DNA from: an uncultured Clostridia bacterium
Lineage (GTDB): Bacteria; Bacillota; Clostridia; Christensenellales; CAG-314
Direction: 5' to 3'
Assembly (NCBI GenBank): GCA_947625725.1
Contig: CANQPI010000009.1
Location: 194-64,193, forward strand
DNA: 64,000 nt
Both the position numbers and the translations under genes were made by a program. A model generated the notes under the pieces. It did not search any database. It saw only the letters and a program-made list of their open reading frames with translations, and was not told where the DNA came from. Of this stretch, positions 1 through 64,000 are shown one piece after another; position 1 is the stretch's first letter, and every line of letters begins with the position of its first letter.

Positions 1-3000
1 ATCATATAATTGACGGGTGTGCAACCGTCCTCTGACTTGTCAAACAATATGGACAACAAGCAAATATCTTTTTCTTCCAATTTAATCATTTCGCTGTCGA
101 TAAGGTCGCCCATGGTCAAGTTTGTTGCCAACGTCGTCATCTTGTCGGCGTTCAATTCGTCAATGCGCAGGTTGGACATTTTTTCGTTCAAGCCTTTTAC
201 TCTGGTACAGGGGTGTTCGCCGGGTACGCCGTGTACGTGTTCGCCGAGATCAGTCGTGCCATAGTCTTTACAGTCGTACCACACGTAACCGAAACACTCA
301 AAGGTGTGCATTTCTTCGCCGCTGTGTTCGTTGGGTTTGTCGCATATCAACTGCGCCTCGAAGTAAATGCCGTGTTTAATGTCGTAAATGTACCAATTGC
401 CGTCCTTGTCTTTGAAAACTTCGTCCCGGTGATGTTTGGTGTCCATATCGGTAAACTTGTGTTCCCATTGTGCGGATTGCTCTTGTTCTTTGGCTTGGCG
501 GTCCACTTCTTTGCGTTGGAAGCCCATTGCAACGCCGACTTCGATACCGTCAAGTTCGCCGTTGAGTTCGCCGATCTTTATTGCGCCGAGTTCACGCAGC
601 AGCGGGTTGGAATTGTTATCCAACTCCAACACTTCGCCGAGTTCGGTGTCGTACACGACGGACGTAATGCCTTTGCTGTCGAGTTCGCTTATTTTGAGGT
701 GCGCCATTCTGCCCAGCAAATTGTTTGCGGGAACATAACTCTTGCCCTCCTCGCTCCATTCGCCGTCGTGCGAGTGCGCGTCGGTACATTCTTGATACCA
801 CAACACGATAAAGCACTCCGCGCCGTGCGTGTGGGCAAGTTTTCCGCAGTCCGCTTCCTCGTCGGTAGAGCCGTGGCAGATTGCGGGGTCGTGTTTATGC
901 TCCGTTTTGGTGCAAGTCAGCAACGCCTCGTACCAAACGCCGCCGTCGTTTAGGGCGTATTCCACCGAGCCGTCCGTGTTTTTGGATTTTATCAAGTCGC
1001 TCACGACGTCGGTGGTGTAGTCCGCTTCGAAAACGGGTCTGCGCTTGAATTGCAACAGATTGCCCAGATACATTTGGTCTATCGCTCCGCTCAGTTCGCC
1101 CAGCGGCGTATCGGCAAGGGACGCAAGGGGCGAGGGTATATTCTCGCCCAACACGTCGCGCATAGTAAATGTCTGAATGGTCTTGTCCAGATCGCCCAAC
1201 TCGCTTACCTTTTTGTTGGCGAGTTTTGCCATCATTCCGACGACTTCCGTTCCGTCTTTGCTCCACTCAAAATTGCCCTCAACGCCGTCGCCCTTGGTGT
1301 ATTGCAACAGATCGCCCAGATACATATTGTCAATGGCGGAATCGAGGTCTTTTATTTGCGTATCCTTGATACTTGCAAGCATAGAGGGAACGCTGTCGCC
1401 CAACACGTCCGACAAGGTGAAGGTTTGTATCGTTTCGTTCAGATCGCCCAACTCGCTTACCTTTTTGTTGGCGAGTTTTGCCATCATGCCGTCAACTACC
1501 GAACCGTCCTCTTTGGTCCAAACGTAGTCGCCGTCCGTTCCGTCGCCCTGCGTGTATCCCAACATAACGCCCAAGTACAGGTCGTTTATGGCTTGTTCCA
1601 TTTCGTTGAGTTTGGCGTTTTCCAGACCTTTCAGTTGCGAGGGAATGGCGTCGCCCATCACTTCGCCGAGGGTAAAGTCCATAACGTCCAACGTGCCGAG
1701 GTCCGCTACGGTGTTGTCGGCAAGTTTTGCCATAACTCCCGTGACGGGTTCGCCCGCCGCGTCGTTCCAGCCGTCGTCCGTTTGGGTGTAGCCGAGCATG
1801 TCGCCCACGCGCAATTGTTCGACTGCGCTTGCCAGGTTGCCGACGGTGGTGTCCTTCAACGCGCGCAGTTGCGAGGGAATGTTTTCTTCGCCGCCCATAA
1901 CCTGACTGAGAGTGAGGTCGTTGATAACGCCGTTTATGTCCGTCAGGTCGTTGATTTGTTTGTTGGCAAGCACTTCGGTCAGATCTTTGACCTCGTCGTC
2001 GCCGTTTTCCCACACAAAGCCGTAGCAACCCGCAACGTTGTGTTCGTGTTCTTCCTTGCCGCAGGTGTAGTCGGGCGCGTCGCCGCAATCTTCGGTGTGA
2101 GCGTGTTGCTTGGTGCAGGTTACTTTGCCTTTGTACCAAGTTTTGCCGTCCATTGACAGCCCGAGTACTTCGCCCTCTCCGCTCAAAATTACGTATTTGG
2201 CAACTTTGTCGCCGTCGTCGTGCGGTTCGGTTTTGTACAGCGGCACAACGTCGCCGTCGGGTTTGGCGATCTCCTCCAAAGAGAAACCCATAAGTTGCCC
2301 GATATACATATTGTCTATTCCGCCGTTTATCAGTTCGCCGATAGTCATATCGGCAATGCTTTCAAACACGCCGCTCATTTCCTGCCCCGCCAACAGTTCG
2401 CGCAGGGGGATATTTGTGAGTTTGTCCATCAAGACGTCGCTGTCGCCGCCCATAAGCATGCCCACCGTAATGTCGGCAAGCGCGGCGTAAATACCGCTCG
2501 CGTCCTCGCCGAGTTCCGTTTTCCACTCGTAGCCGAAACAATCGTCGTTGTGAACGTGTTCCTGTTCGTCAATGGTGCAGGTGAGTTTTGCCTTGTACCA
2601 CACGTCGCCGTCGAGTTTGATGTATTCGTCCGAGGCTTTTCTGACGTTTGTTTCGGGTATCGGCGTGTAATCTTCGGGGTTGGTTACTTCCGTGCGCGAA
2701 AGCGCAAGCAACTGTCCCAAATACAGTCCGTCAAAAACTTCGCCGCCCATCAAGTCGCCGATAGTGTAGTCCACAAAGTTTTCCAGCAGACCGCTTATTT
2801 CCACCGAGTCGCCGAGTAGGTCGCGAATGGGGATATTGGTGAACTTGCTCATCAGCGCGTCCTGATCGCCGCTTGTGAGCATACCGACCGTCACGTCGGC
2901 GATCGCGCCGTAGATACCGCTTGCGGCGTTGTCCTCCGCGTCGTACCAGGCAAAGCCGTAGCAATCGATGTCGTGAGTGTGTTCCGTTTTGCCGCAGGTA

Positions 3001-4049
3001 TAGTTGTCGGGGTCGCCGCACTCCGCCGTGTGAGTGTGTTCCTCGATATTGCAGTTAAACCGCGCCTCGAACGCAACCCCGTCGGTATTGACCAACGCGT
3101 AGTCGCCGTCGTCGTTGCGATAGAGAGTCAAATTGTCGTTTTGGTATTCGGTGTTGTCGTAGTCGGCAAGGTCGTTGATCTCCTTGCGGTGCAGACTGAC
3201 AATATCGCCCAAGTACACGCCGTTGATGATGTCGTCGGGATTGAGGTTGCCCTCGTCGTCGATCATGTCGGCAATGGCGTTGTTTCCGATAAAGGCGTTG
3301 AGGTACTGACTGCTGTCGCCGAGCATGGCGACAATGGGCATTTTGCCCAACTCGTCAAACGCGCCGCCCTCTTTGAATTCTCTCAAAATGTTGCCGTTGA
3401 GCCCGCCGCCGATAAGCGCGCCGAGTTTGGCTTGCCCGACAGCCCACATCAAGGCGTTGTCCTCGGTTTGCTCCAACGGGAGCATGCCCATGGCTACTTC
3501 GGCTATACGCACTTCTTCGAAAACGGTAGCAATGCCGTTTTCGCCCATGAGTTCGGCAATGGTGTGAGCGGACAGTTTGTTCATAAGTTCTTCGGAAAAG
3601 AACGGAATGGGATTTCCCTCCTCGTCCGTGCCGTTGTCCACAAACATATTTACAAGCGCGGGAATAACGCTGACTTTGAGTTTGTTTGTGCCGCCGTCCT
3701 CTGCGAACAAATCGAAAATGGGTATCTCCAATATTTCCGAACGCACCTGTTTGCCGCCGAACAATTGGGACGGGTCGATATTGTAGTACTCGCAAAACTG
3801 TCCCAGCGTAAAGTAATTGCCGTTTTCATCCTGCACGCCTACTTTGTCTTTGTACAGTTTGCTGACGGATTCGGCAATTTCGTAGACGGACATATTTGCC
3901 AGATCGCCCAAAAATTCTCCGCCGCCGGGTATGAATTGACCCGTTTTGGGAATAACCGCCAATCCTATCAACGCTCCGGCGATCGCGCCGAAAAAGAATA
4001 TCACGCCGAAAATCGTTCCAAGGAAAAATGCCAAAATTCTTCTGCCCAT
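1..4049 (-). CDS. giant membrane-anchored repeat protein, C-terminus cut by window edge (>1349 aa)
   Basis: Absent from the ORF track because the frame stays open to the left edge. Hand translation from ATG 4049-4047 gives 1349 uninterrupted codons; no other minus ORF in the track uses this frame. RBS AAGAGG lies 7 nt upstream, inside the 3-prime end of the GDPD gene. N-terminus MGRRILAFFLGTIFGVIFFFGAIAGALIGLAVI looks like a single TM anchor. The rest is acidic, with 84-aa tandem repeats and five Cys/His-rich motifs. Confidence 0.8.
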   Translation of the reverse strand, partial: MGRRILAFFLGTIFGVIFFFGAIAGALIGLAVIPKTGQFIPGGGEFLGDLANMSVYEIAESVSKLYKDKVGVQDENGNYFTLGQFCEYYNIDPSQLFGGKQVRSEILEIPIFDLFAEDGGTNKLKVSVIPALVNMFVDNGTDEEGNPIPFFSEELMNKLSAHTIAELMGENGIATVFEEVRIAEVAMGMLPLEQTEDNALMWAVGQAKLGALIGGGLNGNILREFKEGGAFDELGKMPIVAMLGDSSQYLNAFIGNNAIADMIDDEGNLNPDDIINGVYLGDIVSLHRKEINDLADYDNTEYQNDNLTLYRNDDGDYALVNTDGVAFEARFNCNIEEHTHTAECGDPDNYTCGKTEHTHDIDCYGFAWYDAEDNAASGIYGAIADVTVGMLTSGDQDALMSKFTNIPIRDLLGDSVEISGLLENFVDYTIGDLMGGEVFDGLYLGQLLALSRTEVTNPEDYTPIPETNVRKASDEYIKLDGDVWYKAKLTCTIDEQEHVHNDDCFGYEWKTELGEDASGIYAALADITVGMLMGGDSDVLMDKLTNIPLRELLAGQEMSGVFESIADMTIGELINGGIDNMYIGQLMGFSLEEIAKPDGDVVPLYKTEPHDDGDKVAKYVILSGEGEVLGLSMDGKTWYKGKVTCTKQHAHTEDCGDAPDYTCGKEEHEHNVAGCYGFVWENGDDEVKDLTEVLANKQINDLTDINGVINDLTLSQVMGGEENIPSQLRALKDTTVGNLASAVEQLRVGDMLGYTQTDDGWNDAAGEPVTGVMAKLADNTVADLGTLDVMDFTLGEVMGDAIPSQLKGLENAKLNEMEQAINDLYLGVMLGYTQGDGTDGDYVWTKEDGSVVDGMMAKLANKKVSELGDLNETIQTFTLSDVLGDSVPSMLASIKDTQIKDLDSAIDNMYLGDLLQYTKGDGVEGNFEWSKDGTEVVGMMAKLANKKVSELGDLDKTIQTFTMRDVLGENIPSPLASLADTPLGELSGAIDQMYLGNLLQFKRRPVFEADYTTDVVSDLIKSKNTDGSVEYALNDGGVWYEALLTCTKTEHKHDPAICHGSTDEEADCGKLAHTHGAECFIVLWYQECTDAHSHDGEWSEEGKSYVPANNLLGRMAHLKISELDSKGITSVVYDTELGEVLELDNNSNPLLRELGAIKIGELNGELDGIEVGVAMGFQRKEVDRQAKEQEQSAQWEHKFTDMDTKHHRDEVFKDKDGNWYIYDIKHGIYFEAQLICDKPNEHSGEEMHTFECFGYVWYDCKDYGTTDLGEHVHGVPGEHPCTRVKGLNEKMSNLRIDELNADKMTTLATNLTMGDLIDSEMIKLEEKDICLLSILFDKSEDGCTPVNYM

Positions 4050-4051
4050 AG

Positions 4052-4807
4052 TTACCTCTTGTTTTGTATCAAATCTTTTCTTTCGGGAAGGAAAGAGTCG
4101 AATATCATATTGTCAAAGCAATCTTGCAGTTCTTCGTACTGCGACCGACTCTTTATTGTCCAACATATTATCGGAATTGTTTTTGCCCACTTTTTGAGCG
4201 ATTTGCACCTGCGTATTGTCGCCGCGTCGTAGGCAATGAATTGACTACCGTTCCACTTGCACAGCACCAGATCTCTCAACAGCCACCGTTTGAGCGGAGT
4301 AAACACCCCCGCAAAGGAACAGGACAATTGTCCGCGAACGACTTCGGGCGCGTGTACTTTGAACCAACGCACTATCAAAGGGTTAAACGACTCGATACAG
4401 TAGTGTCCTTTGTAGTTTTTCAACGCGTCGTAGGTTTTTTGTTCGACTTCGCCGATTCGGTCGTGCGTTTTGATCTCCACAACGATATTTACGCCGTTTG
4501 CCGCTTGTAGAAATTGCTCGAAAGTGGGAATGGCGCAATCGGTTTTCAGCAAACGCAACTGTTGCAGTTCGCGCAGAGTTTTGTCGCAAAGTTTGCCGCT
4601 TTCTCCCGTCATGCGTTCGAGAGAGTCGTCGTGGAATACCACCAACACGCCGTCTTTGGTCATTTGAACGTCCGTTTCGATGGCAAAATTGTTTTTTGCC
4701 GCAAGTTCGAATGCGGGCAAGGAGTTTTCCGGAACGACGGCGTTGTCAAACAAGCCTCTGTGCGCCACGTAAACGTCCGTGAGCCACTTGTATTCTTCTC
4801 TGATCAA
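4052..4807 (-). CDS. glycerophosphodiester phosphodiesterase (GDPD family)
   Basis: 251-aa ORF. VAHRGL...ENSLPAFELA...IETDVQMTKDGVLVVFHDD matches recalled GDPD motifs. RBS AAGGAG upstream. Its stop is 2 nt from the start of the downstream giant gene. Confidence 0.85.
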   Translation of the reverse strand: MIREEYKWLTDVYVAHRGLFDNAVVPENSLPAFELAAKNNFAIETDVQMTKDGVLVVFHDDSLERMTGESGKLCDKTLRELQQLRLLKTDCAIPTFEQFLQAANGVNIVVEIKTHDRIGEVEQKTYDALKNYKGHYCIESFNPLIVRWFKVHAPEVVRGQLSCSFAGVFTPLKRWLLRDLVLCKWNGSQFIAYDAATIRRCKSLKKWAKTIPIICWTIKSRSQYEELQDCFDNMIFDSFLPERKDLIQNKR

Positions 4808-5065
4808 ATTTGCTCCTTTTGCGCGACGGGTCGCGCAGTTGACAAAATAATTATTCCCGACAATTATACGCCGATCCGTCGGTATTTCAAACGGAACTAT
4901 TTTGTCAATTATATATTATATATTGAAACATTCCAAATTGCAACAGATTACGGTCAAATTTTTGCGCGCGTTCGGCGCGTAAACAAAAATAACGGAAAAA
5001 CCCCTTTGTCGCAGATATTGTCTGCAAATTGTTTGCGGTTAGTTGCGGCAAACGCTCACAACGTG

Positions 5066-5094
5066 TGGACAAAACGCTGTTTTTATTGTATAAT
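5066..5094 (+). promoter_or_regulatory. sigma-A-type promoter upstream of lepA (TGGACA-17-TATAAT)
   Basis: Hexamers and 17-nt spacer read directly, ~30 nt upstream of the lepA ATG. Confidence 0.45.
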
Positions 5095-5123
5095 TTGACT
5101 ATATCATAACGGAAGCGAACATT

Positions 5124-6923
5124 ATGTCACAACAGCAAACACGAAATTTTTGTATAATAGCGCACATTGACCACGGCAAGAGTACGCTCGCCGACAGGTT
5201 GATGGAGTACACGGGTCAGGTAGCCAAGCGCGATATGGAAGCGCAATTGTTGGACTCTATGGATATCGAACGAGAGCGCGGCATTACCATAAAACTGACT
5301 CCCGTCAGAATGTGTTACCGCAAGGACGGCACGGAGTACACGTTGAACCTTATAGACACGCCCGGACACGTGGATTTCAATTACGAAGTTTCCCGTTCTC
5401 TTGCCGCGTGCGAGGGCGCGTTGCTAGTGGTGGACGCGTCGCAGGGCGTAGAGGCGCAAACTCTTGCCAACTGTTATCTCGCGTTGGAAAACAACCTCGA
5501 AATCATTCCCGTTATCAACAAAATAGACCTGCCCTCGGCGGATATAGAGGGCGCAAAGAAGGAAATAGAGGATACTATCGGCTTGGATACGACAAACGCG
5601 CCGTTGGTTTCCGCCAAAGAGGGTATCAACATCAAAGACGTGTTGGACGCCGTGGTGGATCTCGTGCCGCCGCCGCAAGGGGACGAAACCGCGCCTCTCA
5701 AAGCGCTCATTTTCGACTGTCAGTACGACAATTACAAGGGCGTTATCATTTTTACCCGCATTGTGGACGGCGTTGTGCGCGTAGGCACCTCCGTCAAAAT
5801 GTTTCAGACCGCGGGCAAAACTTTCGACGTGACGGAAGTTGGCATATTCGCCCCCGCAATGCAACCCGTCGATTGCCTCAAAGCGGGCGACGTCGGCTAC
5901 ATTTGCGCAAGTATCAAGACGGTATCCGACACCAAAGTGGGCGACACCGTTACGGACGCCGCTCGCCCTTGCGCGCAACCTTTGCACGGCTACAAGGAAG
6001 TCAAACCTATGGTGTTTTGCGGCATTTACCCCGCTGACGGCAGCAAGTACAACGACCTCAAAGACGCGTTGGAAAAACTCAAACTCAACGACGCCTCTTT
6101 GACTTACGAGCCGGATACGTCCGTTGCGCTGGGTTTCGGTTTCCGTTGCGGTTTTTTGGGATTGTTGCACATGGAGATCATTCAGGAACGGTTGGAACGC
6201 GAGTTCGATCTGGACTTGGTGACGACCGCGCCCAGCGTAATATACAAAGTTTTTACCACGCAAGGCGACGTGCTGTTTATCGACAACCCCACCAAGTTGC
6301 CCGCGCCCACGCTGATCGAACACATAGAAGAACCGATAGTGCGAGCGGAAATTTTTTCCCCGCCCGAATACGTCGGCGACGTTATGGGGCTGTGTCAGGA
6401 CAAGCGCGGCACGTTTATCGACATGACATATCTCGATACCCGTCGGGTCAGACTCACCTACGAGATACCTCTCAACGAAATTATTTACAACTTTTTCGAT
6501 ACGCTCAAATCCCGCACGAGGGGCTATGCAAGTCTGGACTACGAACTGAAAGGCTTTGTGACGGGCAAATTGGTGCGTATGGACATGCTGTTGAACGGCG
6601 AAGTCTGCGACGCGCTGTCCGTTATCGTCAACGAGGAACGCGCCTACGCGCGAGGACGTCAGATGGCGGAAAAACTCAAAGACGCCATTCCCCGTCAGAT
6701 GTTCGAAATACCCATTCAAGCGGCGATCGGCAACAAAATCATTGCCCGCGAAACGGTCAAAGCCCTGCGCAAGGACGTGCTTGCCAAGTGCTACGGCGGC
6801 GACATCACCCGCAAAAAGAAACTGTTGGAAAAGCAAAAAGAGGGCAAAAAACGTATGCGCCAAGTGGGTTCGGTATCCGTTCCGAGCGAGGCGTTTATGT
6901 CCATACTCAAAATCGACGACTGA
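5124..6923 (+). CDS. lepA: translation elongation factor 4 (LepA)
   Basis: 599 aa. N-terminus [20 protein letters not shown] and DTPGHVDF GTPase motifs; full-length EF4-like sequence. Confidence 0.97.
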
Positions 6924-6993
6924 GCGCCAATCGCGCCGCGCGGTTTGTTTCCTTTGGGGACGAGCCTGCGGTCGCGTTGATTAAAGGTAAACT

Positions 6994-7803
6994 ATGCTGA
7001 AAGATTTTGTTACTTACAATGGAATATCCATTCCCGCCGTGGGGTTGGGAACATGGCAAAGCGCGCCGAACGATTGCTACAACGCCGTGCGTTGGGCGTT
7101 GGAGGCAGGCTATCGCCACGTGGACACGGCTTTCGACTATCTCAACGAGCAAGCCGTCGGCAAGGCGTTGCGCGACAGCGGTTTGGGGCGCGACGAATAT
7201 TTTGTCACCACCAAATTGCCCGCCGACGTCAAAGACGCCAAACTGTGCGAACAACGGTTTTTTCAATCTTTGGACAACCTCGGCACGGATTACATAGATC
7301 TGTATCTTATACACGCGCCGTGGCCCTGGGATCAGGTGGGCAAGGATTTTACCGAGGGCAACATAGCGGTGTGGGAGCAACTGCTCGAATTCAAGCAAAA
7401 GGGGCTTGTTCGCGAAGTGGGCGTATCCAATTTCGAAATTTCCCACATTCAAGCAATATCCCGCGCCGTCGGCGTTATGCCCGCCGTCGATCAAATATAC
7501 CATTTTGTGGGAGTGACCGAACCCGAGTTGAGAGAGTACTGTCAACAAAACGGCATAGTCGTGGAGGCATATTCCCCGTTGGGTACGGGCAGACTTTTGT
7601 CCGACGAACGGCTGACGGAGATCGCGCGCGGTTACGGCGTGAGCGTCGCTCAACTTTGCATAAGATATTGCTTGCACAAAAACACTCTCCCTTTGCCCAA
7701 ATCCGTTCACCGCGAACGAATAGCGCAAAATATTTCCCTCGATTTCGATATTTCCGAGCGGGATATCGAATTTTTGGACAGCCTCGAAGGCAAAACAGTA
7801 TGA
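6994..7803 (+). CDS. aldo/keto reductase (2,5-diketo-D-gluconate reductase-like)
   Basis: 269 aa. IPAVGLGTWQ...GYRHVDTAFDY..E..VG, LHAPWP-like and EVGVSNF motifs of the AKR family. Confidence 0.85.
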   Translation: MLKDFVTYNGISIPAVGLGTWQSAPNDCYNAVRWALEAGYRHVDTAFDYLNEQAVGKALRDSGLGRDEYFVTTKLPADVKDAKLCEQRFFQSLDNLGTDYIDLYLIHAPWPWDQVGKDFTEGNIAVWEQLLEFKQKGLVREVGVSNFEISHIQAISRAVGVMPAVDQIYHFVGVTEPELREYCQQNGIVVEAYSPLGTGRLLSDERLTEIARGYGVSVAQLCIRYCLHKNTLPLPKSVHRERIAQNISLDFDISERDIEFLDSLEGKTV

Positions 7804-8918
7804 ACTCACCTTCCGTTTACGTACACATTCCGTTTTGCAAAGCGCGGTGCGGATACTGCGCTTTTTCGTCGTGTACGGACATGTCGTTGACGGAGGACTA
7901 CTTTGCCAAACTTTTTGCCGAAACGGATTACTATGCCGACAGATCCGTCCCCGTTTACACGGTGTATATCGGCGGGGGAACGCCCTCGTCCGTGCCGACC
8001 GAGTACCTGGACGCGCTTTTTGACAGGTTGCGCCGCAATTTCGATTTGTCCCGCGTGCGGGAAATAACGGTGGAGTGCAACCCCGAAAGCGCAGACGACA
8101 AACTGTTCGAGTGCCTTGTGCGCAACGGCGTAAACCGATTGAGTTTCGGTTTGCAAAGCGTCAACGACGCCACCTTGCGCAGGATCGGACGTTTGCACAC
8201 CTACCGACGGTTTTGCGAGGCGTTGCAACGCGCGCGCAGTTTCGGTTTTTGCAACGTCAACGCCGATATTATTATCGGCTTGCCGGAAACTCACGCCGAT
8301 TTTATCCGTTCGGTACGGGAGGCGGCTGCGCTGCCCTTAACGCACCTGAGCATGTACGCGTTGGAACTTCACCCCGGCACTCCGCTGTTCGAGCAAAGCG
8401 GCGGCGTTGACTTTTTCGACGGGGACGAACAGGCGGATATGTACGACGAGGCGGTAGCGGTGTTGGCGCGGCAGGGCTTTGAGCGGTACGAAATTTCCAA
8501 TTTTTGCAAAGAGGGCAACGAGTGCAAACACAACCTCAATTATTGGCGCGAAGGGCGTTACTTTGCGTTCGGCGCGTCGGCAAGCGGTTTCGTGGGCAAC
8601 GCGCGCTATGTAAACCCCCGCTCCGTCAAGGAGTATATGACGACGTCCGTCAGTCAAATGCACTCTTTCGAGCGACAAGTAATCGACCCGAACGAAGAAG
8701 CCAACGAATTTGTAATGCTCGGTCTGCGATTGGAACAGGGCATAAGCGGCAGCGAGTTCGCGGCGCGTTACGGCGAGGACTTTTGGCGGTTTTTCCTCAC
8801 GGCGGACAAGTTGCGCGCCGACGGCTTTTTGATCGCCGACGGCGACCGTATCAAAGTTCCCTCCGACAAATTTTACGTTATCAATTCCATTCTCGCGGAG
8901 TTGTGGAAGTCGCAGTAG
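7800..8918 (+). CDS. hemW: radical SAM heme chaperone HemW / coproporphyrinogen III oxidase-like
   Basis: The real start is MNSPSVYVHIPFCKARCGYCAF (CxxxCxxC radical-SAM motif). The ATG overlaps the AKR stop (ATGA). The 621-aa track ORF from 7053 is an upstream extension out of frame with the AKR gene. Confidence 0.85.
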   Translation: MNSPSVYVHIPFCKARCGYCAFSSCTDMSLTEDYFAKLFAETDYYADRSVPVYTVYIGGGTPSSVPTEYLDALFDRLRRNFDLSRVREITVECNPESADDKLFECLVRNGVNRLSFGLQSVNDATLRRIGRLHTYRRFCEALQRARSFGFCNVNADIIIGLPETHADFIRSVREAAALPLTHLSMYALELHPGTPLFEQSGGVDFFDGDEQADMYDEAVAVLARQGFERYEISNFCKEGNECKHNLNYWREGRYFAFGASASGFVGNARYVNPRSVKEYMTTSVSQMHSFERQVIDPNEEANEFVMLGLRLEQGISGSEFAARYGEDFWRFFLTADKLRADGFLIADGDRIKVPSDKFYVINSILAELWKSQ

Positions 8919-9048
8919 TTTGCCTTTACTCAAATTTTTTTTGTAGATTATGTCCGAATTTGCCGATTTTCAGAATACTATGTCGCACATAGTATATCAA
9001 AAAGCGCAAAAATTGTGCGCAAACCCTCAAATTTCCTCTGTTTTTGAG

Positions 9049-9077
9049 TTGATTTATTGGCGATAGTCTGCTATAAT
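9049..9077 (+). promoter_or_regulatory. sigma-A-type promoter for the LysR gene (TTGATT-17-TATAAT)
   Basis: Hexamers and spacing read directly. Confidence 0.4.
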
Positions 9078-9092
9078 TACATAGTCAAATCT

Positions 9093-9115
9093 TTGTTCAA
9101 CTTCGATTTGAACAA
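9093..9115 (+). promoter_or_regulatory. inverted repeat TTGTTCAA-N7-TTGAACAA, possible LysR autoregulatory operator
   Basis: Perfect 8-bp arms between the promoter and the lysR start. It has T-N11-A-like architecture. Confidence 0.35.
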
Positions 9116-9140
9116 AATTTTTCTAATTTATAGGTGCAAG

Positions 9141-10016
9141 ATGAAGCTTCTACAAATGAGATATTTCCAGACCGTCTGCCGTTACGGCAGCATTACCAAA
9201 GCGGCGGAGGAGTTGTTTGTAAGTCAACCTACGATTTCGTTCTGTCTGAAAGAATTGGAGGACGAATTCGGCGTAAAACTGTTTCACCGCCGTCACAACA
9301 GATTGCAACTAACGGTAGAGGGGCAGTTTTTTTTGGACAAGGTCAACTACATTTTGCAGTCGGTGGATACCCTCACCACGCAGATGAAGGACATGGGCAA
9401 AAATCACAATCGGGTCAAGATCGCCGTCCCCGCAATGATAAGCACTTTTTTGTTCCCGAAGATGTTCGACGCCTACACGCGTATGTATCCCTCCGTGGAG
9501 TTGGAGATGTTGGAAACGGGTTCGTTGCAAGCGCGCAAACTCGTGGACGCCAATTCCGTCGATCTGGGCATCACCATTCAGGACAGTTTTGTGCAGGACG
9601 GCTACAACGTGTTGCCGCTGGTTTCGACGGAACTTGTGTTTTGCGTAAGCAAATCTCACCCGTTGGCAAACCGCAAGCAAATTTCTTTCAAGGAATTGGC
9701 TGAGGAACACATCATCATGTTCAAAGCGGACAGTTACCAAAACATCTTTATCAAGCGCGCTTTTTCCGAGGTGGGCGTCGAGCCGAAAATTTTGCTTTAT
9801 TCATCTCAACTGTACACGATAAAGGAATTTTTGAGTTACGGCAACGCGGGCGCTTTTTTGTACCGTCAAGTGGCGGAAATGGACAAAGACCTTGTTTGTA
9901 TCCCAATGGATAAGGCGATCATTCAGCAAATCGTGCTTATTTGGTCCAAGAGCAGCAGCCTGTATTCCGATTCGGAAAACTTTATTCAATTTGCAAAACA
10001 ATTCAACAAAGAGTAG
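9141..10016 (+). CDS. LysR family transcriptional regulator
   Basis: MKLLQMRYFQTVCRYGSITKAAEELFVSQPTISFCLKELE is a typical LysR wHTH N-terminus. I chose the ATG at 9141 rather than the track start at 9057. Confidence 0.85.
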   Translation: MKLLQMRYFQTVCRYGSITKAAEELFVSQPTISFCLKELEDEFGVKLFHRRHNRLQLTVEGQFFLDKVNYILQSVDTLTTQMKDMGKNHNRVKIAVPAMISTFLFPKMFDAYTRMYPSVELEMLETGSLQARKLVDANSVDLGITIQDSFVQDGYNVLPLVSTELVFCVSKSHPLANRKQISFKELAEEHIIMFKADSYQNIFIKRAFSEVGVEPKILLYSSQLYTIKEFLSYGNAGAFLYRQVAEMDKDLVCIPMDKAIIQQIVLIWSKSSSLYSDSENFIQFAKQFNKE

Positions 10017-10033
10017 TCAAGGAGGAACGACAA

Positions 10034-10570
10034 ATGAACATTTGGCATGATATTGCGCGTAGCAGAATAAATGCCGACGACTTTTACGCCGTCATAGAGA
10101 TCACCAAGGGCAGCAAAATGAAATACGAACTTGACAAGGAAACGGGCTTGTTGGTTTTGGACAGGATATTGTACACGTCAACTCACTATCCCGCAAACTA
10201 CGGTTTTATTCCCCGCACGCTTGCCGACGACGGCGACCCTATGGACGTGTTGGTGCTTTGCTCCGAGCCTTTGCTTGCGCGTAGTCTTGTGCGTTGCTAT
10301 CCTATCGGCGTGATAATCATGAACGACAACGGCTCTTGTGACGAAAAAATTATCGCTATACCCTTTACCGATCCCAATTACAACGGTTACAAATCCATTT
10401 CCGATTTGCCCAAGCACATTTTTGACGAAATGCAACACTTTTTCCGCGTGTACAAGGAGTTGGAAAACAAGCCGACCTCCGTATCGGAAGTACACGACGT
10501 CGAGGACGCCAAACGCATAGTGCAAAAGTCCATTGACGATTACATTGCGCAAATTTTGTCCAAGAGATAG
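10034..10570 (+). CDS. ppa: inorganic pyrophosphatase (family I)
   Basis: MNIWHDI...YAVIEITKGSKMKYELDKETG...YPANYGFIP.TL.DDGDP.DVLVL. RBS AAGGAGG precedes the ATG at 10034. Confidence 0.93.
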   Translation: MNIWHDIARSRINADDFYAVIEITKGSKMKYELDKETGLLVLDRILYTSTHYPANYGFIPRTLADDGDPMDVLVLCSEPLLARSLVRCYPIGVIIMNDNGSCDEKIIAIPFTDPNYNGYKSISDLPKHIFDEMQHFFRVYKELENKPTSVSEVHDVEDAKRIVQKSIDDYIAQILSKR

Positions 10571-10610
10571 TTCGCGCTCGGGCATTGCCCGAAAAAAGGC
10601 TTCGCTTCAA

Positions 10611-10660
10611 ACGCCACACATTTAGTAGGGGAACAAAATCCACTTGTGTGGCGTTTTCGT
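10611..10660 (+). terminator. terminator-like hairpin ACGCCACACA...TGTGTGGCGT + TTTTCGTT (module M1)
   Basis: 10-bp stem plus an inner stem, followed by a T-rich tract. It is the first structure after ppa. The same element recurs at about 11065, 11249, 41139 and 41590. Confidence 0.6.
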
Positions 10661-10945
10661 TGCAGATTATTTTTCGGGCAACACCCTCGCGCCCCTGTGA
10701 ACAATGTCGGAACTCTGATTAGAACTTTTTGTTTTGAAATAAAGTTTGCAACTGTTACAACAAAATAATGCTTTCCATTATAATGGGAAACAATTTCGGC
10801 GACTGCATTAAAAGCCTTCTCTTGGGGACGCAAGAGAAGGGGGACCGTCGTCAGACGGTGGATGAGTTTCGACTGTCAAAGCCGACTAAATATTACAATC
10901 TTTGCCTCTTTGGTTTATTCGAAAAAACATTTTTTTGCAAACGTA

Positions 10946-11012
10946 ATTTGAGTTTTGTCCGCTTGTGCGTTGTGTCCACACGCCCTGCGCTCACTCAAAT
11001 CCCTATTTTTTT
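10946..11012 (+). terminator. terminator-like element ATTTGAGT...ACTCAAAT + T7 (module M8)
   Basis: 8-bp closing stem around a GC-rich interior, then CCCTA and seven T. Copies lie at 41019-41085 and 41473-41536. Confidence 0.55.
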
Positions 11013-11286
11013 GACCAAATATAATTGACTCTCGGGCATTGCCCGAAAAAAGGCTTCGCTTCAAACGCCACACATTTAGTAGGGGAACAAAATCCACTTG
11101 TGTGGCGTTTTCGTTGCAGATTATATAGGTATTCGGGTATTCCGTGTCAAACGGCTTCGCACAGCACTTCGGGTGCTTGCACACAAAACGGCTTCACATA
11201 GTGCCTCGGGCATTGCTCGAAAAAAGGCTTCACTTCAAACGCCACACATTTAGTGAGAGAACACAACTCACTTGTGTGGCGTTTTC

Positions 11287-11570
11287 GTTGCAGATTATTT
11301 TTCGAGCAACACCCTCGGCACTTCCTAGAAGCAAGGATAGTGTTTGTTGCAGATTGTTTTGTAGTGCAACACCCTCAGTGCCCCTTTTACAAGGGCAGGT
11401 GTGTTGCAGATTATATAGGTATTCGGGTATTCCGTGTCAAATGGCTTCGTTTCGGGCTACGCCCTCGTTGCAGATTGTTTGTCACGAAACACCCTCATAC
11501 CTTGCTGGAACAAGGTTGAGTTTGCAACACCCTCGCGCCCCTGTGAACAATGTCGGAACTCTGATTGGAC
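11287..11570 (+). repeat. array of four 55-64-nt sub-repeats (GTTGCAGATT..GCAAC-ACCCTC + variable hairpin)
   Basis: GTTGCAGATT starts at 11287, 11346, 11403 and 11467, giving units of 59, 57, 64 and 55 nt. The array ends in the CACCCTCGCGCCCCTGTGAACAATGTCGGAAC module. Confidence 0.7.
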
Positions 11571-11970
11571 ATCTTGTTTCGAGATAATATTGGTAGCGAA
11601 TGAATTGCTTGCCCTTTGAAAGGATGAAGTGGTATTCGCGTTGTATCAAAACATTGCTTTCCACTATAATGGGAAACGCTGTTTTTCTTTTGCACTCACT
11701 AATTACCGGGTCGGAACTCTGATTAGAACGGTTTGTTTTGAAATAAAGTTTGCAACCGACAAATAATTTCCCCCGTCGAAACACTCGGTGGTACTCGCTA
11801 TTTCGCTAAAACGGTGCTTTCCATTATAATGGGAAGCAAAGTCGGCAACGAAGAAGTAACTTCCTCGGCGGCAATGCGCGCGGTGTTTTTGTTCCGTCCC
11901 GACAAAATTTCGCCCCAAACTTCGCCCGAAACGATTTTTACAATTTGCGCGCAAAATAGCCATCTCCGTA

Positions 11971-11999
11971 TTGACTTGCGCGTAGATTTACTATATACT
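11971..11999 (+). promoter_or_regulatory. sigma-A-type promoter for the DUF2974 operon (TTGACT-17-TATACT)
   Basis: Read directly, ~50 nt upstream of the ATG at 12051. Confidence 0.5.
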
Positions 12000-12050
12000 T
12001 GTGGCATATAGTGATCTATGAGATTGCTACGTAAATTGTGGGGTAAAGTT

Positions 12051-13148
12051 ATGAACATCACATCGTACGTAAAGAAAAATCGCGAAACTTTTGCCGACGC
12101 CCCGTTCAACGAGGTGGACAGTCTTGTTCTGTGCGAACTTTCATATCTTCATTACACTCGGGCGTTTGCGGGCGCGCCGCGCAAAACTCTCCGCGACATG
12201 GCAAAGGACGTCAAAACTCACAACAAAGACACCCTTTTGCCGCTGGAAAACATCGGCTTGCTCAAAGCGATCGCAAACAGCCCCCGTTTTGCCGACGTAA
12301 AGGTGGGGTACTTCCGCGAGCGCAACAGCGTCAAGCGCGAAACGCGTTTTGCCGCAATGACCTTCGAACTCGCGCCCGATCTTCACTATGTGGCGTTTCG
12401 TGGCACGGACATCACTCTGTTGGGGTGGAAAGAGGACTTCAACATGGCGATCGTCAAGGCGATCCCCTCTCAAAAGTTGGCGTTGCAATATTTGCAGACC
12501 GTTGCGTCCAAAGTGGACGGCGACCTGATTTTGGGCGGGCACAGCAAGGGCGGCAATCTGGTGGTGTATGCGGGAGTGTACGCCTCGCCCGAGTTGCAGG
12601 ACAGGTTGCTCGCAATATACGACCATGACGGTCCGGGCTTTCGCACGAACATTTTCGGCGATTCCAAATATCTGCGCGTTGCCGACAAGATACGCAAAAC
12701 CGTTCCGCACGATTCCATTATCGGCATGTTGCTCAACGTCATGGAACGCTACGAGGTGGTGGAGAGCAACAGTTTTTCCGTCATGCAACACAACCCGTTC
12801 AGTTGGCAGATAGAGGACAATCATTTCAAAAAACTCCCCGAAACGGCGCGCACGTCCGTTGCAATGGAACAGACCCTTACTACTTGGATATCCGGTTTGG
12901 ATCGCAAAACCACCCAAAAACTTACAAACGCGATATTCGCCGTGTTGTTCGGCAGCGGCGCGACGACCGTTCCGCAACTGCTTCGCCGTCCTATCGGGCG
13001 TTTACGCAACATGAAGCGGGCTTTTGACGCGCTGGACGACGAGAGCAAGTCGTTGCTCACGGGCAACGGCAAATATTTGATGTCTTTGTGGTTTGCCTCG
13101 ATGAAACACGTGTACGGCATAGTCGCGCCCGAGGTCGATCCGCAATGA
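12051..13148 (+). CDS. DUF2974 (Mbeg1-like) alpha/beta-hydrolase-fold protein, paralog 1
   Basis: MNITSYVKKNRETFADAPFNEVDSLVLCELSYL... with GGHSKGGNL (GxSxG), HDGPGF and VPHDSIIG. The family assignment is from memory. I prefer the ATG at 12051 over the track start at 12018. Confidence 0.78.
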   Translation: MNITSYVKKNRETFADAPFNEVDSLVLCELSYLHYTRAFAGAPRKTLRDMAKDVKTHNKDTLLPLENIGLLKAIANSPRFADVKVGYFRERNSVKRETRFAAMTFELAPDLHYVAFRGTDITLLGWKEDFNMAIVKAIPSQKLALQYLQTVASKVDGDLILGGHSKGGNLVVYAGVYASPELQDRLLAIYDHDGPGFRTNIFGDSKYLRVADKIRKTVPHDSIIGMLLNVMERYEVVESNSFSVMQHNPFSWQIEDNHFKKLPETARTSVAMEQTLTTWISGLDRKTTQKLTNAIFAVLFGSGATTVPQLLRRPIGRLRNMKRAFDALDDESKSLLTGNGKYLMSLWFASMKHVYGIVAPEVDPQ

Positions 13149-14239
13149 ATATCGTAGACTATGTCAAAAAGAACAAAGCCTCCTTTGCCGACAGCCCTCT
13201 CAACGAGGTGGACGGGTTGGTTTTTGCCGAACTCGCCTACTTGAATTTCGGCAGGAGAGCCTCGGGCATGCCCACAAAAACGTTGGGCGAGTTTTCCTCG
13301 AAACCCGACGTCCTTGTAGAGGGAACGCTCTCGTTGTTGAGAAAAAACAACCTGCGTCTGCTCAAAGCGATTGCCGCAAGTCCGCGCTTTGCCCCCGTCG
13401 AGGCGGGGTTTTTCAGAGTGCGCAACAGCGACGAAAAAGACGTGCGTTTTGCCGCAGTCACCTTTCGGATAGGTCAAGGGAAGTATCACGTTTCTTTTCG
13501 CGGGACGGGCGTTTCGCTTGTCGGTTGGCGGGAAAATTTCAAAATGGCTCTTTTGTCCGTTATTCCCACGCAAAGGCTCGCGCTTCGTTACCTCGTTGAC
13601 GTTGCGTCGCGCACGGAGGGCGATTTGACGGTGGGCGGATTGAGCAAAGGGGGAAATTTGTCCGTGTTTTCCGTCACGAACGCCCCCGCGGAAGTCAAAT
13701 CTCGCATACGGTCCGTTTTCAATTACGACGGACCGGGTTTCAAGTTGAGTATTTTCGACGATCCGCGTTACATCGAGATCTCTCCCCGCATACACAAACT
13801 CGTGCCGCACGACTCCATTGTGGGAATGTTGCTCACGTCCTCGCAGGTGTACGACGTGGTGGACAGCAACGGCATTTCCGTCAAACAGCACGATCCCTTT
13901 ACCTGGCAAGTCAAGGACTGCGAAAATTTCAAAAAACTGCCCCAAACTACTCGCAGATCGCAAGTTACCGACGCGGCGGTCACGGAATGGCTGGCGGGAT
14001 TGGACGAGCGCACCCGTCGCAAATTCGTCTACGCCGTTTTTTCCATTGTGGAAGGCAGCGGCGCAAAAGAGGTCGGGGACTTGTTGCGCAAACCCTTGCG
14101 CAAAATACGTCTTATGAAAAAGTCCTACGAACAGTTGGACGCGCCGAGCAAGGAGTTGATCTCGCGAGGCGGCAAGCAACTGCTCTCAATGTGGTTGGGC
14201 GAACTGTTCGCTTTTTCCAAAAAGAAAGCCGAGCAGTGA
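13145..14239 (+). CDS. DUF2974 (Mbeg1-like) alpha/beta-hydrolase-fold protein, paralog 2
   Basis: MNIVDYVKKNKASFADSPLNEVDGLVFAELAYL... with GGLSKGGNL, YDGPGF and VPHDSIVG. The start overlaps the stop of paralog 1 (ATGA). Confidence 0.78.
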   Translation: MNIVDYVKKNKASFADSPLNEVDGLVFAELAYLNFGRRASGMPTKTLGEFSSKPDVLVEGTLSLLRKNNLRLLKAIAASPRFAPVEAGFFRVRNSDEKDVRFAAVTFRIGQGKYHVSFRGTGVSLVGWRENFKMALLSVIPTQRLALRYLVDVASRTEGDLTVGGLSKGGNLSVFSVTNAPAEVKSRIRSVFNYDGPGFKLSIFDDPRYIEISPRIHKLVPHDSIVGMLLTSSQVYDVVDSNGISVKQHDPFTWQVKDCENFKKLPQTTRRSQVTDAAVTEWLAGLDERTRRKFVYAVFSIVEGSGAKEVGDLLRKPLRKIRLMKKSYEQLDAPSKELISRGGKQLLSMWLGELFAFSKKKAEQ

Positions 14240-14322
14240 ACGCGCGCCGCAAAATTTTTTGTTTTTCAAAAAACTTTTGCGCCCCTCGAAACAAAAATTT
14301 TATCCGCTTGTATTTTCGTATG

Positions 14323-14362
14323 ACCGACCGCGCGAAAAAAAAATCGTCGCGCAGTCGGTTTT
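14323..14362 (+). terminator. intrinsic terminator after the DUF2974 pair
   Basis: ACCGACCGCGCGA-A8-TCGTCGCGCAGTCGGT stem (~12 bp, one mismatch) followed by TTTT. Confidence 0.55.
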
Positions 14363-14405
14363 GCATATATAGAATATATATTTTTATCAATCCGCGCAAT
14401 TTGTC

Positions 14406-14434
14406 TTGCGTAATCAAATCAAATTTGGTACAAT
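14406..14434 (+). promoter_or_regulatory. sigma-A-type promoter TTGCGT-17-(TGg)TACAAT placed 7 nt before the rarA ATG
   Basis: Extended -10 element. There is no Shine-Dalgarno between the -10 box and the ATG at 14442, which implies a leaderless or near-leaderless mRNA. Confidence 0.5.
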
Positions 14435-14441
14435 ATTTATC

Positions 14442-15791
14442 ATGGTACAGTATGAACAAAATTCCCTGTTCGAGGAAGAAAAATTGGCGAATATACCGCT
14501 TGCCGAGCGTATGCGCCCGAGAGTTTTGTCGGAGTTTATCGGGCAAAAGCATATAATTTACGACGGGTCGTTGCTTTGTCGCGCCATCAAGGCGGACAAG
14601 TTGGGCAGTTGTATCTTTTGGGGCGCGCCCGGTACGGGCAAAACAAGTCTGGCAAACGTCATTGCCAACACTACGGGCAGTCATTTCGAAAAGTTGAACG
14701 CCGTCAGCAGCGGCGTTTCCGACGCCAAAAAGATAATAGACGAGGCGACGCGCCGTTTCAACGCCTACGGGCAAAAGACCTACCTGTTGTTGGACGAGTG
14801 TCACCGTTGGAACAAGGCGCAAAGCGACTGTATGTTGCCCGCTATCGAAAAGGGTTACATAACGTTTATCGGCTCTACGACGGAAAACCCCTACGTCAGC
14901 ATGACGCGGGCAATCGTTTCCCGCTGTCGCGTTTTCGAGTTTTTGCCCCTTTCCAAAGAGGACATTCGCGACGGCGTGCTTGCCGCGTTGCAACGGGACA
15001 AACTGCTGTCCCGCCGCAAGATCCTGCTGGACGAGGACGCGCTGGAATATATATGCGAAACCGCCTCGGGAGATCTGCGCAACGCCTACAACGCGTTGGA
15101 ATTGGCGGTAATGACCACCGACGTCCAAAATGACGGCTCGGTGCATATAACGCGACTTGTCGCTTCGCAATCCATGCAAAAAAAGGCTCTTTCGGTGGAT
15201 ACGGGCATGTACTACGACATGATTTCCGCATTTATCAAGAGCATGCGCGGCAGTGACGCAAACGCGGCTATGTTTTGGTTCGAACGTTTGTTGGAGGCGG
15301 GCACCGACCCGTTGTTGCTTGCTCGCCGTATCGTGATACACGCCTCCGAGGACGTCGGTTTGGCAGACCCTATGGCGTTGACGGTGGCAACGAGCGCATT
15401 GACGGCGTTTCAGAATATCGGCTTGCCGGAGGGTCGCATACCCCTTACCGAGGCGATACTCTACATTTGCAACTGTCCCAAATCCAACAGCGTAGTCAAC
15501 GCTCTCTATGCCGCCGAGGACGCCGCCAAGAACAATCCGACGGCGCGCGTTCCGCGCTACCTTATGGACGAAAATTTTCCGCGAGGCACGGAAGAACCCG
15601 ACGCTCCCGCGTACAAGTATCCTCACAACTACGGCGGCTGGGTGCAACAGCAGTATCTGCCCGACGAGGTAAAGGACGACGTTTACTATGTTCCGAGCGG
15701 CAACGGACAGGACACGGGTTGTCGTCAACCCAAGCAGGGCAAAGACTACGCCAAACAGCCCGTTCCCAACAAGTGGTTTGACAAGGACTGA
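14442..15791 (+). CDS. rarA: replication-associated recombination protein A (AAA+ ATPase RarA/MgsA)
   Basis: PLAERMRPRVLSEFIGQKHI...FWGAPGTGKTSLANVIA...LLDECHRWNKAQSD; full-length RarA-like. Confidence 0.9.
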   Translation: MVQYEQNSLFEEEKLANIPLAERMRPRVLSEFIGQKHIIYDGSLLCRAIKADKLGSCIFWGAPGTGKTSLANVIANTTGSHFEKLNAVSSGVSDAKKIIDEATRRFNAYGQKTYLLLDECHRWNKAQSDCMLPAIEKGYITFIGSTTENPYVSMTRAIVSRCRVFEFLPLSKEDIRDGVLAALQRDKLLSRRKILLDEDALEYICETASGDLRNAYNALELAVMTTDVQNDGSVHITRLVASQSMQKKALSVDTGMYYDMISAFIKSMRGSDANAAMFWFERLLEAGTDPLLLARRIVIHASEDVGLADPMALTVATSALTAFQNIGLPEGRIPLTEAILYICNCPKSNSVVNALYAAEDAAKNNPTARVPRYLMDENFPRGTEEPDAPAYKYPHNYGGWVQQQYLPDEVKDDVYYVPSGNGQDTGCRQPKQGKDYAKQPVPNKWFDKD

Positions 15792-15793
15792 CT

Positions 15794-16564
15794 ATGATAA
15801 GACTACACAATGTATCCAAAACATACTTCAAGTCGCCCGTAAAAGCGGTGGACGACCTTTCTTTGGAAGTCAAACCGGGCGAAATTTTCGGCTTTTTGGG
15901 ACCGAACGGCGCGGGCAAATCCACGACGATAAAAATCATCACGGGTATTTTGACCCCCGACAGCGGCACGGTGGAAATAAACGGCGTCAACCTTGCGGAC
16001 GATCCTATCGCGGCAAAGTCGCTTGTGGGCTATGTTCCCGACAATCACGAAATGTACGACGCCCTCAAAGGGATAGAGTACCTGCAATTTGTGGGCACAA
16101 TGTACGGCGTTCGCGCCGCCGATCTCAAAAGGAAGATCGACGAGTACGCCGCGCTGTTTGAACTGACCGACGCCATTCCCGACATGATAGGTTCTTACTC
16201 GCACGGAATGAAACAAAAATTGTCGGTGATCGCCGCGCTCGTTCACGACCCAAAGGTGTGGATATTGGACGAACCGCTCACGGGGTTGGACCCTCAGTCG
16301 GCATACCAACTCAAAACTTTGATGAGAAAGCAAGCCGAAGCGGGCAACACGGTGTTTTTCAGTTCGCACGTTATCGACGTGGTGGAAAAAGTCTGCGACC
16401 GTATCGGCATAATCAATCACGGCAAACTCGTAGCGGTAGACACTTTGGACAATATCCGCGCCGACGGCAAAGTTTCGTTGGAAAGTTTGTTCCTTACCAT
16501 AACGTCGAAAAACGAACGGCAGGACGCGCCCGACGACGCGTCTGACGACGGAGAGGGCAAATGA
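15794..16564 (+). CDS. ABC transporter ATP-binding protein
   Basis: Walker A GPNGAGKST, signature YSHGMKQKL, Walker B ILDEP. Confidence 0.9.
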   Translation: MIRLHNVSKTYFKSPVKAVDDLSLEVKPGEIFGFLGPNGAGKSTTIKIITGILTPDSGTVEINGVNLADDPIAAKSLVGYVPDNHEMYDALKGIEYLQFVGTMYGVRAADLKRKIDEYAALFELTDAIPDMIGSYSHGMKQKLSVIAALVHDPKVWILDEPLTGLDPQSAYQLKTLMRKQAEAGNTVFFSSHVIDVVEKVCDRIGIINHGKLVAVDTLDNIRADGKVSLESLFLTITSKNERQDAPDDASDDGEGK

Positions 16565-18282
16565 AGTACCTTGCGTTGGTAAAATTGCTGTTTGTGCAGC
16601 AGTACAAAGTTCGCAGTGCGGTTGCAACGCGCAGCGGCAAAAAAAGACTCGGCTCGGCGGCGTTGTACTTGGTCCTCGGCGTGTGCTTTGTGCCGTTGTT
16701 TGTCGCGGTGGCGGTGGCAATGTACTATATGGGCAAGGTGTCCGACGGCAACGTGTACGTGGCGACCTTTTTGACGTTGATTTGTCAAAGTTTGGTGTTG
16801 ATGTTCGGCGTGCATGCCGTTATTTCCAACGTGTTTGTCGTAAGGGACGCGGACAGACTGTTGTACTTGCCAATCCGCTCGCACGTGATATTTTTGGCAA
16901 AATTGACCGTCGCCTATCTCAACGAGGTGATAACTACCGCGGTCACGGCGATCGTGGTGCTGTTGCCTTTCGGAATCGGCGCGGGAGCAGGCGTTGCGTA
17001 CTACCTGATGTTGCTTGCGGCGTTGGTGTTGTTGCCCATGCTTCCTATGTTGGCGGGTACGTTCGTAGCCATGCCGATATCCGCGTTGGTCACTCTGTTC
17101 GGAAAAAACAGCGCGGTCAAGACGATACTGCGCATAGTGTTGTACGTGGCGATAATGGCGTTGTACATGTACGCCATGTACAGTTTTGGATTTCTCACGG
17201 GATCGAGCGGCGGCAACAACTTTTTGGACGACCCCGAAAAGTACATTGCAGATACGATAGGGGACTTTGCTCTCAACTTGCAAAACGTAATGCCCTATTT
17301 TCATTCGGACTACATGTTGATGCAAAGCATGTTGGCGACGAACTTTGCGCAATGGGCGGCGGGTTTTGCGTGCGCTCTTGCGGAAAACGCCGCGCTGTTG
17401 GGCTTGGTGTTTGCGGTTTCGTTGCCGTTTTATCGCAAGATGCTCGCTTCTTCCGTCGAGGGCAGTGGCGCGCGCGGCAAAAACAAAAACGGCGGATATG
17501 TCGTCAAACAACGCGGAACGGTGCGAGAGTTTATGCTCACGGATCTCAAACGGACGGTGCGCGACGCGCAAATCGGCTTTCAGTCCTTTGCGGGGATAAT
17601 AATGACCCCCGTTATCGTGGTGATACTGTACTTTTTGATGGGTACGGCGGATAGCGGCGAAACGTCCTTTTTGGAACTGATGCAGATCTCGCCCTTGTAC
17701 CAAATGATCGCGCCGTTGATAATCTTGGTGTACATGACCTTTCTCGGGTGCAGTACAAACGTTTTGGGTCTGTATCCCATCTCGCGCGAGAACAAATCGG
17801 CGTTTATACTCAAAAGTTTACCTGTGCCCTTTTCGAAAATATTGCTTTCCAAAGTGTTGCTTGCAACTGCGGTCATGGTGTTGAGCGATTTCGTCACCTG
17901 CATACTGATAGTTGCGCTGTTCGGAGTAAAGTGGTATATCGGCATTGTCATGTTGGCGGTGATGATATTGGTGGGCTTCGGCGCAATGTGTCTGACAACG
18001 CTGTTGGATCTCAAAAACCCCCGTTTTGGCTGGGACAACTTCAATCAAGGACTCAAAAACGCCAAAAACAGTTGGATAGCAATGTTGATAGCCTTGCTTG
18101 CGGGAGTTGCGCTTACCGTTTGCTCCGTGCCCTTTGTGGTGGTATTTGCAATTCTCGACAGCGTGTATCTGACGATAGCAATGTGGGCGGTGGATCTGGG
18201 CGTTTCGGCAGCGTTTGCCGCCGTTTCGTACAAGATAATGACAGGCAAAGCGGCAAAGTACTTTGAACGAATAGAGGTGTGA
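16561..18282 (+). CDS. multi-pass membrane permease of a putative ABC exporter
   Basis: 573 aa, highly hydrophobic with many predicted TM segments. The start overlaps the ATPase gene stop. Confidence 0.65.
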   Translation: MKYLALVKLLFVQQYKVRSAVATRSGKKRLGSAALYLVLGVCFVPLFVAVAVAMYYMGKVSDGNVYVATFLTLICQSLVLMFGVHAVISNVFVVRDADRLLYLPIRSHVIFLAKLTVAYLNEVITTAVTAIVVLLPFGIGAGAGVAYYLMLLAALVLLPMLPMLAGTFVAMPISALVTLFGKNSAVKTILRIVLYVAIMALYMYAMYSFGFLTGSSGGNNFLDDPEKYIADTIGDFALNLQNVMPYFHSDYMLMQSMLATNFAQWAAGFACALAENAALLGLVFAVSLPFYRKMLASSVEGSGARGKNKNGGYVVKQRGTVREFMLTDLKRTVRDAQIGFQSFAGIIMTPVIVVILYFLMGTADSGETSFLELMQISPLYQMIAPLIILVYMTFLGCSTNVLGLYPISRENKSAFILKSLPVPFSKILLSKVLLATAVMVLSDFVTCILIVALFGVKWYIGIVMLAVMILVGFGAMCLTTLLDLKNPRFGWDNFNQGLKNAKNSWIAMLIALLAGVALTVCSVPFVVVFAILDSVYLTIAMWAVDLGVSAAFAAVSYKIMTGKAAKYFERIEV

Positions 18283-18423
18283 CAAGAACTGCCCGCTACG
18301 GATCGAAAAAAGCCTTGGAAACTTTTTCCGCTCGGCAACAAACGGACGCGCAACACATTTCGGCGCAAGTTGCAACGCGCCGCTACTAAAACAAAAATAA
18401 AATTACTCGGGAGATAAATTTTT

Positions 18424-19623
18424 ATGAAAAACGTACTTGACGTGCTGAGAGAGCGCGGATACATCAAACAAACCGTATTCGAGGACGAACTGTACCAAAT
18501 GTTGGGCAACGAGAGCGTGACCTTTTACAACGGTTACGATCCGACTGCGGACAGTCTGACCGCGGGACACTTTGTTACCTTGATGGCAATGGCGCACATG
18601 CAGCGTGCGGGACACACGCCCATCATCTTGATAGGCGGCGGTACCGCAATGGTGGGAGATCCCTCCGGACGGACGGATATGCGCCGGATGATGAGCAAGG
18701 AAACCATCTCGCACAACGTGGAGTGCTTCAAAAAGCAAATGAGCCGTTTTATCGACGTGGACAAAGCAATTTTCGTCAACAACGCCGATTGGTTGTGCGA
18801 TTTGAACTATATCGACTTTTTGCGGGAGATAGGCACGTGCTTTTCCGTCAATCAGATGCTGACGGCGGAGTGTTTCAAACAACGCTTGGAACGCGGATTG
18901 AGTTTTCTCGAATTCAACTACATGCTGATGCAGGGCTACGACTTTTTGGTGCTTAACCGCAAGTACGGTTGCGTGCTTCAAACGGGCGGCGACGACCAGT
19001 GGAGCAACATGTTGGCGGGCGCGGACCTCATACGCCGCAAAGAGGGTAAAAAGGCTTTTGCGTTGACCTATACCTTGCTTACCACATCCGACGGCAAGAA
19101 AATGGGCAAAACGGCAAAGGGCGCGGTTTGGTTGGACGCCGACAAGACAAGCCCCTACGATTTCTTTCAATATTGGCGCAACGTCGAGGACGACAGGGTG
19201 GAAACCTGCCTCAAATTGCTTACTTTTGTCGATTTGGAGGAAATTGCCGAACTCACCGCGTATCGCGACGAGCGCATGAACGCCGCCAAGGAACGCCTTG
19301 CCTACGAAGTTACCTCTATCGTACACGGCAAGGACGTAGCGGACGAAGTACTAAAACAGGTGCGCGCCTCTTTCAGCGCGGACGTGGACAACATGCCCGC
19401 CGTGCATATAACCGAGCCGGGCAACATAATTGACATTTTGGTAAAGTGCGGACAGTGCAAGTCCAACGGCGAAGCGCGCAGACTTGTGGAGGGCGGCGGC
19501 GTGTCCGTTGACAACGACAAAATTTCTTCTCCCGCCTGGACGTTGCCCCGACAAGTCATCGCAAAGGGCGAATTTGTGCTTCATCGCGGCAAAAAAGTCC
19601 ATTTGCGCGTGATAATCGAATGA
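18424..19623 (+). CDS. tyrS: tyrosine--tRNA ligase
   Basis: YNGYDPTADSLTAGHFV (HIGH-like), KMGKT (KMSKS-like) and a C-terminal S4-like domain. Confidence 0.95.
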   Translation: MKNVLDVLRERGYIKQTVFEDELYQMLGNESVTFYNGYDPTADSLTAGHFVTLMAMAHMQRAGHTPIILIGGGTAMVGDPSGRTDMRRMMSKETISHNVECFKKQMSRFIDVDKAIFVNNADWLCDLNYIDFLREIGTCFSVNQMLTAECFKQRLERGLSFLEFNYMLMQGYDFLVLNRKYGCVLQTGGDDQWSNMLAGADLIRRKEGKKAFALTYTLLTTSDGKKMGKTAKGAVWLDADKTSPYDFFQYWRNVEDDRVETCLKLLTFVDLEEIAELTAYRDERMNAAKERLAYEVTSIVHGKDVADEVLKQVRASFSADVDNMPAVHITEPGNIIDILVKCGQCKSNGEARRLVEGGGVSVDNDKISSPAWTLPRQVIAKGEFVLHRGKKVHLRVIIE

Positions 19624-20237
19624 AAGACTATATCACAATTCAAACGGAAGAACGCACGGCTGAGTACGTGACGGAGAGATCCCGATTTATCGCCGCGGCG
19701 ATCCACGTCGATACGGTGGAAGAAGCCGCGCGCTTTGTCGAGGCGAAACGCAAAAAATACTTTGACGCCACGCACAATTGCTACGCCTACATAGCGGGCA
19801 ACAAAGCCAAATTCAGCGACGACGGCGAGCCGCAGGGAACGGCGGGCATGCCTATCTACGAATGTATCCGTCAAAACGACCTCGATTTTACCTGCGTGGT
19901 GGTGACGCGCTATTTCGGCGGCATAAAGTTGGGCACGGGCGGTCTGACGAGAGCCTACTCGACGGCGTGTTCGGACGCCCTCAAATTGTGCGACAGACTG
20001 CGCGTAACGGACTGTATCCTCGCGCAAATAGAGGTGGACTACTCCATGCTCAAAACGTTGCGCAACGCGTTGCGGGATCGCGCGCGGGAGCAGGCGGCGT
20101 TTTTTGAGGACAAAGTGCGTTTACTATATCTGTTTCCTACGGATTTATCAACTACTATTGCAGACATAGTATCTCAAAATACGCTAGGGAAGGGCGTTTT
20201 TGAGATTTTGGAACACAAATCCACGGTGTGGAACTAA
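19620..20237 (+). CDS. yigZ: YigZ / IMPACT family protein
   Basis: ERSRFIA......A.....K..Y.DATHNCYAY......FSDDGEP.GTAG.PI; ATGA overlap with tyrS. Confidence 0.85.
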   Translation: MKDYITIQTEERTAEYVTERSRFIAAAIHVDTVEEAARFVEAKRKKYFDATHNCYAYIAGNKAKFSDDGEPQGTAGMPIYECIRQNDLDFTCVVVTRYFGGIKLGTGGLTRAYSTACSDALKLCDRLRVTDCILAQIEVDYSMLKTLRNALRDRAREQAAFFEDKVRLLYLFPTDLSTTIADIVSQNTLGKGVFEILEHKSTVWN

Positions 20238-20365
20238 GTTTTGCGCAAATGCGCACGGCGAGTCGGTTTTGTCCCAAACGGATAAAAAAGTATTTTTGCC
20301 GTCCCTTTTGCGCCCAAGCGACGAATGTCGGGCGGCGCAAACTTTTGCGGTGACGAGGTGCAACA

Positions 20366-21004
20366 ATGTCTAAAATTCAATTCAAGGGCGCAAATCTTCT
20401 CGCGCCGTTGCCCGTCGTGATGGTTTCTTCGGGCGACATGCAAAACAGCAACGTTATAACCGTCGCCTGGACGGGTATCGTTTGTTCCGCTCCGCCTCGC
20501 GTGTACATTTCCCTGCGCAAGGACAGGCACAGTTTCGGCATTATCGAAAAAACGGGCGAGTTCGTCATAAACTTCACTTCCGACAAGTTGCTCGCCGCTT
20601 GCGATTGGTGCGGCGTGCGCAGCGGCAGAGATTTCGACAAGTTCGAGGAAATGGGCTTTGACAAGTTGCGCGCAAACAACGTCGCTTGTCCGTTGATAGC
20701 GCAAAGTCCGATAAATTTGGAGTGCAAAACGTTTCAAACGTTGGATCTGGGCTCGCACACAATGTTTTTGGCGGACGTGCTGTCGGTGGACGTGGACGAG
20801 GAACTTGTCAACGGCGGCGCGATCGACTACGAAAAAGCGCGACTCGTCAACTATCAACACGGCGAGTACTATGCCACGGGCAGACATCTCGGACGTTTCG
20901 GTTTTGCCGCGCAAAAGAAATACATAGCAAAGTACGGCAAAGGGGTAAACGCCGCAAATAACGACCCCTTGACCAAAAGAAAACGTCCGACAAAACGAAA
21001 GTAG
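20366..21004 (+). CDS. flavin reductase-like (FMN-binding split-barrel) protein with a basic C-terminal tail
   Basis: LPVVMVSSGD...NVITVAWTG.....P....ISLRK.R.S...I..TGEFVINF; RBS GAGGTG. Confidence 0.8.
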   Translation: MSKIQFKGANLLAPLPVVMVSSGDMQNSNVITVAWTGIVCSAPPRVYISLRKDRHSFGIIEKTGEFVINFTSDKLLAACDWCGVRSGRDFDKFEEMGFDKLRANNVACPLIAQSPINLECKTFQTLDLGSHTMFLADVLSVDVDEELVNGGAIDYEKARLVNYQHGEYYATGRHLGRFGFAAQKKYIAKYGKGVNAANNDPLTKRKRPTKRK

Positions 21005-21035
21005 TTTTCAAAATCAAATTTTCACGGAGCAAAAA

Positions 21036-25209
<4,174 letters not shown>

Positions 25210-25418
25210 AACGTCGTCCTTTTTTTCATTGCGTCGGCGTAGGGGGGTTCGACAAGACCGAAAGGCTTGGCGGGGAAAGTCGCCTTGCGTCAAACCGAAC
25301 GCACATTTGCGCGGTCGTTGCCGACCGACGAGAGCGACGACGGGGGCTAAGCGCAACTCACGCTTTCGGCGCAACATTGCTCAATGTAATTTATATTTAT
25401 ATTTTTTTGTATTATTGA

Positions 25419-25447
25419 TTGAAAAATATCAATAGTTGTGTTATAAT
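25419..25447 (+). promoter_or_regulatory. sigma-A-type promoter TTGAAA-17-(TGt)TATAAT upstream of yicC
   Basis: Read directly. Extended -10 element. ~30-nt leader with GGAG. Confidence 0.5.
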
Positions 25448-25477
25448 ACAAAATTAGAAAAATGGAGCAGTGTGACC

Positions 25478-26356
25478 ATGAAAAGTATGACAGGTTACGG
25501 CAAGGCGACGGTCGCGCGCGACGGTCGGGAACTTACCGTAGAACTCAAAAGCGTAAATCATCGTTTTTTGGATATATCCACCAAGATACCGCGCGCTTTC
25601 ATTGCGCACGAGGACATTATCCGCAACATCCTGTCCCGACTGTTGTCCCGCGGACACGTGGACGTGTTCATCAACTACGCGCTGTCGGGCGACAGCGACA
25701 AGGTAGTCAGTCTGGACATGGCTCTTGCGCGCGGATACGTGCAAGCGGCGCACCGTCTTAGCGAGGAATTTCCCGAGTTGCATCACGATTTCAACGTCAA
25801 CGCGCTGATGCGCTCCAACGAAGTTGTCAGTTTGGAGCAGACGGAGGAAAACGAGCAAGTTTTGCGCGAAATGCTTGGCGAGGCGGTGGAGCAAGCCGCA
25901 ACCAAACTCAACGAAATGCGCGAAACGGAAGGCAACGCGTTGCGGCGCGATCTGCTGGGCAAGATAGACAATGTGGAGCGGCTCCTGAACAAAGTCAAAA
26001 CCTACGCTCCGCGCGTCGCCGAACAGTATCGCGACAAACTTCGCGCGCGCATAGAGGAGGCTCTCGGCGACGTGCAGTTGGACGAAAGCAAACTTGCCAA
26101 CGAAGTATGCTTTTTTGCGGACAAGTCCTGTATCGACGAGGAGATCACCCGTTTGAGCAGTCATATAGCGCATGCGCGCGAAATTTTGGCGGAGGAGTCC
26201 CCCGTGGGGAGAAAGTTGGACTTTTTGGTGCAGGAATTCAACCGCGAAACCAACACTATTTGCAGCAAATCCTCCTATTTGGAGTTGACCGACGTGGCGT
26301 TGGAAATGAAGAACGAAATAGAAAAAATTCGCGAACAAGTACAAAATTTAGAGTAA
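25478..26356 (+). CDS. yicC: YicC family stress-induced protein / endoribonuclease
   Basis: MKSMTGYGKA.......L.VELKSVNHRFLDI...P; C-terminal FLVQEFNRE.NTI.SK. Confidence 0.88.
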   Translation: MKSMTGYGKATVARDGRELTVELKSVNHRFLDISTKIPRAFIAHEDIIRNILSRLLSRGHVDVFINYALSGDSDKVVSLDMALARGYVQAAHRLSEEFPELHHDFNVNALMRSNEVVSLEQTEENEQVLREMLGEAVEQAATKLNEMRETEGNALRRDLLGKIDNVERLLNKVKTYAPRVAEQYRDKLRARIEEALGDVQLDESKLANEVCFFADKSCIDEEITRLSSHIAHAREILAEESPVGRKLDFLVQEFNRETNTICSKSSYLELTDVALEMKNEIEKIREQVQNLE

Positions 26357-26380
26357 CACTCTATTGGAGAATAACAAAGT

Positions 26381-26956
26381 ATGGAAGAAAAAAAACAAGG
26401 TAAACTCATCATTATTTCCGGTCCGAGCGGCGCGGGCAAAGGCACTATCTGCGCCGAACTAATGAAGCAAATGCCCGACTTGGTGTTGTCCTGCTCGGTA
26501 ACTACCCGCGCTCCCCGCGCAAACGAGCGCAGAGATCGCAGTTACTTTTTCGTATCCGAGGACACTTTCCTCGATATGGTACGCAAAAACGAGTTGTTGG
26601 AGTACGACCAACACTTCGAAAACTATTACGGCACTCCCAAAAAGTTCGTCGTGGACATGCTCAATTTCGGCAAAGACGTCATTTTGGAGATAGACGTAAA
26701 GGGCGCGCTTCAAGTCAAGCAAAATTACGAGGACAGTATTTTGTTTTTTATCGAAGCCCCCAGCGAGCAGGCGTTGTACGAACGCCTCAAAAAGCGCGGC
26801 TCGGAAAGCGAAGAAAAAATACAGATCCGCATGGCTCGAAACAAATTAGAACTTGCTCAACGTTACAAGTACGATTACTGTATCATGAACGACGACGTAG
26901 ACAGAGCCGTTGACGAAATTATCGCAATATTGAAAGAAAGGAGAGAACAAAAATGA
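26381..26956 (+). CDS. gmk: guanylate kinase
   Basis: LIIISGPSGAGKGT...TTR.PR..E..G..Y.FVS...F. Confidence 0.95.
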   Translation: MEEKKQGKLIIISGPSGAGKGTICAELMKQMPDLVLSCSVTTRAPRANERRDRSYFFVSEDTFLDMVRKNELLEYDQHFENYYGTPKKFVVDMLNFGKDVILEIDVKGALQVKQNYEDSILFFIEAPSEQALYERLKKRGSESEEKIQIRMARNKLELAQRYKYDYCIMNDDVDRAVDEIIAILKERREQK

Positions 26957-27138
26957 TCACCAGACCTCCCATTGACGAACTTACGGAAAAAGCAGGGGAC
27001 AAATACACGCTTTGTTGCGTGGTGGCAAAGCGCGCCAAGGAACTCAACGACAATCCCGAACTTCCGCCGAACATGAAACCGATAACCTACGCGGCGGACG
27101 AATTTGACGACGACATTACGGAAATTGCAAAGAAGTGA
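26953..27138 (+). CDS. rpoZ: DNA-directed RNA polymerase subunit omega
   Basis: 61 aa, ...KYTLCCVVAKRAKEL... Lies in the conserved position between gmk and coaBC. ATGA overlap with gmk. Confidence 0.85.
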   Translation: MITRPPIDELTEKAGDKYTLCCVVAKRAKELNDNPELPPNMKPITYAADEFDDDITEIAKK

Positions 27139-28313
27139 TGAAACTCAGCGGTAAAAACATAGTAATAGGCGTCAGCGGCGGTATCGCCGTGTACAAGGTG
27201 TGTCAGGTGGTGCGTTCCTTCAAGCAGTTGGGGGCGAACGTAGACGTTATCATGACGAAAAACGCCGCGCAGTTTGTAACGCCGCTTACATTCGAAACGC
27301 TTTCCAACCGCCCCGTCGTGACGGACATGTTCCAACGCGGCGGACATTGGGAAGTAGAGCATATCGCGTTGGCAAAGAAGGTGCACTTGTTTGTGGTATG
27401 TCCCGCAACGGCAAATATCGTGGGCAAACTTGCAAACGGCATTGCCGACGATATGTTGAGTACAACGCTGATGGCGACTACCGCACCCATAGCGGTGTGT
27501 CCCGCAATGAACGTCAACATGTACCGTAGCGCGGCGTTTCGCGACAATCTGGACAAACTCGTCAAGCGCGGCGTACACGTTATCAACGCGGAATCGGGCT
27601 TTTTGGCTTGCGGAGATGTGGGCGAAGGGCGCATGGCGGAGCCGCAAACGATAGTGGACGCATGCGTCGCTTTGCTTTGTCCCAAGCAGGATCTGCAAAA
27701 CAAGCGCGTGCTGGTCACTTGCGGCGCAACGTTGGAGCGGTTGGACGACGTGAGATACGTCACCAATTTTTCCAGCGGCAAAATGGGCGCGGCGGTGGTA
27801 ACGGCGGCATTGGATCGCGGCGCGGACGTCACGGTAATTTTGGGCAAACACAGCGCGCAAATCGACGACAGGGCGACGGTGATCGACGTTTCCACAACGC
27901 GGCAAATGTTGGACGAAACGGAAAGTCGAGTTGCCGATCACGACATATTCGTCATGGCGGGCGCGCCCTGCGACTACCGTCCCGAGGCTTTTTCCGACAG
28001 CAAAATCAAGTCGGAAACGCTCACCGTCAAATTTGTCAAAAACCCCGACATAGCCGAGCGCGTCGGCGCGATCAAGGGGGACAAATTTTTGTGCGTTTTC
28101 GCCGCGGAAACGGACAACGGCGTGCAACACGCCCGCGAAAAGTTGCTCAAAAAACACGCCGACCTTGCCGTTCTAAACGACGTCAAGCACAACAACGTGT
28201 TCGGTTCGGATACCGACGTGGTAACTTTCGTTACCGCCGAGGGCGAACAAGACTATCCGCAAATGAGCAAATTTGACATAGCAAACTTAATTTTGGACAA
28301 AGCAATCAAATGA
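27138..28313 (+). CDS. coaBC: bifunctional phosphopantothenoylcysteine decarboxylase / phosphopantothenate-cysteine ligase
   Basis: KNIVIGVSGGIAVYK, PAMN..M and SSGKMG motifs. The ATG at 27138 overlaps the rpoZ stop; the track start at 27135 is a GTG one codon earlier. Confidence 0.93.
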   Translation: MKLSGKNIVIGVSGGIAVYKVCQVVRSFKQLGANVDVIMTKNAAQFVTPLTFETLSNRPVVTDMFQRGGHWEVEHIALAKKVHLFVVCPATANIVGKLANGIADDMLSTTLMATTAPIAVCPAMNVNMYRSAAFRDNLDKLVKRGVHVINAESGFLACGDVGEGRMAEPQTIVDACVALLCPKQDLQNKRVLVTCGATLERLDDVRYVTNFSSGKMGAAVVTAALDRGADVTVILGKHSAQIDDRATVIDVSTTRQMLDETESRVADHDIFVMAGAPCDYRPEAFSDSKIKSETLTVKFVKNPDIAERVGAIKGDKFLCVFAAETDNGVQHAREKLLKKHADLAVLNDVKHNNVFGSDTDVVTFVTAEGEQDYPQMSKFDIANLILDKAIK

Positions 28314-30505
28314 TCTATTCCGTCATAGTAGATGTTTCCGCAAGCGAAGTGGACAGGATATTCGACTACAAAGGCGAGGGCTACAAAGTTGGCGCTCGCG
28401 TTTTGGTAAACTTTGCAAACCGCAACACCGAGGGCTACATTGTGGGCGAAAAGGAAACATCCGACTACGACGAGAGCAAACTCAAACAGATCATTCGCCC
28501 TTTGGACGACTTTTGCGCAATTTCGGAGGACTTGCTGAAATTGAGCGATTTTATGCGCAAGGAGTATCACCTTCGGTGGGTGGACGTTTTGCGCCTTTTT
28601 ATTCCCGCGGAAATGCGCGGCAACCGAGTCCGTTCGCTGTATCGACAGCAAGTCAGGCTCGCCGTGCAGGACAGTCTGGACGTGATTCTGGACGGGCTCA
28701 AACCCAACGCCACCGCTCAGCGCGATCTGGTAACTTACCTGTATCTCAACGGCGCGTCCCTTGCGGAAACCGTCAACGCCGAGTTCGGCAATTCCGCGCT
28801 TCGCGCTCTCAAACAAAAGGGCATAGTGGAAACGCAGGATATTGTGGTGCGCCGCACGCCCTACAAGGGCATACAACTCAACGCTCCCGTCAAGCACAAA
28901 CTGTTGGAGGCTCAGCAAAAGGCGGTGGACGCCGCGCTTGCCGACAGAACGGGCAAATTTTTGTTGCACGGCGTTACGGGCAGCGGCAAGACGGAAGTGT
29001 ACATGACCGTTATCGAACGCATTGTCGCGGAGGGCAAAACCTGCATTATGCTCGTGCCGGAAATTTCCCTCACGCCCGCCGCTCTCAAACAGTTGCGCGA
29101 GCGTTTCGGGGACAGGGTGGCGTTGTTGCACAGCGGGCTGTCCGTGGGCGAACGCTACGACGAGTGGCTTCGGCTGAAAAACGGCGAGGCGCAAATTGCC
29201 GTCGGAGCGCGTAGCGCGGTGTTCGCGCCGCTGACAAACATAGGGGCGATAATAGTAGACGAAGAACACGACAGCAGTTACATATCCGATTTCAACCCGC
29301 GTTACAACACTATCGACGTGGCGGCGTTTCGCGCGGAGCAAAACGGCGCGCTGTTGCTGTTGGGCAGCGCGACTCCGAGTTTGGGCAGTTACTATGCCGC
29401 CAAGCATGGCAAACTCAAACTGATAGAAATGCCCGAGCGTATCAACAAACAGCCCTTGCCCAAGGTGGAGATCGTGGACATGTCGTTGGAAACGCGCCGC
29501 GGCAACAAAGGCATTTTTTCGGCGTTGCTCAAACAGCGGCTTGCCGAAACGTTGGAAGCGGGCAATCAGGCAATGCTGTTTCTCAACAGGCGCGGATACT
29601 CTTCCTTTTTGATGTGTACAAAATGCGGTTACGTCGCCGAGTGCAAAAACTGTTCCGCAACGCTCACCGTTCACCGCGACGACAAATTGCTCAAATGTCA
29701 TTACTGCGGCGCGGCTTACTACTTGCTCGACGTTTGTCCCAACTGTCACTCCGCAAGTTTTCGTCAGGGGCGCGTGGGTACGCAACAGGTGGTGGATTTG
29801 TTGCGGGCAATGTATCCCGACGTCAAAGTGTTGCGAATGGACGCCGACACAACGCAAACCAAGGAGAGTCACGGCAAGATCTTGCAGGCGTTTGCCGACG
29901 GCGAAGCGCAAATACTCGTCGGCACTCAGATGATAGCCAAGGGACACGACTTTCCCAAAGTGACTCTCGTGGGCATACTCGACGGCGACCAAAGTTTGCA
30001 CAACGAGGATTACGTCGCAACCGAACGCACGTTCCAACTCATCACGCAGGTGGCGGGGCGTAGCGGTCGGGACAAGGACAAGGGAACTGTTGTGTTGCAG
30101 ACCTACACTCCCAAACACTACTGTTTGCAGTACGCCGCGCGGCAGGACTACGTCGGATTTTACAATTACGAGATAAACATTCGTCAGTCGGCGTGTTTTC
30201 CGCCTTTTTCCGAGATCGTGCGCATTTTGTACGTCGGAGAAAAAAAACAGGATTGCATTGACGAACTGACGGAACAGTATGCCGCGCTTACGGAAATCAA
30301 GGCAAACAATCCGAACATACTTTTTATGGACAAAATGCGCTGTCGAATGGAGCGTATCGAAAACAAATTCCGCTATCAGATACTGTTCAAACTGTCCGCC
30401 GAGGGTACTGACGACGTAATACGGCAGATCTACGCCGTGTGCGACGCAAAAAAACGGCGCGACGTGTCGGTATCGGTGGAAAGAAATCCGCAAAATTTAT
30501 CTTAG
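28310..30505 (+). CDS. priA: primosomal protein N-prime (replication restart helicase PriA)
   Basis: LLHGVTGSGKTEVY, IVDEEHD.SY, and Cys-rich Zn motif C..CG....C..C.....H.......CH.CG. Confidence 0.95.
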   Translation: MIYSVIVDVSASEVDRIFDYKGEGYKVGARVLVNFANRNTEGYIVGEKETSDYDESKLKQIIRPLDDFCAISEDLLKLSDFMRKEYHLRWVDVLRLFIPAEMRGNRVRSLYRQQVRLAVQDSLDVILDGLKPNATAQRDLVTYLYLNGASLAETVNAEFGNSALRALKQKGIVETQDIVVRRTPYKGIQLNAPVKHKLLEAQQKAVDAALADRTGKFLLHGVTGSGKTEVYMTVIERIVAEGKTCIMLVPEISLTPAALKQLRERFGDRVALLHSGLSVGERYDEWLRLKNGEAQIAVGARSAVFAPLTNIGAIIVDEEHDSSYISDFNPRYNTIDVAAFRAEQNGALLLLGSATPSLGSYYAAKHGKLKLIEMPERINKQPLPKVEIVDMSLETRRGNKGIFSALLKQRLAETLEAGNQAMLFLNRRGYSSFLMCTKCGYVAECKNCSATLTVHRDDKLLKCHYCGAAYYLLDVCPNCHSASFRQGRVGTQQVVDLLRAMYPDVKVLRMDADTTQTKESHGKILQAFADGEAQILVGTQMIAKGHDFPKVTLVGILDGDQSLHNEDYVATERTFQLITQVAGRSGRDKDKGTVVLQTYTPKHYCLQYAARQDYVGFYNYEINIRQSACFPPFSEIVRILYVGEKKQDCIDELTEQYAALTEIKANNPNILFMDKMRCRMERIENKFRYQILFKLSAEGTDDVIRQIYAVCDAKKRRDVSVSVERNPQNLS

Positions 30506-30515
30506 CAGGTGTTAT

Positions 30516-30974
30516 ATGGCTAAACGAAACATAATCAAAATGGGCGATCCGTTGCTTCGCAAGATAAGCAAGCCCGTTGAAAACTTCGACGACAAACTTC
30601 ATCAACTTTTGGACGATATGGCGGAAACTCTCCATGCCGTCGGCGGGTTGGGACTTGCCGCTCCGCAGGTGGGCATTTTGCGCCGCGTTTGCATTGTGGA
30701 GTACGACGACGTTCTGTACGAGTTGGTAAATCCCCAACTTACAAGCAGTTCGGGCAAATGCGTGGACAACGAGGGCTGTTTGTCGGTGGTGGGCTTTCGC
30801 GGTTTGGTGGAACGCCCCGAGAAGATAGACGTTCGTTACTACGACCGAAACGGCAACTTGCGCGAACAGCACGCCGAGGGATACTTTGCGCGCGTGTTCC
30901 TGCACGAAATGGATCATCTCGACGGCATACTGTTCCCCGACAAAATGATAAAGAAAATTATCGACAACGACTGA
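30516..30974 (+). CDS. def: peptide deformylase
   Basis: GLGLAAPQVG, EGCLS and HEMDHL motifs. Confidence 0.95.
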   Translation: MAKRNIIKMGDPLLRKISKPVENFDDKLHQLLDDMAETLHAVGGLGLAAPQVGILRRVCIVEYDDVLYELVNPQLTSSSGKCVDNEGCLSVVGFRGLVERPEKIDVRYYDRNGNLREQHAEGYFARVFLHEMDHLDGILFPDKMIKKIIDND

Positions 30975-30987
30975 CGCGAGGTGAATT

Positions 30988-31914
30988 ATGAAAGTGGTGT
31001 TTTTGGGAACGCCCGATTTCGGCGTGCCTGCGCTATCGGAAATATGTCGGCGACACGATGTGGTCGGGGTGGTATGTCAACCCGACAAGGCGGGCGCGCG
31101 AGGCAAAGTGGAGTTTTCTCCCGTCAAAAAATTTGCCCTTGCTCACGGTTTGCCCATCATGCAGTTCGACAAGATCTCGCGCGACGGCGTGGAAACGCTT
31201 GCCGCTCTGCGCCCCGACATAATGGTGACGGCAGCCTACGGACAAATTTTGTCGCAACAAGTAATCGACGTCGCTCCGCACGGCATAATCAACATACACG
31301 GCTCGCTTTTGCCCAAACTGCGCGGCGCGGCTCCCATTCAGTACACCGTTTGGCAAGGACTTAGCGAAACGGGCGTCACGATACTCAACACTGTGCGACG
31401 TGTGGACGCGGGCGAGATCATTTTGCAAAAACCGTTGCAAATTTTGCCATACGAAACATGCGGACATCTTTTTGAAAGAATGGCTCTGCTGGGCGCGGAA
31501 GCCGTCGTCGAGGCGTTGGATCTGATCGCAAGCGGCAAGGCGACCTACACTCCGCAGGACGAGGAACAAGCGACTTTTTGCTCCAAGATCTCTGCCGAGC
31601 AGGAACAAATAGATTGGAATTTGCCCGCCGAACAGACGATAAACCTTGTGCGCGCGCTCAATCCGTCCCCCGCCGCTTGGACGAGTCTGGGCGGCAAAAG
31701 GCTCAAAATTTTTGCTTTGCGCCCCTGCGACGGTCAGTTTGACGGCGCGGCAGGCGAGGTAGTGCAAACGGGCAAAAAATGCCTCGCGGTGCAGTGCGGC
31801 GACGGCAAAGCGGTTTTTGTCACCGAGTTGCAAGCGGAAAATTCCAAGCGTATGGACATTGCGAGTTTTCTCAACGGACACGTCGTTTCGCTCGGCACGG
31901 TACTAGGCAGATGA
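30988..31914 (+). CDS. fmt: methionyl-tRNA formyltransferase
   Basis: MKVVFLGTPDFGVP.L......H.VV.VV.QPDK; HGSLLP..RGAAPIQ. Confidence 0.95.
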   Translation: MKVVFLGTPDFGVPALSEICRRHDVVGVVCQPDKAGARGKVEFSPVKKFALAHGLPIMQFDKISRDGVETLAALRPDIMVTAAYGQILSQQVIDVAPHGIINIHGSLLPKLRGAAPIQYTVWQGLSETGVTILNTVRRVDAGEIILQKPLQILPYETCGHLFERMALLGAEAVVEALDLIASGKATYTPQDEEQATFCSKISAEQEQIDWNLPAEQTINLVRALNPSPAAWTSLGGKRLKIFALRPCDGQFDGAAGEVVQTGKKCLAVQCGDGKAVFVTELQAENSKRMDIASFLNGHVVSLGTVLGR

Positions 31915-33182
31915 ACACGGCGTTTCTAAAAAGTTATCAAACGTTGCGCGAAGTGTATCAAAACAGAGCGTTTTCTTCCGTCGCGCTGAACAGATCGCTC
32001 AACGTTTGCAAAAATCAAGACAAGGCTCTCGTCACCAAAATAGTCTACGGCGTGTTGGACAACGACGGCAAGTTAAACTACGTCATCTCCCGCTTTGTGC
32101 GCAAAATGCCCAAAGGCGACGCGCTGTTGATCCTCAAAATGGGCGCGTACTGCCTTGCCGAACTTTCCATACCCGTCTACGCGGTGGTAAACGACTTTGC
32201 CGAACTTGCCAAGATCACCGAGGACAAAAGGATAGTGGGCTTTGTCAACGCCACTTTGAAATCCATTGCGCCGCAAATCAAAAATTTCGACGACTATCCC
32301 GACGATCCGATACAAAATCTTGCGCTTAGCCGTTCGTATCCCGAGTGGGCGGTGCGCAAACTTGTCAAAGACTACGGTTTCGACGTCGCTCGGCAAATCG
32401 TGAGTTACGATCCGCCAAGGTTGACGACCGTTCGTTTGCACGGTATTGCCCCTGCGGAATTTGCTCGCCGTTTTGCAACGGAAGTACAGCCGACAATTTT
32501 TGACGACGCCGTTTTTGTCAAAGGCGTGCCGCACGACGGTTCTGTATGCACGGCGCAAAGCCTTTCTTCCATGGCGATAGCGCGTATTTGCGCCGCGATC
32601 ACTCCTCGACAGGGCAAATTTTTGGATTGTTGCGCCGCTCCGGGCGGCAAGTCGGTCTATTTCAAACAACTTTCTCCTGCGGCGGAGGCGACGGCTTGCG
32701 ACGTTCACCCGCACCGCGTGGAACTCATTCAAAGTTACGCTCGGCGAATGGACGTGCAACTTGCAACTTACTGCCGCGATATGACCCAACCCGCAAGCGA
32801 GTGGAACGGCGCGTTCGATACCGTCTTGTGCGACGTGCCTTGCAGCGGTTTCGGAGTGTTGGATACCCGTCCCGACATCAAACTTTTCCGCGAAAACAAG
32901 GATATATCCGAACTTATGAAATTGCAGTATGCCATTTTGAACAATTGCTGTGAGTTTGTCAAGGCGGGCGGCAGTTTGGTGTACTCGACTTGTACGCTTT
33001 TCGACAACGAAAACGGTCAAAATGTGCGCAAATTCCTCAAAAATCATTCGGATTTTGACTACGGCAGGATAATTTTGCCCCAAATAGCGGCGGCGGACGG
33101 CAAAGGCTTTTACCAATTTTTGCCTCACGCAGACGGCATGCAGGGCTTTTACGTCGCGGTACTTACGCGGAGGGGATCATGA
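31911..33182 (+). CDS. rsmB: 16S rRNA (cytosine967-C5)-methyltransferase RsmB
   Basis: The start MNTAFLKSY overlaps the fmt stop (ATGA). NusB-like N-terminal domain, then DCCAAPGGKS and DVPCSG motifs. The track start at 31779 lies inside fmt. Confidence 0.9.
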   Translation: MNTAFLKSYQTLREVYQNRAFSSVALNRSLNVCKNQDKALVTKIVYGVLDNDGKLNYVISRFVRKMPKGDALLILKMGAYCLAELSIPVYAVVNDFAELAKITEDKRIVGFVNATLKSIAPQIKNFDDYPDDPIQNLALSRSYPEWAVRKLVKDYGFDVARQIVSYDPPRLTTVRLHGIAPAEFARRFATEVQPTIFDDAVFVKGVPHDGSVCTAQSLSSMAIARICAAITPRQGKFLDCCAAPGGKSVYFKQLSPAAEATACDVHPHRVELIQSYARRMDVQLATYCRDMTQPASEWNGAFDTVLCDVPCSGFGVLDTRPDIKLFRENKDISELMKLQYAILNNCCEFVKAGGSLVYSTCTLFDNENGQNVRKFLKNHSDFDYGRIILPQIAAADGKGFYQFLPHADGMQGFYVAVLTRRGS

Positions 33183-34222
33183 ATATTTTGCAGGATATGA
33201 CAAAGTCGGAGTTGATGGAATTTATCACGGCAAATTACGGCGTAAAACCCTTTGTCGCGGGACAAATTTTCGGTTGGCTCAACAAATCCGCGGATTTCGA
33301 CGGAATGACGAACGTTCCCAAAACCTTGCGCGACGCTCTCCGAAAGGATTGCGTGGCGGTCGCCGCCAAAATAGTCAAAACGCTCTCCTCGGAACAGGAC
33401 GGCACGCAAAAATTTTTGTTCGAACTCTGCGACGGAAATTTGGTAGAGGGCGTGCTTATGCGTTACAAGTACGGCAACACATTGTGCGTTTCGTCGCAGG
33501 TCGGCTGTCGAATGGGGTGCAAATTTTGCGCCAGCACTTTGGACGGCTTGGTGCGCAATCTGTCCGCGGGCGAAATCCTTTCGCAGGTGCTGTCGGTAAA
33601 CGCGCTGGGACAGGGCAAGGAGCGTTACGTCACCAACGTGGTGCTTATGGGTAGCGGCGAACCGTTGGATAACTTTGACAACGTAGTCAAATTTCTCCGT
33701 TTGCTCTCCGACCCCGACGGGCTGAACGTTTCGTTGCGCAACGTTTCGCTGTCCACGTGCGGCATTGTTCCCAATATCGTAAGGCTGGCGGATATGAACT
33801 TGCCCGTCAATTTGACGCTTAGTTTGCACAACCCGTTCAACGACCAACGCAAACAAATCATGCCCGTCGGCAACGCCTACTCGGTGGAACAGGCGGTGGA
33901 CGCGTGCAGATATTTTTTCGAAAAGACGGGGCGGCGCATAATTGTCGAATACACGCTTATCGACGGGCAAAACGACAGTTACGCTCACGCGCTCAAACTC
34001 GCGTCCCTTTTGCGCGGGTTGTCCGTTCACGTCAACGTGATCTCGCTCAATCCCGTCAAGGAAACGGGACTGCGCGGCACAAGCGAAACAAATCTCAAAC
34101 GTTTTTTGCAATATTTGGACAAACTCGGCTTATCCGCCACGCGCCGCCGCACAATGGGGCAGGATATAGAGGGCGCATGCGGACAACTTCGAAGAAGGTA
34201 TATGAACGACAATGGTAACTAA
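33179..34222 (+). CDS. rlmN: 23S rRNA/tRNA (adenine2503-C2)-methyltransferase RlmN (radical SAM)
   Basis: VSSQVGCRMGCKFCAS, GSGEPLDN and a C-terminal ACGQL motif. Confidence 0.93.
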   Translation: MNILQDMTKSELMEFITANYGVKPFVAGQIFGWLNKSADFDGMTNVPKTLRDALRKDCVAVAAKIVKTLSSEQDGTQKFLFELCDGNLVEGVLMRYKYGNTLCVSSQVGCRMGCKFCASTLDGLVRNLSAGEILSQVLSVNALGQGKERYVTNVVLMGSGEPLDNFDNVVKFLRLLSDPDGLNVSLRNVSLSTCGIVPNIVRLADMNLPVNLTLSLHNPFNDQRKQIMPVGNAYSVEQAVDACRYFFEKTGRRIIVEYTLIDGQNDSYAHALKLASLLRGLSVHVNVISLNPVKETGLRGTSETNLKRFLQYLDKLGLSATRRRTMGQDIEGACGQLRRRYMNDNGN

Positions 34223-35090
34223 ACGGGGAATCGTTGTAAAAAGCGTCGGCGGCGTGTTTACCGTAGCGGACGATCTCGGGCAAAAATACGTGTGTTTTGC
34301 CCCGAAAAAACTGCGCTACAACGAATTGGACGTGATCGTCGGCGACAAAGTGTCTTTTCAAGATCTTCGCCGCGGCAAAGGGGTCGTGACGGAGGTGCAA
34401 CCGCGCCGCAACAAACTTGTCCGTCCCGAAATAGCCAACGTGGACGTGTGTTTTGTAGTGATCGCGCCCCAACCTCAACCCGATTTTTACCTCTGCGACA
34501 AGGTGATGATAAACTGTTTTCAGGAGCATATCGAGCCTGTGGTGGTGGTAAACAAGTGCGATTTGTCTTTGGATACCGCGCGCGAAGCCGTTTGCAACTA
34601 CGGCAAAATAGCCGACGTCGTTACCCTGAGCGCGTTGGACGACAGCGTAAATCAGTTGACAAAATACCTGAAAGGGGGCAAAACGGGCTGTTTTGCGGGG
34701 CAGTCGGCTGTGGGCAAAACTTCCATACTCAACGCGCTTTTGCCCGAGGCGCAGGGCGAAACGGGCGGCATTTCCGTCAAATCGGGCAGGGGCGTGCATA
34801 CCACGCGACACAGTTCTCTGCACCGCGTGGCGGACGGCTACGTCGTGGATACGTGCGGCTTTTCGCTGTGCGAGTTGCAAAACATACGTTCCGACGAACT
34901 TCGGCTGTATCTCGACGATTTTGTGGACGTGGCGCGCGGTTGCAAATATACGTCCTGTACGCACACGGTCGAGCCCGATTGCGCCGTCAAACTCGCGGCG
35001 GAAAGGGGCGAATTGTTCAAACCGCGCTACGACAGGTACGTAGAGGAGTTTGCCGAACTTAGACAACAGGAAGAAAACAAATACAGATAA
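34212..35090 (+). CDS. rsgA: ribosome small-subunit-dependent GTPase A
   Basis: VVNK.DL, GQS.VGKTS..NAL, and Zn motif C.....C.H..EP.C.V. The start overlaps the rlmN 3-prime end by 11 nt. Confidence 0.9.
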   Translation: MVTKRGIVVKSVGGVFTVADDLGQKYVCFAPKKLRYNELDVIVGDKVSFQDLRRGKGVVTEVQPRRNKLVRPEIANVDVCFVVIAPQPQPDFYLCDKVMINCFQEHIEPVVVVNKCDLSLDTAREAVCNYGKIADVVTLSALDDSVNQLTKYLKGGKTGCFAGQSAVGKTSILNALLPEAQGETGGISVKSGRGVHTTRHSSLHRVADGYVVDTCGFSLCELQNIRSDELRLYLDDFVDVARGCKYTSCTHTVEPDCAVKLAAERGELFKPRYDRYVEEFAELRQQEENKYR

Positions 35091-35214
35091 CGCAAAAAAA
35101 ATTTTGTCGGTAGCACGAATATCCGACCGACAGGCGGTGCGGCGTTGCCGCTTGCCCGCTGTCGTCAACTTTGTGCCGATACAAAACCGATATGTCAACA
35201 ACAGAGAGGTCAAC

Positions 35215-35865
35215 ATGAGAAAAATTTTTGTCAGCCCTTCGATACTTTCCGCCGACTTCGCGCGTTTGGAACAGGAGTGCAAATCGCTGGAAAAATGCGG
35301 CGCGGATTGGATACATTGCGACGTTATGGACGGCAATTTTGTGCCTAACATCACGTTCGGCATGCCGATAGTGAGGAGTATCCGTCGTTGCGTGGTACTG
35401 CCGTTGGACGTTCACCTGATGATCGAACGTCCCGAGCGTTACGTCAGACAGTTTGCGGAAGCGGGCGCAGACTTGATCACGATACACGTCGAGGCAACGG
35501 ATAACGTTGCGGAAACGCTCGAACTCGTGCGCGCCTGCGGCAAAAAGGCGGGCATTTGCGTCAAGCCGAACACTCCCGTGGAGGAGTTGATACCCTATCG
35601 CGGGCTGTTCGATATGGTGTTGATAATGTCTGTCGAACCGGGCTTCGGCGGACAAAAATTTCTGCCCTCCGCAGTGGAAAAAATACGTTCTGCCAAGCAA
35701 CTTTTTCCCGACGCGCTGTTGGAAGTGGACGGCGGCATAAACCGCGACACGGCAAAACTCGTCATAGACGCGGGTGTGGACGTGATAGTCGCGGGCAACG
35801 CGATAATGAACGTTTCCGATCGCAAGCAGGCAATGGATCAAATTCGCGGCAATGTTACCTTATAG
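35215..35865 (+). CDS. rpe: ribulose-phosphate 3-epimerase
   Basis: SPSILSADFARL......L...GADWIHCDVMDG.FVPNITFG; MSV.PGFGGQKF. RBS AGAGAGG. The track start at 35050 lies inside rsgA. Confidence 0.93.
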   Translation: MRKIFVSPSILSADFARLEQECKSLEKCGADWIHCDVMDGNFVPNITFGMPIVRSIRRCVVLPLDVHLMIERPERYVRQFAEAGADLITIHVEATDNVAETLELVRACGKKAGICVKPNTPVEELIPYRGLFDMVLIMSVEPGFGGQKFLPSAVEKIRSAKQLFPDALLEVDGGINRDTAKLVIDAGVDVIVAGNAIMNVSDRKQAMDQIRGNVTL

Positions 35866-36082
35866 TTTTTTCTGCCCCGAGCCGCAATCGAACAGTCAAT
35901 TTGCAAACTGTTTGTAACGTTACCCGTTTTTGCCGCATATAATGTACAAAAACAGTGGGGGAATGTATGAAAAGCAGAATTTATTGTTTCAAGTTGCCGC
36001 GTTTTTTGGGAAACATTTTGCGCTTGCTCTTGGGCAAAGCGGCGATAGGAAAAAAATAATATATCAGGTTTTCTATGATAAT

Positions 36083-36111
36083 AAAGGCTGTCGCACAAGG
36101 CGACAGCCTTT
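36083..36111. terminator. bidirectional intrinsic terminator (AAAGGCTGTCGC / GCGACAGCCTTT)
   Basis: 12-bp perfect stem flanked by an A-run and a T-run, between rpe (+) and the XRE gene (-). Confidence 0.6.
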
Positions 36112-36192
36112 ATTTGCAAATATTTATATATTGAAAATGTTATTTGACTGTACACAACACAAATTTATGGCATCAATGCGGCGTATTTTGAT

Positions 36193-36411
36193 TTAATTTT
36201 CCAAACCCAATAGATAATCTACGCTTTCGTCGAAAAATCGAGCCATATCGGCAAGCAAGGAAAGAGGTGGCTCGCGCTGCCCCTTTTCATAATGTAAGTA
36301 TGTCACGCTGTGAATTTTCAATGCGGTGGCAACTTCTTTTTGCGTAAGACCGCGTTCTTCGCGTAATTCTTTCAATCTTTTACTTAACAAAATTTCCATA
36401 CTACTTGACAT
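36193..36411 (-). CDS. XRE-family helix-turn-helix transcriptional regulator
   Basis: LSKRLKELREERGLTQKEVA..L......YL.YEKG.REP.L..L...A.FF..S.DYLLG. The start is uncertain (ATG at 36411 or 36399). Lies in an AT-rich islet. Confidence 0.75.
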   Translation of the reverse strand: MSSSMEILLSKRLKELREERGLTQKEVATALKIHSVTYLHYEKGQREPPLSLLADMARFFDESVDYLLGLEN

Positions 36412-36460
36412 ATTACCATTTTGGTAGTAAAATAATACACAACTACCAAATTGGTAGCAA
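36405..36460. promoter_or_regulatory. overlapping divergent promoters with two palindromic operators
   Basis: The + promoter is TTGACA(36405-10)-17-TAAAAT(36428-33), with palindrome TACCA-TTT-TGGTA (36414-26) in its spacer. The - promoter is TTGCTA(36460-55)-17-TATTAT(36437-32), with palindrome CTACCA-AAT-TGGTAG (36443-57) in its spacer. Operator centres are 30 bp apart and the -10 boxes overlap. Confidence 0.5.
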
Positions 36461-36485
36461 ACAAACATAATGGAGGAAAAATTTT

Positions 36486-37064
36486 ATGAGGCGCAAAAGG
36501 TTAGTTTTTATTGTATTGGCAATGGTAACAATGATACTTTGTTGTACTTGTCTGAGCGCATGCAAAAAATGTGAGCAACACGTAGGAGTTGGCGAGTGTA
36601 CAGAGTGTGGTGCAGATTATTTTACTTTACTCAAAAAACATTGCATTAAACATGGAAAGTATAAATCAGGTACGTATTCTATAACATACTTTCCACAAGA
36701 GTCATCAACAGATACGGTTTTCTTGTTGGCTTATGATATATCGAGTGATGTAATCTCTATGTTTCTTCAATACAAAAATTCAGACATAATGATCGATATG
36801 GATGAGATTGATGGAGTATATAATTATTTATGCACATCCACATCCGGCGGATCTGAGAATACTATGAAAGGAACGCTAAATGGTTCGACTTTGCACCAAC
36901 TTTCCGCGTTGCCATATACTTATTCGAGTGCAAGCAGTTATTTAAATTCGGCTCTGGCAAAACTTGCATGTTCATTAGCGCAACTTCTTGTTCCATCCGC
37001 AGACTTGTATTTCATAGAAAACGACATGCCAATCAGATGCGTCAACTTGGGTTTTGCCGAGTAA
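36486..37064 (+). CDS. putative lipoprotein of unknown function
   Basis: Signal peptide MRRKRLVFIVLAMVTMILCCTCLSAC with a lipobox-like L-S-A-C, then a CxxC..C..C cluster. RBS GGAGG. AT-rich codon usage relative to its neighbours. Confidence 0.6.
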   Translation: MRRKRLVFIVLAMVTMILCCTCLSACKKCEQHVGVGECTECGADYFTLLKKHCIKHGKYKSGTYSITYFPQESSTDTVFLLAYDISSDVISMFLQYKNSDIMIDMDEIDGVYNYLCTSTSGGSENTMKGTLNGSTLHQLSALPYTYSSASSYLNSALAKLACSLAQLLVPSADLYFIENDMPIRCVNLGFAE

Positions 37065-37092
37065 TATAATAAAACTTGGCTTGTAATAAAAT

Positions 37093-37121
37093 TAGGGGAC
37101 TGCCAATACTGCGGTCCCCTA
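37093..37121. terminator. hairpin TAGGGGAC / GTCCCCTA between convergent genes
   Basis: 8-bp GC-rich stem with a 13-nt loop, between the lipoprotein gene (+) and the PAP2 gene (-). Confidence 0.5.
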
Positions 37122-37177
37122 GTTGTTTAACATACCTGTTAAATTGAGTTTAATATTTTTAATAGTCGTAAAAATTT

Positions 37178-38197
37178 TCAGATATTCGCTTGTTCTTCTT
37201 TGTCCGTTATCGTCTGTTCGGCGGTTACGGCGCAATTTTCCTGCTCTTTCGATTTGATCCAACCCCATTTGCGCCACAGTTTGTCCGTTTGAGCAAACAG
37301 CAGAGGATACACGCCTATATCTACAAAGGTCACTACGGCGTAGCGCAACACGCGGAAAATTCTCTCGAACCACACGTTTGAGTTGTAGTCGGGGTAAATT
37401 GCGCCCACGATCAATTTGAGCAATTCGTTCATTCCCAAAAACAGTCCGCCGCCCGCCGCAACGCGCAGTATCACTCGCCACCAAACTTTGGTATTGTCAA
37501 ACTTGGTAACGCGTTTTTCAAACACGACTCCGCATACAAAACCGATCAACAGTCCGTATGCGGTGTAAAAGTCGCTTGTGGTGCAGTAGAAAAATCCCGC
37601 AAGCCCGATAGCGAGCATACCGATATATATCCAAAGTTTGTTGTCGATCACGCGGAACAGCCAATTTATCAAAAACACCAACGCCACGCCGAGAGCCAAC
37701 CCGCAAATTACGTCGCTGGGGTAGTGCGCGCCGAGGTACGTCCGCGACAACGCCACGAGTACGGGCAACACGACGGCAACGGCAATGAGCCACTTTTGTT
37801 TGCCTTTGTACGCGACGGCTGCGCCCACGTAGGTAGACGCCGAACCGGACGAGTGTCCCGAGGGAAACGAGTAGCCGCTTACATCTCTGAAATTTTGTAT
37901 CCCCGCGTTGCTGTCAAAGGGTCGCGTGCGCCTGACTATGTTTTTGATGAGCGGATTTACCAATGTTGCGGCGATCATGGTAAAGCCCAACTGTTCGCCG
38001 CGACGTTTGTCCAAAGCCCAATACACCAAGCCGACTACCGCGACCAAAATCGTTTCCTCGCCCAGCATAGAAATGAAGTTCATCAGATAGTACAAAAAAC
38101 TTCCCTTCCCGGCAAGGCTCTGAAACCACAAAATAAATTCGTTTTCGCCCGGAATGGACCAGGTATAGCCGATAGCGGCGCAAAGCAAATCAAACAT
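37178..38197 (-). CDS. PAP2-family phosphatase fused to extra transmembrane segments
   Basis: K....RTRP, PSGHS and SR.YLGAHYPSDV motifs (PAP2 signature as recalled). 339 aa and hydrophobic. RBS AAGAGGAAA. Confidence 0.85.
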   Translation of the reverse strand: MFDLLCAAIGYTWSIPGENEFILWFQSLAGKGSFLYYLMNFISMLGEETILVAVVGLVYWALDKRRGEQLGFTMIAATLVNPLIKNIVRRTRPFDSNAGIQNFRDVSGYSFPSGHSSGSASTYVGAAVAYKGKQKWLIAVAVVLPVLVALSRTYLGAHYPSDVICGLALGVALVFLINWLFRVIDNKLWIYIGMLAIGLAGFFYCTTSDFYTAYGLLIGFVCGVVFEKRVTKFDNTKVWWRVILRVAAGGGLFLGMNELLKLIVGAIYPDYNSNVWFERIFRVLRYAVVTFVDIGVYPLLFAQTDKLWRKWGWIKSKEQENCAVTAEQTITDKEEQANI

Positions 38198-38283
38198 ACA
38201 TTTTCCTCTTTACGGTAATTGTTGCGCACAAAAGGTCGCAAAGCAATTGTAGCACATTTTTCATATTGATTCAACCCGAACGC

Positions 38284-38313
38284 AAAAAAAACCTCACCCG
38301 ATAGCGGTGAGGC
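38284..38313 (-). terminator. intrinsic terminator of rpmB
   Basis: On the minus strand: CCTCACC-GCTATCG-GGTGAGG followed by T8. Confidence 0.7.
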
Positions 38314-38322
38314 AAATTTCGT

Positions 38323-38511
38323 TTAGCGTTGTTCTTTGTTGGCTGTTCTGATGCAACGGGTGCAAACGTATTCGGTGGATTCCTTTCCGTCGATTTCCAC
38401 CTTTACCTTTTGCAAATTGGCACTGTACGTTTTGGGAGTTCTTCTGTTAGAGTGAGAAACTTTGTTGCCGGACATTTTGCCTTTTCCGCATATAGCGCAT
38501 ACCTTGGACAT
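38323..38511 (-). CDS. rpmB: 50S ribosomal protein L28
   Basis: MSKVCAICGKGKMSGNKVSHSNRRTPKTYSANLQKVKV. Strong RBS GGAGGTG precedes the ATG at 38511. The track ORF is extended upstream. Confidence 0.93.
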   Translation of the reverse strand: MSKVCAICGKGKMSGNKVSHSNRRTPKTYSANLQKVKVEIDGKESTEYVCTRCIRTANKEQR

Positions 38512-38738
38512 ATCTACACCTCCGTGGGTCGAAAAATTGTGCTTGTTTTCACGCTTAAATATAATATCAAATTTGAGTGATTTTGGCAAGTAATTGACGC
38601 ATCTTTTTTCAATTTGACTCTTACAAAGTTACAAAATTTGTATTTTGCGACTATTAAATACAAAATTGACCGTGAAACACTTGTGAAATAATAATTTTTT
38701 TGGTAAAATATTATCAATATACAGTGGAGGAATTTTCA

Positions 38739-39089
38739 ATGGCATTGCGTACAAGAAATTCGTACGGATTGATCACGGTATCCGACGACGTAATAGCGTC
38801 CCTCGCAGGGCATCTTGCGACGGAGTGTTACGGCGTGGTGGAAATAGTGCCTTTTGGTTTCTCCGATTCTTTTACCGACCTTTTCAAGCGCAACGGCAAA
38901 AGCCGCGGAGTCAGAGTTTCTACCAAGGGCGACCGAATTTTCGTCGATCTGTATGTAAAAATAAAATACGGACTTCCCGTTTCCGCAGTTTCGTCAAGTT
39001 TGAAGAACACGGTAAAATACGGCTTGGAACGCTTTACGGGTATGATAGTCGATTCTATCGACGTACACGTTGTAGGCGTCAAGTTGTAA
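38739..39089 (+). CDS. Asp23/Gls24 family envelope stress protein
   Basis: GLITVSDDVIASLAGHLATECYGVV; RBS GGAGG. Conserved position before yloV. Confidence 0.85.
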   Translation: MALRTRNSYGLITVSDDVIASLAGHLATECYGVVEIVPFGFSDSFTDLFKRNGKSRGVRVSTKGDRIFVDLYVKIKYGLPVSAVSSSLKNTVKYGLERFTGMIVDSIDVHVVGVKL

Positions 39090-39122
39090 CAAATTTTTAC
39101 GAAATCGCGAGGATAACATAAA

Positions 39123-40805
39123 ATGGCTGCTGCTCATACAATCAAAACTCACATCACGCCTTCCGTGATGAAACGCATGTTTATCGCCGGCGGAAAAATG
39201 CTGGAAGTAAACAAAGCGCAAGTAGACGCACTGAACGTCTTTCCCGTTCCCGACGGCGACACGGGAACAAATATGTCTTTGACAATGATGTCCGCCGTCA
39301 AGGAGATCAATTCCGCAAACAGCACGTCTATGTCGGAACTTGCGGAAAAACTCAGCAAAGGCGCGCTTCGCGGTGCGCGCGGCAATTCGGGCGTAATACT
39401 TTCTCAAATTCTCAAAGGTTTTTCAAATATCATAACTCAAAACGACGAGTGCGACGCGCGCACTTTTGCCAAAGGACTGCGCGAGGGCGCGGAACTTGCA
39501 TATCGCGCGGTATCCAAACCCAAGGAAGGCACGATCTTGACGGTCGTTCGTTCCATGGCGGAGGAGGCGATCGACACCGCCAAGCGCAGCGGCGACATTC
39601 AAAAGTTGCTGAACGCTGTGTTGGAAAAGGGCGAAGAAACCCTTGCCAAAACTCCCGATATGTTGGACGTGCTCAAACGCGCGGGCGTGGTGGACAGCGG
39701 CGGTTACGGACTTATCACCCTGTTCAAAGGGTTGATAATGGGCTACCTCGACCAGGAGATCACGGGCGCGGAGGAGTACGCCGAGCCTGAAAGCAACAAC
39801 AAACCCGTATCTATCGATTCGGCTTTCCCCGACGACAGCGAACTCGTAGTGGACTACGAATCTTTGGGCGAGTTGGATTTCGGCTACTGCACGGAGTTTT
39901 TCATCACCAACATAAAAAAGCGCACAACGGTTACGGATATTGACAAATTGAGAGAGTATCTCAACGAGATAGGCAACTCCGTTATATGTATCGGCGACCT
40001 CAATTTGGTAAAGGTGCATGTACATACAAACAACCCCGGCAAAGCGCTCACCAAGGCGCTCACCCTCGGCGAGTTGGACAAGATAAAGATCGAAAACATG
40101 ATGGAGCAAAACAGAAAGTTGCGCGCCCGTTACGAAGCGGAACGCAAGCCTATCGGTTTGCTTGCAGTGTGTTCGGGCGACGGTTTCGCCGCGATTTTCA
40201 AGGATCTTCTCGTCGATCAGGTGATAGAGGGCGGTCAGACAATGAACCCCTCCGCCGAGGACATAGCCTCCGCCGCGCGCAAAATCAACGCGGAAAATAT
40301 CATAATTTTGCCTAACAACAAAAATATCATTTTGTCCGCAGAGCAATCGAGAACGTTGGTGCAAAACCGCAACATCTTTGTGTTGCAAACAAAGGATATT
40401 CCGCAGGGACTTGCGGCGGTACTCAATTTCAGTCCCGACCTCAGCCTGTCCGAAAACCTCGAAAATATGACCGCGGGCTTTGTGGATATCGACGCGGGAC
40501 AAGTTACCTACGCCGTTCGCGACACCGTGATAGACAAGTTCAAGATAAAGAAAGGCGACATTATCGGTTTGGACAAGGGCAGTATCGTCACCAGCGGCAA
40601 GGACGTAGAGGCGGTCACGACCAAGTTGATAGAAGGAATGTTGACCGAGGACAAGGAAGTGGTTACTTTGTACTACGGACAGGACGTTCCCGAAGAAAAA
40701 GCCGAGGCTTTTGCGGAAAAACTGCAAAACAAACACCCCGACATCGAATTTATTCTTCACTACGGCGGTCAACCGTTGTACTACTACGTGCTGAGCGTGG
40801 AGTAA
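39123..40805 (+). CDS. yloV: DAK2 domain fusion protein YloV
   Basis: LNVFPVPDGDTGTNM..T, RGARGNSGVILSQ, 560 aa. Confidence 0.9.
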   Translation: MAAAHTIKTHITPSVMKRMFIAGGKMLEVNKAQVDALNVFPVPDGDTGTNMSLTMMSAVKEINSANSTSMSELAEKLSKGALRGARGNSGVILSQILKGFSNIITQNDECDARTFAKGLREGAELAYRAVSKPKEGTILTVVRSMAEEAIDTAKRSGDIQKLLNAVLEKGEETLAKTPDMLDVLKRAGVVDSGGYGLITLFKGLIMGYLDQEITGAEEYAEPESNNKPVSIDSAFPDDSELVVDYESLGELDFGYCTEFFITNIKKRTTVTDIDKLREYLNEIGNSVICIGDLNLVKVHVHTNNPGKALTKALTLGELDKIKIENMMEQNRKLRARYEAERKPIGLLAVCSGDGFAAIFKDLLVDQVIEGGQTMNPSAEDIASAARKINAENIIILPNNKNIILSAEQSRTLVQNRNIFVLQTKDIPQGLAAVLNFSPDLSLSENLENMTAGFVDIDAGQVTYAVRDTVIDKFKIKKGDIIGLDKGSIVTSGKDVEAVTTKLIEGMLTEDKEVVTLYYGQDVPEEKAEAFAEKLQNKHPDIEFILHYGGQPLYYYVLSVE

Positions 40806-41018
40806 ACCGACCAGGCGCAAGTCGGTTCGGTTGATTACACAACCGACCCCTACGGGGCGCAAGTGCGCCGACTTGGTCGGACTGCTAAGGAAGTCGCTAC
40901 ACGCGCCTTCATTTTCGGGCTCCCACGCAATGCGAGTGTCACTGCGTGGGAGGAGTCGCAACCCCGCCAACCCCCGCAAGGGCTGCAATCTCGGTACACG
41001 CCCGTGATTGCAGGAGGG
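40806..41018 (+). ncRNA. candidate structured RNA: unique GC-rich multi-helix segment leading into repeat locus B
   Basis: Begins right after the yloV stop. Nested helices: CCGACCA(40807-13)/TGGTCGG(40874-80) and GTCGG(40821-25)/CCGAC(40868-72) enclose three hairpins. Further helices: CTCCCACGCA/TGCGTGGGAG (40920-52), CCC-GCAA-GGG (40973-82) and CTGCAATC/GATTGCAG (40983-41014). No ORF. Family unknown. Confidence 0.35.
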
Positions 41019-41085
41019 ATTTGAGTTTTGTCCGCTTGTGCGTTGTATCCACACGCCCAGCGCTCACTCAAATCTCTATTTTTTT
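41019..41085 (+). terminator. M8 terminator-like element, locus B copy 1
   Basis: ATTTGAGT...ACTCAAAT followed by CTCTA and T7. Confidence 0.55.
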
Positions 41086-41472
41086 GACCAGATGCAATTG
41101 GCGCTCGGGTATCCCCTGCAAAAAGGCTTCACTTCAAACGCCACACATTTAGTGAGAGAACGCAACTCACTTGTGTGGCGTTTTTGTTGCAGATTATTTT
41201 GCAGGGGACACCCTCGCTCCCCTGTGAATAAGGTCGGAACTTTGATTGGAATTGTTTGTTTTGAAATAAAGTTTGCAACTGTTACAACAAAACAATGCTT
41301 TCCATTATAATGGGAAACATAGTTGACAACTGCATTAAAAGCCTTCTCTTGGGGACGCAAGAGAAGGGGGACCGTCGCAAGACGGTGGATGAGTTTCGAC
41401 TGTCAAAGCCGTCTAGATATTACAATTATTGCCTCTTGGGTTTATTTGATAAAACAGTTTTTTGCAGACGTG

Positions 41473-41536
41473 ATTTGAGTTTTCGCTTGTGCACTGTGTC
41501 CACGCGCCCTGCGCTCACTCAAATCTCTATTTTTTT
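41473..41536 (+). terminator. M8 terminator-like element, locus B copy 2
   Basis: ATTTGAGT...ACTCAAAT followed by T7. The interior has a 3-nt deletion and substitutions relative to the other copies. Confidence 0.55.
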
Positions 41537-41773
41537 GACCAGATGCAATTGGTACTCGGGAATCCCCTGCAAAAAGGCTTCACTTCAAACGCCACACATT
41601 TAGTGAGGGAACACAACTCACTTGTGTGGCGTTTTTGTTGCAGATTATATAGGTATTCGGGTATTCCGTGTCAAACGGCTTCACACAGCACTTTGGGTGC
41701 TTGCACACAAAACGGCTTCACATAGTGCCTCGGGCATTGCTCGAAAAAAGGCTTCGCTTCGGGCTACGCCCTC

Positions 41774-41993
41774 GTTGCAGATTATTTTTCGAGCAACACC
41801 CTCGGCACTCCCTTGAAGCAAGGATAATGCTTGTTGCAGATTGTTTTGTTGTACAACACCCTCAGTGCCCCTTTTACAAGGGCAAGTGTGTTGTAGATTG
41901 TTTGTTACGAAACACCCTCATACCTCGGTGGAACAAGGTTGAGTTTGCAACACCCTTGCGCTTGTGTGAAAAAGGTCGGAACTATGATTGGAC
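41774..41993 (+). repeat. array of three 55-59-nt sub-repeats (locus B version)
   Basis: GTTGCAGATT at 41774 and 41833, GTTGTAGATT at 41890. The 64-nt third unit of locus A is absent here. Confidence 0.7.
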
Positions 41994-42341
41994 AACTTGT
42001 ACCGTAACAAGGTTGCTAACTGTGAGAGGGCTTACCCTTTGAGGACATGAAGTGGTATTTGCAACTAACAAAACAATGCTTTCCATTATAATGGGAAACA
42101 ACGTCGGCGACTGCATTAAAAGCCTTCTCTTGGGGACGCAAGAGAAGGGGGACCGTCGTCAGACGGTGGATGAGTTTCGACTGTCAAAGCCGACTAAATA
42201 TTACGATCATTGCCTCTTGCGTTTATTTGATAAAGTTGTGCAATACCCTCGCACCCGTGTGAACAAGGTCGTACATTTTTGAAACTGCGCTCGCATATCC
42301 CTCGCAAAGTTGAATTTTACATTGATTTTACATATCGGACG

Positions 42342-42746
42342 TTAAGCGTTGCCTAACTTTTTTTCCGTTTTTCTCTTTTTCGGAGCGACAAGAGCGTAAC
42401 TGTCGTCAATGAGTTGCGACAGCAACGTCATATCCACCGTACCGTCCAGCAAAACGCCTATCCAATGCAGTTTGTTGAGGTGGTAGCAGGGCACAAAACC
42501 CTTTTGGTCAAGCAACACCTCGCGTGCAAACGGGTCGCACTTGATGTCCAAAATGTCTACAACGCCCTCGCCGTCCAGCCCGAGCCTTTTACGCGGCACG
42601 TTCATGATAATGCCGTACCATTTGCGCGTGTCGGCGCGCCTCAGCACGGCGTAATTGGGGACGTCCGCCCACATGTATTCCGCCTCAGTACCGTATTGAT
42701 TTGACGCATAGTTCAGCACGTCTTGTCTTGTAGCCCCGTTTGTCAT
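42342..42746 (-). CDS. MmcQ/YjbR family DNA-binding protein
   Basis: 134 aa; ...YAVLRRADTRKWYGIIMNVPRKRLGL......VDILDIKCDP....LL...G..P.YH.NK.HWI.VLLDG. Family assignment from memory. RBS GGAG. Confidence 0.8.
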   Translation of the reverse strand: MTNGATRQDVLNYASNQYGTEAEYMWADVPNYAVLRRADTRKWYGIIMNVPRKRLGLDGEGVVDILDIKCDPFAREVLLDQKGFVPCYHLNKLHWIGVLLDGTVDMTLLSQLIDDSYALVAPKKRKTEKKLGNA

Positions 42747-42793
42747 ATACGCACTCCGTGTACATTATAATATACTTGATCTGAAAATTCAAC

Positions 42794-42827
42794 ATTGTAC
42801 GCTTGATTTTATTGTACGCCTGATTTT
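42794..42827 (+). repeat. tandem direct repeat 2 x 17 nt (ATTGTACGCYTGATTTT)
   Basis: Read directly: 42794-42810 and 42811-42827 differ at one position. Lies in the divergent intergenic region. Confidence 0.7.
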
Positions 42828-43029
42828 AGACCTCGCCGTCGCATGCTTGCAATATTTTTGCCACGCTTGCCGCGCAATTCGGTATATCTTGTTAGCGAAA
42901 AAAGCGGTGCGCTCGTCAAGACAAACTCACGCCTAAATGCCAATTGACTTTTTGACCGTTTGATTTTTCTGTGCGTTTATGATATGATGATTGTACGATA
43001 AGTGTTAATTTAGCGGGGATAATTAAAGA

Positions 43030-43674
43030 ATGAATACGATTGAAGAAATGATACGAAATAGGGATTTCAAATACGAGCCGCCTTATTTTTATAATAATCC
43101 TTTTTCATTGCGGTGTGAATTGGGTATTGACGAAAGCAACGAGGCGTATTTGACTATCGCAAAGAAAAGAGCGGCGGAAATTTTTAATATTCTATTTGAA
43201 AACAATGTCGATTTGTTCTTCTTTGACAATTACATATATGACTTTGATTTTGATACGGGAAAAACTGTGTATATCAATAACCTGATTTCATTGGAGAAAA
43301 AGCGGCTTAAATTCTCTTTGGGCTATCAAAAGAAGTTTAAGCACGTAATTATCAGGGATATCCCCTTTGATAAAGACGACGATAATAACGACGAAATTGT
43401 TCGAAGAAATCGAATTTGTTGTTATCCGAATAAGAAATTCAACGCCATTGAGGCTATAAACTCTCAAATTGATAATCAAGAAAATCCGATTATCCATTTC
43501 GTATCATTTGACAATAGCTGCATATTCTCGGTATATGATGATAGAGGGTGCGATATCGTGTTCTTCGATAAAAAGAAATTCCAACACTTCTACCCGCTCT
43601 TGCAAACGTATTTTCTTGGCTATGATTTGGCTTTAATGGAACAAAGATTGAATAACTGTAAGGGAACAAAATAA
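43030..43674 (+). CDS. DUF3885-like hypothetical protein (AT-rich accessory gene)
   Basis: 214 aa, markedly AT-rich. The C-terminal SVYDDRGCDIVFF resembles the YDDRGC motif I recall from DUF3885 proteins. Not verified. Confidence 0.5.
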   Translation: MNTIEEMIRNRDFKYEPPYFYNNPFSLRCELGIDESNEAYLTIAKKRAAEIFNILFENNVDLFFFDNYIYDFDFDTGKTVYINNLISLEKKRLKFSLGYQKKFKHVIIRDIPFDKDDDNNDEIVRRNRICCYPNKKFNAIEAINSQIDNQENPIIHFVSFDNSCIFSVYDDRGCDIVFFDKKKFQHFYPLLQTYFLGYDLALMEQRLNNCKGTK

Positions 43675-43741
43675 TATGGAAGAATATTGGGGCATTTTCA
43701 AAGATGAGTTGTGATTTATTGTTTAATCATGAAGTATAAGG

Positions 43742-43770
43742 AAGGCGAGGGCGGTTTGTCCTCGCCTTTT
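43742..43770 (+). terminator. intrinsic terminator after the DUF3885-like gene
   Basis: AAGGCGAGG-N9-CCTCGCCTT followed by TTTG. Confidence 0.6.
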
Positions 43771-43815
43771 GTATAGAAAAAGATCAACCCAACTCGGTTC
43801 GAATTAGGTTGGTCG

Positions 43816-43902
43816 TGGTGCCGCTGACCGGGTTCGAACCGGTACAGTATTGCTACCGAGGGATTTTAAGTCCCTTGCGTCTGCCTGTTTCGCCACAGCG
43901 GC
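43816..43902 (-). tRNA. tRNA-Leu (anticodon UAA), CCA encoded
   Basis: Hand-folded cloverleaf: acceptor GCCGCTG/CAGCGGC, anticodon arm AGGGA-CTTAAAA-TCCCT, long variable arm with a GCAA loop, T arm ACCGG-TTCGAAC-CCGGT, 3-prime ACCA. Confidence 0.93.
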
Positions 43903-43911
43903 ATATATTTC

Positions 43912-43941
43912 AACTGCGAAGCACATTTCGGCTTCGCAGTT
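43912..43941 (-). other. perfect 11-bp hairpin in the tRNA-Cys/tRNA-Leu spacer
   Basis: AACTGCGAAGC-N8-GCTTCGCAGTT with no clear U-run. Possibly a processing or stability element. Confidence 0.45.
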
Positions 43942-43946
43942 GTGTT

Positions 43947-44020
43947 TGGAGGCACCACCCAGACTCGGACTGGGGGTGGAGCTTTTGCAGAGCTCTGCCT
44001 TACCACTTGGCTATGGTGCC
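43947..44020 (-). tRNA. tRNA-Cys (anticodon GCA), CCA encoded, atypical T-loop
   Basis: Acceptor GGCACCA/TGGTGCC, discriminator U, anticodon arm GAGCT-CTGCAAA-AGCTC, T arm CCCAG-TCCGAGT-CTGGG. The T-loop reads TCCGA instead of the usual TTCGA. Confidence 0.85.
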
Positions 44021-44236
44021 GTCAACATCTAATATTTTATCAAACAACCGAAAAAAAATCAACCCTTTAAGCGCAATTTGTATCGATATATTGTCGCAAA
44101 CATTTTTCGCGGTCGGCTTTGTTCCTTGCGAGGCTTTGTTTTCGTCGCAAAAGCAACTTTGCTCGCCCGCAACTTGGGCGTTGATTTGTTTTGTCGTATG
44201 TGTTATACTTATCCTATTCGGCAAGGAGCAGACGGT

Positions 44237-45445
44237 ATGAATATTTTTCAAAAGGCGTATTGTCGCACGTATCAATTTGTTTGCAAAATGGCAATTCCGT
44301 TGTTGCCGTATCGCCAACCCGAGCGGTTGGAGGGGTATGACGCAATCGCCGACGTAATGCAAAAGCGCAATTTGCGTTGCGCGCTCGTCGTCACGGACAA
44401 AACTTTGCGCGAGTTGGGCATCTGCGACGGGTTGCTTGCCGCGCTGGAAAAAAATAATTTAGGTTACGCCGTTTACGACGGCACGGTCGCCAACCCCACG
44501 ACGGACAACGTGGCGGAGGCGGCGGAACTGTACCGTCAAAGCGGTTGCGATTGCCTTGTGGCTATCGGCGGCGGTTCGGCAATGGATTGCGCCAAAGCGG
44601 TGGGCGCGCAGTTGGTGCGCCCGAACAAAACTCTCGCCCAAATGAAAGGGCTTTTGAAAGTACGCCGATCCCTGCCCGCGTTGTTCGCGATACCCACAAC
44701 GGCGGGTACGGGCAGCGAAACAACGGTGGCGGCGGTCATCACGGACGGCAAAACGCGGCACAAGTACGCCATAAACGATTTTTGCCTCATTCCCCGCTAC
44801 GTATTGTTCGACAGCGCGTTGATGGTGGGTTTGCCGCCCTCGGTAACGGCGGCGACGGGTATGGACGCCTTGACTCACGCTATCGAGGCTTACGTCGGGC
44901 GCAGTACGACCAAGCGTTCGCGGCGCAACGCGCTTTGCGCGGCAAAAATCATTTTGGATAATATCCAGACCGTTTTTGCCGACGGCGGCAACATACAATC
45001 TCGCGGAAACATGCTACGCGCGTCCTATCTGGCGGGTTTGGCGTTTACCGAAAGTTACGTCGGGTACGTCCATGCGATAGCCCATGCGCTCGGCGGCAAG
45101 TACAACGTTCCGCACGGGTTGGCGAACGCGGTGCTTTTGCCCTATGTACTCAAAGCGTACGGCAAGACGGCTTACAAAAAACTTTGGAAAATGGGTTTGT
45201 ATGCGGGATTGTTCGACAAAACCGTTTTCCCGCAGGAGGGCGCGCAAGCGGTGATCGCCCAAATCGAACGGCTCAATCGGCAAATGAATATCCCGCAAAA
45301 ATTGGACTGCATTGCGGCGCAGGACATTCCGCAACTTGCCAAAACCGCCGCGGCGGAGGCAAATCCGTTGTACCCCGTCCCCAAATTGCTGGGCGCAAAA
45401 CAATTGGAAAAAATTATCTTTGAGGTATGCGCCGTGGACAATTGA
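44237..45445 (+). CDS. iron-containing (group III) alcohol dehydrogenase
   Basis: 403 aa from the ATG at 44237 (RBS AAGGAG). LVAIGGGSAMDCAK, PTTAGTGSE and H.L....NVPHG motifs. Confidence 0.88.
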   Translation: MNIFQKAYCRTYQFVCKMAIPLLPYRQPERLEGYDAIADVMQKRNLRCALVVTDKTLRELGICDGLLAALEKNNLGYAVYDGTVANPTTDNVAEAAELYRQSGCDCLVAIGGGSAMDCAKAVGAQLVRPNKTLAQMKGLLKVRRSLPALFAIPTTAGTGSETTVAAVITDGKTRHKYAINDFCLIPRYVLFDSALMVGLPPSVTAATGMDALTHAIEAYVGRSTTKRSRRNALCAAKIILDNIQTVFADGGNIQSRGNMLRASYLAGLAFTESYVGYVHAIAHALGGKYNVPHGLANAVLLPYVLKAYGKTAYKKLWKMGLYAGLFDKTVFPQEGAQAVIAQIERLNRQMNIPQKLDCIAAQDIPQLAKTAAAEANPLYPVPKLLGAKQLEKIIFEVCAVDN

Positions 45446-45491
45446 GCAAAAAAATTCGATAAAAAAAGCGTTTTCGGGTCGATCCGTTCGG

Positions 45492-46931
45492 TCAACACTC
45501 GGAAACGCTTGTTTTGTTGCGCCGTTTGCGTTTTCTCGGCGGCGACGCGCTTGGTTTCGCGTTTTGCCCGTCGTCGAAATTCAATCGACGGAACAACGCC
45601 GCAAAAAACACAAAGTGAACAAGCGCGGTGATCGCCCAACTTATGGGGTAGGAAATGGCAAGCCAGGTTATGTTGTGAAAGTAGTCCAGCGGAAAAATCG
45701 CAAATATCCACAGCAACCGCAGTCCGCACGCGCCGCAGGTGGAAATCACCGTCGGCAACACGGAGTAGCCGATAGCGCGTAGCGAGTACGCGCCTATATC
45801 CATCAATCCGCACAAAAAGTAAGTTCCGACGGTTATGTAAATGCGATCCAACCCGAATTGCACGGCTTGCTCGGTGGGAGCGTAAAAACCCAACAGCGGT
45901 TTTGCGAAAATCATCACGAAAGACGACGGAATCGCCCACGCGCCCGCAACAACCAACATTGTGCGCAAAATGACTCTGCGGATATTGGGCTTGTTTTTTG
46001 CGCCGTAATTTGCCGAACCGAAGGTGACTATCCCCTGCGCACAACTGTTCATGGCGGTGTAGACGTACCCTTCGAGGTTTGCCGCCGCGCCGTTCCCGTC
46101 CAAAGCCGCCGCGCCCAAAGTGAGGCTCAGATCGTTTATGCTTGTTTGTATCATCACGTTGGAAATGCTGAACAGCGAGCCTTGAATCCCCGCGGGCAAG
46201 CCCAAACGGGTAATTTCCAACGCTTCCTTTTTGTACAGGCGAACGTCGCGAAAGCGAAAGCGGAAAAAGTTTCCCTTTTTGAAGCGCATGTAGACTATCA
46301 CGTCAACGGCGGCAAGCGCCTGCGACAGCGCGGTGGCGAGAGCCACGCCCCCAACGTCCATTTTGAATTGAATTACAAGCAGCAAGTTGAGCGCGACGTT
46401 GAACAACCCCGACAGCGTAAGGAAGTAGAACGGACGTTTTGTGTCGCCCACGGCGCGCAGCAGAGCCGCGCAAAAGTTGTAAACCATCGAAAAGGGCACG
46501 CCCGCAAAGTAAATTTGCAAATACAAAGTCGAAAGATCCAATACTTCGGGGTTTGTACCCATCCAAATCAAAAAGTATTTTGTGCAACACACCCCGATCA
46601 CGCCGACGATCAAACCCATTATCACGGACAGAACAAAGGCGGTGTAAACCACGCGTTGTCCTTTTTGTTTATCCTTTGTGCCGTAACAGCGCGACATAAG
46701 TATGTTTGCGCCAATGGACAGCCCGAGAAACAGGTTTACAATGAGGTTTACCAAAGCGTTGGTGCAGGTGATCGCGCCCACCGAGTGTTCGCTCCCGAAA
46801 TAGCGGCAAACGATCAAGTCGCTTGTGTTGAACAGCAGTTGCAAAATGCCCGACAGTGCGATAGGCATAACAAATCTTATTAAATTTTTGACCATGCCCT
46901 TGTTGGCGGTCATATCGATATTTTTCGTCAT
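45492..46931 (-). CDS. MATE family efflux transporter
   Basis: 479 aa with ~12 TM segments. N-terminus ...LIRFVMPIALSGILQLLFNTSDLIVCRYFG is typical of MATE/NorM-like proteins. Confidence 0.88.
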   Translation of the reverse strand: MTKNIDMTANKGMVKNLIRFVMPIALSGILQLLFNTSDLIVCRYFGSEHSVGAITCTNALVNLIVNLFLGLSIGANILMSRCYGTKDKQKGQRVVYTAFVLSVIMGLIVGVIGVCCTKYFLIWMGTNPEVLDLSTLYLQIYFAGVPFSMVYNFCAALLRAVGDTKRPFYFLTLSGLFNVALNLLLVIQFKMDVGGVALATALSQALAAVDVIVYMRFKKGNFFRFRFRDVRLYKKEALEITRLGLPAGIQGSLFSISNVMIQTSINDLSLTLGAAALDGNGAAANLEGYVYTAMNSCAQGIVTFGSANYGAKNKPNIRRVILRTMLVVAGAWAIPSSFVMIFAKPLLGFYAPTEQAVQFGLDRIYITVGTYFLCGLMDIGAYSLRAIGYSVLPTVISTCGACGLRLLWIFAIFPLDYFHNITWLAISYPISWAITALVHFVFFAALFRRLNFDDGQNAKPSASPPRKRKRRNKTSVSEC

Positions 46932-47176
46932 ATTTCAAATACACCCAATTATAGCACCGCGCGCAAAATGAGGCAACAAAACAACGCGCATATCAAGATA
47001 TTTTATTTCGACGATTTTCAAAATGTAAACTTTTTGTCGCCGCATTTTGGGACTACAATAACGAAATTCTTCAATTTGTATACTACTATTACAAACATAG
47101 TATTCAAAACTGTGCCAATTTGCCTTTTTTCGGATAGTTTTGGGGGATATTTTGCGCATACAAAGGGAATTTTGTG

Positions 47177-47205
47177 TTGACGTAGCGCGACCTTTGTTGT
47201 AAAAT
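47177..47205 (+). promoter_or_regulatory. sigma-A-type promoter TTGACG-17-TAAAAT upstream of the DUF362 gene
   Basis: Read directly; GGAGG RBS follows. Confidence 0.45.
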
Positions 47206-47222
47206 AAAATCGGAGGTACATT

Positions 47223-48107
47223 ATGAAATCCAAAGTGTTTTTTACGCAAAATATAACGTCGCAAGGTTTGCTGGATATCTACCGCGCGTTGGGCAAGGAG
47301 TTGCACGGGCGCGTTGCGGTCAAAATTTCCACGGGCGAACCGGGCGGACACAACTTTCTCAACCCGAATTTGATACAACCGTTGGTAAACAGTCTTGACG
47401 GCACGATAGTAGAGTGTTGTACGGCTTACGGCGGCAAGAGATGCAACCCCAAAGTCCATTGGCAAACGATCAAAGCGCACGGCTTTTACGATATTGCGCC
47501 CTGCGACATAATGGACGAGGAGGGCGAAATGGAAATTCCCGTCAACGGCGGCAAGCACATGGACGGCTACAATATTGTGGGCAGTCATCTTGCCAACTAC
47601 GACAGCATGCTGATGCTCAGCCACTTCAAGGGACACGCCATGGGCGGTTTCGGCGGCGCGCTAAAAAACATGTCGATCGGCGTTGCTTCCTCGCGCGGCA
47701 AAGCCTGGATACACACCGTCGGGCGCACCAAAGACCCCGACGAATTGTGGAATTTCGTAAACGATCAGGACGGTTTCCTCGAAAGCATGGCGGAAGCGTG
47801 CAAAGCGGTGATGGACTATATGGGGCGCGACAATATCCTGTATATAAACGTTGCCAACCGTTTGTCCGTCGATTGCGACTGCGACAGCAATCCGCACGAG
47901 CCTGAAATGGCGGATATAGGCATTTTTGCCTCCACCGACCCCGTGGCGTTGGATCAATGTTGTTACGATCAAGTTGTCAACTCTCCCGACCCTGGCAAAG
48001 CCGCCCTTATCGAGCGCATGAACAGCCGTCACGGCATACACACGGTGGAGTGGGCTGCCGAATTGGGCTTGGGCAACCGCGAGTACGAAATCGTCAACAT
48101 AGATTGA
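47223..48107 (+). CDS. DUF362 domain-containing protein
   Basis: 294 aa; VAVKISTGEPGG.NFL.P; C-terminal DCDCD....EP...DIGI.AS.DPVALDQ. Family assignment from memory. Confidence 0.65.
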   Translation: MKSKVFFTQNITSQGLLDIYRALGKELHGRVAVKISTGEPGGHNFLNPNLIQPLVNSLDGTIVECCTAYGGKRCNPKVHWQTIKAHGFYDIAPCDIMDEEGEMEIPVNGGKHMDGYNIVGSHLANYDSMLMLSHFKGHAMGGFGGALKNMSIGVASSRGKAWIHTVGRTKDPDELWNFVNDQDGFLESMAEACKAVMDYMGRDNILYINVANRLSVDCDCDSNPHEPEMADIGIFASTDPVALDQCCYDQVVNSPDPGKAALIERMNSRHGIHTVEWAAELGLGNREYEIVNID

Positions 48108-48216
48108 TTTTTGTCCCGCCGACCCGACGAAACGCGGCGTTTGCTTGCCGATTGTTTGCCTGCAAAAACGGCGACTTTGCGGCGAGCCGAACGAAACAAG
48201 CACAAGTCTTTGCCGA

Positions 48217-48249
48217 CAGAGAACGCCAACGCGCGCTCTCTGTTTTTTT
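48217..48249 (+). terminator. intrinsic terminator after the DUF362 gene
   Basis: CAGAGA..CGC...GCG..TCTCTG stem followed by T7. Confidence 0.6.
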
Positions 48250-48297
48250 GTCGGGTAATTAGCGCAAAAAATTTTTCAAAAAATTTTCGAATATGTC

Positions 48298-48326
48298 TTG
48301 AAATGTAGACTTAATTATTATATAAT
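48298..48326 (+). promoter_or_regulatory. sigma-A-type promoter TTGAAA-17-TATAAT
   Basis: Read directly, ~65 nt upstream of the ATG at 48391. Confidence 0.55.
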
Positions 48327-48390
48327 AGTATCGTATGTAAAGTTTGTCGTTTTCAACAGAACAAACTTTGCCAATTTCAAGGAGGACTTT

Positions 48391-49593
48391 ATGAAAGCAA
48401 ATAGAATCTTGATCGCTCTCGTTGCGGTTGTTTTGACGCTTGTCATGGTATTTGCCGTGGCGTGCAACAACGTCGCCGACAGACAGTCTGCAACGCTTGC
48501 CGAAACAGGCGTTACGCAAGAGGCGGCGCGCCCCAACAAACAGGCTGAAACCGCAATTACCGACCCTCACGAGGGACACACTTTGGAGTGGCGTCATGAC
48601 CAAACCGAACATTGGCGTTACTGCACGGATTGTCAAACGGTGGTTATGAGTACTTACGAAACTCACCAATTCGGCGATAGCGGCGATACCTGCACAAAGT
48701 GCGGCGCACCTCGTCACACGCAACATCAAATGACGGTGTGGAGATACGACGCTACTCAACATTGGCACGGGTGCTACATCTGCGGCGAATCGGATACCGA
48801 CAGAGCCGACCACGAGTTTGTCAACGGCTTGTGCGAGTGCGGCGCAAGAGAAAAGGAAGAATATGTTCCCGAAGAACCCGATCCCAACGCGGATTCTCCC
48901 TACATTTTGGTAGGAATGTTCGGCGGCAGAGATCGCTGGGCGGATCTGAACGGTCTTGGTTTGGCGGAGAGTAACGGCACTTGGAGCATTACGGTAGACT
49001 TCAAGGTCGGCGATCAATTCAAACTCAAAAAGAGAAACGTCATTTGGGACGATTGGCAAATCGGATACAGCGCAAACAAAAACATCACCAAAGAATCCGA
49101 CGTTGAAGGCGCGGTAGACAAAGTTTTGTTCGGTACAAATACCGACGGAAACTTCGTCGTCAAGTACAACTGCACGGTAACTATTTCGCACAATGGCGAC
49201 GCTTCTTCGGTCAGCATCCATGTTTTGGCGGCGGAAGGCGTACCCGAAAATCCCACCGAGTACAGATACACGTTCCACCTTTATGCACCTTCTTGGAGCG
49301 GCGCATACATTCACTGCTGGGGACCCATCGGCACGGGTAGTTGGGACAACAAGCCCTCTATGACAAGCGAAGGCAACGGTTGGTACGTTTGGACCTACAT
49401 CACCTATGAAGAACTCGGCTCCGCCGAACAAGGCTTTGTTATGTGCAACCCCTCCAATGTGGACGGCGAGCGCGTCACAATGGGCGGCACGGACGCAGGA
49501 CACGGACCGGGCGTTGTACTCAAAGAGAATATGTACTTCAACGCACTCAAAGGCAACAATCAATACGACAGCATGGAAGAAGCGCTTGCCTGA
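48391..49593 (+). CDS. surface lipoprotein with His/Cys-rich repeats and two putative carbohydrate-binding-like beta modules
   Basis: RBS AAGGAGG. Signal peptide MKANRILIALVAVVLTLVMVFAVAC (lipobox). It is followed by HTLEWRHDQTEHWRYCTDC, CTKCG and HQMTVWRYDATQHWHGCYICG motifs. Two W/G-rich modules come next (…NGTWSITVDFKVGDQFKLK…, …GSWDNKPSMTSEGNGWYVWTY…). Confidence 0.7.
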   Translation: MKANRILIALVAVVLTLVMVFAVACNNVADRQSATLAETGVTQEAARPNKQAETAITDPHEGHTLEWRHDQTEHWRYCTDCQTVVMSTYETHQFGDSGDTCTKCGAPRHTQHQMTVWRYDATQHWHGCYICGESDTDRADHEFVNGLCECGAREKEEYVPEEPDPNADSPYILVGMFGGRDRWADLNGLGLAESNGTWSITVDFKVGDQFKLKKRNVIWDDWQIGYSANKNITKESDVEGAVDKVLFGTNTDGNFVVKYNCTVTISHNGDASSVSIHVLAAEGVPENPTEYRYTFHLYAPSWSGAYIHCWGPIGTGSWDNKPSMTSEGNGWYVWTYITYEELGSAEQGFVMCNPSNVDGERVTMGGTDAGHGPGVVLKENMYFNALKGNNQYDSMEEALA

Positions 49594-49614
49594 GCGATCC
49601 TATTTGTATCAATT

Positions 49615-49646
49615 GAGAGCGCCGAATTTTTCGGCGCTCTCTTTTT
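49615..49646 (+). terminator. intrinsic terminator (GAGAGCGCCGAA-TTT-TTCGGCGCTCTC + T5)
   Basis: 12-bp perfect stem followed by a T-run. Confidence 0.75.
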
Positions 49647-49657
49647 ACGCTCTACGT

Positions 49658-49830
49658 GAAGTGTGGTGCAAAATGCCCTCACATTTCGGCAGAACTAGGT
49701 TGAGTTTGCAACGTCCATGCGTTTACAACAAAACTTGCTCACCGTAATGGAAAACAGAGTCGGCAACTAGACCGTATATTTTGTTGCTAGTTCAAATTAC
49801 ATTCTTTGCTCGCTCAAATCTCTATTTAAT
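49658..49830 (+). repeat. decayed fragment of the locus A/B repeat family
   Basis: Shares AGGTTGAGTTTGCAAC (49697-49712) exactly with 11513-28 and 41936-51. Also has a degenerate version of ACAACAAAAC..TGCT..TAATGGAAAAC..GTCGGCAAC and the GCTCGCTCAAATCTCTATTT tail. Confidence 0.5.
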
Positions 49831-50153
49831 TGTAATTTTATTTATAAATTGGGTTAATAAATGCAGTATATGCCCTTTCTTTGCGACTCGGTTGGACGCT
49901 CATTTTGTCGCAAAGTAAGTTTGAAACAGCGGTTTTTCCGTTTCATATACCGACGCACGCCGACGTTTATTACAGAACAAATATTTTATATAAAATTTTT
50001 TGGGTATAACCCTGTTTTCGATAGCAATTTACGTGGATATATCGTGAGATTTTAGTTGCGCAAAGCATTGCAAACCGAGCGATTTTTTGATATACTTAAA
50101 AATGTCGTTATGTCACAAAAGAATTTTGCTACCGTATGCAAGGAGGCGTTGAA

Positions 50154-51806
50154 ATGACCGACATTGAGATCGCGCGTAATTACAAAATGAAGAATATCGC
50201 GTATATCGCTCGCAAACTGAATATCCCCGCCAAAGACGTGGAGTTGTACGGCAAATACAAGGCGAAGATCGCCACAAAACCCTCGCCGCGCCCCGACGCC
50301 AAACTGATATTGGTAACGGCTATCAATCCCACTGCGGCAGGCGAGGGCAAAACCACCGTGTCGATAGGGCTTGCCGACGCAATGAACCTGCTCGACGTAA
50401 AAACCTGTCTTGCTCTCCGCGAACCGTCGTTGGGACCCGTTTTCGGCATAAAGGGCGGGGCGACGGGCGGCGGCTACTCGCAAATCGTGCCTATGGAGGA
50501 CATCAACCTGCATTTTACGGGCGATTTCCACGCGATAACCGCGGCAAACAATTTGTTGTGCGCGTTGATAGACAACAGCGTGTTTCAGGGCAATCCCTTG
50601 GATATAGACCCCGACCGCATTGTTTTCAATCGCACTCTGGACGTAAACGACCGCGCGTTGCGGGGCGTTGTCGTCAACCGCGGCGTAAAGGACGCCACGG
50701 AACACCGCGAAAAGTTCAACATCACCGCCGCGTGCGAAGTTATGGCGATTTTGTCCCTTGCCGAAGGGCTTGCCGATCTCAAACGGCGTTTGGGCAACAT
50801 TCTGGTGGCTTACACGCGCCAGGGCAGTCCCGTTTACGCGCGCGATTTGCACGCCGAGGACGCAATGACGGTACTGTTGAAAGACGCCATCAAACCCAAC
50901 CTGGTGCAAACTTTGGGCAAAACGCCCGCGTTTGTTCACTGCGGACCTTTTGCAAATATCGCGCACGGGTGCAACAGCGTTACGGCAACGAAACTTGCCA
51001 TGACGTATGCTCCCTACACTGTGACGGAAGCGGGATTCGGCGCAGACCTCGGCGCGGAAAAATTTCTTGACGTCAAGTGCCGCGTTGCGGGGCTAAGACC
51101 CAACGCCGTGGTGGTGGTTGCCACTCTCCGCGCTCTCAAAATGCACGGCGGAGCGACAAACGTGGACGTCGCCGATTTTTGCGCGCTACGCAGAGGTTTG
51201 AGCAATCTTGTGAGGCACGTTGACAACATCAAAAACGTTTACCGCTTGCCCGTCGTCGTTGCGCTCAACCGCTTTACCAACGACATCGAAAGGGAACTCA
51301 ACTACGTCCGCCGCGCGGTCGATAAGCGTTTGGGCGTAGAAACCGTCGTGTGCGACGTTTGGGCAAAGGGCGGCAAAGGCGCAAAAAAACTTGCGCGCAA
51401 GGTGATAGAACTTTGCCAAGAGGACAACAGTCAATTTTCCTTTGCCTACTCCGACGGAAAGGTGGAGGACAAGATACGCGCCGTCGCCACAAAAATTTAC
51501 GGTGCGGGCGACGTGGCGTTTTCCGACAAGGCAAAGCAAAGTATCGAAGCGTTGCGCGGCGTGTGCGACATAGATTCTTTGCCCGTGGTGATAGCCAAAA
51601 CGCAATACAGTTTCAGCGACGATCCCAAGGTGACGGGCGCGCCGAGCGGCTTTACGCTGAACGTGCGCGACGTTGAGTATCGCGGCGGGGCGGGCTTTGT
51701 CGTCGCCGTTGCGGGCAACATGCTGTTAATGCCCGGGCTGTCCAAAAATCCCAACGCCGTCAACATAACGATACTCGACGACGGCAAGATAATCGGTTTG
51801 TACTGA
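50154..51806 (+). CDS. fhs: formate--tetrahydrofolate ligase
   Basis: MTDIEIA....K.I..IA..L.I......LYGKYKAKI, TPAGEGKTT, 550 aa. RBS AAGGAGG before the ATG at 50154. Confidence 0.95.
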   Translation: MTDIEIARNYKMKNIAYIARKLNIPAKDVELYGKYKAKIATKPSPRPDAKLILVTAINPTAAGEGKTTVSIGLADAMNLLDVKTCLALREPSLGPVFGIKGGATGGGYSQIVPMEDINLHFTGDFHAITAANNLLCALIDNSVFQGNPLDIDPDRIVFNRTLDVNDRALRGVVVNRGVKDATEHREKFNITAACEVMAILSLAEGLADLKRRLGNILVAYTRQGSPVYARDLHAEDAMTVLLKDAIKPNLVQTLGKTPAFVHCGPFANIAHGCNSVTATKLAMTYAPYTVTEAGFGADLGAEKFLDVKCRVAGLRPNAVVVVATLRALKMHGGATNVDVADFCALRRGLSNLVRHVDNIKNVYRLPVVVALNRFTNDIERELNYVRRAVDKRLGVETVVCDVWAKGGKGAKKLARKVIELCQEDNSQFSFAYSDGKVEDKIRAVATKIYGAGDVAFSDKAKQSIEALRGVCDIDSLPVVIAKTQYSFSDDPKVTGAPSGFTLNVRDVEYRGGAGFVVAVAGNMLLMPGLSKNPNAVNITILDDGKIIGLY

Positions 51807-51869
51807 GTCGCAAAACCGTTTTTTGCACAAAATTTACGTAATGAGGACAAGATCATGAGGGAAACGCTT

Positions 51870-52451
51870 ATGCCCAAACTATATTTCAAGTACGGTACAA
51901 TGAATAGCAGCAAATCCGCGCAGGCGTTGATGTGTCAGTTCAACTACGAGCAAAAGGGCATGAAAGTTTTGCTTGTCAAGCCCGCAATCGACACGCGCGA
52001 CGACAGCGAGGAGCGAATGGTGCGCTCGCGCATAGGGCTCAAATCCAACTGCTACACGATAGCCCCCGACGAAAGTTTCGAGGAGTTGTTCGATCGGGTC
52101 AGCGCGCAAACGCCCGTAGATATAGTGATAGTGGACGAGGCGCAGTTTTGCACGTCGGAGCAAGTGGATCAACTCAAAGCGTTGACGCAACGCGCAACCG
52201 TGCTGTGCTACGGTTTGTTGTTGGACTTTACCTGTCACCTGTTTGAGGGGAGCAAACGTTTGGTCGAACTTGCCGACAGTTTGCAGGAAATCAAATCGGT
52301 GTGCCGTTGCGGTCGCAAGTCCAGCGTAAACGCGCGGTTTGTCAACGGCAAATGCGTGGATAGCGGTCCGACTATATTGATAGGCGGCGACGAGTCTTAC
52401 GAAAGCATGTGCTATTGGTGCTGGCAGGAAGAACTTCATAAAAACAAATAA
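51870..52451 (+). CDS. tdk: thymidine kinase
   Basis: MPKLYFKYGTMNSSKS (P-loop variant), VDEAQF, C-terminal Zn motif C.CG.....R......C..C. Confidence 0.93.
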   Translation: MPKLYFKYGTMNSSKSAQALMCQFNYEQKGMKVLLVKPAIDTRDDSEERMVRSRIGLKSNCYTIAPDESFEELFDRVSAQTPVDIVIVDEAQFCTSEQVDQLKALTQRATVLCYGLLLDFTCHLFEGSKRLVELADSLQEIKSVCRCGRKSSVNARFVNGKCVDSGPTILIGGDESYESMCYWCWQEELHKNK

Positions 52452-52458
52452 TTCCCCC

Positions 52459-52496
52459 AAAAAAAAAGAATTTGCGTTGTTGCAAATTCTTTTTTC
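52459..52496. terminator. bidirectional intrinsic terminator between tdk and the ilvD-like gene
   Basis: A-run, AGAATTTGC-GTTGTT-GCAAATTCT, then T-run. Confidence 0.7.
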
Positions 52497-52516
52497 TTCG
52501 ACTTTTTGTCCGCAAG

Positions 52517-54160
52517 TTATTTGGCGGGTTTTTGCACGCAGCCCTCAACGGCGGTGGAACAATTTTTCGCCCAATTTTTGAGGAACACATTGCCGTAATT
52601 GCCCGTTTCCGTTTCGTGACGGCGGTAGCGCATTGCAAGATCCTTGGATTTTATGTCAAAGGACACTTTGCCTTTGGCAAGGGATATTTCTATTTCGTCG
52701 CCGTCCTGCAACACGCTGAAAATGTTTTGTTCGCCCGTTTCGGGGGTGATGTGTCCGACGACAAACCCCTTGTAAAAATCCGCGATACGTCCGTCTGTTA
52801 TGACAGCGACTTTTTCGCCGAGGTCGTAACCCTGCAACAGCGCCAACGACATAAAAATTTCTCTCATGCCCGGTCCGCTCTTTGGACCTTCGCCCCTTAT
52901 GACCACAACGTCGCCCGCTTTGATCTCCCTGTGGAGCAGAGCGTCGATAGCCGTTTCTTCGTTTTGGTACACTTTGGCTTTGCCCACGAAAGCGGTCTGC
53001 TTGCAACCGCATTGCACAAACGCGCCGCCCTCGGCAACGTTGCCGTAAATTACGCGCAATTTGGAGCCTGTTTTCTGTTTGCCGTCTACGCAACGTATCG
53101 TTTGGTCGTTTTCGGGCGTGACGTCGGCAAGCAGTTCCGCCAGCGTTACCCCGTCGTAAACGTAATTGTCCGCTTGTATCAAACCCGCTTGGAGCAAACG
53201 TTTGAGCATTGCGTACACGCCGCCCGCCTTGTGGAATTGCGGCATTATGCAACGCGCCTCCTGCGAGGCAAGCAGAGTGGGCGTTGATTTGGCTGCCTCG
53301 CCGATGGTTTTGAAGTTGGTGTTGCGCACGCCCACTTCGCGGCAGATGGCAATGAGATTGAGCATTGTGGTGGAACTTCCTCCGCAAGCAAGATCCAGCG
53401 CGACGGCGTTGTTTGCCGAAATTTGATTGATCGCGCGGCGCGGCGTCCACCTGTCGTTGGCGAGTTTTACCGCCAATTTGCCCGTTTGAAACGCTATGTT
53501 TTTGCGCTCGACAGAGGCGGCGGGCGCAGTTCCGTTGCCGCGCACCGCAAGCCCGAAGGACTCCAAAACGCAGTTGAAACTGTTGGGACCGTAGCGGTCG
53601 CAGTCCGTCCCCAACGTCAGGGGCAGGTCGCGTTCTATTTGTTCTATTTGTTCGAACGAAGCGCGCCCCGTTTTGATACGGGAAATTTGTTCGCACAGGT
53701 ACACAAAGCCGTGTTCGCCCGCGTTATCCGCAAACGGAGCCATAGTGCCTTGACACACAAAGGCGCAGGGCATATTCATGCGGATCGCGCCCAGGAGCAT
53801 TCCGCTCACGATATTCGGCTCGCTTGCCGCAAATACCAACCCGTCGTAAAACCCGTTGGAGCATATCAACTCCACGGCGTTTGCCGCAAGGTCGCGCGAG
53901 GGCAGATCGTACTTGGCGGATTGCCCCGTGATAGCCGTTGTTTCCACCGACGGAACGTAGGCGATTGCGGCGTTGCCGCCCGCGGCGACAATTCCTTCGC
54001 GCACTTTTTTGCACAGTTCGTCCAACCCGCCCTGCGCCGAAGAAAGTTCGTTTTGCGCGGAAATTATCCCGATAAGGGGCAAATTTTTGTCAATCTGCAC
54101 GTAGTTGGCAAGGGTCTTTTGGGGAAGTTTGTCCATTTGATCGATAAATTCGCGTATCAT
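52517..54160 (-). CDS. IlvD/Edd-family dehydratase homolog with substituted cofactor motifs
   Basis: 547 aa, with family-like blocks (YDLPSRDL, ALDLACGGSSTT, GDVVVIRGEGPKSGPGM, VAVITDGR, GHITPE). The expected CDK, CxGxC, DDG and GRFSG motifs read SEP, absent, ETT and GRIADF. RBS AAGAGG. Confidence 0.75.
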   Translation of the reverse strand: MIREFIDQMDKLPQKTLANYVQIDKNLPLIGIISAQNELSSAQGGLDELCKKVREGIVAAGGNAAIAYVPSVETTAITGQSAKYDLPSRDLAANAVELICSNGFYDGLVFAASEPNIVSGMLLGAIRMNMPCAFVCQGTMAPFADNAGEHGFVYLCEQISRIKTGRASFEQIEQIERDLPLTLGTDCDRYGPNSFNCVLESFGLAVRGNGTAPAASVERKNIAFQTGKLAVKLANDRWTPRRAINQISANNAVALDLACGGSSTTMLNLIAICREVGVRNTNFKTIGEAAKSTPTLLASQEARCIMPQFHKAGGVYAMLKRLLQAGLIQADNYVYDGVTLAELLADVTPENDQTIRCVDGKQKTGSKLRVIYGNVAEGGAFVQCGCKQTAFVGKAKVYQNEETAIDALLHREIKAGDVVVIRGEGPKSGPGMREIFMSLALLQGYDLGEKVAVITDGRIADFYKGFVVGHITPETGEQNIFSVLQDGDEIEISLAKGKVSFDIKSKDLAMRYRRHETETGNYGNVFLKNWAKNCSTAVEGCVQKPAK

Positions 54161-54310
54161 ACAAAAACCTCTTTATATCTTATTTTACCGCGTAACAACT
54201 TTGTTGTCAACACGCTAAATCGGCTAAAATGGCGCAATTTTGCCTGTTTGTCGCGGGCGAAAACTCCCTTTGCGACGGCGCGAAACAAGCGTTGCGGCAA
54301 AGCGCGCTTT

Positions 54311-54340
54311 GTATAATATTTCCCGTCAAGGCTCAAAATA
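54311..54340 (+). promoter_or_regulatory. forespore-type (sigma-F/G-like) promoter candidate GTATA-18-CAAAATA upstream of sigG
   Basis: Motifs read directly and compared with recalled consensus (GHATR ... CATnnTA). The same bases also contain TATAAT, so a sigma-A reading is possible. Confidence 0.3.
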
Positions 54341-54366
54341 ACAAAAAAGCGGTCGGGGGTAAAATT

Positions 54367-55137
54367 ATGAACAGAAAAGTTGTGATCTGCGGCGTAGATA
54401 CGTCCTCGTTGCCCAAACTTTCGCAAAAGGAATCCAACGAATTGCTGCTTGCCATTGCCAATGGCGACGGCGAGGCGCGAAATTATTTTATCAATTGCAA
54501 TTTGAGGCTGGTGCTGTCCATAGTGCAACGGTACAGTTACCGCACGTCCAATCCCGACGACCTGTTTCAGATCGGGTGCGTCGGCTTGATCAAAGCGGTG
54601 GACAACTTCAAAGTGGACGTGGGCGTGTGTTTTTCCACCTACGCCGTGCCTATGATAGTGGGGGAAATACGTCGCTTTTTGCGAGAGGGTTCGATGCGCG
54701 TCAGCCGCGGTATCCGCGACGTTGCCTACCAAGCGTTGCAAACTCGCGAGCGGTTGGAGAGCGAAAGCGTTGACGAAGCCTCGATACAACAAATCGCCGA
54801 CGAAATGAAACTGCCCGTTTACAAAGTGTTGTACTGTCTGGACGCCATTTCCGAGCCGATTTCGTTGACGGAGGCGGTGTACTCCGACGAGGAGGACAGT
54901 TTGACGTTGATGGACCACATTTCGGACGGCAAATGTTCCGAAAATATCTGGGCGGAAAACGTCACCCTTTTCGACGCATTGAACACATTGGACGACAAGG
55001 AACGCAACATTTTGCTCAAACGGTACTTCGAGGGCAAAACGCAGATGGAAGTTTCCAAGGAAGTGGGGCTCAGTCAGGCGCAGGTTTCCCGATTGGAAAA
55101 AAACGCAATGTGCCATCTTCGCACGGAAATGGCGTGA
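54367..55137 (+). CDS. sigG: RNA polymerase sporulation sigma factor SigG
   Basis: MNRKVVICGVDTSSLPKL...NLRLVLSIVQRY...DDLFQIGCVGLIKAVDNF......FSTYAVPMIVGEIRRFLRE....RVSR closely parallels B. subtilis SigG as recalled. Confidence 0.85.
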   Translation: MNRKVVICGVDTSSLPKLSQKESNELLLAIANGDGEARNYFINCNLRLVLSIVQRYSYRTSNPDDLFQIGCVGLIKAVDNFKVDVGVCFSTYAVPMIVGEIRRFLREGSMRVSRGIRDVAYQALQTRERLESESVDEASIQQIADEMKLPVYKVLYCLDAISEPISLTEAVYSDEEDSLTLMDHISDGKCSENIWAENVTLFDALNTLDDKERNILLKRYFEGKTQMEVSKEVGLSQAQVSRLEKNAMCHLRTEMA

Positions 55138-55207
55138 GGCTTGTACCTATTTTGCCCGCGGGGTAATTTTGCGCCGAATCGCCGCTATACTAATAGCGGA
55201 GCAACGT

Positions 55208-55513
55208 ATGGAAATAGGTTACAGCGAATTGCGCACCAAAGAGGTAGTAAATCTCAAAAACGGCGCGCGCATGGGCAAAATCATAGATATGATAATCGAC
55301 AGTAGCGGCAAATGCGTTCTCGGCGTGGTCGTGCCGGGCGTGCGCAAACTGTTCAAGTCCGCCGAAGATATTTTTATCCCGTGGGGAAACATCTCCAAGA
55401 TCGGCGACGACGTGATACTCGTTCAGATAGACGCAAATTCCTTGACGAACGTCGCCCGTTCTCCCGAAATGAATTTGGAAGGTATCCCTCGCGAAACGGA
55501 CGACTACCTGTAA
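55208..55513 (+). CDS. ylmC: YlmC/YmxH family sporulation protein (PRC-barrel)
   Basis: YSELRTKEVVNLKNGARMGKIIDMIIDS.GK....VVPG........EDIFIPW..I.KIGDDVILV. Confidence 0.8.
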   Translation: MEIGYSELRTKEVVNLKNGARMGKIIDMIIDSSGKCVLGVVVPGVRKLFKSAEDIFIPWGNISKIGDDVILVQIDANSLTNVARSPEMNLEGIPRETDDYL

Positions 55514-55664
55514 AAAACGCATTTTCCGAGTTCGATTATGTCGATTTTCGGACTTTTGGAGAATAATATTACAGACATAGTATCAAATTTTGTTATAAAA
55601 CAATCACATTTAGCGGGCAAATAAAACATTTGTCCCTTTTTTATTGTGTTTTCGCCGATCGCTT

Positions 55665-56069
55665 GTGTAGTGCAAAATTTCGCTTTGAAAACTCCGTTAA
55701 AATATGCTTTTCCCCGTTGCTGTGTAGTGCAAAATAGCAAAAATTTCGCCCCGAAAAAGGAATTTCGAGCAATAAAAGCGTTTATGCGGTTTATGTCACA
55801 GTGCGTAGGGATTTAGCGGGATCGCAAGCAAAATGACTTTCGGTATGCCAGAATACGGCTGTCGTGTTTGTCGAAACAACTTGGAACTAACTAAAAACTC
55901 ATTAAATTTTCTTTTCTTTCGGTTCGCCAACTAAAAACCTCAACTAAAAAATCTTGTTGGCGAATTTGCAAGCGTTACCCCAAAAACTCTACTAAAATAT
56001 TTTTTTCCGTGTAGTTCAAAATAGCAAAAATTTTGCTCCGAAAATTTTGTTAAAATACTCCTTTTACCG
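55665..56069 (+). repeat. three dispersed copies of a ~50-60-nt direct repeat in a 0.7-kb ORF-free gap
   Basis: GTGTAGTKCAAAAT(AGCAAAAAT)TTYGC...GAAAA...GTTAAAATA starts at 55665, 55722 and 56009. Four AACTAAAAA-type short repeats lie at 55887-56000. Confidence 0.55.
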
Positions 56070-56190
56070 TCGCAGGGCGGTGCAACGCGCGTTGTCGCCT
56101 GCCGTCCTTTTGCCAAACGTTACGGTTTCGGCGGCGATTTGTCATCAAGACGTTTCGTATCAAGAATATTTTTCATTTTATATCAAATAT

Positions 56191-56219
56191 TTGCTTTTTT
56201 TCTATATATTTGGTATAAT
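56191..56219 (+). promoter_or_regulatory. sigma-A-type promoter TTGCTT-17-(TGg)TATAAT ending 6 nt before the ATG
   Basis: Extended -10 element with no SD before the ATG at 56226, which implies a leaderless mRNA. Confidence 0.55.
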
Positions 56220-56225
56220 CAGTTT

Positions 56226-57074
56226 ATGCTCCAAGAAATAATTGTAAAAAACAAGCAGTTGCTTTCCGATTTAATTGGCGAAAATACCGATTTGGGATAC
56301 TACCGCATACAAAAAATAATCAAATCGCGGCACGTCAAGATCAACGGTATGCGCGTCGGCGCGGACATGAACGTCAGCGCGGGCGACGTCGTTTACGTCT
56401 ATCTCGCCGACAGAGAAAAGGACGGTATCGAGGAAGTGTACCGCGACGAAAACATCTTGGTCGTCAACAAGCCCGCCGGTATCGAAGTGGAGGGCGAAGG
56501 CTCGTTGACCGAGCGTATCAACAACATTTTGACGGACGCCGTTGCCGTTCCCGTTCACCGTTTGGATCGCAACACAATGGGATTGGTGGTGTTTGCGCTC
56601 AACAAAACCGCCGAAGCGGAGTTGCTCGCCTCTTTCAAGGAGCGCGATATTGACAAAACTTACAATTGCATTGTCGTCGGCATGCCGCAAAAACCTAGCG
56701 GCAAACTGAAAGCGTTTTTGTTCAAGGACGCAAAAAAGAGCCTTGTCTATATCTCCGAAGAACCCAAAAAAGGCTATCTCCCGATAGAAACTCACTACAA
56801 CGTTCTCAAAAAGTACGGCGAGTTGTCCCTGTTGGAAGTAAAGCCGATCACGGGGCGCACGCACCAGATAAGGGCGCACTTGGCGTACATACACTGTCCC
56901 GTTTTGGGCGACGGCAAGTACGGTATCAACAAAATCAACCGTCGTTACCGCGTAAAAACGCAACTGTTGTGTTGCACCAAGATCACGTTCCACTTCAAGC
57001 AAGGCACGCTCAGATATCTGGACGGCAAGAGCGTCCTGCTCAACATAGACTTAACACAGTACTACAAGAAATAG
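56226..57074 (+). CDS. RluA-family pseudouridine synthase with N-terminal S4-like domain
   Basis: MLQEIIVKNK...; VVNKPAGIEV, HRLDRNT.GLVVFA, Y..IV.G. I chose the start at 56226 rather than the track start at 56139. Confidence 0.88.
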   Translation: MLQEIIVKNKQLLSDLIGENTDLGYYRIQKIIKSRHVKINGMRVGADMNVSAGDVVYVYLADREKDGIEEVYRDENILVVNKPAGIEVEGEGSLTERINNILTDAVAVPVHRLDRNTMGLVVFALNKTAEAELLASFKERDIDKTYNCIVVGMPQKPSGKLKAFLFKDAKKSLVYISEEPKKGYLPIETHYNVLKKYGELSLLEVKPITGRTHQIRAHLAYIHCPVLGDGKYGINKINRRYRVKTQLLCCTKITFHFKQGTLRYLDGKSVLLNIDLTQYYKK

Positions 57075-57086
57075 TCAGAGGTAATT

Positions 57087-57950
57087 ATGAAAAAGTTTTT
57101 AAGTATTTTTGCGGTTTTGTTGATCGCGGCTACGTCATTGACGCTTTGCGCTTGCAACTTTGTTCCGTCAACGCGCTTTTTGTCCAAGTATCAGGTAAAC
57201 AAACTCGCCAAGGAATTTGACAAACCGCAAGCGGAAATGACTCTCAACTACACAACCAACGGCAAGGAGGTCGAAGTAAAAATCACCTACGACCTGTTGT
57301 TGACTCAAACGCCGCTTGCCACGATACGTTTCATTCAACTTGTAAACGAAGGTTTCTACAACGAAACGGTTATCGATACCTACAACAAAACGGACAAATA
57401 CATGGTGTTGGGCAGATATTTGTACAAGGACAGCAAAGTGCAAAAGGAAGGCACCAAGGTGTACATTCAAAACGTTTCCGACAAAACTTTCAAGGGCGAA
57501 TTTGAAAGCAACGGCTATCGCGAGCCGAAAGACGGTTACGCGCAGTTCAAAATCTTCTCGTTGGGAATGTATCACGACGCCTACACCGAGGAAAACAACA
57601 ATTTCGACTCGGCTAACGGCTATTTGATTTTTGCCATGGCAAATCAAACGCTCAACCCCGCCAACTACGCCGTATTTGCGCAAATGGCTTCCGTATCGTT
57701 CAAGCGTAATGCGGAGGCGGAAGCAACGGTGTACACCAAAGTTCCGAGCGATCTGCTCGACCAATTGACGTCCTTTACGGGTACAAACACGCCCAGCAAG
57801 ACAAGCAGCAGTTACAACGGCATTTATACGGACGATTCCGAAACGAACACCGTCAGCCCCGCGCCGTCGGTAATGAGTACCGTCGTTACCGTGCATATAC
57901 GCATGTTGGGCGATTACGATTGGTCAAAGTTGCCCACGGTCGGCAGATGA
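57087..57950 (+). CDS. lipoprotein with a divergent cyclophilin-like (PPIase-like) domain
   Basis: Signal peptide plus lipobox LTLCAC. TPLATIRFIQLVNEGFYNETVID and GYLIFAMAN resemble cyclophilin blocks only loosely. Confidence 0.45.
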   Translation: MKKFLSIFAVLLIAATSLTLCACNFVPSTRFLSKYQVNKLAKEFDKPQAEMTLNYTTNGKEVEVKITYDLLLTQTPLATIRFIQLVNEGFYNETVIDTYNKTDKYMVLGRYLYKDSKVQKEGTKVYIQNVSDKTFKGEFESNGYREPKDGYAQFKIFSLGMYHDAYTEENNNFDSANGYLIFAMANQTLNPANYAVFAQMASVSFKRNAEAEATVYTKVPSDLLDQLTSFTGTNTPSKTSSSYNGIYTDDSETNTVSPAPSVMSTVVTVHIRMLGDYDWSKLPTVGR

Positions 57951-57960
57951 TTTTTCCTGC

Positions 57961-57986
57961 AAGGCAACCGTTCGGGTTGCCTTTTT
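57961..57986 (+). terminator. intrinsic terminator abutting the DUF512 start codon
   Basis: AAGGCAACC-GTTCG-GGTTGCCTT followed by TTTTGTTGGT and then the ATG at 57993. Confidence 0.65.
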
Positions 57987-57992
57987 GTTGGT

Positions 57993-59288
57993 ATGCTCAA
58001 AATCAAAAGTTTGGATAACAACTCAATAGCGGCGCGGTTGGGACTGCGACCCGACGACGAGATAGTCGCGTTCGACGGCAAGCCCGCGTGCGACATGTTG
58101 GACGTCGCCTACTACGATTCGCAATCGAAGTTTTCCGTCACGGTGGAGCGCGGCGGCGACCGCCTTACCTTTGACGTGCGCAAAAACGACCAACCAATGG
58201 GTTGGGACTTTTACGACGAGTGTTACATCGAGCCGAGATGGTGCGCCAACAAGTGCATTTTTTGTTTTGTCGATCAACTCCCCAAGGGGCAACGCAAAAC
58301 GTTGTACGTCAAGGACGACGATTGGCGTTTGTCCTTTGTGTCCGGCAATTTTGTAACTTTGACCAACTTGACGGACAGGGAACTCGACCGTATCAAGGAC
58401 AAAAAGTTTTCGCCGCTGTACATATCCGTTCACTGCACCGACGACAACGTGCGCCGCAAATTGTTGGGCAATCCCAACGCGCGCCCCATTTTGCCCTTGC
58501 TCAAAGAACTTGCCGCGGCGGGTATCAAAATGTACACGCAGGTGGTGATGTGTCCCGACTACAACGACGGCAAGGTTCTTGCCGACACAATGCGCGATTT
58601 GTTCGAACTGTACCCCGCGGTGCAAAATCTTGCGGTCGTCCCCGTGGGACTTACCAAATATCGCAACGGTTTGCGGCAACTTCGAACGGTCAGCCGAGAT
58701 GTCGCCGAAGCAACCGTTGCGGCGGTGGAAAATTTTGCCGCCGAGTGCTATGCCAAAACGGGCAACCGCTTTGCCTACTGCTCGGACGAAATGTACATCT
58801 GCGCCGAGAGGGAACTGCCCGATTTCGACTACTACGGCGATTTCGAACAGTTGGAAAACGGCGTGGGACTTGTCGCCGACATGCGATACCAATTCGATTT
58901 GGCTTTCGCCGACGCTCGCGCCCCCAAGCAAGGTTCTTTTTCCGTGGTGACGGGAGTTGCGGCAACGCCTTTTGTGGAGCAGGTACTCAACAAAGCAAAA
59001 AAACGCTTTCCCGAACTTGACGTAAACGTGATCACCGTTACCAACAAATTTTTCGGAGAAACGGTCACGGTCGCGGGTTTGGTAGTGGGGCGCGATATTG
59101 TCGATACGCTTGCCCTGCGCAACGACGTCGGCGACACGCTTTTGTTGCCGCGCGTTATGTTGCGCGAAACGGAAGACGTGTTTTTGGACGGAATGACGCT
59201 GGACGACCTCAAACGCGCCACGGGTAAAAACATAATTATTACTGCCGACGGCTACGCGCTTTGTCAGGCAATTTTGGAGTGCGACTGA
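57993..59288 (+). CDS. DUF512 domain protein (PDZ-like N-terminus + radical-SAM-like core)
   Basis: 431 aa; ...RWCANKCIFCFVDQLP.G.R..LY.KDDD.RLSF..GNF.TLTN. Conserved position upstream of der in Clostridia (recalled). Confidence 0.75.
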   Translation: MLKIKSLDNNSIAARLGLRPDDEIVAFDGKPACDMLDVAYYDSQSKFSVTVERGGDRLTFDVRKNDQPMGWDFYDECYIEPRWCANKCIFCFVDQLPKGQRKTLYVKDDDWRLSFVSGNFVTLTNLTDRELDRIKDKKFSPLYISVHCTDDNVRRKLLGNPNARPILPLLKELAAAGIKMYTQVVMCPDYNDGKVLADTMRDLFELYPAVQNLAVVPVGLTKYRNGLRQLRTVSRDVAEATVAAVENFAAECYAKTGNRFAYCSDEMYICAERELPDFDYYGDFEQLENGVGLVADMRYQFDLAFADARAPKQGSFSVVTGVAATPFVEQVLNKAKKRFPELDVNVITVTNKFFGETVTVAGLVVGRDIVDTLALRNDVGDTLLLPRVMLRETEDVFLDGMTLDDLKRATGKNIIITADGYALCQAILECD

Positions 59289-60610
59289 TGCAAAAACCTC
59301 TTGTTGCCGTCGTCGGCAAGCCCAACGTGGGCAAATCTACATTTTTCAACAAAGTATGCGGCGGGCGAATATCCATTGTTTCGGATATGCCCGGCGTTAC
59401 TCGCGACCGAATTTACGCCGACGCCGAGTGGTTGGGCAAAAAATTTACCCTTGTCGATACGGGCGGCATACAACTCAAAAGCGACGACGCAATGTTTCGG
59501 CACATAAAGGAACAAGCGCAAATCGCCTTGGACCTTGCCGACGTGATATTGTTTTTTTGCGACTACAAGAGCGGCTTGACTGCGGAAGATTGGGACGTCG
59601 CCGACCTGTTGCGCAAAACCAGCAAGCCCGTCCTTTTGGTGGTAAACAAAGTGGACAACTTTGTCGGGGCGGACTTGACGGACTTCTATTCGTTGGGGCT
59701 GGGCGACTTTTTCCCCATTGCCGCCGAGCAAAAACAAGGTTTTGGTGATTTGTTGGACAAAGTGACGTCGTTTTTCCCCGAGTTTCAGGACGACGAGGAG
59801 GACGACGCTATCAAAATTGCCGTCGTCGGCAAGCCAAACGCGGGCAAATCTTCGTTGGTAAACAAAATTTTGGGTTACGACCGTACCATTGTTTCGGAGA
59901 TGGCGGGCACTACTCGGGACGCGATCGACACGCCCTTTACCTACCAAGGACGGCGTTACGTCATTATCGATACCGCGGGCATGCGCAAAAAGCGTTCTAT
60001 CGAGGAGGGCAGCGTGGAGCAGTACAGCGTTATGCGCTCTCTCAACGCGGTGCGCCGCGCCGACGTGTGTCTGATCGTTATGGACGCAAACGAGGGGCTG
60101 TCCGAGCAGGACGTCAAAATCGCGGGCTTTATCCACGACGAGGGCAAGCCGTCGGTGGTGGTCGTCAACAAGTGGGATCTGGTCGAAAAGGATACTCACA
60201 CGGTGGAAACTTTCAAAAAAAAGTTGGCGTGCGATCTGGCGTTTATGGACTACTTCCGTTACATAACCGTATCCGCATTGACGGGACAGCGCGTGAGCAA
60301 ATTGTTGGAAGAAGTCAACTATGTCTACGCCAAAAGTACCTTTCGGTGTACGACGGGAACGCTCAACGACGCCGTTACGGACGCTATCCGCGCGGTGGAA
60401 CCTCCCGCAAGAAACGGCAGGCGCGCCAAGATCAAATATGCCACGCAAGCCTCAACTTGTCCTCCGACGTTCGTTTTCTTTTGCAACAACGCCTCTTTGG
60501 TACATTTCTCCTATCGGCGGTATCTGGAAAATTACCTGCGGCGGGCTTTCTCTCTTGACGGTACTCCGATACGCCTTGTGTTTCGCGACGGCAGCGAAAA
60601 GGACGAATGA
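59288..60610 (+). CDS. der: ribosome biogenesis GTPase Der (EngA)
   Basis: Two GTPase domains (VAVVGKPNVGKST and IAVVGKPNAGKSS) plus a KH-like C-terminus. The start overlaps the DUF512 stop. Confidence 0.95.
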   Translation: MQKPLVAVVGKPNVGKSTFFNKVCGGRISIVSDMPGVTRDRIYADAEWLGKKFTLVDTGGIQLKSDDAMFRHIKEQAQIALDLADVILFFCDYKSGLTAEDWDVADLLRKTSKPVLLVVNKVDNFVGADLTDFYSLGLGDFFPIAAEQKQGFGDLLDKVTSFFPEFQDDEEDDAIKIAVVGKPNAGKSSLVNKILGYDRTIVSEMAGTTRDAIDTPFTYQGRRYVIIDTAGMRKKRSIEEGSVEQYSVMRSLNAVRRADVCLIVMDANEGLSEQDVKIAGFIHDEGKPSVVVVNKWDLVEKDTHTVETFKKKLACDLAFMDYFRYITVSALTGQRVSKLLEEVNYVYAKSTFRCTTGTLNDAVTDAIRAVEPPARNGRRAKIKYATQASTCPPTFVFFCNNASLVHFSYRRYLENYLRRAFSLDGTPIRLVFRDGSEKDE

Positions 60611-61323
60611 TGTTTGATACTTTTGCAAGTTATTGGTGGCAGTTTTTACTGCTGGCTGTGGCAAGTTACCTTGTCGGCAACGTGAATTTTGCCGTGATTT
60701 TCTCCAAAGTTTTCAAAAAAAGCGACGTGAGAAACTACGGCAGCGGCAACGCCGGAGCGACGAATATGTTTCGCGTGTACGGCTTGGCTATGGGCGCGCT
60801 CACCTTTGTATGCGACGTGGCAAAGGGCGTCCTCCCCTGCTTTTTGGCCAGATACGCCCTGTTTCCCTTTGTGGCTTCCGACGTCAACGTTGCGGTCACG
60901 GCGGGCTACATTGCGGGACTTTTTGCCGTGGTGGGGCATATATTCCCCGCTTTTTACCGCTTCAAGGGCGGCAAAGGCGTAGCCACGGCGATAGGCGTGT
61001 GTTTTACTTTGCAACCGATGTTGTCGGTATGTTTGATACTGCCCTGCCTTGCGATACTGTTTATTTCCGACAGGACGTCGATAATGAGCCTGTTTTTGTC
61101 CGTCGTGGAAATAGTGTGGTGCTGGGTGTTTTACGCCGTGCATTACGAGTGGAAAATCATGTACACAAACATAGACGCATTTTGCTGTTTGATGTTGACG
61201 TTGATGTTCGCGTTGGTCATTTTTGCGCACCGACACAACGTGATACGTATTTTCAAAGGCACCGAAAAGCGCACGGGCATACGCAAGGCACTGCGCGGCA
61301 AAGCGGACAGGATAGTAAAATAA
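60607..61323 (+). CDS. plsY: glycerol-3-phosphate acyltransferase PlsY
   Basis: SYLVGNVNFAVIFSK...DVRNYGSGNAGATN..R; FKGGKGVAT. ATGA overlap with der. Confidence 0.93.
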   Translation: MMFDTFASYWWQFLLLAVASYLVGNVNFAVIFSKVFKKSDVRNYGSGNAGATNMFRVYGLAMGALTFVCDVAKGVLPCFLARYALFPFVASDVNVAVTAGYIAGLFAVVGHIFPAFYRFKGGKGVATAIGVCFTLQPMLSVCLILPCLAILFISDRTSIMSLFLSVVEIVWCWVFYAVHYEWKIMYTNIDAFCCLMLTLMFALVIFAHRHNVIRIFKGTEKRTGIRKALRGKADRIVK

Positions 61324-61333
61324 GCAACATTCT

Positions 61334-61359
61334 TTCGTCCCGACAAACGGGACGAATTT
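61334..61359 (+). terminator. intrinsic terminator after plsY
   Basis: TTCGTCCCG-ACAAA-CGGGACGAA followed by TTTGCTTTT. Confidence 0.6.
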
Positions 61360-61461
61360 GCTTTTGACCGAATTTTTGCGGAAAATTTTCCGTTCGGGCA
61401 GGTTTTGCGGGGCAAAAGTTTCGCCGCGCTATCGCCGAACGCCAAAAAAAACGGAGGGAAG

Positions 61462-62607
61462 ATGTTGGAGGAATTGCAACACGCGGAGTCTATTTCGAAA
61501 ATCACCGCGAGCGATCCGTTGACAAAAAGCGAATATTTTCGCGTTTCGCTACGCCCGTATCTACGCAAGGGCGCGATATGTTTTCAAGCGGAGATGTACA
61601 AGGGCGCGCAGGTGTTTCACCGAAACGTCGAGTTGACGAACCTGCCTCAGTGGGTCGAGCAAAACCTGTGGGGCAAGTACAAACAACTGCTTGTCGTCGC
61701 GACCGACCGCGAGATCACGTACCTGACCTCGACAAAGGGCAAAGTTACGCGCATAGAGCGCAAAAAAGAGGCGAAAATCGTCTTGCGGGGCAACGACCGC
61801 CGCAAAAATTACATTATCAACGAGGGCGACGACGTCCCCGCGCTTGTGGATCTGGGAGTTTTTACACGCGACGGCAAAGTCGTCGGCGGTATGTACGACA
61901 AATTCAAGCAAATCAACCGTTTTGCGGAAATTTTGGACGACGTTTTCAAGAATCACCGCGGCAAATTGACATTGTTGGACTTCGGTTGCGGCAAATCGTA
62001 CCTCACGTTTATCGTTTACCATTATTTGACCAAGGTGCGCAATATCGACGCCGAAATTATCGGCTACGACCTCAAAGCCGACGTGGTGGCAAATTGCAAC
62101 GCGCTTGCGGCAAAGTACGGCTACGACAAACTTCGCTTTGCGGTCGCAGACGTTTCCGAACCGTTGGACGTCGGGAACGTTGACGCGGTGTTGTCGTTGC
62201 ACGCTTGCGACACGGCGACGGACTATGCGTTGTATTTCGCCGTCACGCACAACGTGCCGTACATTTTTTCCGTCCCCTGCTGTCAACACGAAATCAACAA
62301 TACCGTTGTCAAAGGCAACGGAGATCTGGACGTTTTGCTCAAATACGGCATTGTCAAGGAACGCGTTTGCGCGCTGTTGACGGACTCGATACGCGCCATG
62401 CTGTTGGAGGACGCGGGATACAAAGTGGACGTTATGGAGTTTGTGGATCTGGCGCACTCGCCCAAAAACATCATATTGCGTTGCGTAAGGACGGGCAAAA
62501 AGTCCTCGCAAAACGCCGCAAAGATCAAGGAACTTGCGGACAGATACAAATTCGACCAAACGTTGTATCGCCTGCTGAACGGCGACGCTTCCGCGCGCAA
62601 GGAGTAG
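61462..62607 (+). CDS. class I SAM-dependent methyltransferase with N-terminal extension
   Basis: LLDFGCGKSYLTF (motif I), ...LHACDTATD. RBS GGAGGG before the ATG at 61462. Substrate unknown. Confidence 0.65.
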   Translation: MLEELQHAESISKITASDPLTKSEYFRVSLRPYLRKGAICFQAEMYKGAQVFHRNVELTNLPQWVEQNLWGKYKQLLVVATDREITYLTSTKGKVTRIERKKEAKIVLRGNDRRKNYIINEGDDVPALVDLGVFTRDGKVVGGMYDKFKQINRFAEILDDVFKNHRGKLTLLDFGCGKSYLTFIVYHYLTKVRNIDAEIIGYDLKADVVANCNALAAKYGYDKLRFAVADVSEPLDVGNVDAVLSLHACDTATDYALYFAVTHNVPYIFSVPCCQHEINNTVVKGNGDLDVLLKYGIVKERVCALLTDSIRAMLLEDAGYKVDVMEFVDLAHSPKNIILRCVRTGKKSSQNAAKIKELADRYKFDQTLYRLLNGDASARKE

Positions 62608-62613
62608 TTTTGT

Positions 62614-62700
62614 ATGTACGGATTCAACGTCGATCAAACGTATTTGCAAGAATTTGTAAACAAACTGTACGACGACTTCGGTAGGTATTATATTGCGTAA
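62614..62700 (+). CDS. possible 28-aa small ORF (MYGFNVDQTYLQEFVNKLYDDFGRYYIA)
   Basis: ATG 9 nt after an AAGGAG that overlaps the methyltransferase stop. Below the track length cutoff. No known homolog recalled. Confidence 0.15.
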   Translation: MYGFNVDQTYLQEFVNKLYDDFGRYYIA

Positions 62701-62870
62701 AATATTAACAAGCATATTTATTGAGATTTTGTAAAATAGCGTTTCGAACTTGAAGAAATCAAAATGCGTTCGCAGGGCGACTGCTTGCTTCGCGCAAAAC
62801 GCGGGGCATTTTTTGTTCTATCCTCGCGGCAACGTTCATATACTTTACCAAACGTATTTTGGAGGCAGTA

Positions 62871-64000
62871 ATGAACAATATCTATCAGGACATATCCGAA
62901 CGGACCAACGGCGACGTGTATATCGGCGTGGTGGGACCTGTACGCAGCGGCAAATCCACGTTTGTTACCAATTTTATGACAAAGTTGATTTTGCCCAACA
63001 TCACCGACGGCAACGACAGAGCGCGCGCCACCGACGAACTGCCTCAATCGGCAGACGGCAAAATAATAATGACTACGCAACCCAAGTTTGTGCCCAACGC
63101 GGCGGTAAGGTTGTCGCTGTCCGACAAGGCGACGGCAAACGTGCGACTTATCGATTGCGTGGGCTACCTTGTGGACGGCGCGGAAGGTTATCTCGAAGGG
63201 GACAAAATGCGTTTGGTAAACACGCCCTGGTCAACAGAGCCTATCCCCTTTGAAAAAGCCGCGGAGATCGGCACGCAGAAAGTCGCCACGGAACACTCCA
63301 CGATAGCCGTTGTAGTTACCACCGACGGCAGTATCGGGCAAATTCCCCGTCAAAACTACGTTTCGGCGGAAGAAAGAGTCGTTCGCGAACTCAAAACGGC
63401 GGGCAAACCCTTTGTTGTGGTACTCAACTGTACCGCTCCCGCAAGCGAGCAGTCCAAGGAACTTTGTTTGACCTTGCAGGAAAAGTACGGCGTGGCGGTT
63501 TTGCCTCTCAACGTGCAGACCGCAGGCGTCGCCGAGTTGGAAAGCGTGTTGCAAAGTATTTTGAAAGAGTTCCCCGTGCGGCGTATCGCCGTCGATTTGC
63601 CCGCCTGGATGCGCGCATTGGACAAGGACAACAAATTTATCGCGGATATTTTGGACAGGATCAAACTTCATTGCGGCAAAATTTGCAAAATGAAGGACGC
63701 CGAACAGTTTGTTTCGGCGTTCGACGGGTGCGACTACGCCGAGGAACTTTCCGTTCAAAGTCTGGATATGGGCAGCGGTGTGGCGCGCTACTCCTTTGTT
63801 CCCAAGGGGGATCTGTTCTTCCGCGTTTTGTCGGAAGAAGCGCAAATGGAAATAAACGACGAATTTTCTTTGATGAGTTTCGTGACGACCGCCGCCTACG
63901 CAAAAAGCCGATTCGAAACAATGAAAGACGCCTTGGACGAAGCGGACGCCAACGGGTACGGCATTGTGTATCCCTCTACTGAAAAAATGAGTATGGACGA
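62871..64000 (+). CDS. spoIVA: stage IV sporulation protein A, truncated by the right window edge
   Basis: Not in the ORF track because it is open at the edge. MNNIYQDISERTNGDVYIGVVGPVRSGKSTFVTNFM...LPNI parallels the SpoIVA N-terminus with its Walker A. RBS GGAGG. 376 codons without a stop. Confidence 0.93.
   Translation, partial: MNNIYQDISERTNGDVYIGVVGPVRSGKSTFVTNFMTKLILPNITDGNDRARATDELPQSADGKIIMTTQPKFVPNAAVRLSLSDKATANVRLIDCVGYLVDGAEGYLEGDKMRLVNTPWSTEPIPFEKAAEIGTQKVATEHSTIAVVVTTDGSIGQIPRQNYVSAEERVVRELKTAGKPFVVVLNCTAPASEQSKELCLTLQEKYGVAVLPLNVQTAGVAELESVLQSILKEFPVRRIAVDLPAWMRALDKDNKFIADILDRIKLHCGKICKMKDAEQFVSAFDGCDYAEELSVQSLDMGSGVARYSFVPKGDLFFRVLSEEAQMEINDEFSLMSFVTTAAYAKSRFETMKDALDEADANGYGIVYPSTEKMSMD

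Follow-up and report, generated by a model that had tools for sequence, protein, structure and literature searches.

A cluster of nested hairpin repeats and predicted terminators downstream of yloV in an uncultured Clostridia bacterium: a possible REPIN/BOX-like repeat family

Locus B, at positions 41019-42300 of the 64-kb window (the whole stretch of DNA that was analyzed), is a non-coding, 1.3-kb cluster of nested hairpin repeats and predicted transcription terminators on the + strand. We consider the chances about even that this cluster and a second one in the window, locus A (10571-11850, + strand), belong to a new, lineage-restricted family of terminator-bearing palindromic repeats that resembles REPIN or BOX elements and evolves at the DNA level. 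On our best reading, locus B is not a displaced recG junction.

The repeat shared by the two loci, the H1 unit, is an imperfect hairpin of 90 to 130 nt with a strong predicted + strand intrinsic terminator at its center and two arms of ~30 nt (L and R) around it. The arms are mutual inverted repeats with fixed asymmetries. Each pair of arms is built of an outer stem of 4 to 6 bp, a 2x2 TC/TC mismatch, GGG:CCC, a CA/CA mismatch and a middle stem of 12 to 13 bp ending in A5:T5, and the constant inner motifs are GGCTTC on the left and GTTGCAGATT on the right. These mismatches and inner motifs were unchanged across copies, while the stems varied yet remained complementary. Complete, split and nested forms of the unit (up to three deep) were found. 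A tetranucleotide resembling purine-TAG was present at the 5' side of 6 of 10 units (ATAG three times, GTAG once and ACAG twice), and a mirrored CTAC tag was not found at the 3' side of H1 units.

H1 units alternate with a module of ~330 nt, which includes an invariant palindromic hairpin (loop, TATAAT) together with two GC hairpins and M8, the second terminator. Within this module, a block of ~50 nt in M4-M6 was identical in all three copies. Both the H1 cores and the M8 hairpins have the GC-rich hairpin and U-rich tract of predicted intrinsic terminators, four of which are present on the + strand of each locus. The center of the H1 core consists of an A6 tract, a GC-rich hairpin and a U-rich tail; the five core hairpins had dG values of -18.5 to -22.6 kcal/mol and UUUU(C/U)GUU tails, with 6 or 7 U in the first 8 positions. 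The three M8 hairpins had dG values of -16 to -19.6 kcal/mol, followed by a 4-nt spacer and U7. The R arm of an H1 unit lies downstream of the termination point.

The motif GTTGCAGATT occurred 10 times, compared to an expectation of 0.17, and the palindromic hairpin occurred 5 times, compared to an expectation of 0, without variation among the 5 copies. Within the 64-kb window, all copies of L, R, the palindrome and M8 were on the + strand and confined to the two loci. A CM of the H1 unit detected seven + strand copies of more than 50 bits in the two loci and none elsewhere in the window; dispersed single units were likewise not detected in the other 61 kb.

Pfam analysis identified ppa, Asp23, a yloV/FakA-like gene and a convergent YjbR gene. 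Both loci had been described in a first-pass annotation as starting right after the stop codon of a housekeeping gene. This was correct for locus A and ppa but not for locus B, in which the repeats start 213 nt past the yloV stop. The spacer between that stop and the first repeat module (40806-41018) is GC rich and structured, with fold z-scores of -2.25 (+ strand) and -5.4 (- strand). It was single copy in the window (blastn returned the self-hit only), its first 67 nt were 100% identical in an independent ENA contig (L001), and positions 40806-41017 had no match in Rfam. A tRNA-like reading of positions 40806-40880 was rejected, as ARAGORN was negative.

The first module of locus B is M8 copy 0 (41018-41085, + strand), a long hairpin (GATTTGAGT...ACTCAAATC) followed by TCTA and T7, with a dG of -19.6 kcal/mol and a U7 tail. 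This copy is 93% identical to M8 copy 1 and 92% identical to the M8 of locus A and is probably the intrinsic terminator of the asp23-yloV operon. The complete H1 unit B1 (41098-41224, + strand) had a CM R1 score of 114.8 bits and fold z-scores of -6.15 (+ strand) and -8.3 (- strand). Its parts are an L arm (41098-41130), a core terminator hairpin (41136-41180; dG, -21.2 kcal/mol) with the tail TTTTTGTT, in which 7 of 8 positions are U, and an R arm (41186-41224). M2-M7 copy 1 follows (41225-41471, + strand) and is 90% to 92% identical to positions 10696-10944 of locus A and 92.5% identical to copy 2 of locus B. Within it lie GTCGGAACT.TGATT; the invariant palindromic hairpin GCTTTCCATTATAATGGGAAAC (41297-41318); two further hairpins, CCTTCTCTTG-GGGACG-CAAGAGAAGG (41342-41367) and CCGTC-GCAA-GACGG; and TGCCTCTT, which is part of an AU-rich stretch. 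M8 copy 1 (41472-41536, + strand) is a terminator-like hairpin and then T7, with a dG of -17.1 kcal/mol and a U7 tail.

The H1 unit B2 is split. Its L arm, core terminator (41587-41631; dG, -22.6 kcal/mol) and R-inner segment (GTTGCAGATTAT) occupy positions 41549-41648 (+ strand), and its R-outer segment is found at 41944-41965, on the far side of a nested array. This unit had a CM R1 score of 53 bits and was 95% identical to B1 and 85% identical to the collinear copy in locus A. The array, a(b(c)), at 41649-41943 (+ strand), formed three nested arm pairs in the MFE fold (z-score, -5.4): the left arms are L_a (41649-41682), L_b (41687-41719) and L_c (41724-41755), the core is short (GGGC-TAC-GCCC), and the right arms are R_c (41774-41809), R_b (41833-41868) and R_a (41890-41925), each followed by a small hairpin of the CCTTG..CAAGG type. 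Unit c gave a CM hit of 93.6 bits. Positions 41944-42069 (+ strand) hold the R-outer segment of B2 (GCAACACCCTTGCGC), an M2 copy (GTCGGAACTATGATTGG) and a linker. They align to 11524-11647 of locus A, but conservation of the linker is poor (78.6% identity). Palindromic hairpin copy 2 (42078-42099) and M4-M7 copy 2 make up 42070-42234 (+ strand), which is 95% identical to locus A 10768-10926. The - strand has a possible terminator of yjbR, a hairpin at 42148-42123 and then CTTTTAAT; the yjbR stop lies at 42342, just past the locus. Locus B ends in a degenerate R-outer segment and M2 remnant (CAATACCCTCGCACCCGTGTGAACAAGGTCGTAC; 42235-42300, + strand; direct-repeat family D5).

Locus A begins with the H1 unit A1 (10571-10697, + strand; CM R1 score, 117.7 bits), right behind the TAG stop of ppa (10568-10570). 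The A1 core (10609-10653; dG, -18.5 kcal/mol; tail, TTTTCGTT) is probably the ppa terminator. It is followed by M2-M7, with the palindrome at 10770-10791, and by M8 (10945-11001, then T7), which together span 10698-11017 (+ strand). The split unit A2 and the nested array that it surrounds cover 11025-11545 (+ strand) and gave CM hits at 11022-11154, 11199-11326 and 11413-11505. In this array, the left arms L_a, L_b and L_c precede a long core terminator (11237-11281), which is followed by the right arms R_c and R_b and by an extra unit d (11413-11505); L_a lacks a partner arm. The decayed tail of the locus (11546-11850, + strand), which lacks collinearity with that of locus B, comprises an M2 copy, a linker, an M2-M3 copy (11708-11756) and two further palindromic hairpins (11656-11677 and 11816-11837).

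The two loci had been proposed to be collinear paralogs with roughly 90% identity. Collinearity was observed over ~1.1 kb, with three whole-module indels, and ended at 11677 in locus A and 42099 in locus B; the tails (A 11678-11850 and B 42100-42300) do not align. The proposed module order, M8 and then M1-M8, was present in locus B but not in locus A, which has no leading M8. A global alignment of 10571-11850 and 41019-42300 contained 981 matches, 137 mismatches and 326 gap columns, and the resulting identity of 87.7% over aligned pairs compares with the earlier estimate of roughly 90%. In blastn, A 10571-11412 matched B 41098-41899 (85.5%) and A 11467-11677 matched B 41890-42099 (81%). The whole-unit indels and clustered substitutions that had been noted were also apparent in the global alignment. 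The indels, consisting of a 79-nt leading M8 (locus B only), a 37-nt core swap and a 64-nt extra unit (locus A), were flanked by the repeated motifs, and many of the clustered substitutions were compensatory. Identity between the first and second H1 units was 95% to 97% within a locus and 84% to 85% between loci, and the L_a-L_c block was 98% identical between loci. These mosaic identities indicated ongoing gene conversion.

Compensatory change was examined in the arms. A comparison of A1 and B1 detected four double substitutions in the 12-bp middle stem. Across six units, both sides had changed in 12 of 25 pairs and 95.8% of cells were paired, a level that was reached by 0 of 500 shuffles; slid controls were ~50% paired. 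As the helices were kept between copies by compensatory changes, neutral decay could be dismissed. Covariation of the closing pair of the TC/TC loop (C-G to T-A) favors pairing over a target-site duplication. Covariation was nearly pure Watson-Crick, with 2 G-U pairs versus 19 double changes in 142 cells. This near purity and the four predicted + strand terminators per locus point to a constraint or copy-correction at the level of DNA. The first-pass annotation had argued from the two diverged copies for selection on the non-coding sequence or for recent duplication or mobility; the preserved helices and the duplication or mobility were supported, but selection could not be equated with a functional RNA.

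Searches for known RNAs and proteins were negative. At Rfam 15 gathering thresholds, only two tRNAs passed in the whole window. With E-values of up to 10, the best scores in the two loci were 14 to 20 bits, compared to thresholds of 32 to 70, and the families that failed included ROOL, GOLLD, OLE, HEARO, 6S, ribozymes and group II introns. Six-frame translation of locus A detected no protein homologue. Two open reading frames that are open in three copies, MLSIIMGN... (68 to 88 aa) and MSFDCQ... (30 aa), were rejected as genes, having no ribosome-binding site and no Pfam or NCBIfam family. The differences between copies of the conserved frame, counted by eye, were 2 synonymous versus 6 to 13 non-synonymous, and the sole hits of an 86-aa frame were two fragments of the same repeat.

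Several known element classes were also considered and rejected. For a CRISPR array, the R arms do recur at 57 to 64 nt, but the intervals of 20 to 23 nt are conserved small hairpins common to both loci, the L arms abut at 36 to 37 nt, and no cas genes were found in the window ORFs. Integron attC sites were rejected, since neither strand has RYYYAAC or GTTRRRY boxes at the unit ends and the units are nested with no cassettes between them. A MITE was not supported, as the outermost 4 to 6 bp differ among units, are complementary rather than direct repeats and form no conserved termini; the two end positions of CTCG, a putative target-site duplication, covaried like paired bases (C-G to T-A), and this candidate was therefore discarded. 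The short tagged palindrome of REPs and REPINs did not fit units of 90 to 130 nt that carry a 5' (A/G)TAG or ACAG in 6 of 10 cases and no mirrored 3' tag. A hammerhead reading of CTGATTAG...GAAA in M2-M3 failed on the missing core G8, the mutation of the motif in B1 and a negative Rfam result. Locus A was also considered as a replication origin, on the basis of a skew minimum and a DnaA-box-like TGTATCCACA in M8, and was rejected, as gene orientation is constant and the copies do not share the box. The window ORFs that were scanned included no transposase, RAYT or recombinase gene.

Locus B had been thought to occupy the usual position of recG, following asp23-yloV synteny. This expectation does not apply here: in 15 related yloV loci, recG never followed yloV, and a scan of window ORFs detected no recG-like gene. 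The gene following locus B is, as had been noted, a convergent yjbR-like gene, an assignment confirmed by Pfam. The region downstream of yloV is hypervariable in the clade and, in relatives, contains an HTH gene and yjbR, tRNA genes, a nitroreductase gene, a rhodanese-type gene or an IS200-like pseudogene. Locus B was absent downstream of yloV at 15 loci of relatives with 91% to 96% YloV protein identity, and the H1 unit was absent from 317 kb of related genomes. A 1.4-kb gene-free gap after yloV in two contigs (L019 and L020) was examined as an orthologous copy and proved to be unrelated sequence with an IS200-like pseudogene. The 29 kb between loci A and B is core genome, syntenic with relatives.

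A single H1 unit was detected in a metagenome contig (L006), 3 nt past the ileS stop, with a CM score of 92.9 bits; it was absent after ileS in relatives with a 90% identical IleS. Two more mosaic copies were ORF fragments on ENA contigs of 550 and 2,910 nt. A scan of GTDB representative genome contigs for the palindromic hairpin gave only 4 single chance matches in unrelated contexts. Of three patterns used in viral collections, two gave 0 hits and the third gave 10 chance hits, 0 of which were confirmed by CM, and blastn of plasmid and phage collections gave no match.

If these loci are a terminator-bearing repeat family, one composite of 1.1 to 1.3 kb would have been duplicated to a second 3' intergenic site, and its later evolution would have involved unequal crossing-over, producing whole-unit indels, and gene conversion within and between loci. 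Arm complementarity would be maintained in DNA, via hairpin or cruciform formation or by templated copy-correction as has been proposed for REPINs, and not through the terminated + strand RNA. The element may be mainly a self-propagating or duplicative passenger that, as a by-product, would provide ppa and the yloV operon with terminators and 3'-end hairpins and might also provide yjbR with a - strand terminator. Against a repeat family, the window has no dispersed single copies, whereas scattering is usual for REP, BOX and MITE families. Neither target-site duplications nor conserved termini were found at loci A and B, where the outermost stems are variable. Furthermore, on the - strand, the invariant mismatches read as two classical RNA motifs, tandem G-A and tandem G-U, and this strand folded better in 8 of 8 units. 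The identical ~50-nt M4-M6 block and the invariant palindromic hairpin suggest a function beyond selfish persistence, and the mirrored, pair-specific complementarity (a-a, b-b and c-c) would need nested insertion or selection.

The RNA-like features raise an alternative that we regard as unlikely, namely a structured non-coding RNA, either as one or more - strand RNAs with the H1 rods as repeated protein-binding modules or as a + strand read-through RNA whose L:R duplexes are processed, for example by RNase III. The - strand rod would consist of a 17-bp helix, a tandem G-U, a tandem G-A and a UAAUCU bulge. Fold z-scores of -5 to -8, the strong covariation, the conserved non-Watson-Crick positions and greater stability of the - strand and the better - strand folding of the single-copy spacer all favor an RNA, and locus B is directly 3' of yjbR on the - strand. 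Signals of strand nevertheless conflict, with the arms favoring the - strand and the palindromic hairpin and the M4/M7 helix favoring the + strand; in this helix, three substitutions in B1 retain pairing via G-U on the + strand. Counts in a test of G-U versus A-C asymmetry were about equal once the conserved mismatches were set aside, and sliding fold z-scores leaned slightly to the - strand (11 of 15 windows in locus A and 11 of 18 in locus B). An RNA is also difficult to reconcile with four strong predicted + strand terminators per locus, covarying stems almost without G-U intermediates and nesting that differs between the loci, L_a being unpartnered in locus A. A convincing promoter was found on neither strand, a - strand transcript would run antisense to the genes on both sides of locus A and of the unit in the ileS contig (L006), and absence from close relatives is unusual for a functional RNA gene. 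Rather unlikely in our estimation is that the H1 arms are recognition sites of a dedicated machinery, forming either nested invertible terminator switches or a - strand hairpin bound as RNA or single-stranded DNA. As switches, pair-specific inverted repeats around a unidirectional terminator would give combinatorial control of read-through; as a hairpin, the tandem G-A, GGG:CCC, tandem G-U and UAAUCU bulge would be bound by some protein. Such a system would represent a structured repeat of a new class that carries cargo in its loop, with the conserved mismatches and the GGCTTC / GTTGCAGATT loop as marks of a new, directly testable recognition system.

Inversion itself, with the arm pairs acting as recombination sites of nested invertons, appears very doubtful. 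A flip of ~70 to 330 bp between cognate L and R arms would reverse a unidirectional terminator and gate read-through toward Mbeg1-like genes at locus A or antisense into yjbR at locus B. The inverted repeats of 27 to 32 bp have pair-specific identical cores and constant flanking motifs, Watson-Crick-only covariation is expected if both sites must be identical, the core terminator depends on orientation (its tail is UUUUCGUU on the + strand and would be UUUGAAGC after inversion), and the cwpV switch provides a precedent in Clostridia (PMC2784873). However, the inner orientation was the same in 10 of 10 units, and no flipped junction was present in the sequences examined. The innermost segments of ~70 bp are very short for synapsis, the window has no recombinase gene, and locus B has no co-directional downstream gene to control. 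Quite improbable, although slightly less so, is that M3-M8 is a multi-copy sRNA gene of ~220 nt, with a promoter (possibly also an operator) at the TATAAT hairpin and a product comprising a 5' hairpin, a single-stranded CCUCUU seed resembling an anti-Shine-Dalgarno sequence and the M8 terminator; H1 units would then be terminators or insulators between cassettes. The perfect conservation of the palindrome in 5 copies, the + strand M8 terminator ~220 nt downstream and the position of the ~50-nt identical block in M4-M7, the best-conserved part, are consistent with such a gene, and one copy passed the promoter scan (CTAACA-16-TATAAT). Other copies match the -35 element at only 2 or 3 of 6 positions with 17- to 18-nt spacing and have no extended -10, scans for promoters were at background level, the downstream module is missing at 2 of 5 palindromes, and Rfam has no homologous sRNA. 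It is very unlikely that the loci are the scar or miniaturized ends of a larger mobile element, such as Tn7- or Mu-like transposon ends or prophage or ICE attachment remnants. Three abutting direct repeats, L_a-L_c (36- to 37-nt period), do face three spaced inverted repeats, R_c-R_a (57 to 59 nt), and the sites, just downstream of housekeeping genes at synteny breakpoints, resemble homing sites. Transposase-binding sites would, however, leave the pair-specific complementarity of the variable stems unexplained, and there is no terminal consensus, no target-site duplication, no mobile-element gene nearby, no match in phage, plasmid or viral collections and only syntenic core genome in the 29 kb between the loci.

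A terminator-carrying palindromic repeat family of the REPIN/BOX type would, if correct, be the first described from an uncultured gut Clostridia (Christensenellales-like) lineage. Its three-deep mirrored nesting and pair-specific compensatory stems are unusual and would provide a compact natural example of the growth and homogenization of hairpin repeats and of terminator supply. The related copies sit on contigs of 550, 1,832 and 2,910 nt; such loci break short-read assemblies and hence are systematically under-represented in MAG catalogues.

Among known systems, the ROOL, GOLLD, OLE and raiA RNAs are similar in size (0.4 to 1.3 kb), dense secondary structure and an uncultured Firmicute host, but loci A and B match none of these Rfam models (E-values of up to 10), have predicted internal + strand terminators and consist of reiterated identical modules, with a structure that is not conserved between copies. 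Like bidirectional or A-tract/U-tract terminators, the H1 unit combines an A6 tract with a GC-rich hairpin and a U-rich tail at its center and can lie directly behind a gene; unlike them, it adds ~60 nt of conserved complementary arms and is part of a set of four terminators per locus, beyond the needs of termination. In the C. difficile cwpV switch, 21-bp imperfect inverted repeats surround 195 bp, and a terminator forms in one orientation only (PMC2784873). The cwpV/RecV invertons thus share with H1 imperfect inverted repeats around a short segment whose orientation decides formation of an intrinsic terminator. Our loci differ in their shorter segments and nested sites, in showing no evidence of inversion and no recombinase gene nearby, and in having the neighboring gene upstream rather than downstream.

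REPINs and REP-BIME clusters are mobilized by RAYT/TnpA-REP Y1 transposases. REPs and REPINs are short palindromes (20 to 40 bp) with a terminal GTAG or CGTC tag; in REP clusters, flanking DNA is reiterated along with the repeats, REP dimers form a single large stem-loop, and some REPs are inserted in palindromes (PMC3733652). The H1 loci resemble them as extragenic imperfect palindromes just past stop codons, in clusters that reiterate unit and flanking DNA, in doublets that can fold into one long stem-loop and in compensatory stems with conserved mismatches, and the 5' purine-TAG tetranucleotide recalls the GTAG tag. The H1 unit differs in its length (90 to 130 nt versus 20 to 40 nt), in a core that is a canonical terminator, in L and R arms that are not simple inverted copies (the fixed GGCTTC / GTTGCAGATT asymmetry), in having no 3' CTAC tag and no dispersed copies in 61 kb, and in a window with no visible RAYT gene; we know of no report of the REP/REPIN family from Clostridia. 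The BOX element of Streptococcus pneumoniae, boxA-boxB(n)-boxC, is a modular, non-coding repeat (PMC3049150). BOX, ERIC and Correia-type MITEs have no sequence similarity to H1, whose arms are nested, mirrored and pair-specific and lack TA or other target-site duplications, and BOX occurs as ~100 scattered copies rather than as two large clusters. These elements and the H1 loci have in common a modular, non-coding organization in which terminal modules pair into a stem-loop around a variable number of internal modules, an intergenic and often 3'-UTR location, variation by whole modules from strain to strain and the capacity to carry terminators or promoters.

Locus B (41019-42300, 3' of yloV) had been described in the first-pass annotation as a collinear paralog of locus A (10571-11850, 3' of ppa) with about 90% identity. 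Global alignment upheld the paralogy, put the identity at 87.7% over aligned pairs (981 matches, 137 mismatches, 326 gap columns) and showed that the tails were unalignable past 11677 in A and 42099 in B. Using blastn, 10571-11412 of A matched 41098-41899 of B at 85.5%, and 11467-11677 matched 41890-42099 at 81%. As the annotation had proposed, the indels were whole modules: a 79-nt M8 (the terminal hairpin of the M2-M8 module) at the start of locus B that does not lead locus A, a core of the innermost unit that was long in A and short in B (a difference of 37 nt) and one additional 64-nt unit in A. There were 10 occurrences of GTTGCAGATT against 0.17 expected and 5 of an 18-nt palindromic hairpin core against 0 expected; all copies were on the + strand within loci A and B and cannot have arisen by chance.

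Two kinds of module alternate in these loci. One of them, the H1 unit, forms a long and imperfect hairpin. Its parts, from the outside inwards, are an outer stem of 4-6 bp, a 2x2 TC/TC mismatch, GGG:CCC, a CA/CA mismatch, a middle stem of 12-13 bp that terminates in A5:T5, an inner region that is constant but asymmetric (GGCTTC(R)C on the left and (Y)GTTGCAGATT(R)T on the right) and a core; the outer and middle stems vary among units. Pairing of the inner region as GC/UU-UU/C-G/R-Y is possible, with AGATTR bulged out. The core is a 45-nt hairpin (AAACGCCACACA...TGTGTGGCGTTT), a short GGGC-TAC-GCCC hairpin or an entire further unit, and a small CCTTG..CAAGG-type hairpin follows every R arm. The sub-repeat array comprises three nested units in the mirrored order L_a L_b L_c core R_c R_b R_a, with every L arm complementary to its own R arm. 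In both loci it lies inside the second H1 unit, within the R arm and directly after GTTGCAGATTAT, and since this junction is common to A and B, it is older than the A/B split. The M2-M8 module, of ∼330 nt, contains GTCGGAACTCTGATT together with a hairpin that is invariant in its 5 copies (GCTTTCCATTATAATGGGAAAC). Two more hairpins, CCTTCTCTTG-GGGACG-CAAGAGAAGG and CCGTC-GYMA-GACGG, are also present, as are an AU-rich region that includes TGCCTCTT and M8, a 55-nt hairpin followed by T7.

Covariation was analyzed in an alignment of six contiguous H1 units, of which five lie in the window and the sixth in a different metagenome. Standard pairs were present in 95.8% of cells and two-sided changes at 12 of 25 pairs, statistics that overstate the number of events because the internal copies are not independent; the comparison covered two loci and one foreign unit. 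The observed values were reached by none of 500 shuffles, and pairing fell to ∼50% when the partner was slid by 1 to 3 columns. These results indicated that the helices were preserved and not lost through neutral decay, the outcome that the first-pass annotation had named as counting against it. Units A1 and B1 are separated by four double substitutions in the middle stem. Covariation at the closing pair of the TC/TC loop (C-G to T-A) ruled out a flanking 'CTCG' as a target-site duplication.

The five long H1 cores (dG of -18.5 to -22.6 kcal/mol; tails UUUUCGUU or UUUUUGUU) are, as judged from sequence, predicted canonical + strand intrinsic terminators, and three M8 copies (dG of -16 to -19.6 kcal/mol) have a U7 tract after 4 nt. 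Four + strand terminators were predicted in each locus; the first in locus A is probably the ppa terminator, and the first M8 of locus B is probably that of the asp23-yloV operon. The M5 hairpin and the CUUUUAAU after it make up a weak terminator-like site on the - strand, and transcription of yjbR could end at the copy at 42148-42123. Searches of Rfam detected nothing at gathering thresholds in the window and nothing at E-values up to 10 in the loci, and a six-frame translation of locus A had no protein match. Two ORFs were open in three copies; these had no ribosome-binding site or family match, and differences between copies were mostly nonsynonymous. Both loci are noncoding and are not a known RNA.

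The evidence as to which molecule folds, DNA or RNA, and on which strand was mixed. Covariation was almost wholly Watson-Crick (2 G-U cells versus 19 double changes), a pattern that is predicted by DNA-level complementarity and that RNA families do not usually show. A structured RNA, with the - strand as its most plausible source, was considered unlikely. On that strand the H1 hairpin has an uninterrupted 17-bp helix and was more stable than its + counterpart in 8 of 8 units, and the invariant mismatches, which on the + strand are pyrimidine-pyrimidine and A-C, become tandem G-A and G-U. For the three units of the window that were re-folded with shuffles, - strand z-scores were -6.7 to -8.3; that of the L006 unit (the foreign contig described below) was -1.1, and sliding-window z-scores had only a slight lean to this strand. 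Pointing to the + strand were a conserved G-U in the palindromic hairpin, a predicted M4/M7 helix in which three substitutions retain pairing by wobble and the location of every clear terminator.

The terminators bear on any + strand product: with four per locus, one long RNA across the locus is unlikely, and as the R arm is downstream of the termination point, the L:R helix is impossible in a terminated + transcript. A multicopy sRNA cassette extending from the TATAAT palindrome to M8, with its U7 tract, was regarded as quite improbable; an acceptable -35 was present at only one of five TATAAT palindromes, and promoter scans gave background levels only. Terminator switches that are nested and invertible, analogous to cwpV (PMC2784873), were rated slightly less probable again, although all ten units are in a single orientation. 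The ends or scar of a larger mobile element appeared very improbable, and phage, plasmid and viral collections contained no match to the repeats.

Neighboring genes confirmed by Pfam were ppa, Asp23, the FakA-like yloV gene, the convergent YjbR gene and, immediately after locus A, two Mbeg1-like (PF11187) paralogs in tandem (12018-14239). Locus A begins immediately after the ppa stop. The last 17 nt of ppa (TTTTGTCCAAGAGATAG; 10554-10570) resemble the M8 tail (TTTTTGACCAAATATAA / TTTTTGACCAGATGCAA; 11008-11024 and 41532-41548), with matches at ∼11 of 20 positions; either the 3' end of ppa may be part of the repeat unit or the resemblance may be due to chance. Just to the right of locus A is a - strand terminator-like hairpin (11910-11934) with no - strand gene upstream, followed by a promoter-like site of the Mbeg1-like gene (TTGACT-17-TATACT; 11971-11999). 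The repeats of locus B begin 213 nt past the yloV stop, after a unique GC-rich segment (40806-41018) with six GCAA motifs, a cloverleaf-like fold at 40806-40880, a fold z-score of -5.4 on the - strand versus -2.25 on the + strand and no Rfam or tRNA match. The first 67 nt of this segment recur unchanged at the end of an independent ENA contig (L001; 1.8 kb). Two low-GC patches (0.37-0.39; 36000-37100 and 43000-44020) on either side of the rpmB-asp23-yloV block are both sites of gene-content differences among relatives; an ORF at 36486-37064 had no family, and a DUF3885 gene adjoins tRNA-Leu(TAA) and tRNA-Cys(GCA) on the - strand. At 1-4040, AT skew was strongly negative (down to -0.24) and GC skew negative, and long + strand ORFs had a shadow-like composition and no Pfam/NCBIfam match; the actual coding sequence is probably a large, repetitive ORF on the - strand that runs off the left window end. 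A GDPD-like gene (- strand, 4052-4807) follows.

A covariance model of the H1 unit detected seven + strand copies of >50 bits in loci A and B, nothing else in the window and nothing in 317 kb from relatives. We read 15 yloV loci from organisms with 91-96% identical YloV. Upstream synteny (priA ... rpmB-asp23-yloV) was present in all 15, and gene content downstream differed: an XRE-type HTH gene plus yjbR, tRNA genes (L008), a nitroreductase gene (L010), a rhodanese-type/ATP_bind_3 gene adjoining a prophage integrase (L012) or 1.4 kb devoid of genes in which an IS200-like transposase pseudogene lies (L019, 2830-2930). Among close relatives (L007-L020, L038), this junction is a hotspot for changes in gene content. 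None of the 15 had a repeat locus there. The suggestion that locus B occupies the usual place of recG was not borne out, as recG followed yloV in none of them; the scanned ORFs of the window likewise included no recG-like gene.

One match was obtained when metagenomes were scanned for the R-arm pattern: a spore-forming Clostridia contig (L006) with a single complete unit (92.9 bits) starting 3 nt past the ileS TAG and a degenerate second copy ∼50 nt further on (7490-7600). The degenerate copy has the L arm TATCGGGCATTTGCTTAAAAACACCTTCAC and no recognizable R arm. Relatives with 90% identical IleS had no unit, and in these the next gene overlaps the ileS stop. An exhaustive profile-free protein search with an 86-aa ORF detected two real relatives: a 75-aa fragment that resembles B1 in its initial portion and A1 in its final portion (P0241; 550-nt ENA contig), and a 63-aa fragment with M4-M5 joined to an R_a-like arm (P0242; 2910-nt contig). 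These indicated that more copies, differently arranged, exist in public assemblies, and very short contigs are expected if the repeats break short-read assemblies. A 511-aa predicted protein with ∼10 near-identical ∼44-aa tandem repeats (P0243) matched the spurious ORF weakly (E-value of 6e-6) and is probably another translated DNA repeat, unrelated to the H1 family.

Identities were mosaic across the loci. H1-1 and H1-2 were 95-97% identical within each locus and 84-85% between loci, and the L arm of the split unit changed in concert with the complete unit despite loss of its own partner. The L_a-L_c block was 98% identical between loci, and M4-M7 of A matched the second B copy at 95% but the first, its collinear counterpart, at only 92%. 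The extra unit of A is bounded by repeated GTTGCAGATT and duplicates a 47-nt junction at 98%. Together, these are marks of unequal crossing-over and gene conversion, which left L_a of A without a partner, and hence the nested fold as such is not conserved.

For a DNA-level reading, to which we assign about an even chance, the loci would represent a lineage-restricted family of terminator-bearing, modular palindromic repeats. The family would have been gained at variable 3' intergenic junctions, a 1.1-1.3 kb composite would then have been duplicated and copies homogenized by recombination, and the terminators and 3' hairpins provided for ppa and yloV would be incidental. The family is not a member of REP/BIME, REPIN or BOX, because the H1 unit is three times too long, its arms have a fixed asymmetry, there is no mirrored tag or target-site duplication here, and neither dispersed units in the window nor a cognate transposase gene among its scanned ORFs could be found. 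Its behavior is comparable to that of REP/BIME clusters, REPINs and BOX elements: REP clusters are reiterated together with flanking DNA, REP dimers fold into one large stem-loop, and REPs are found inserted in palindromes (PMC3733652).
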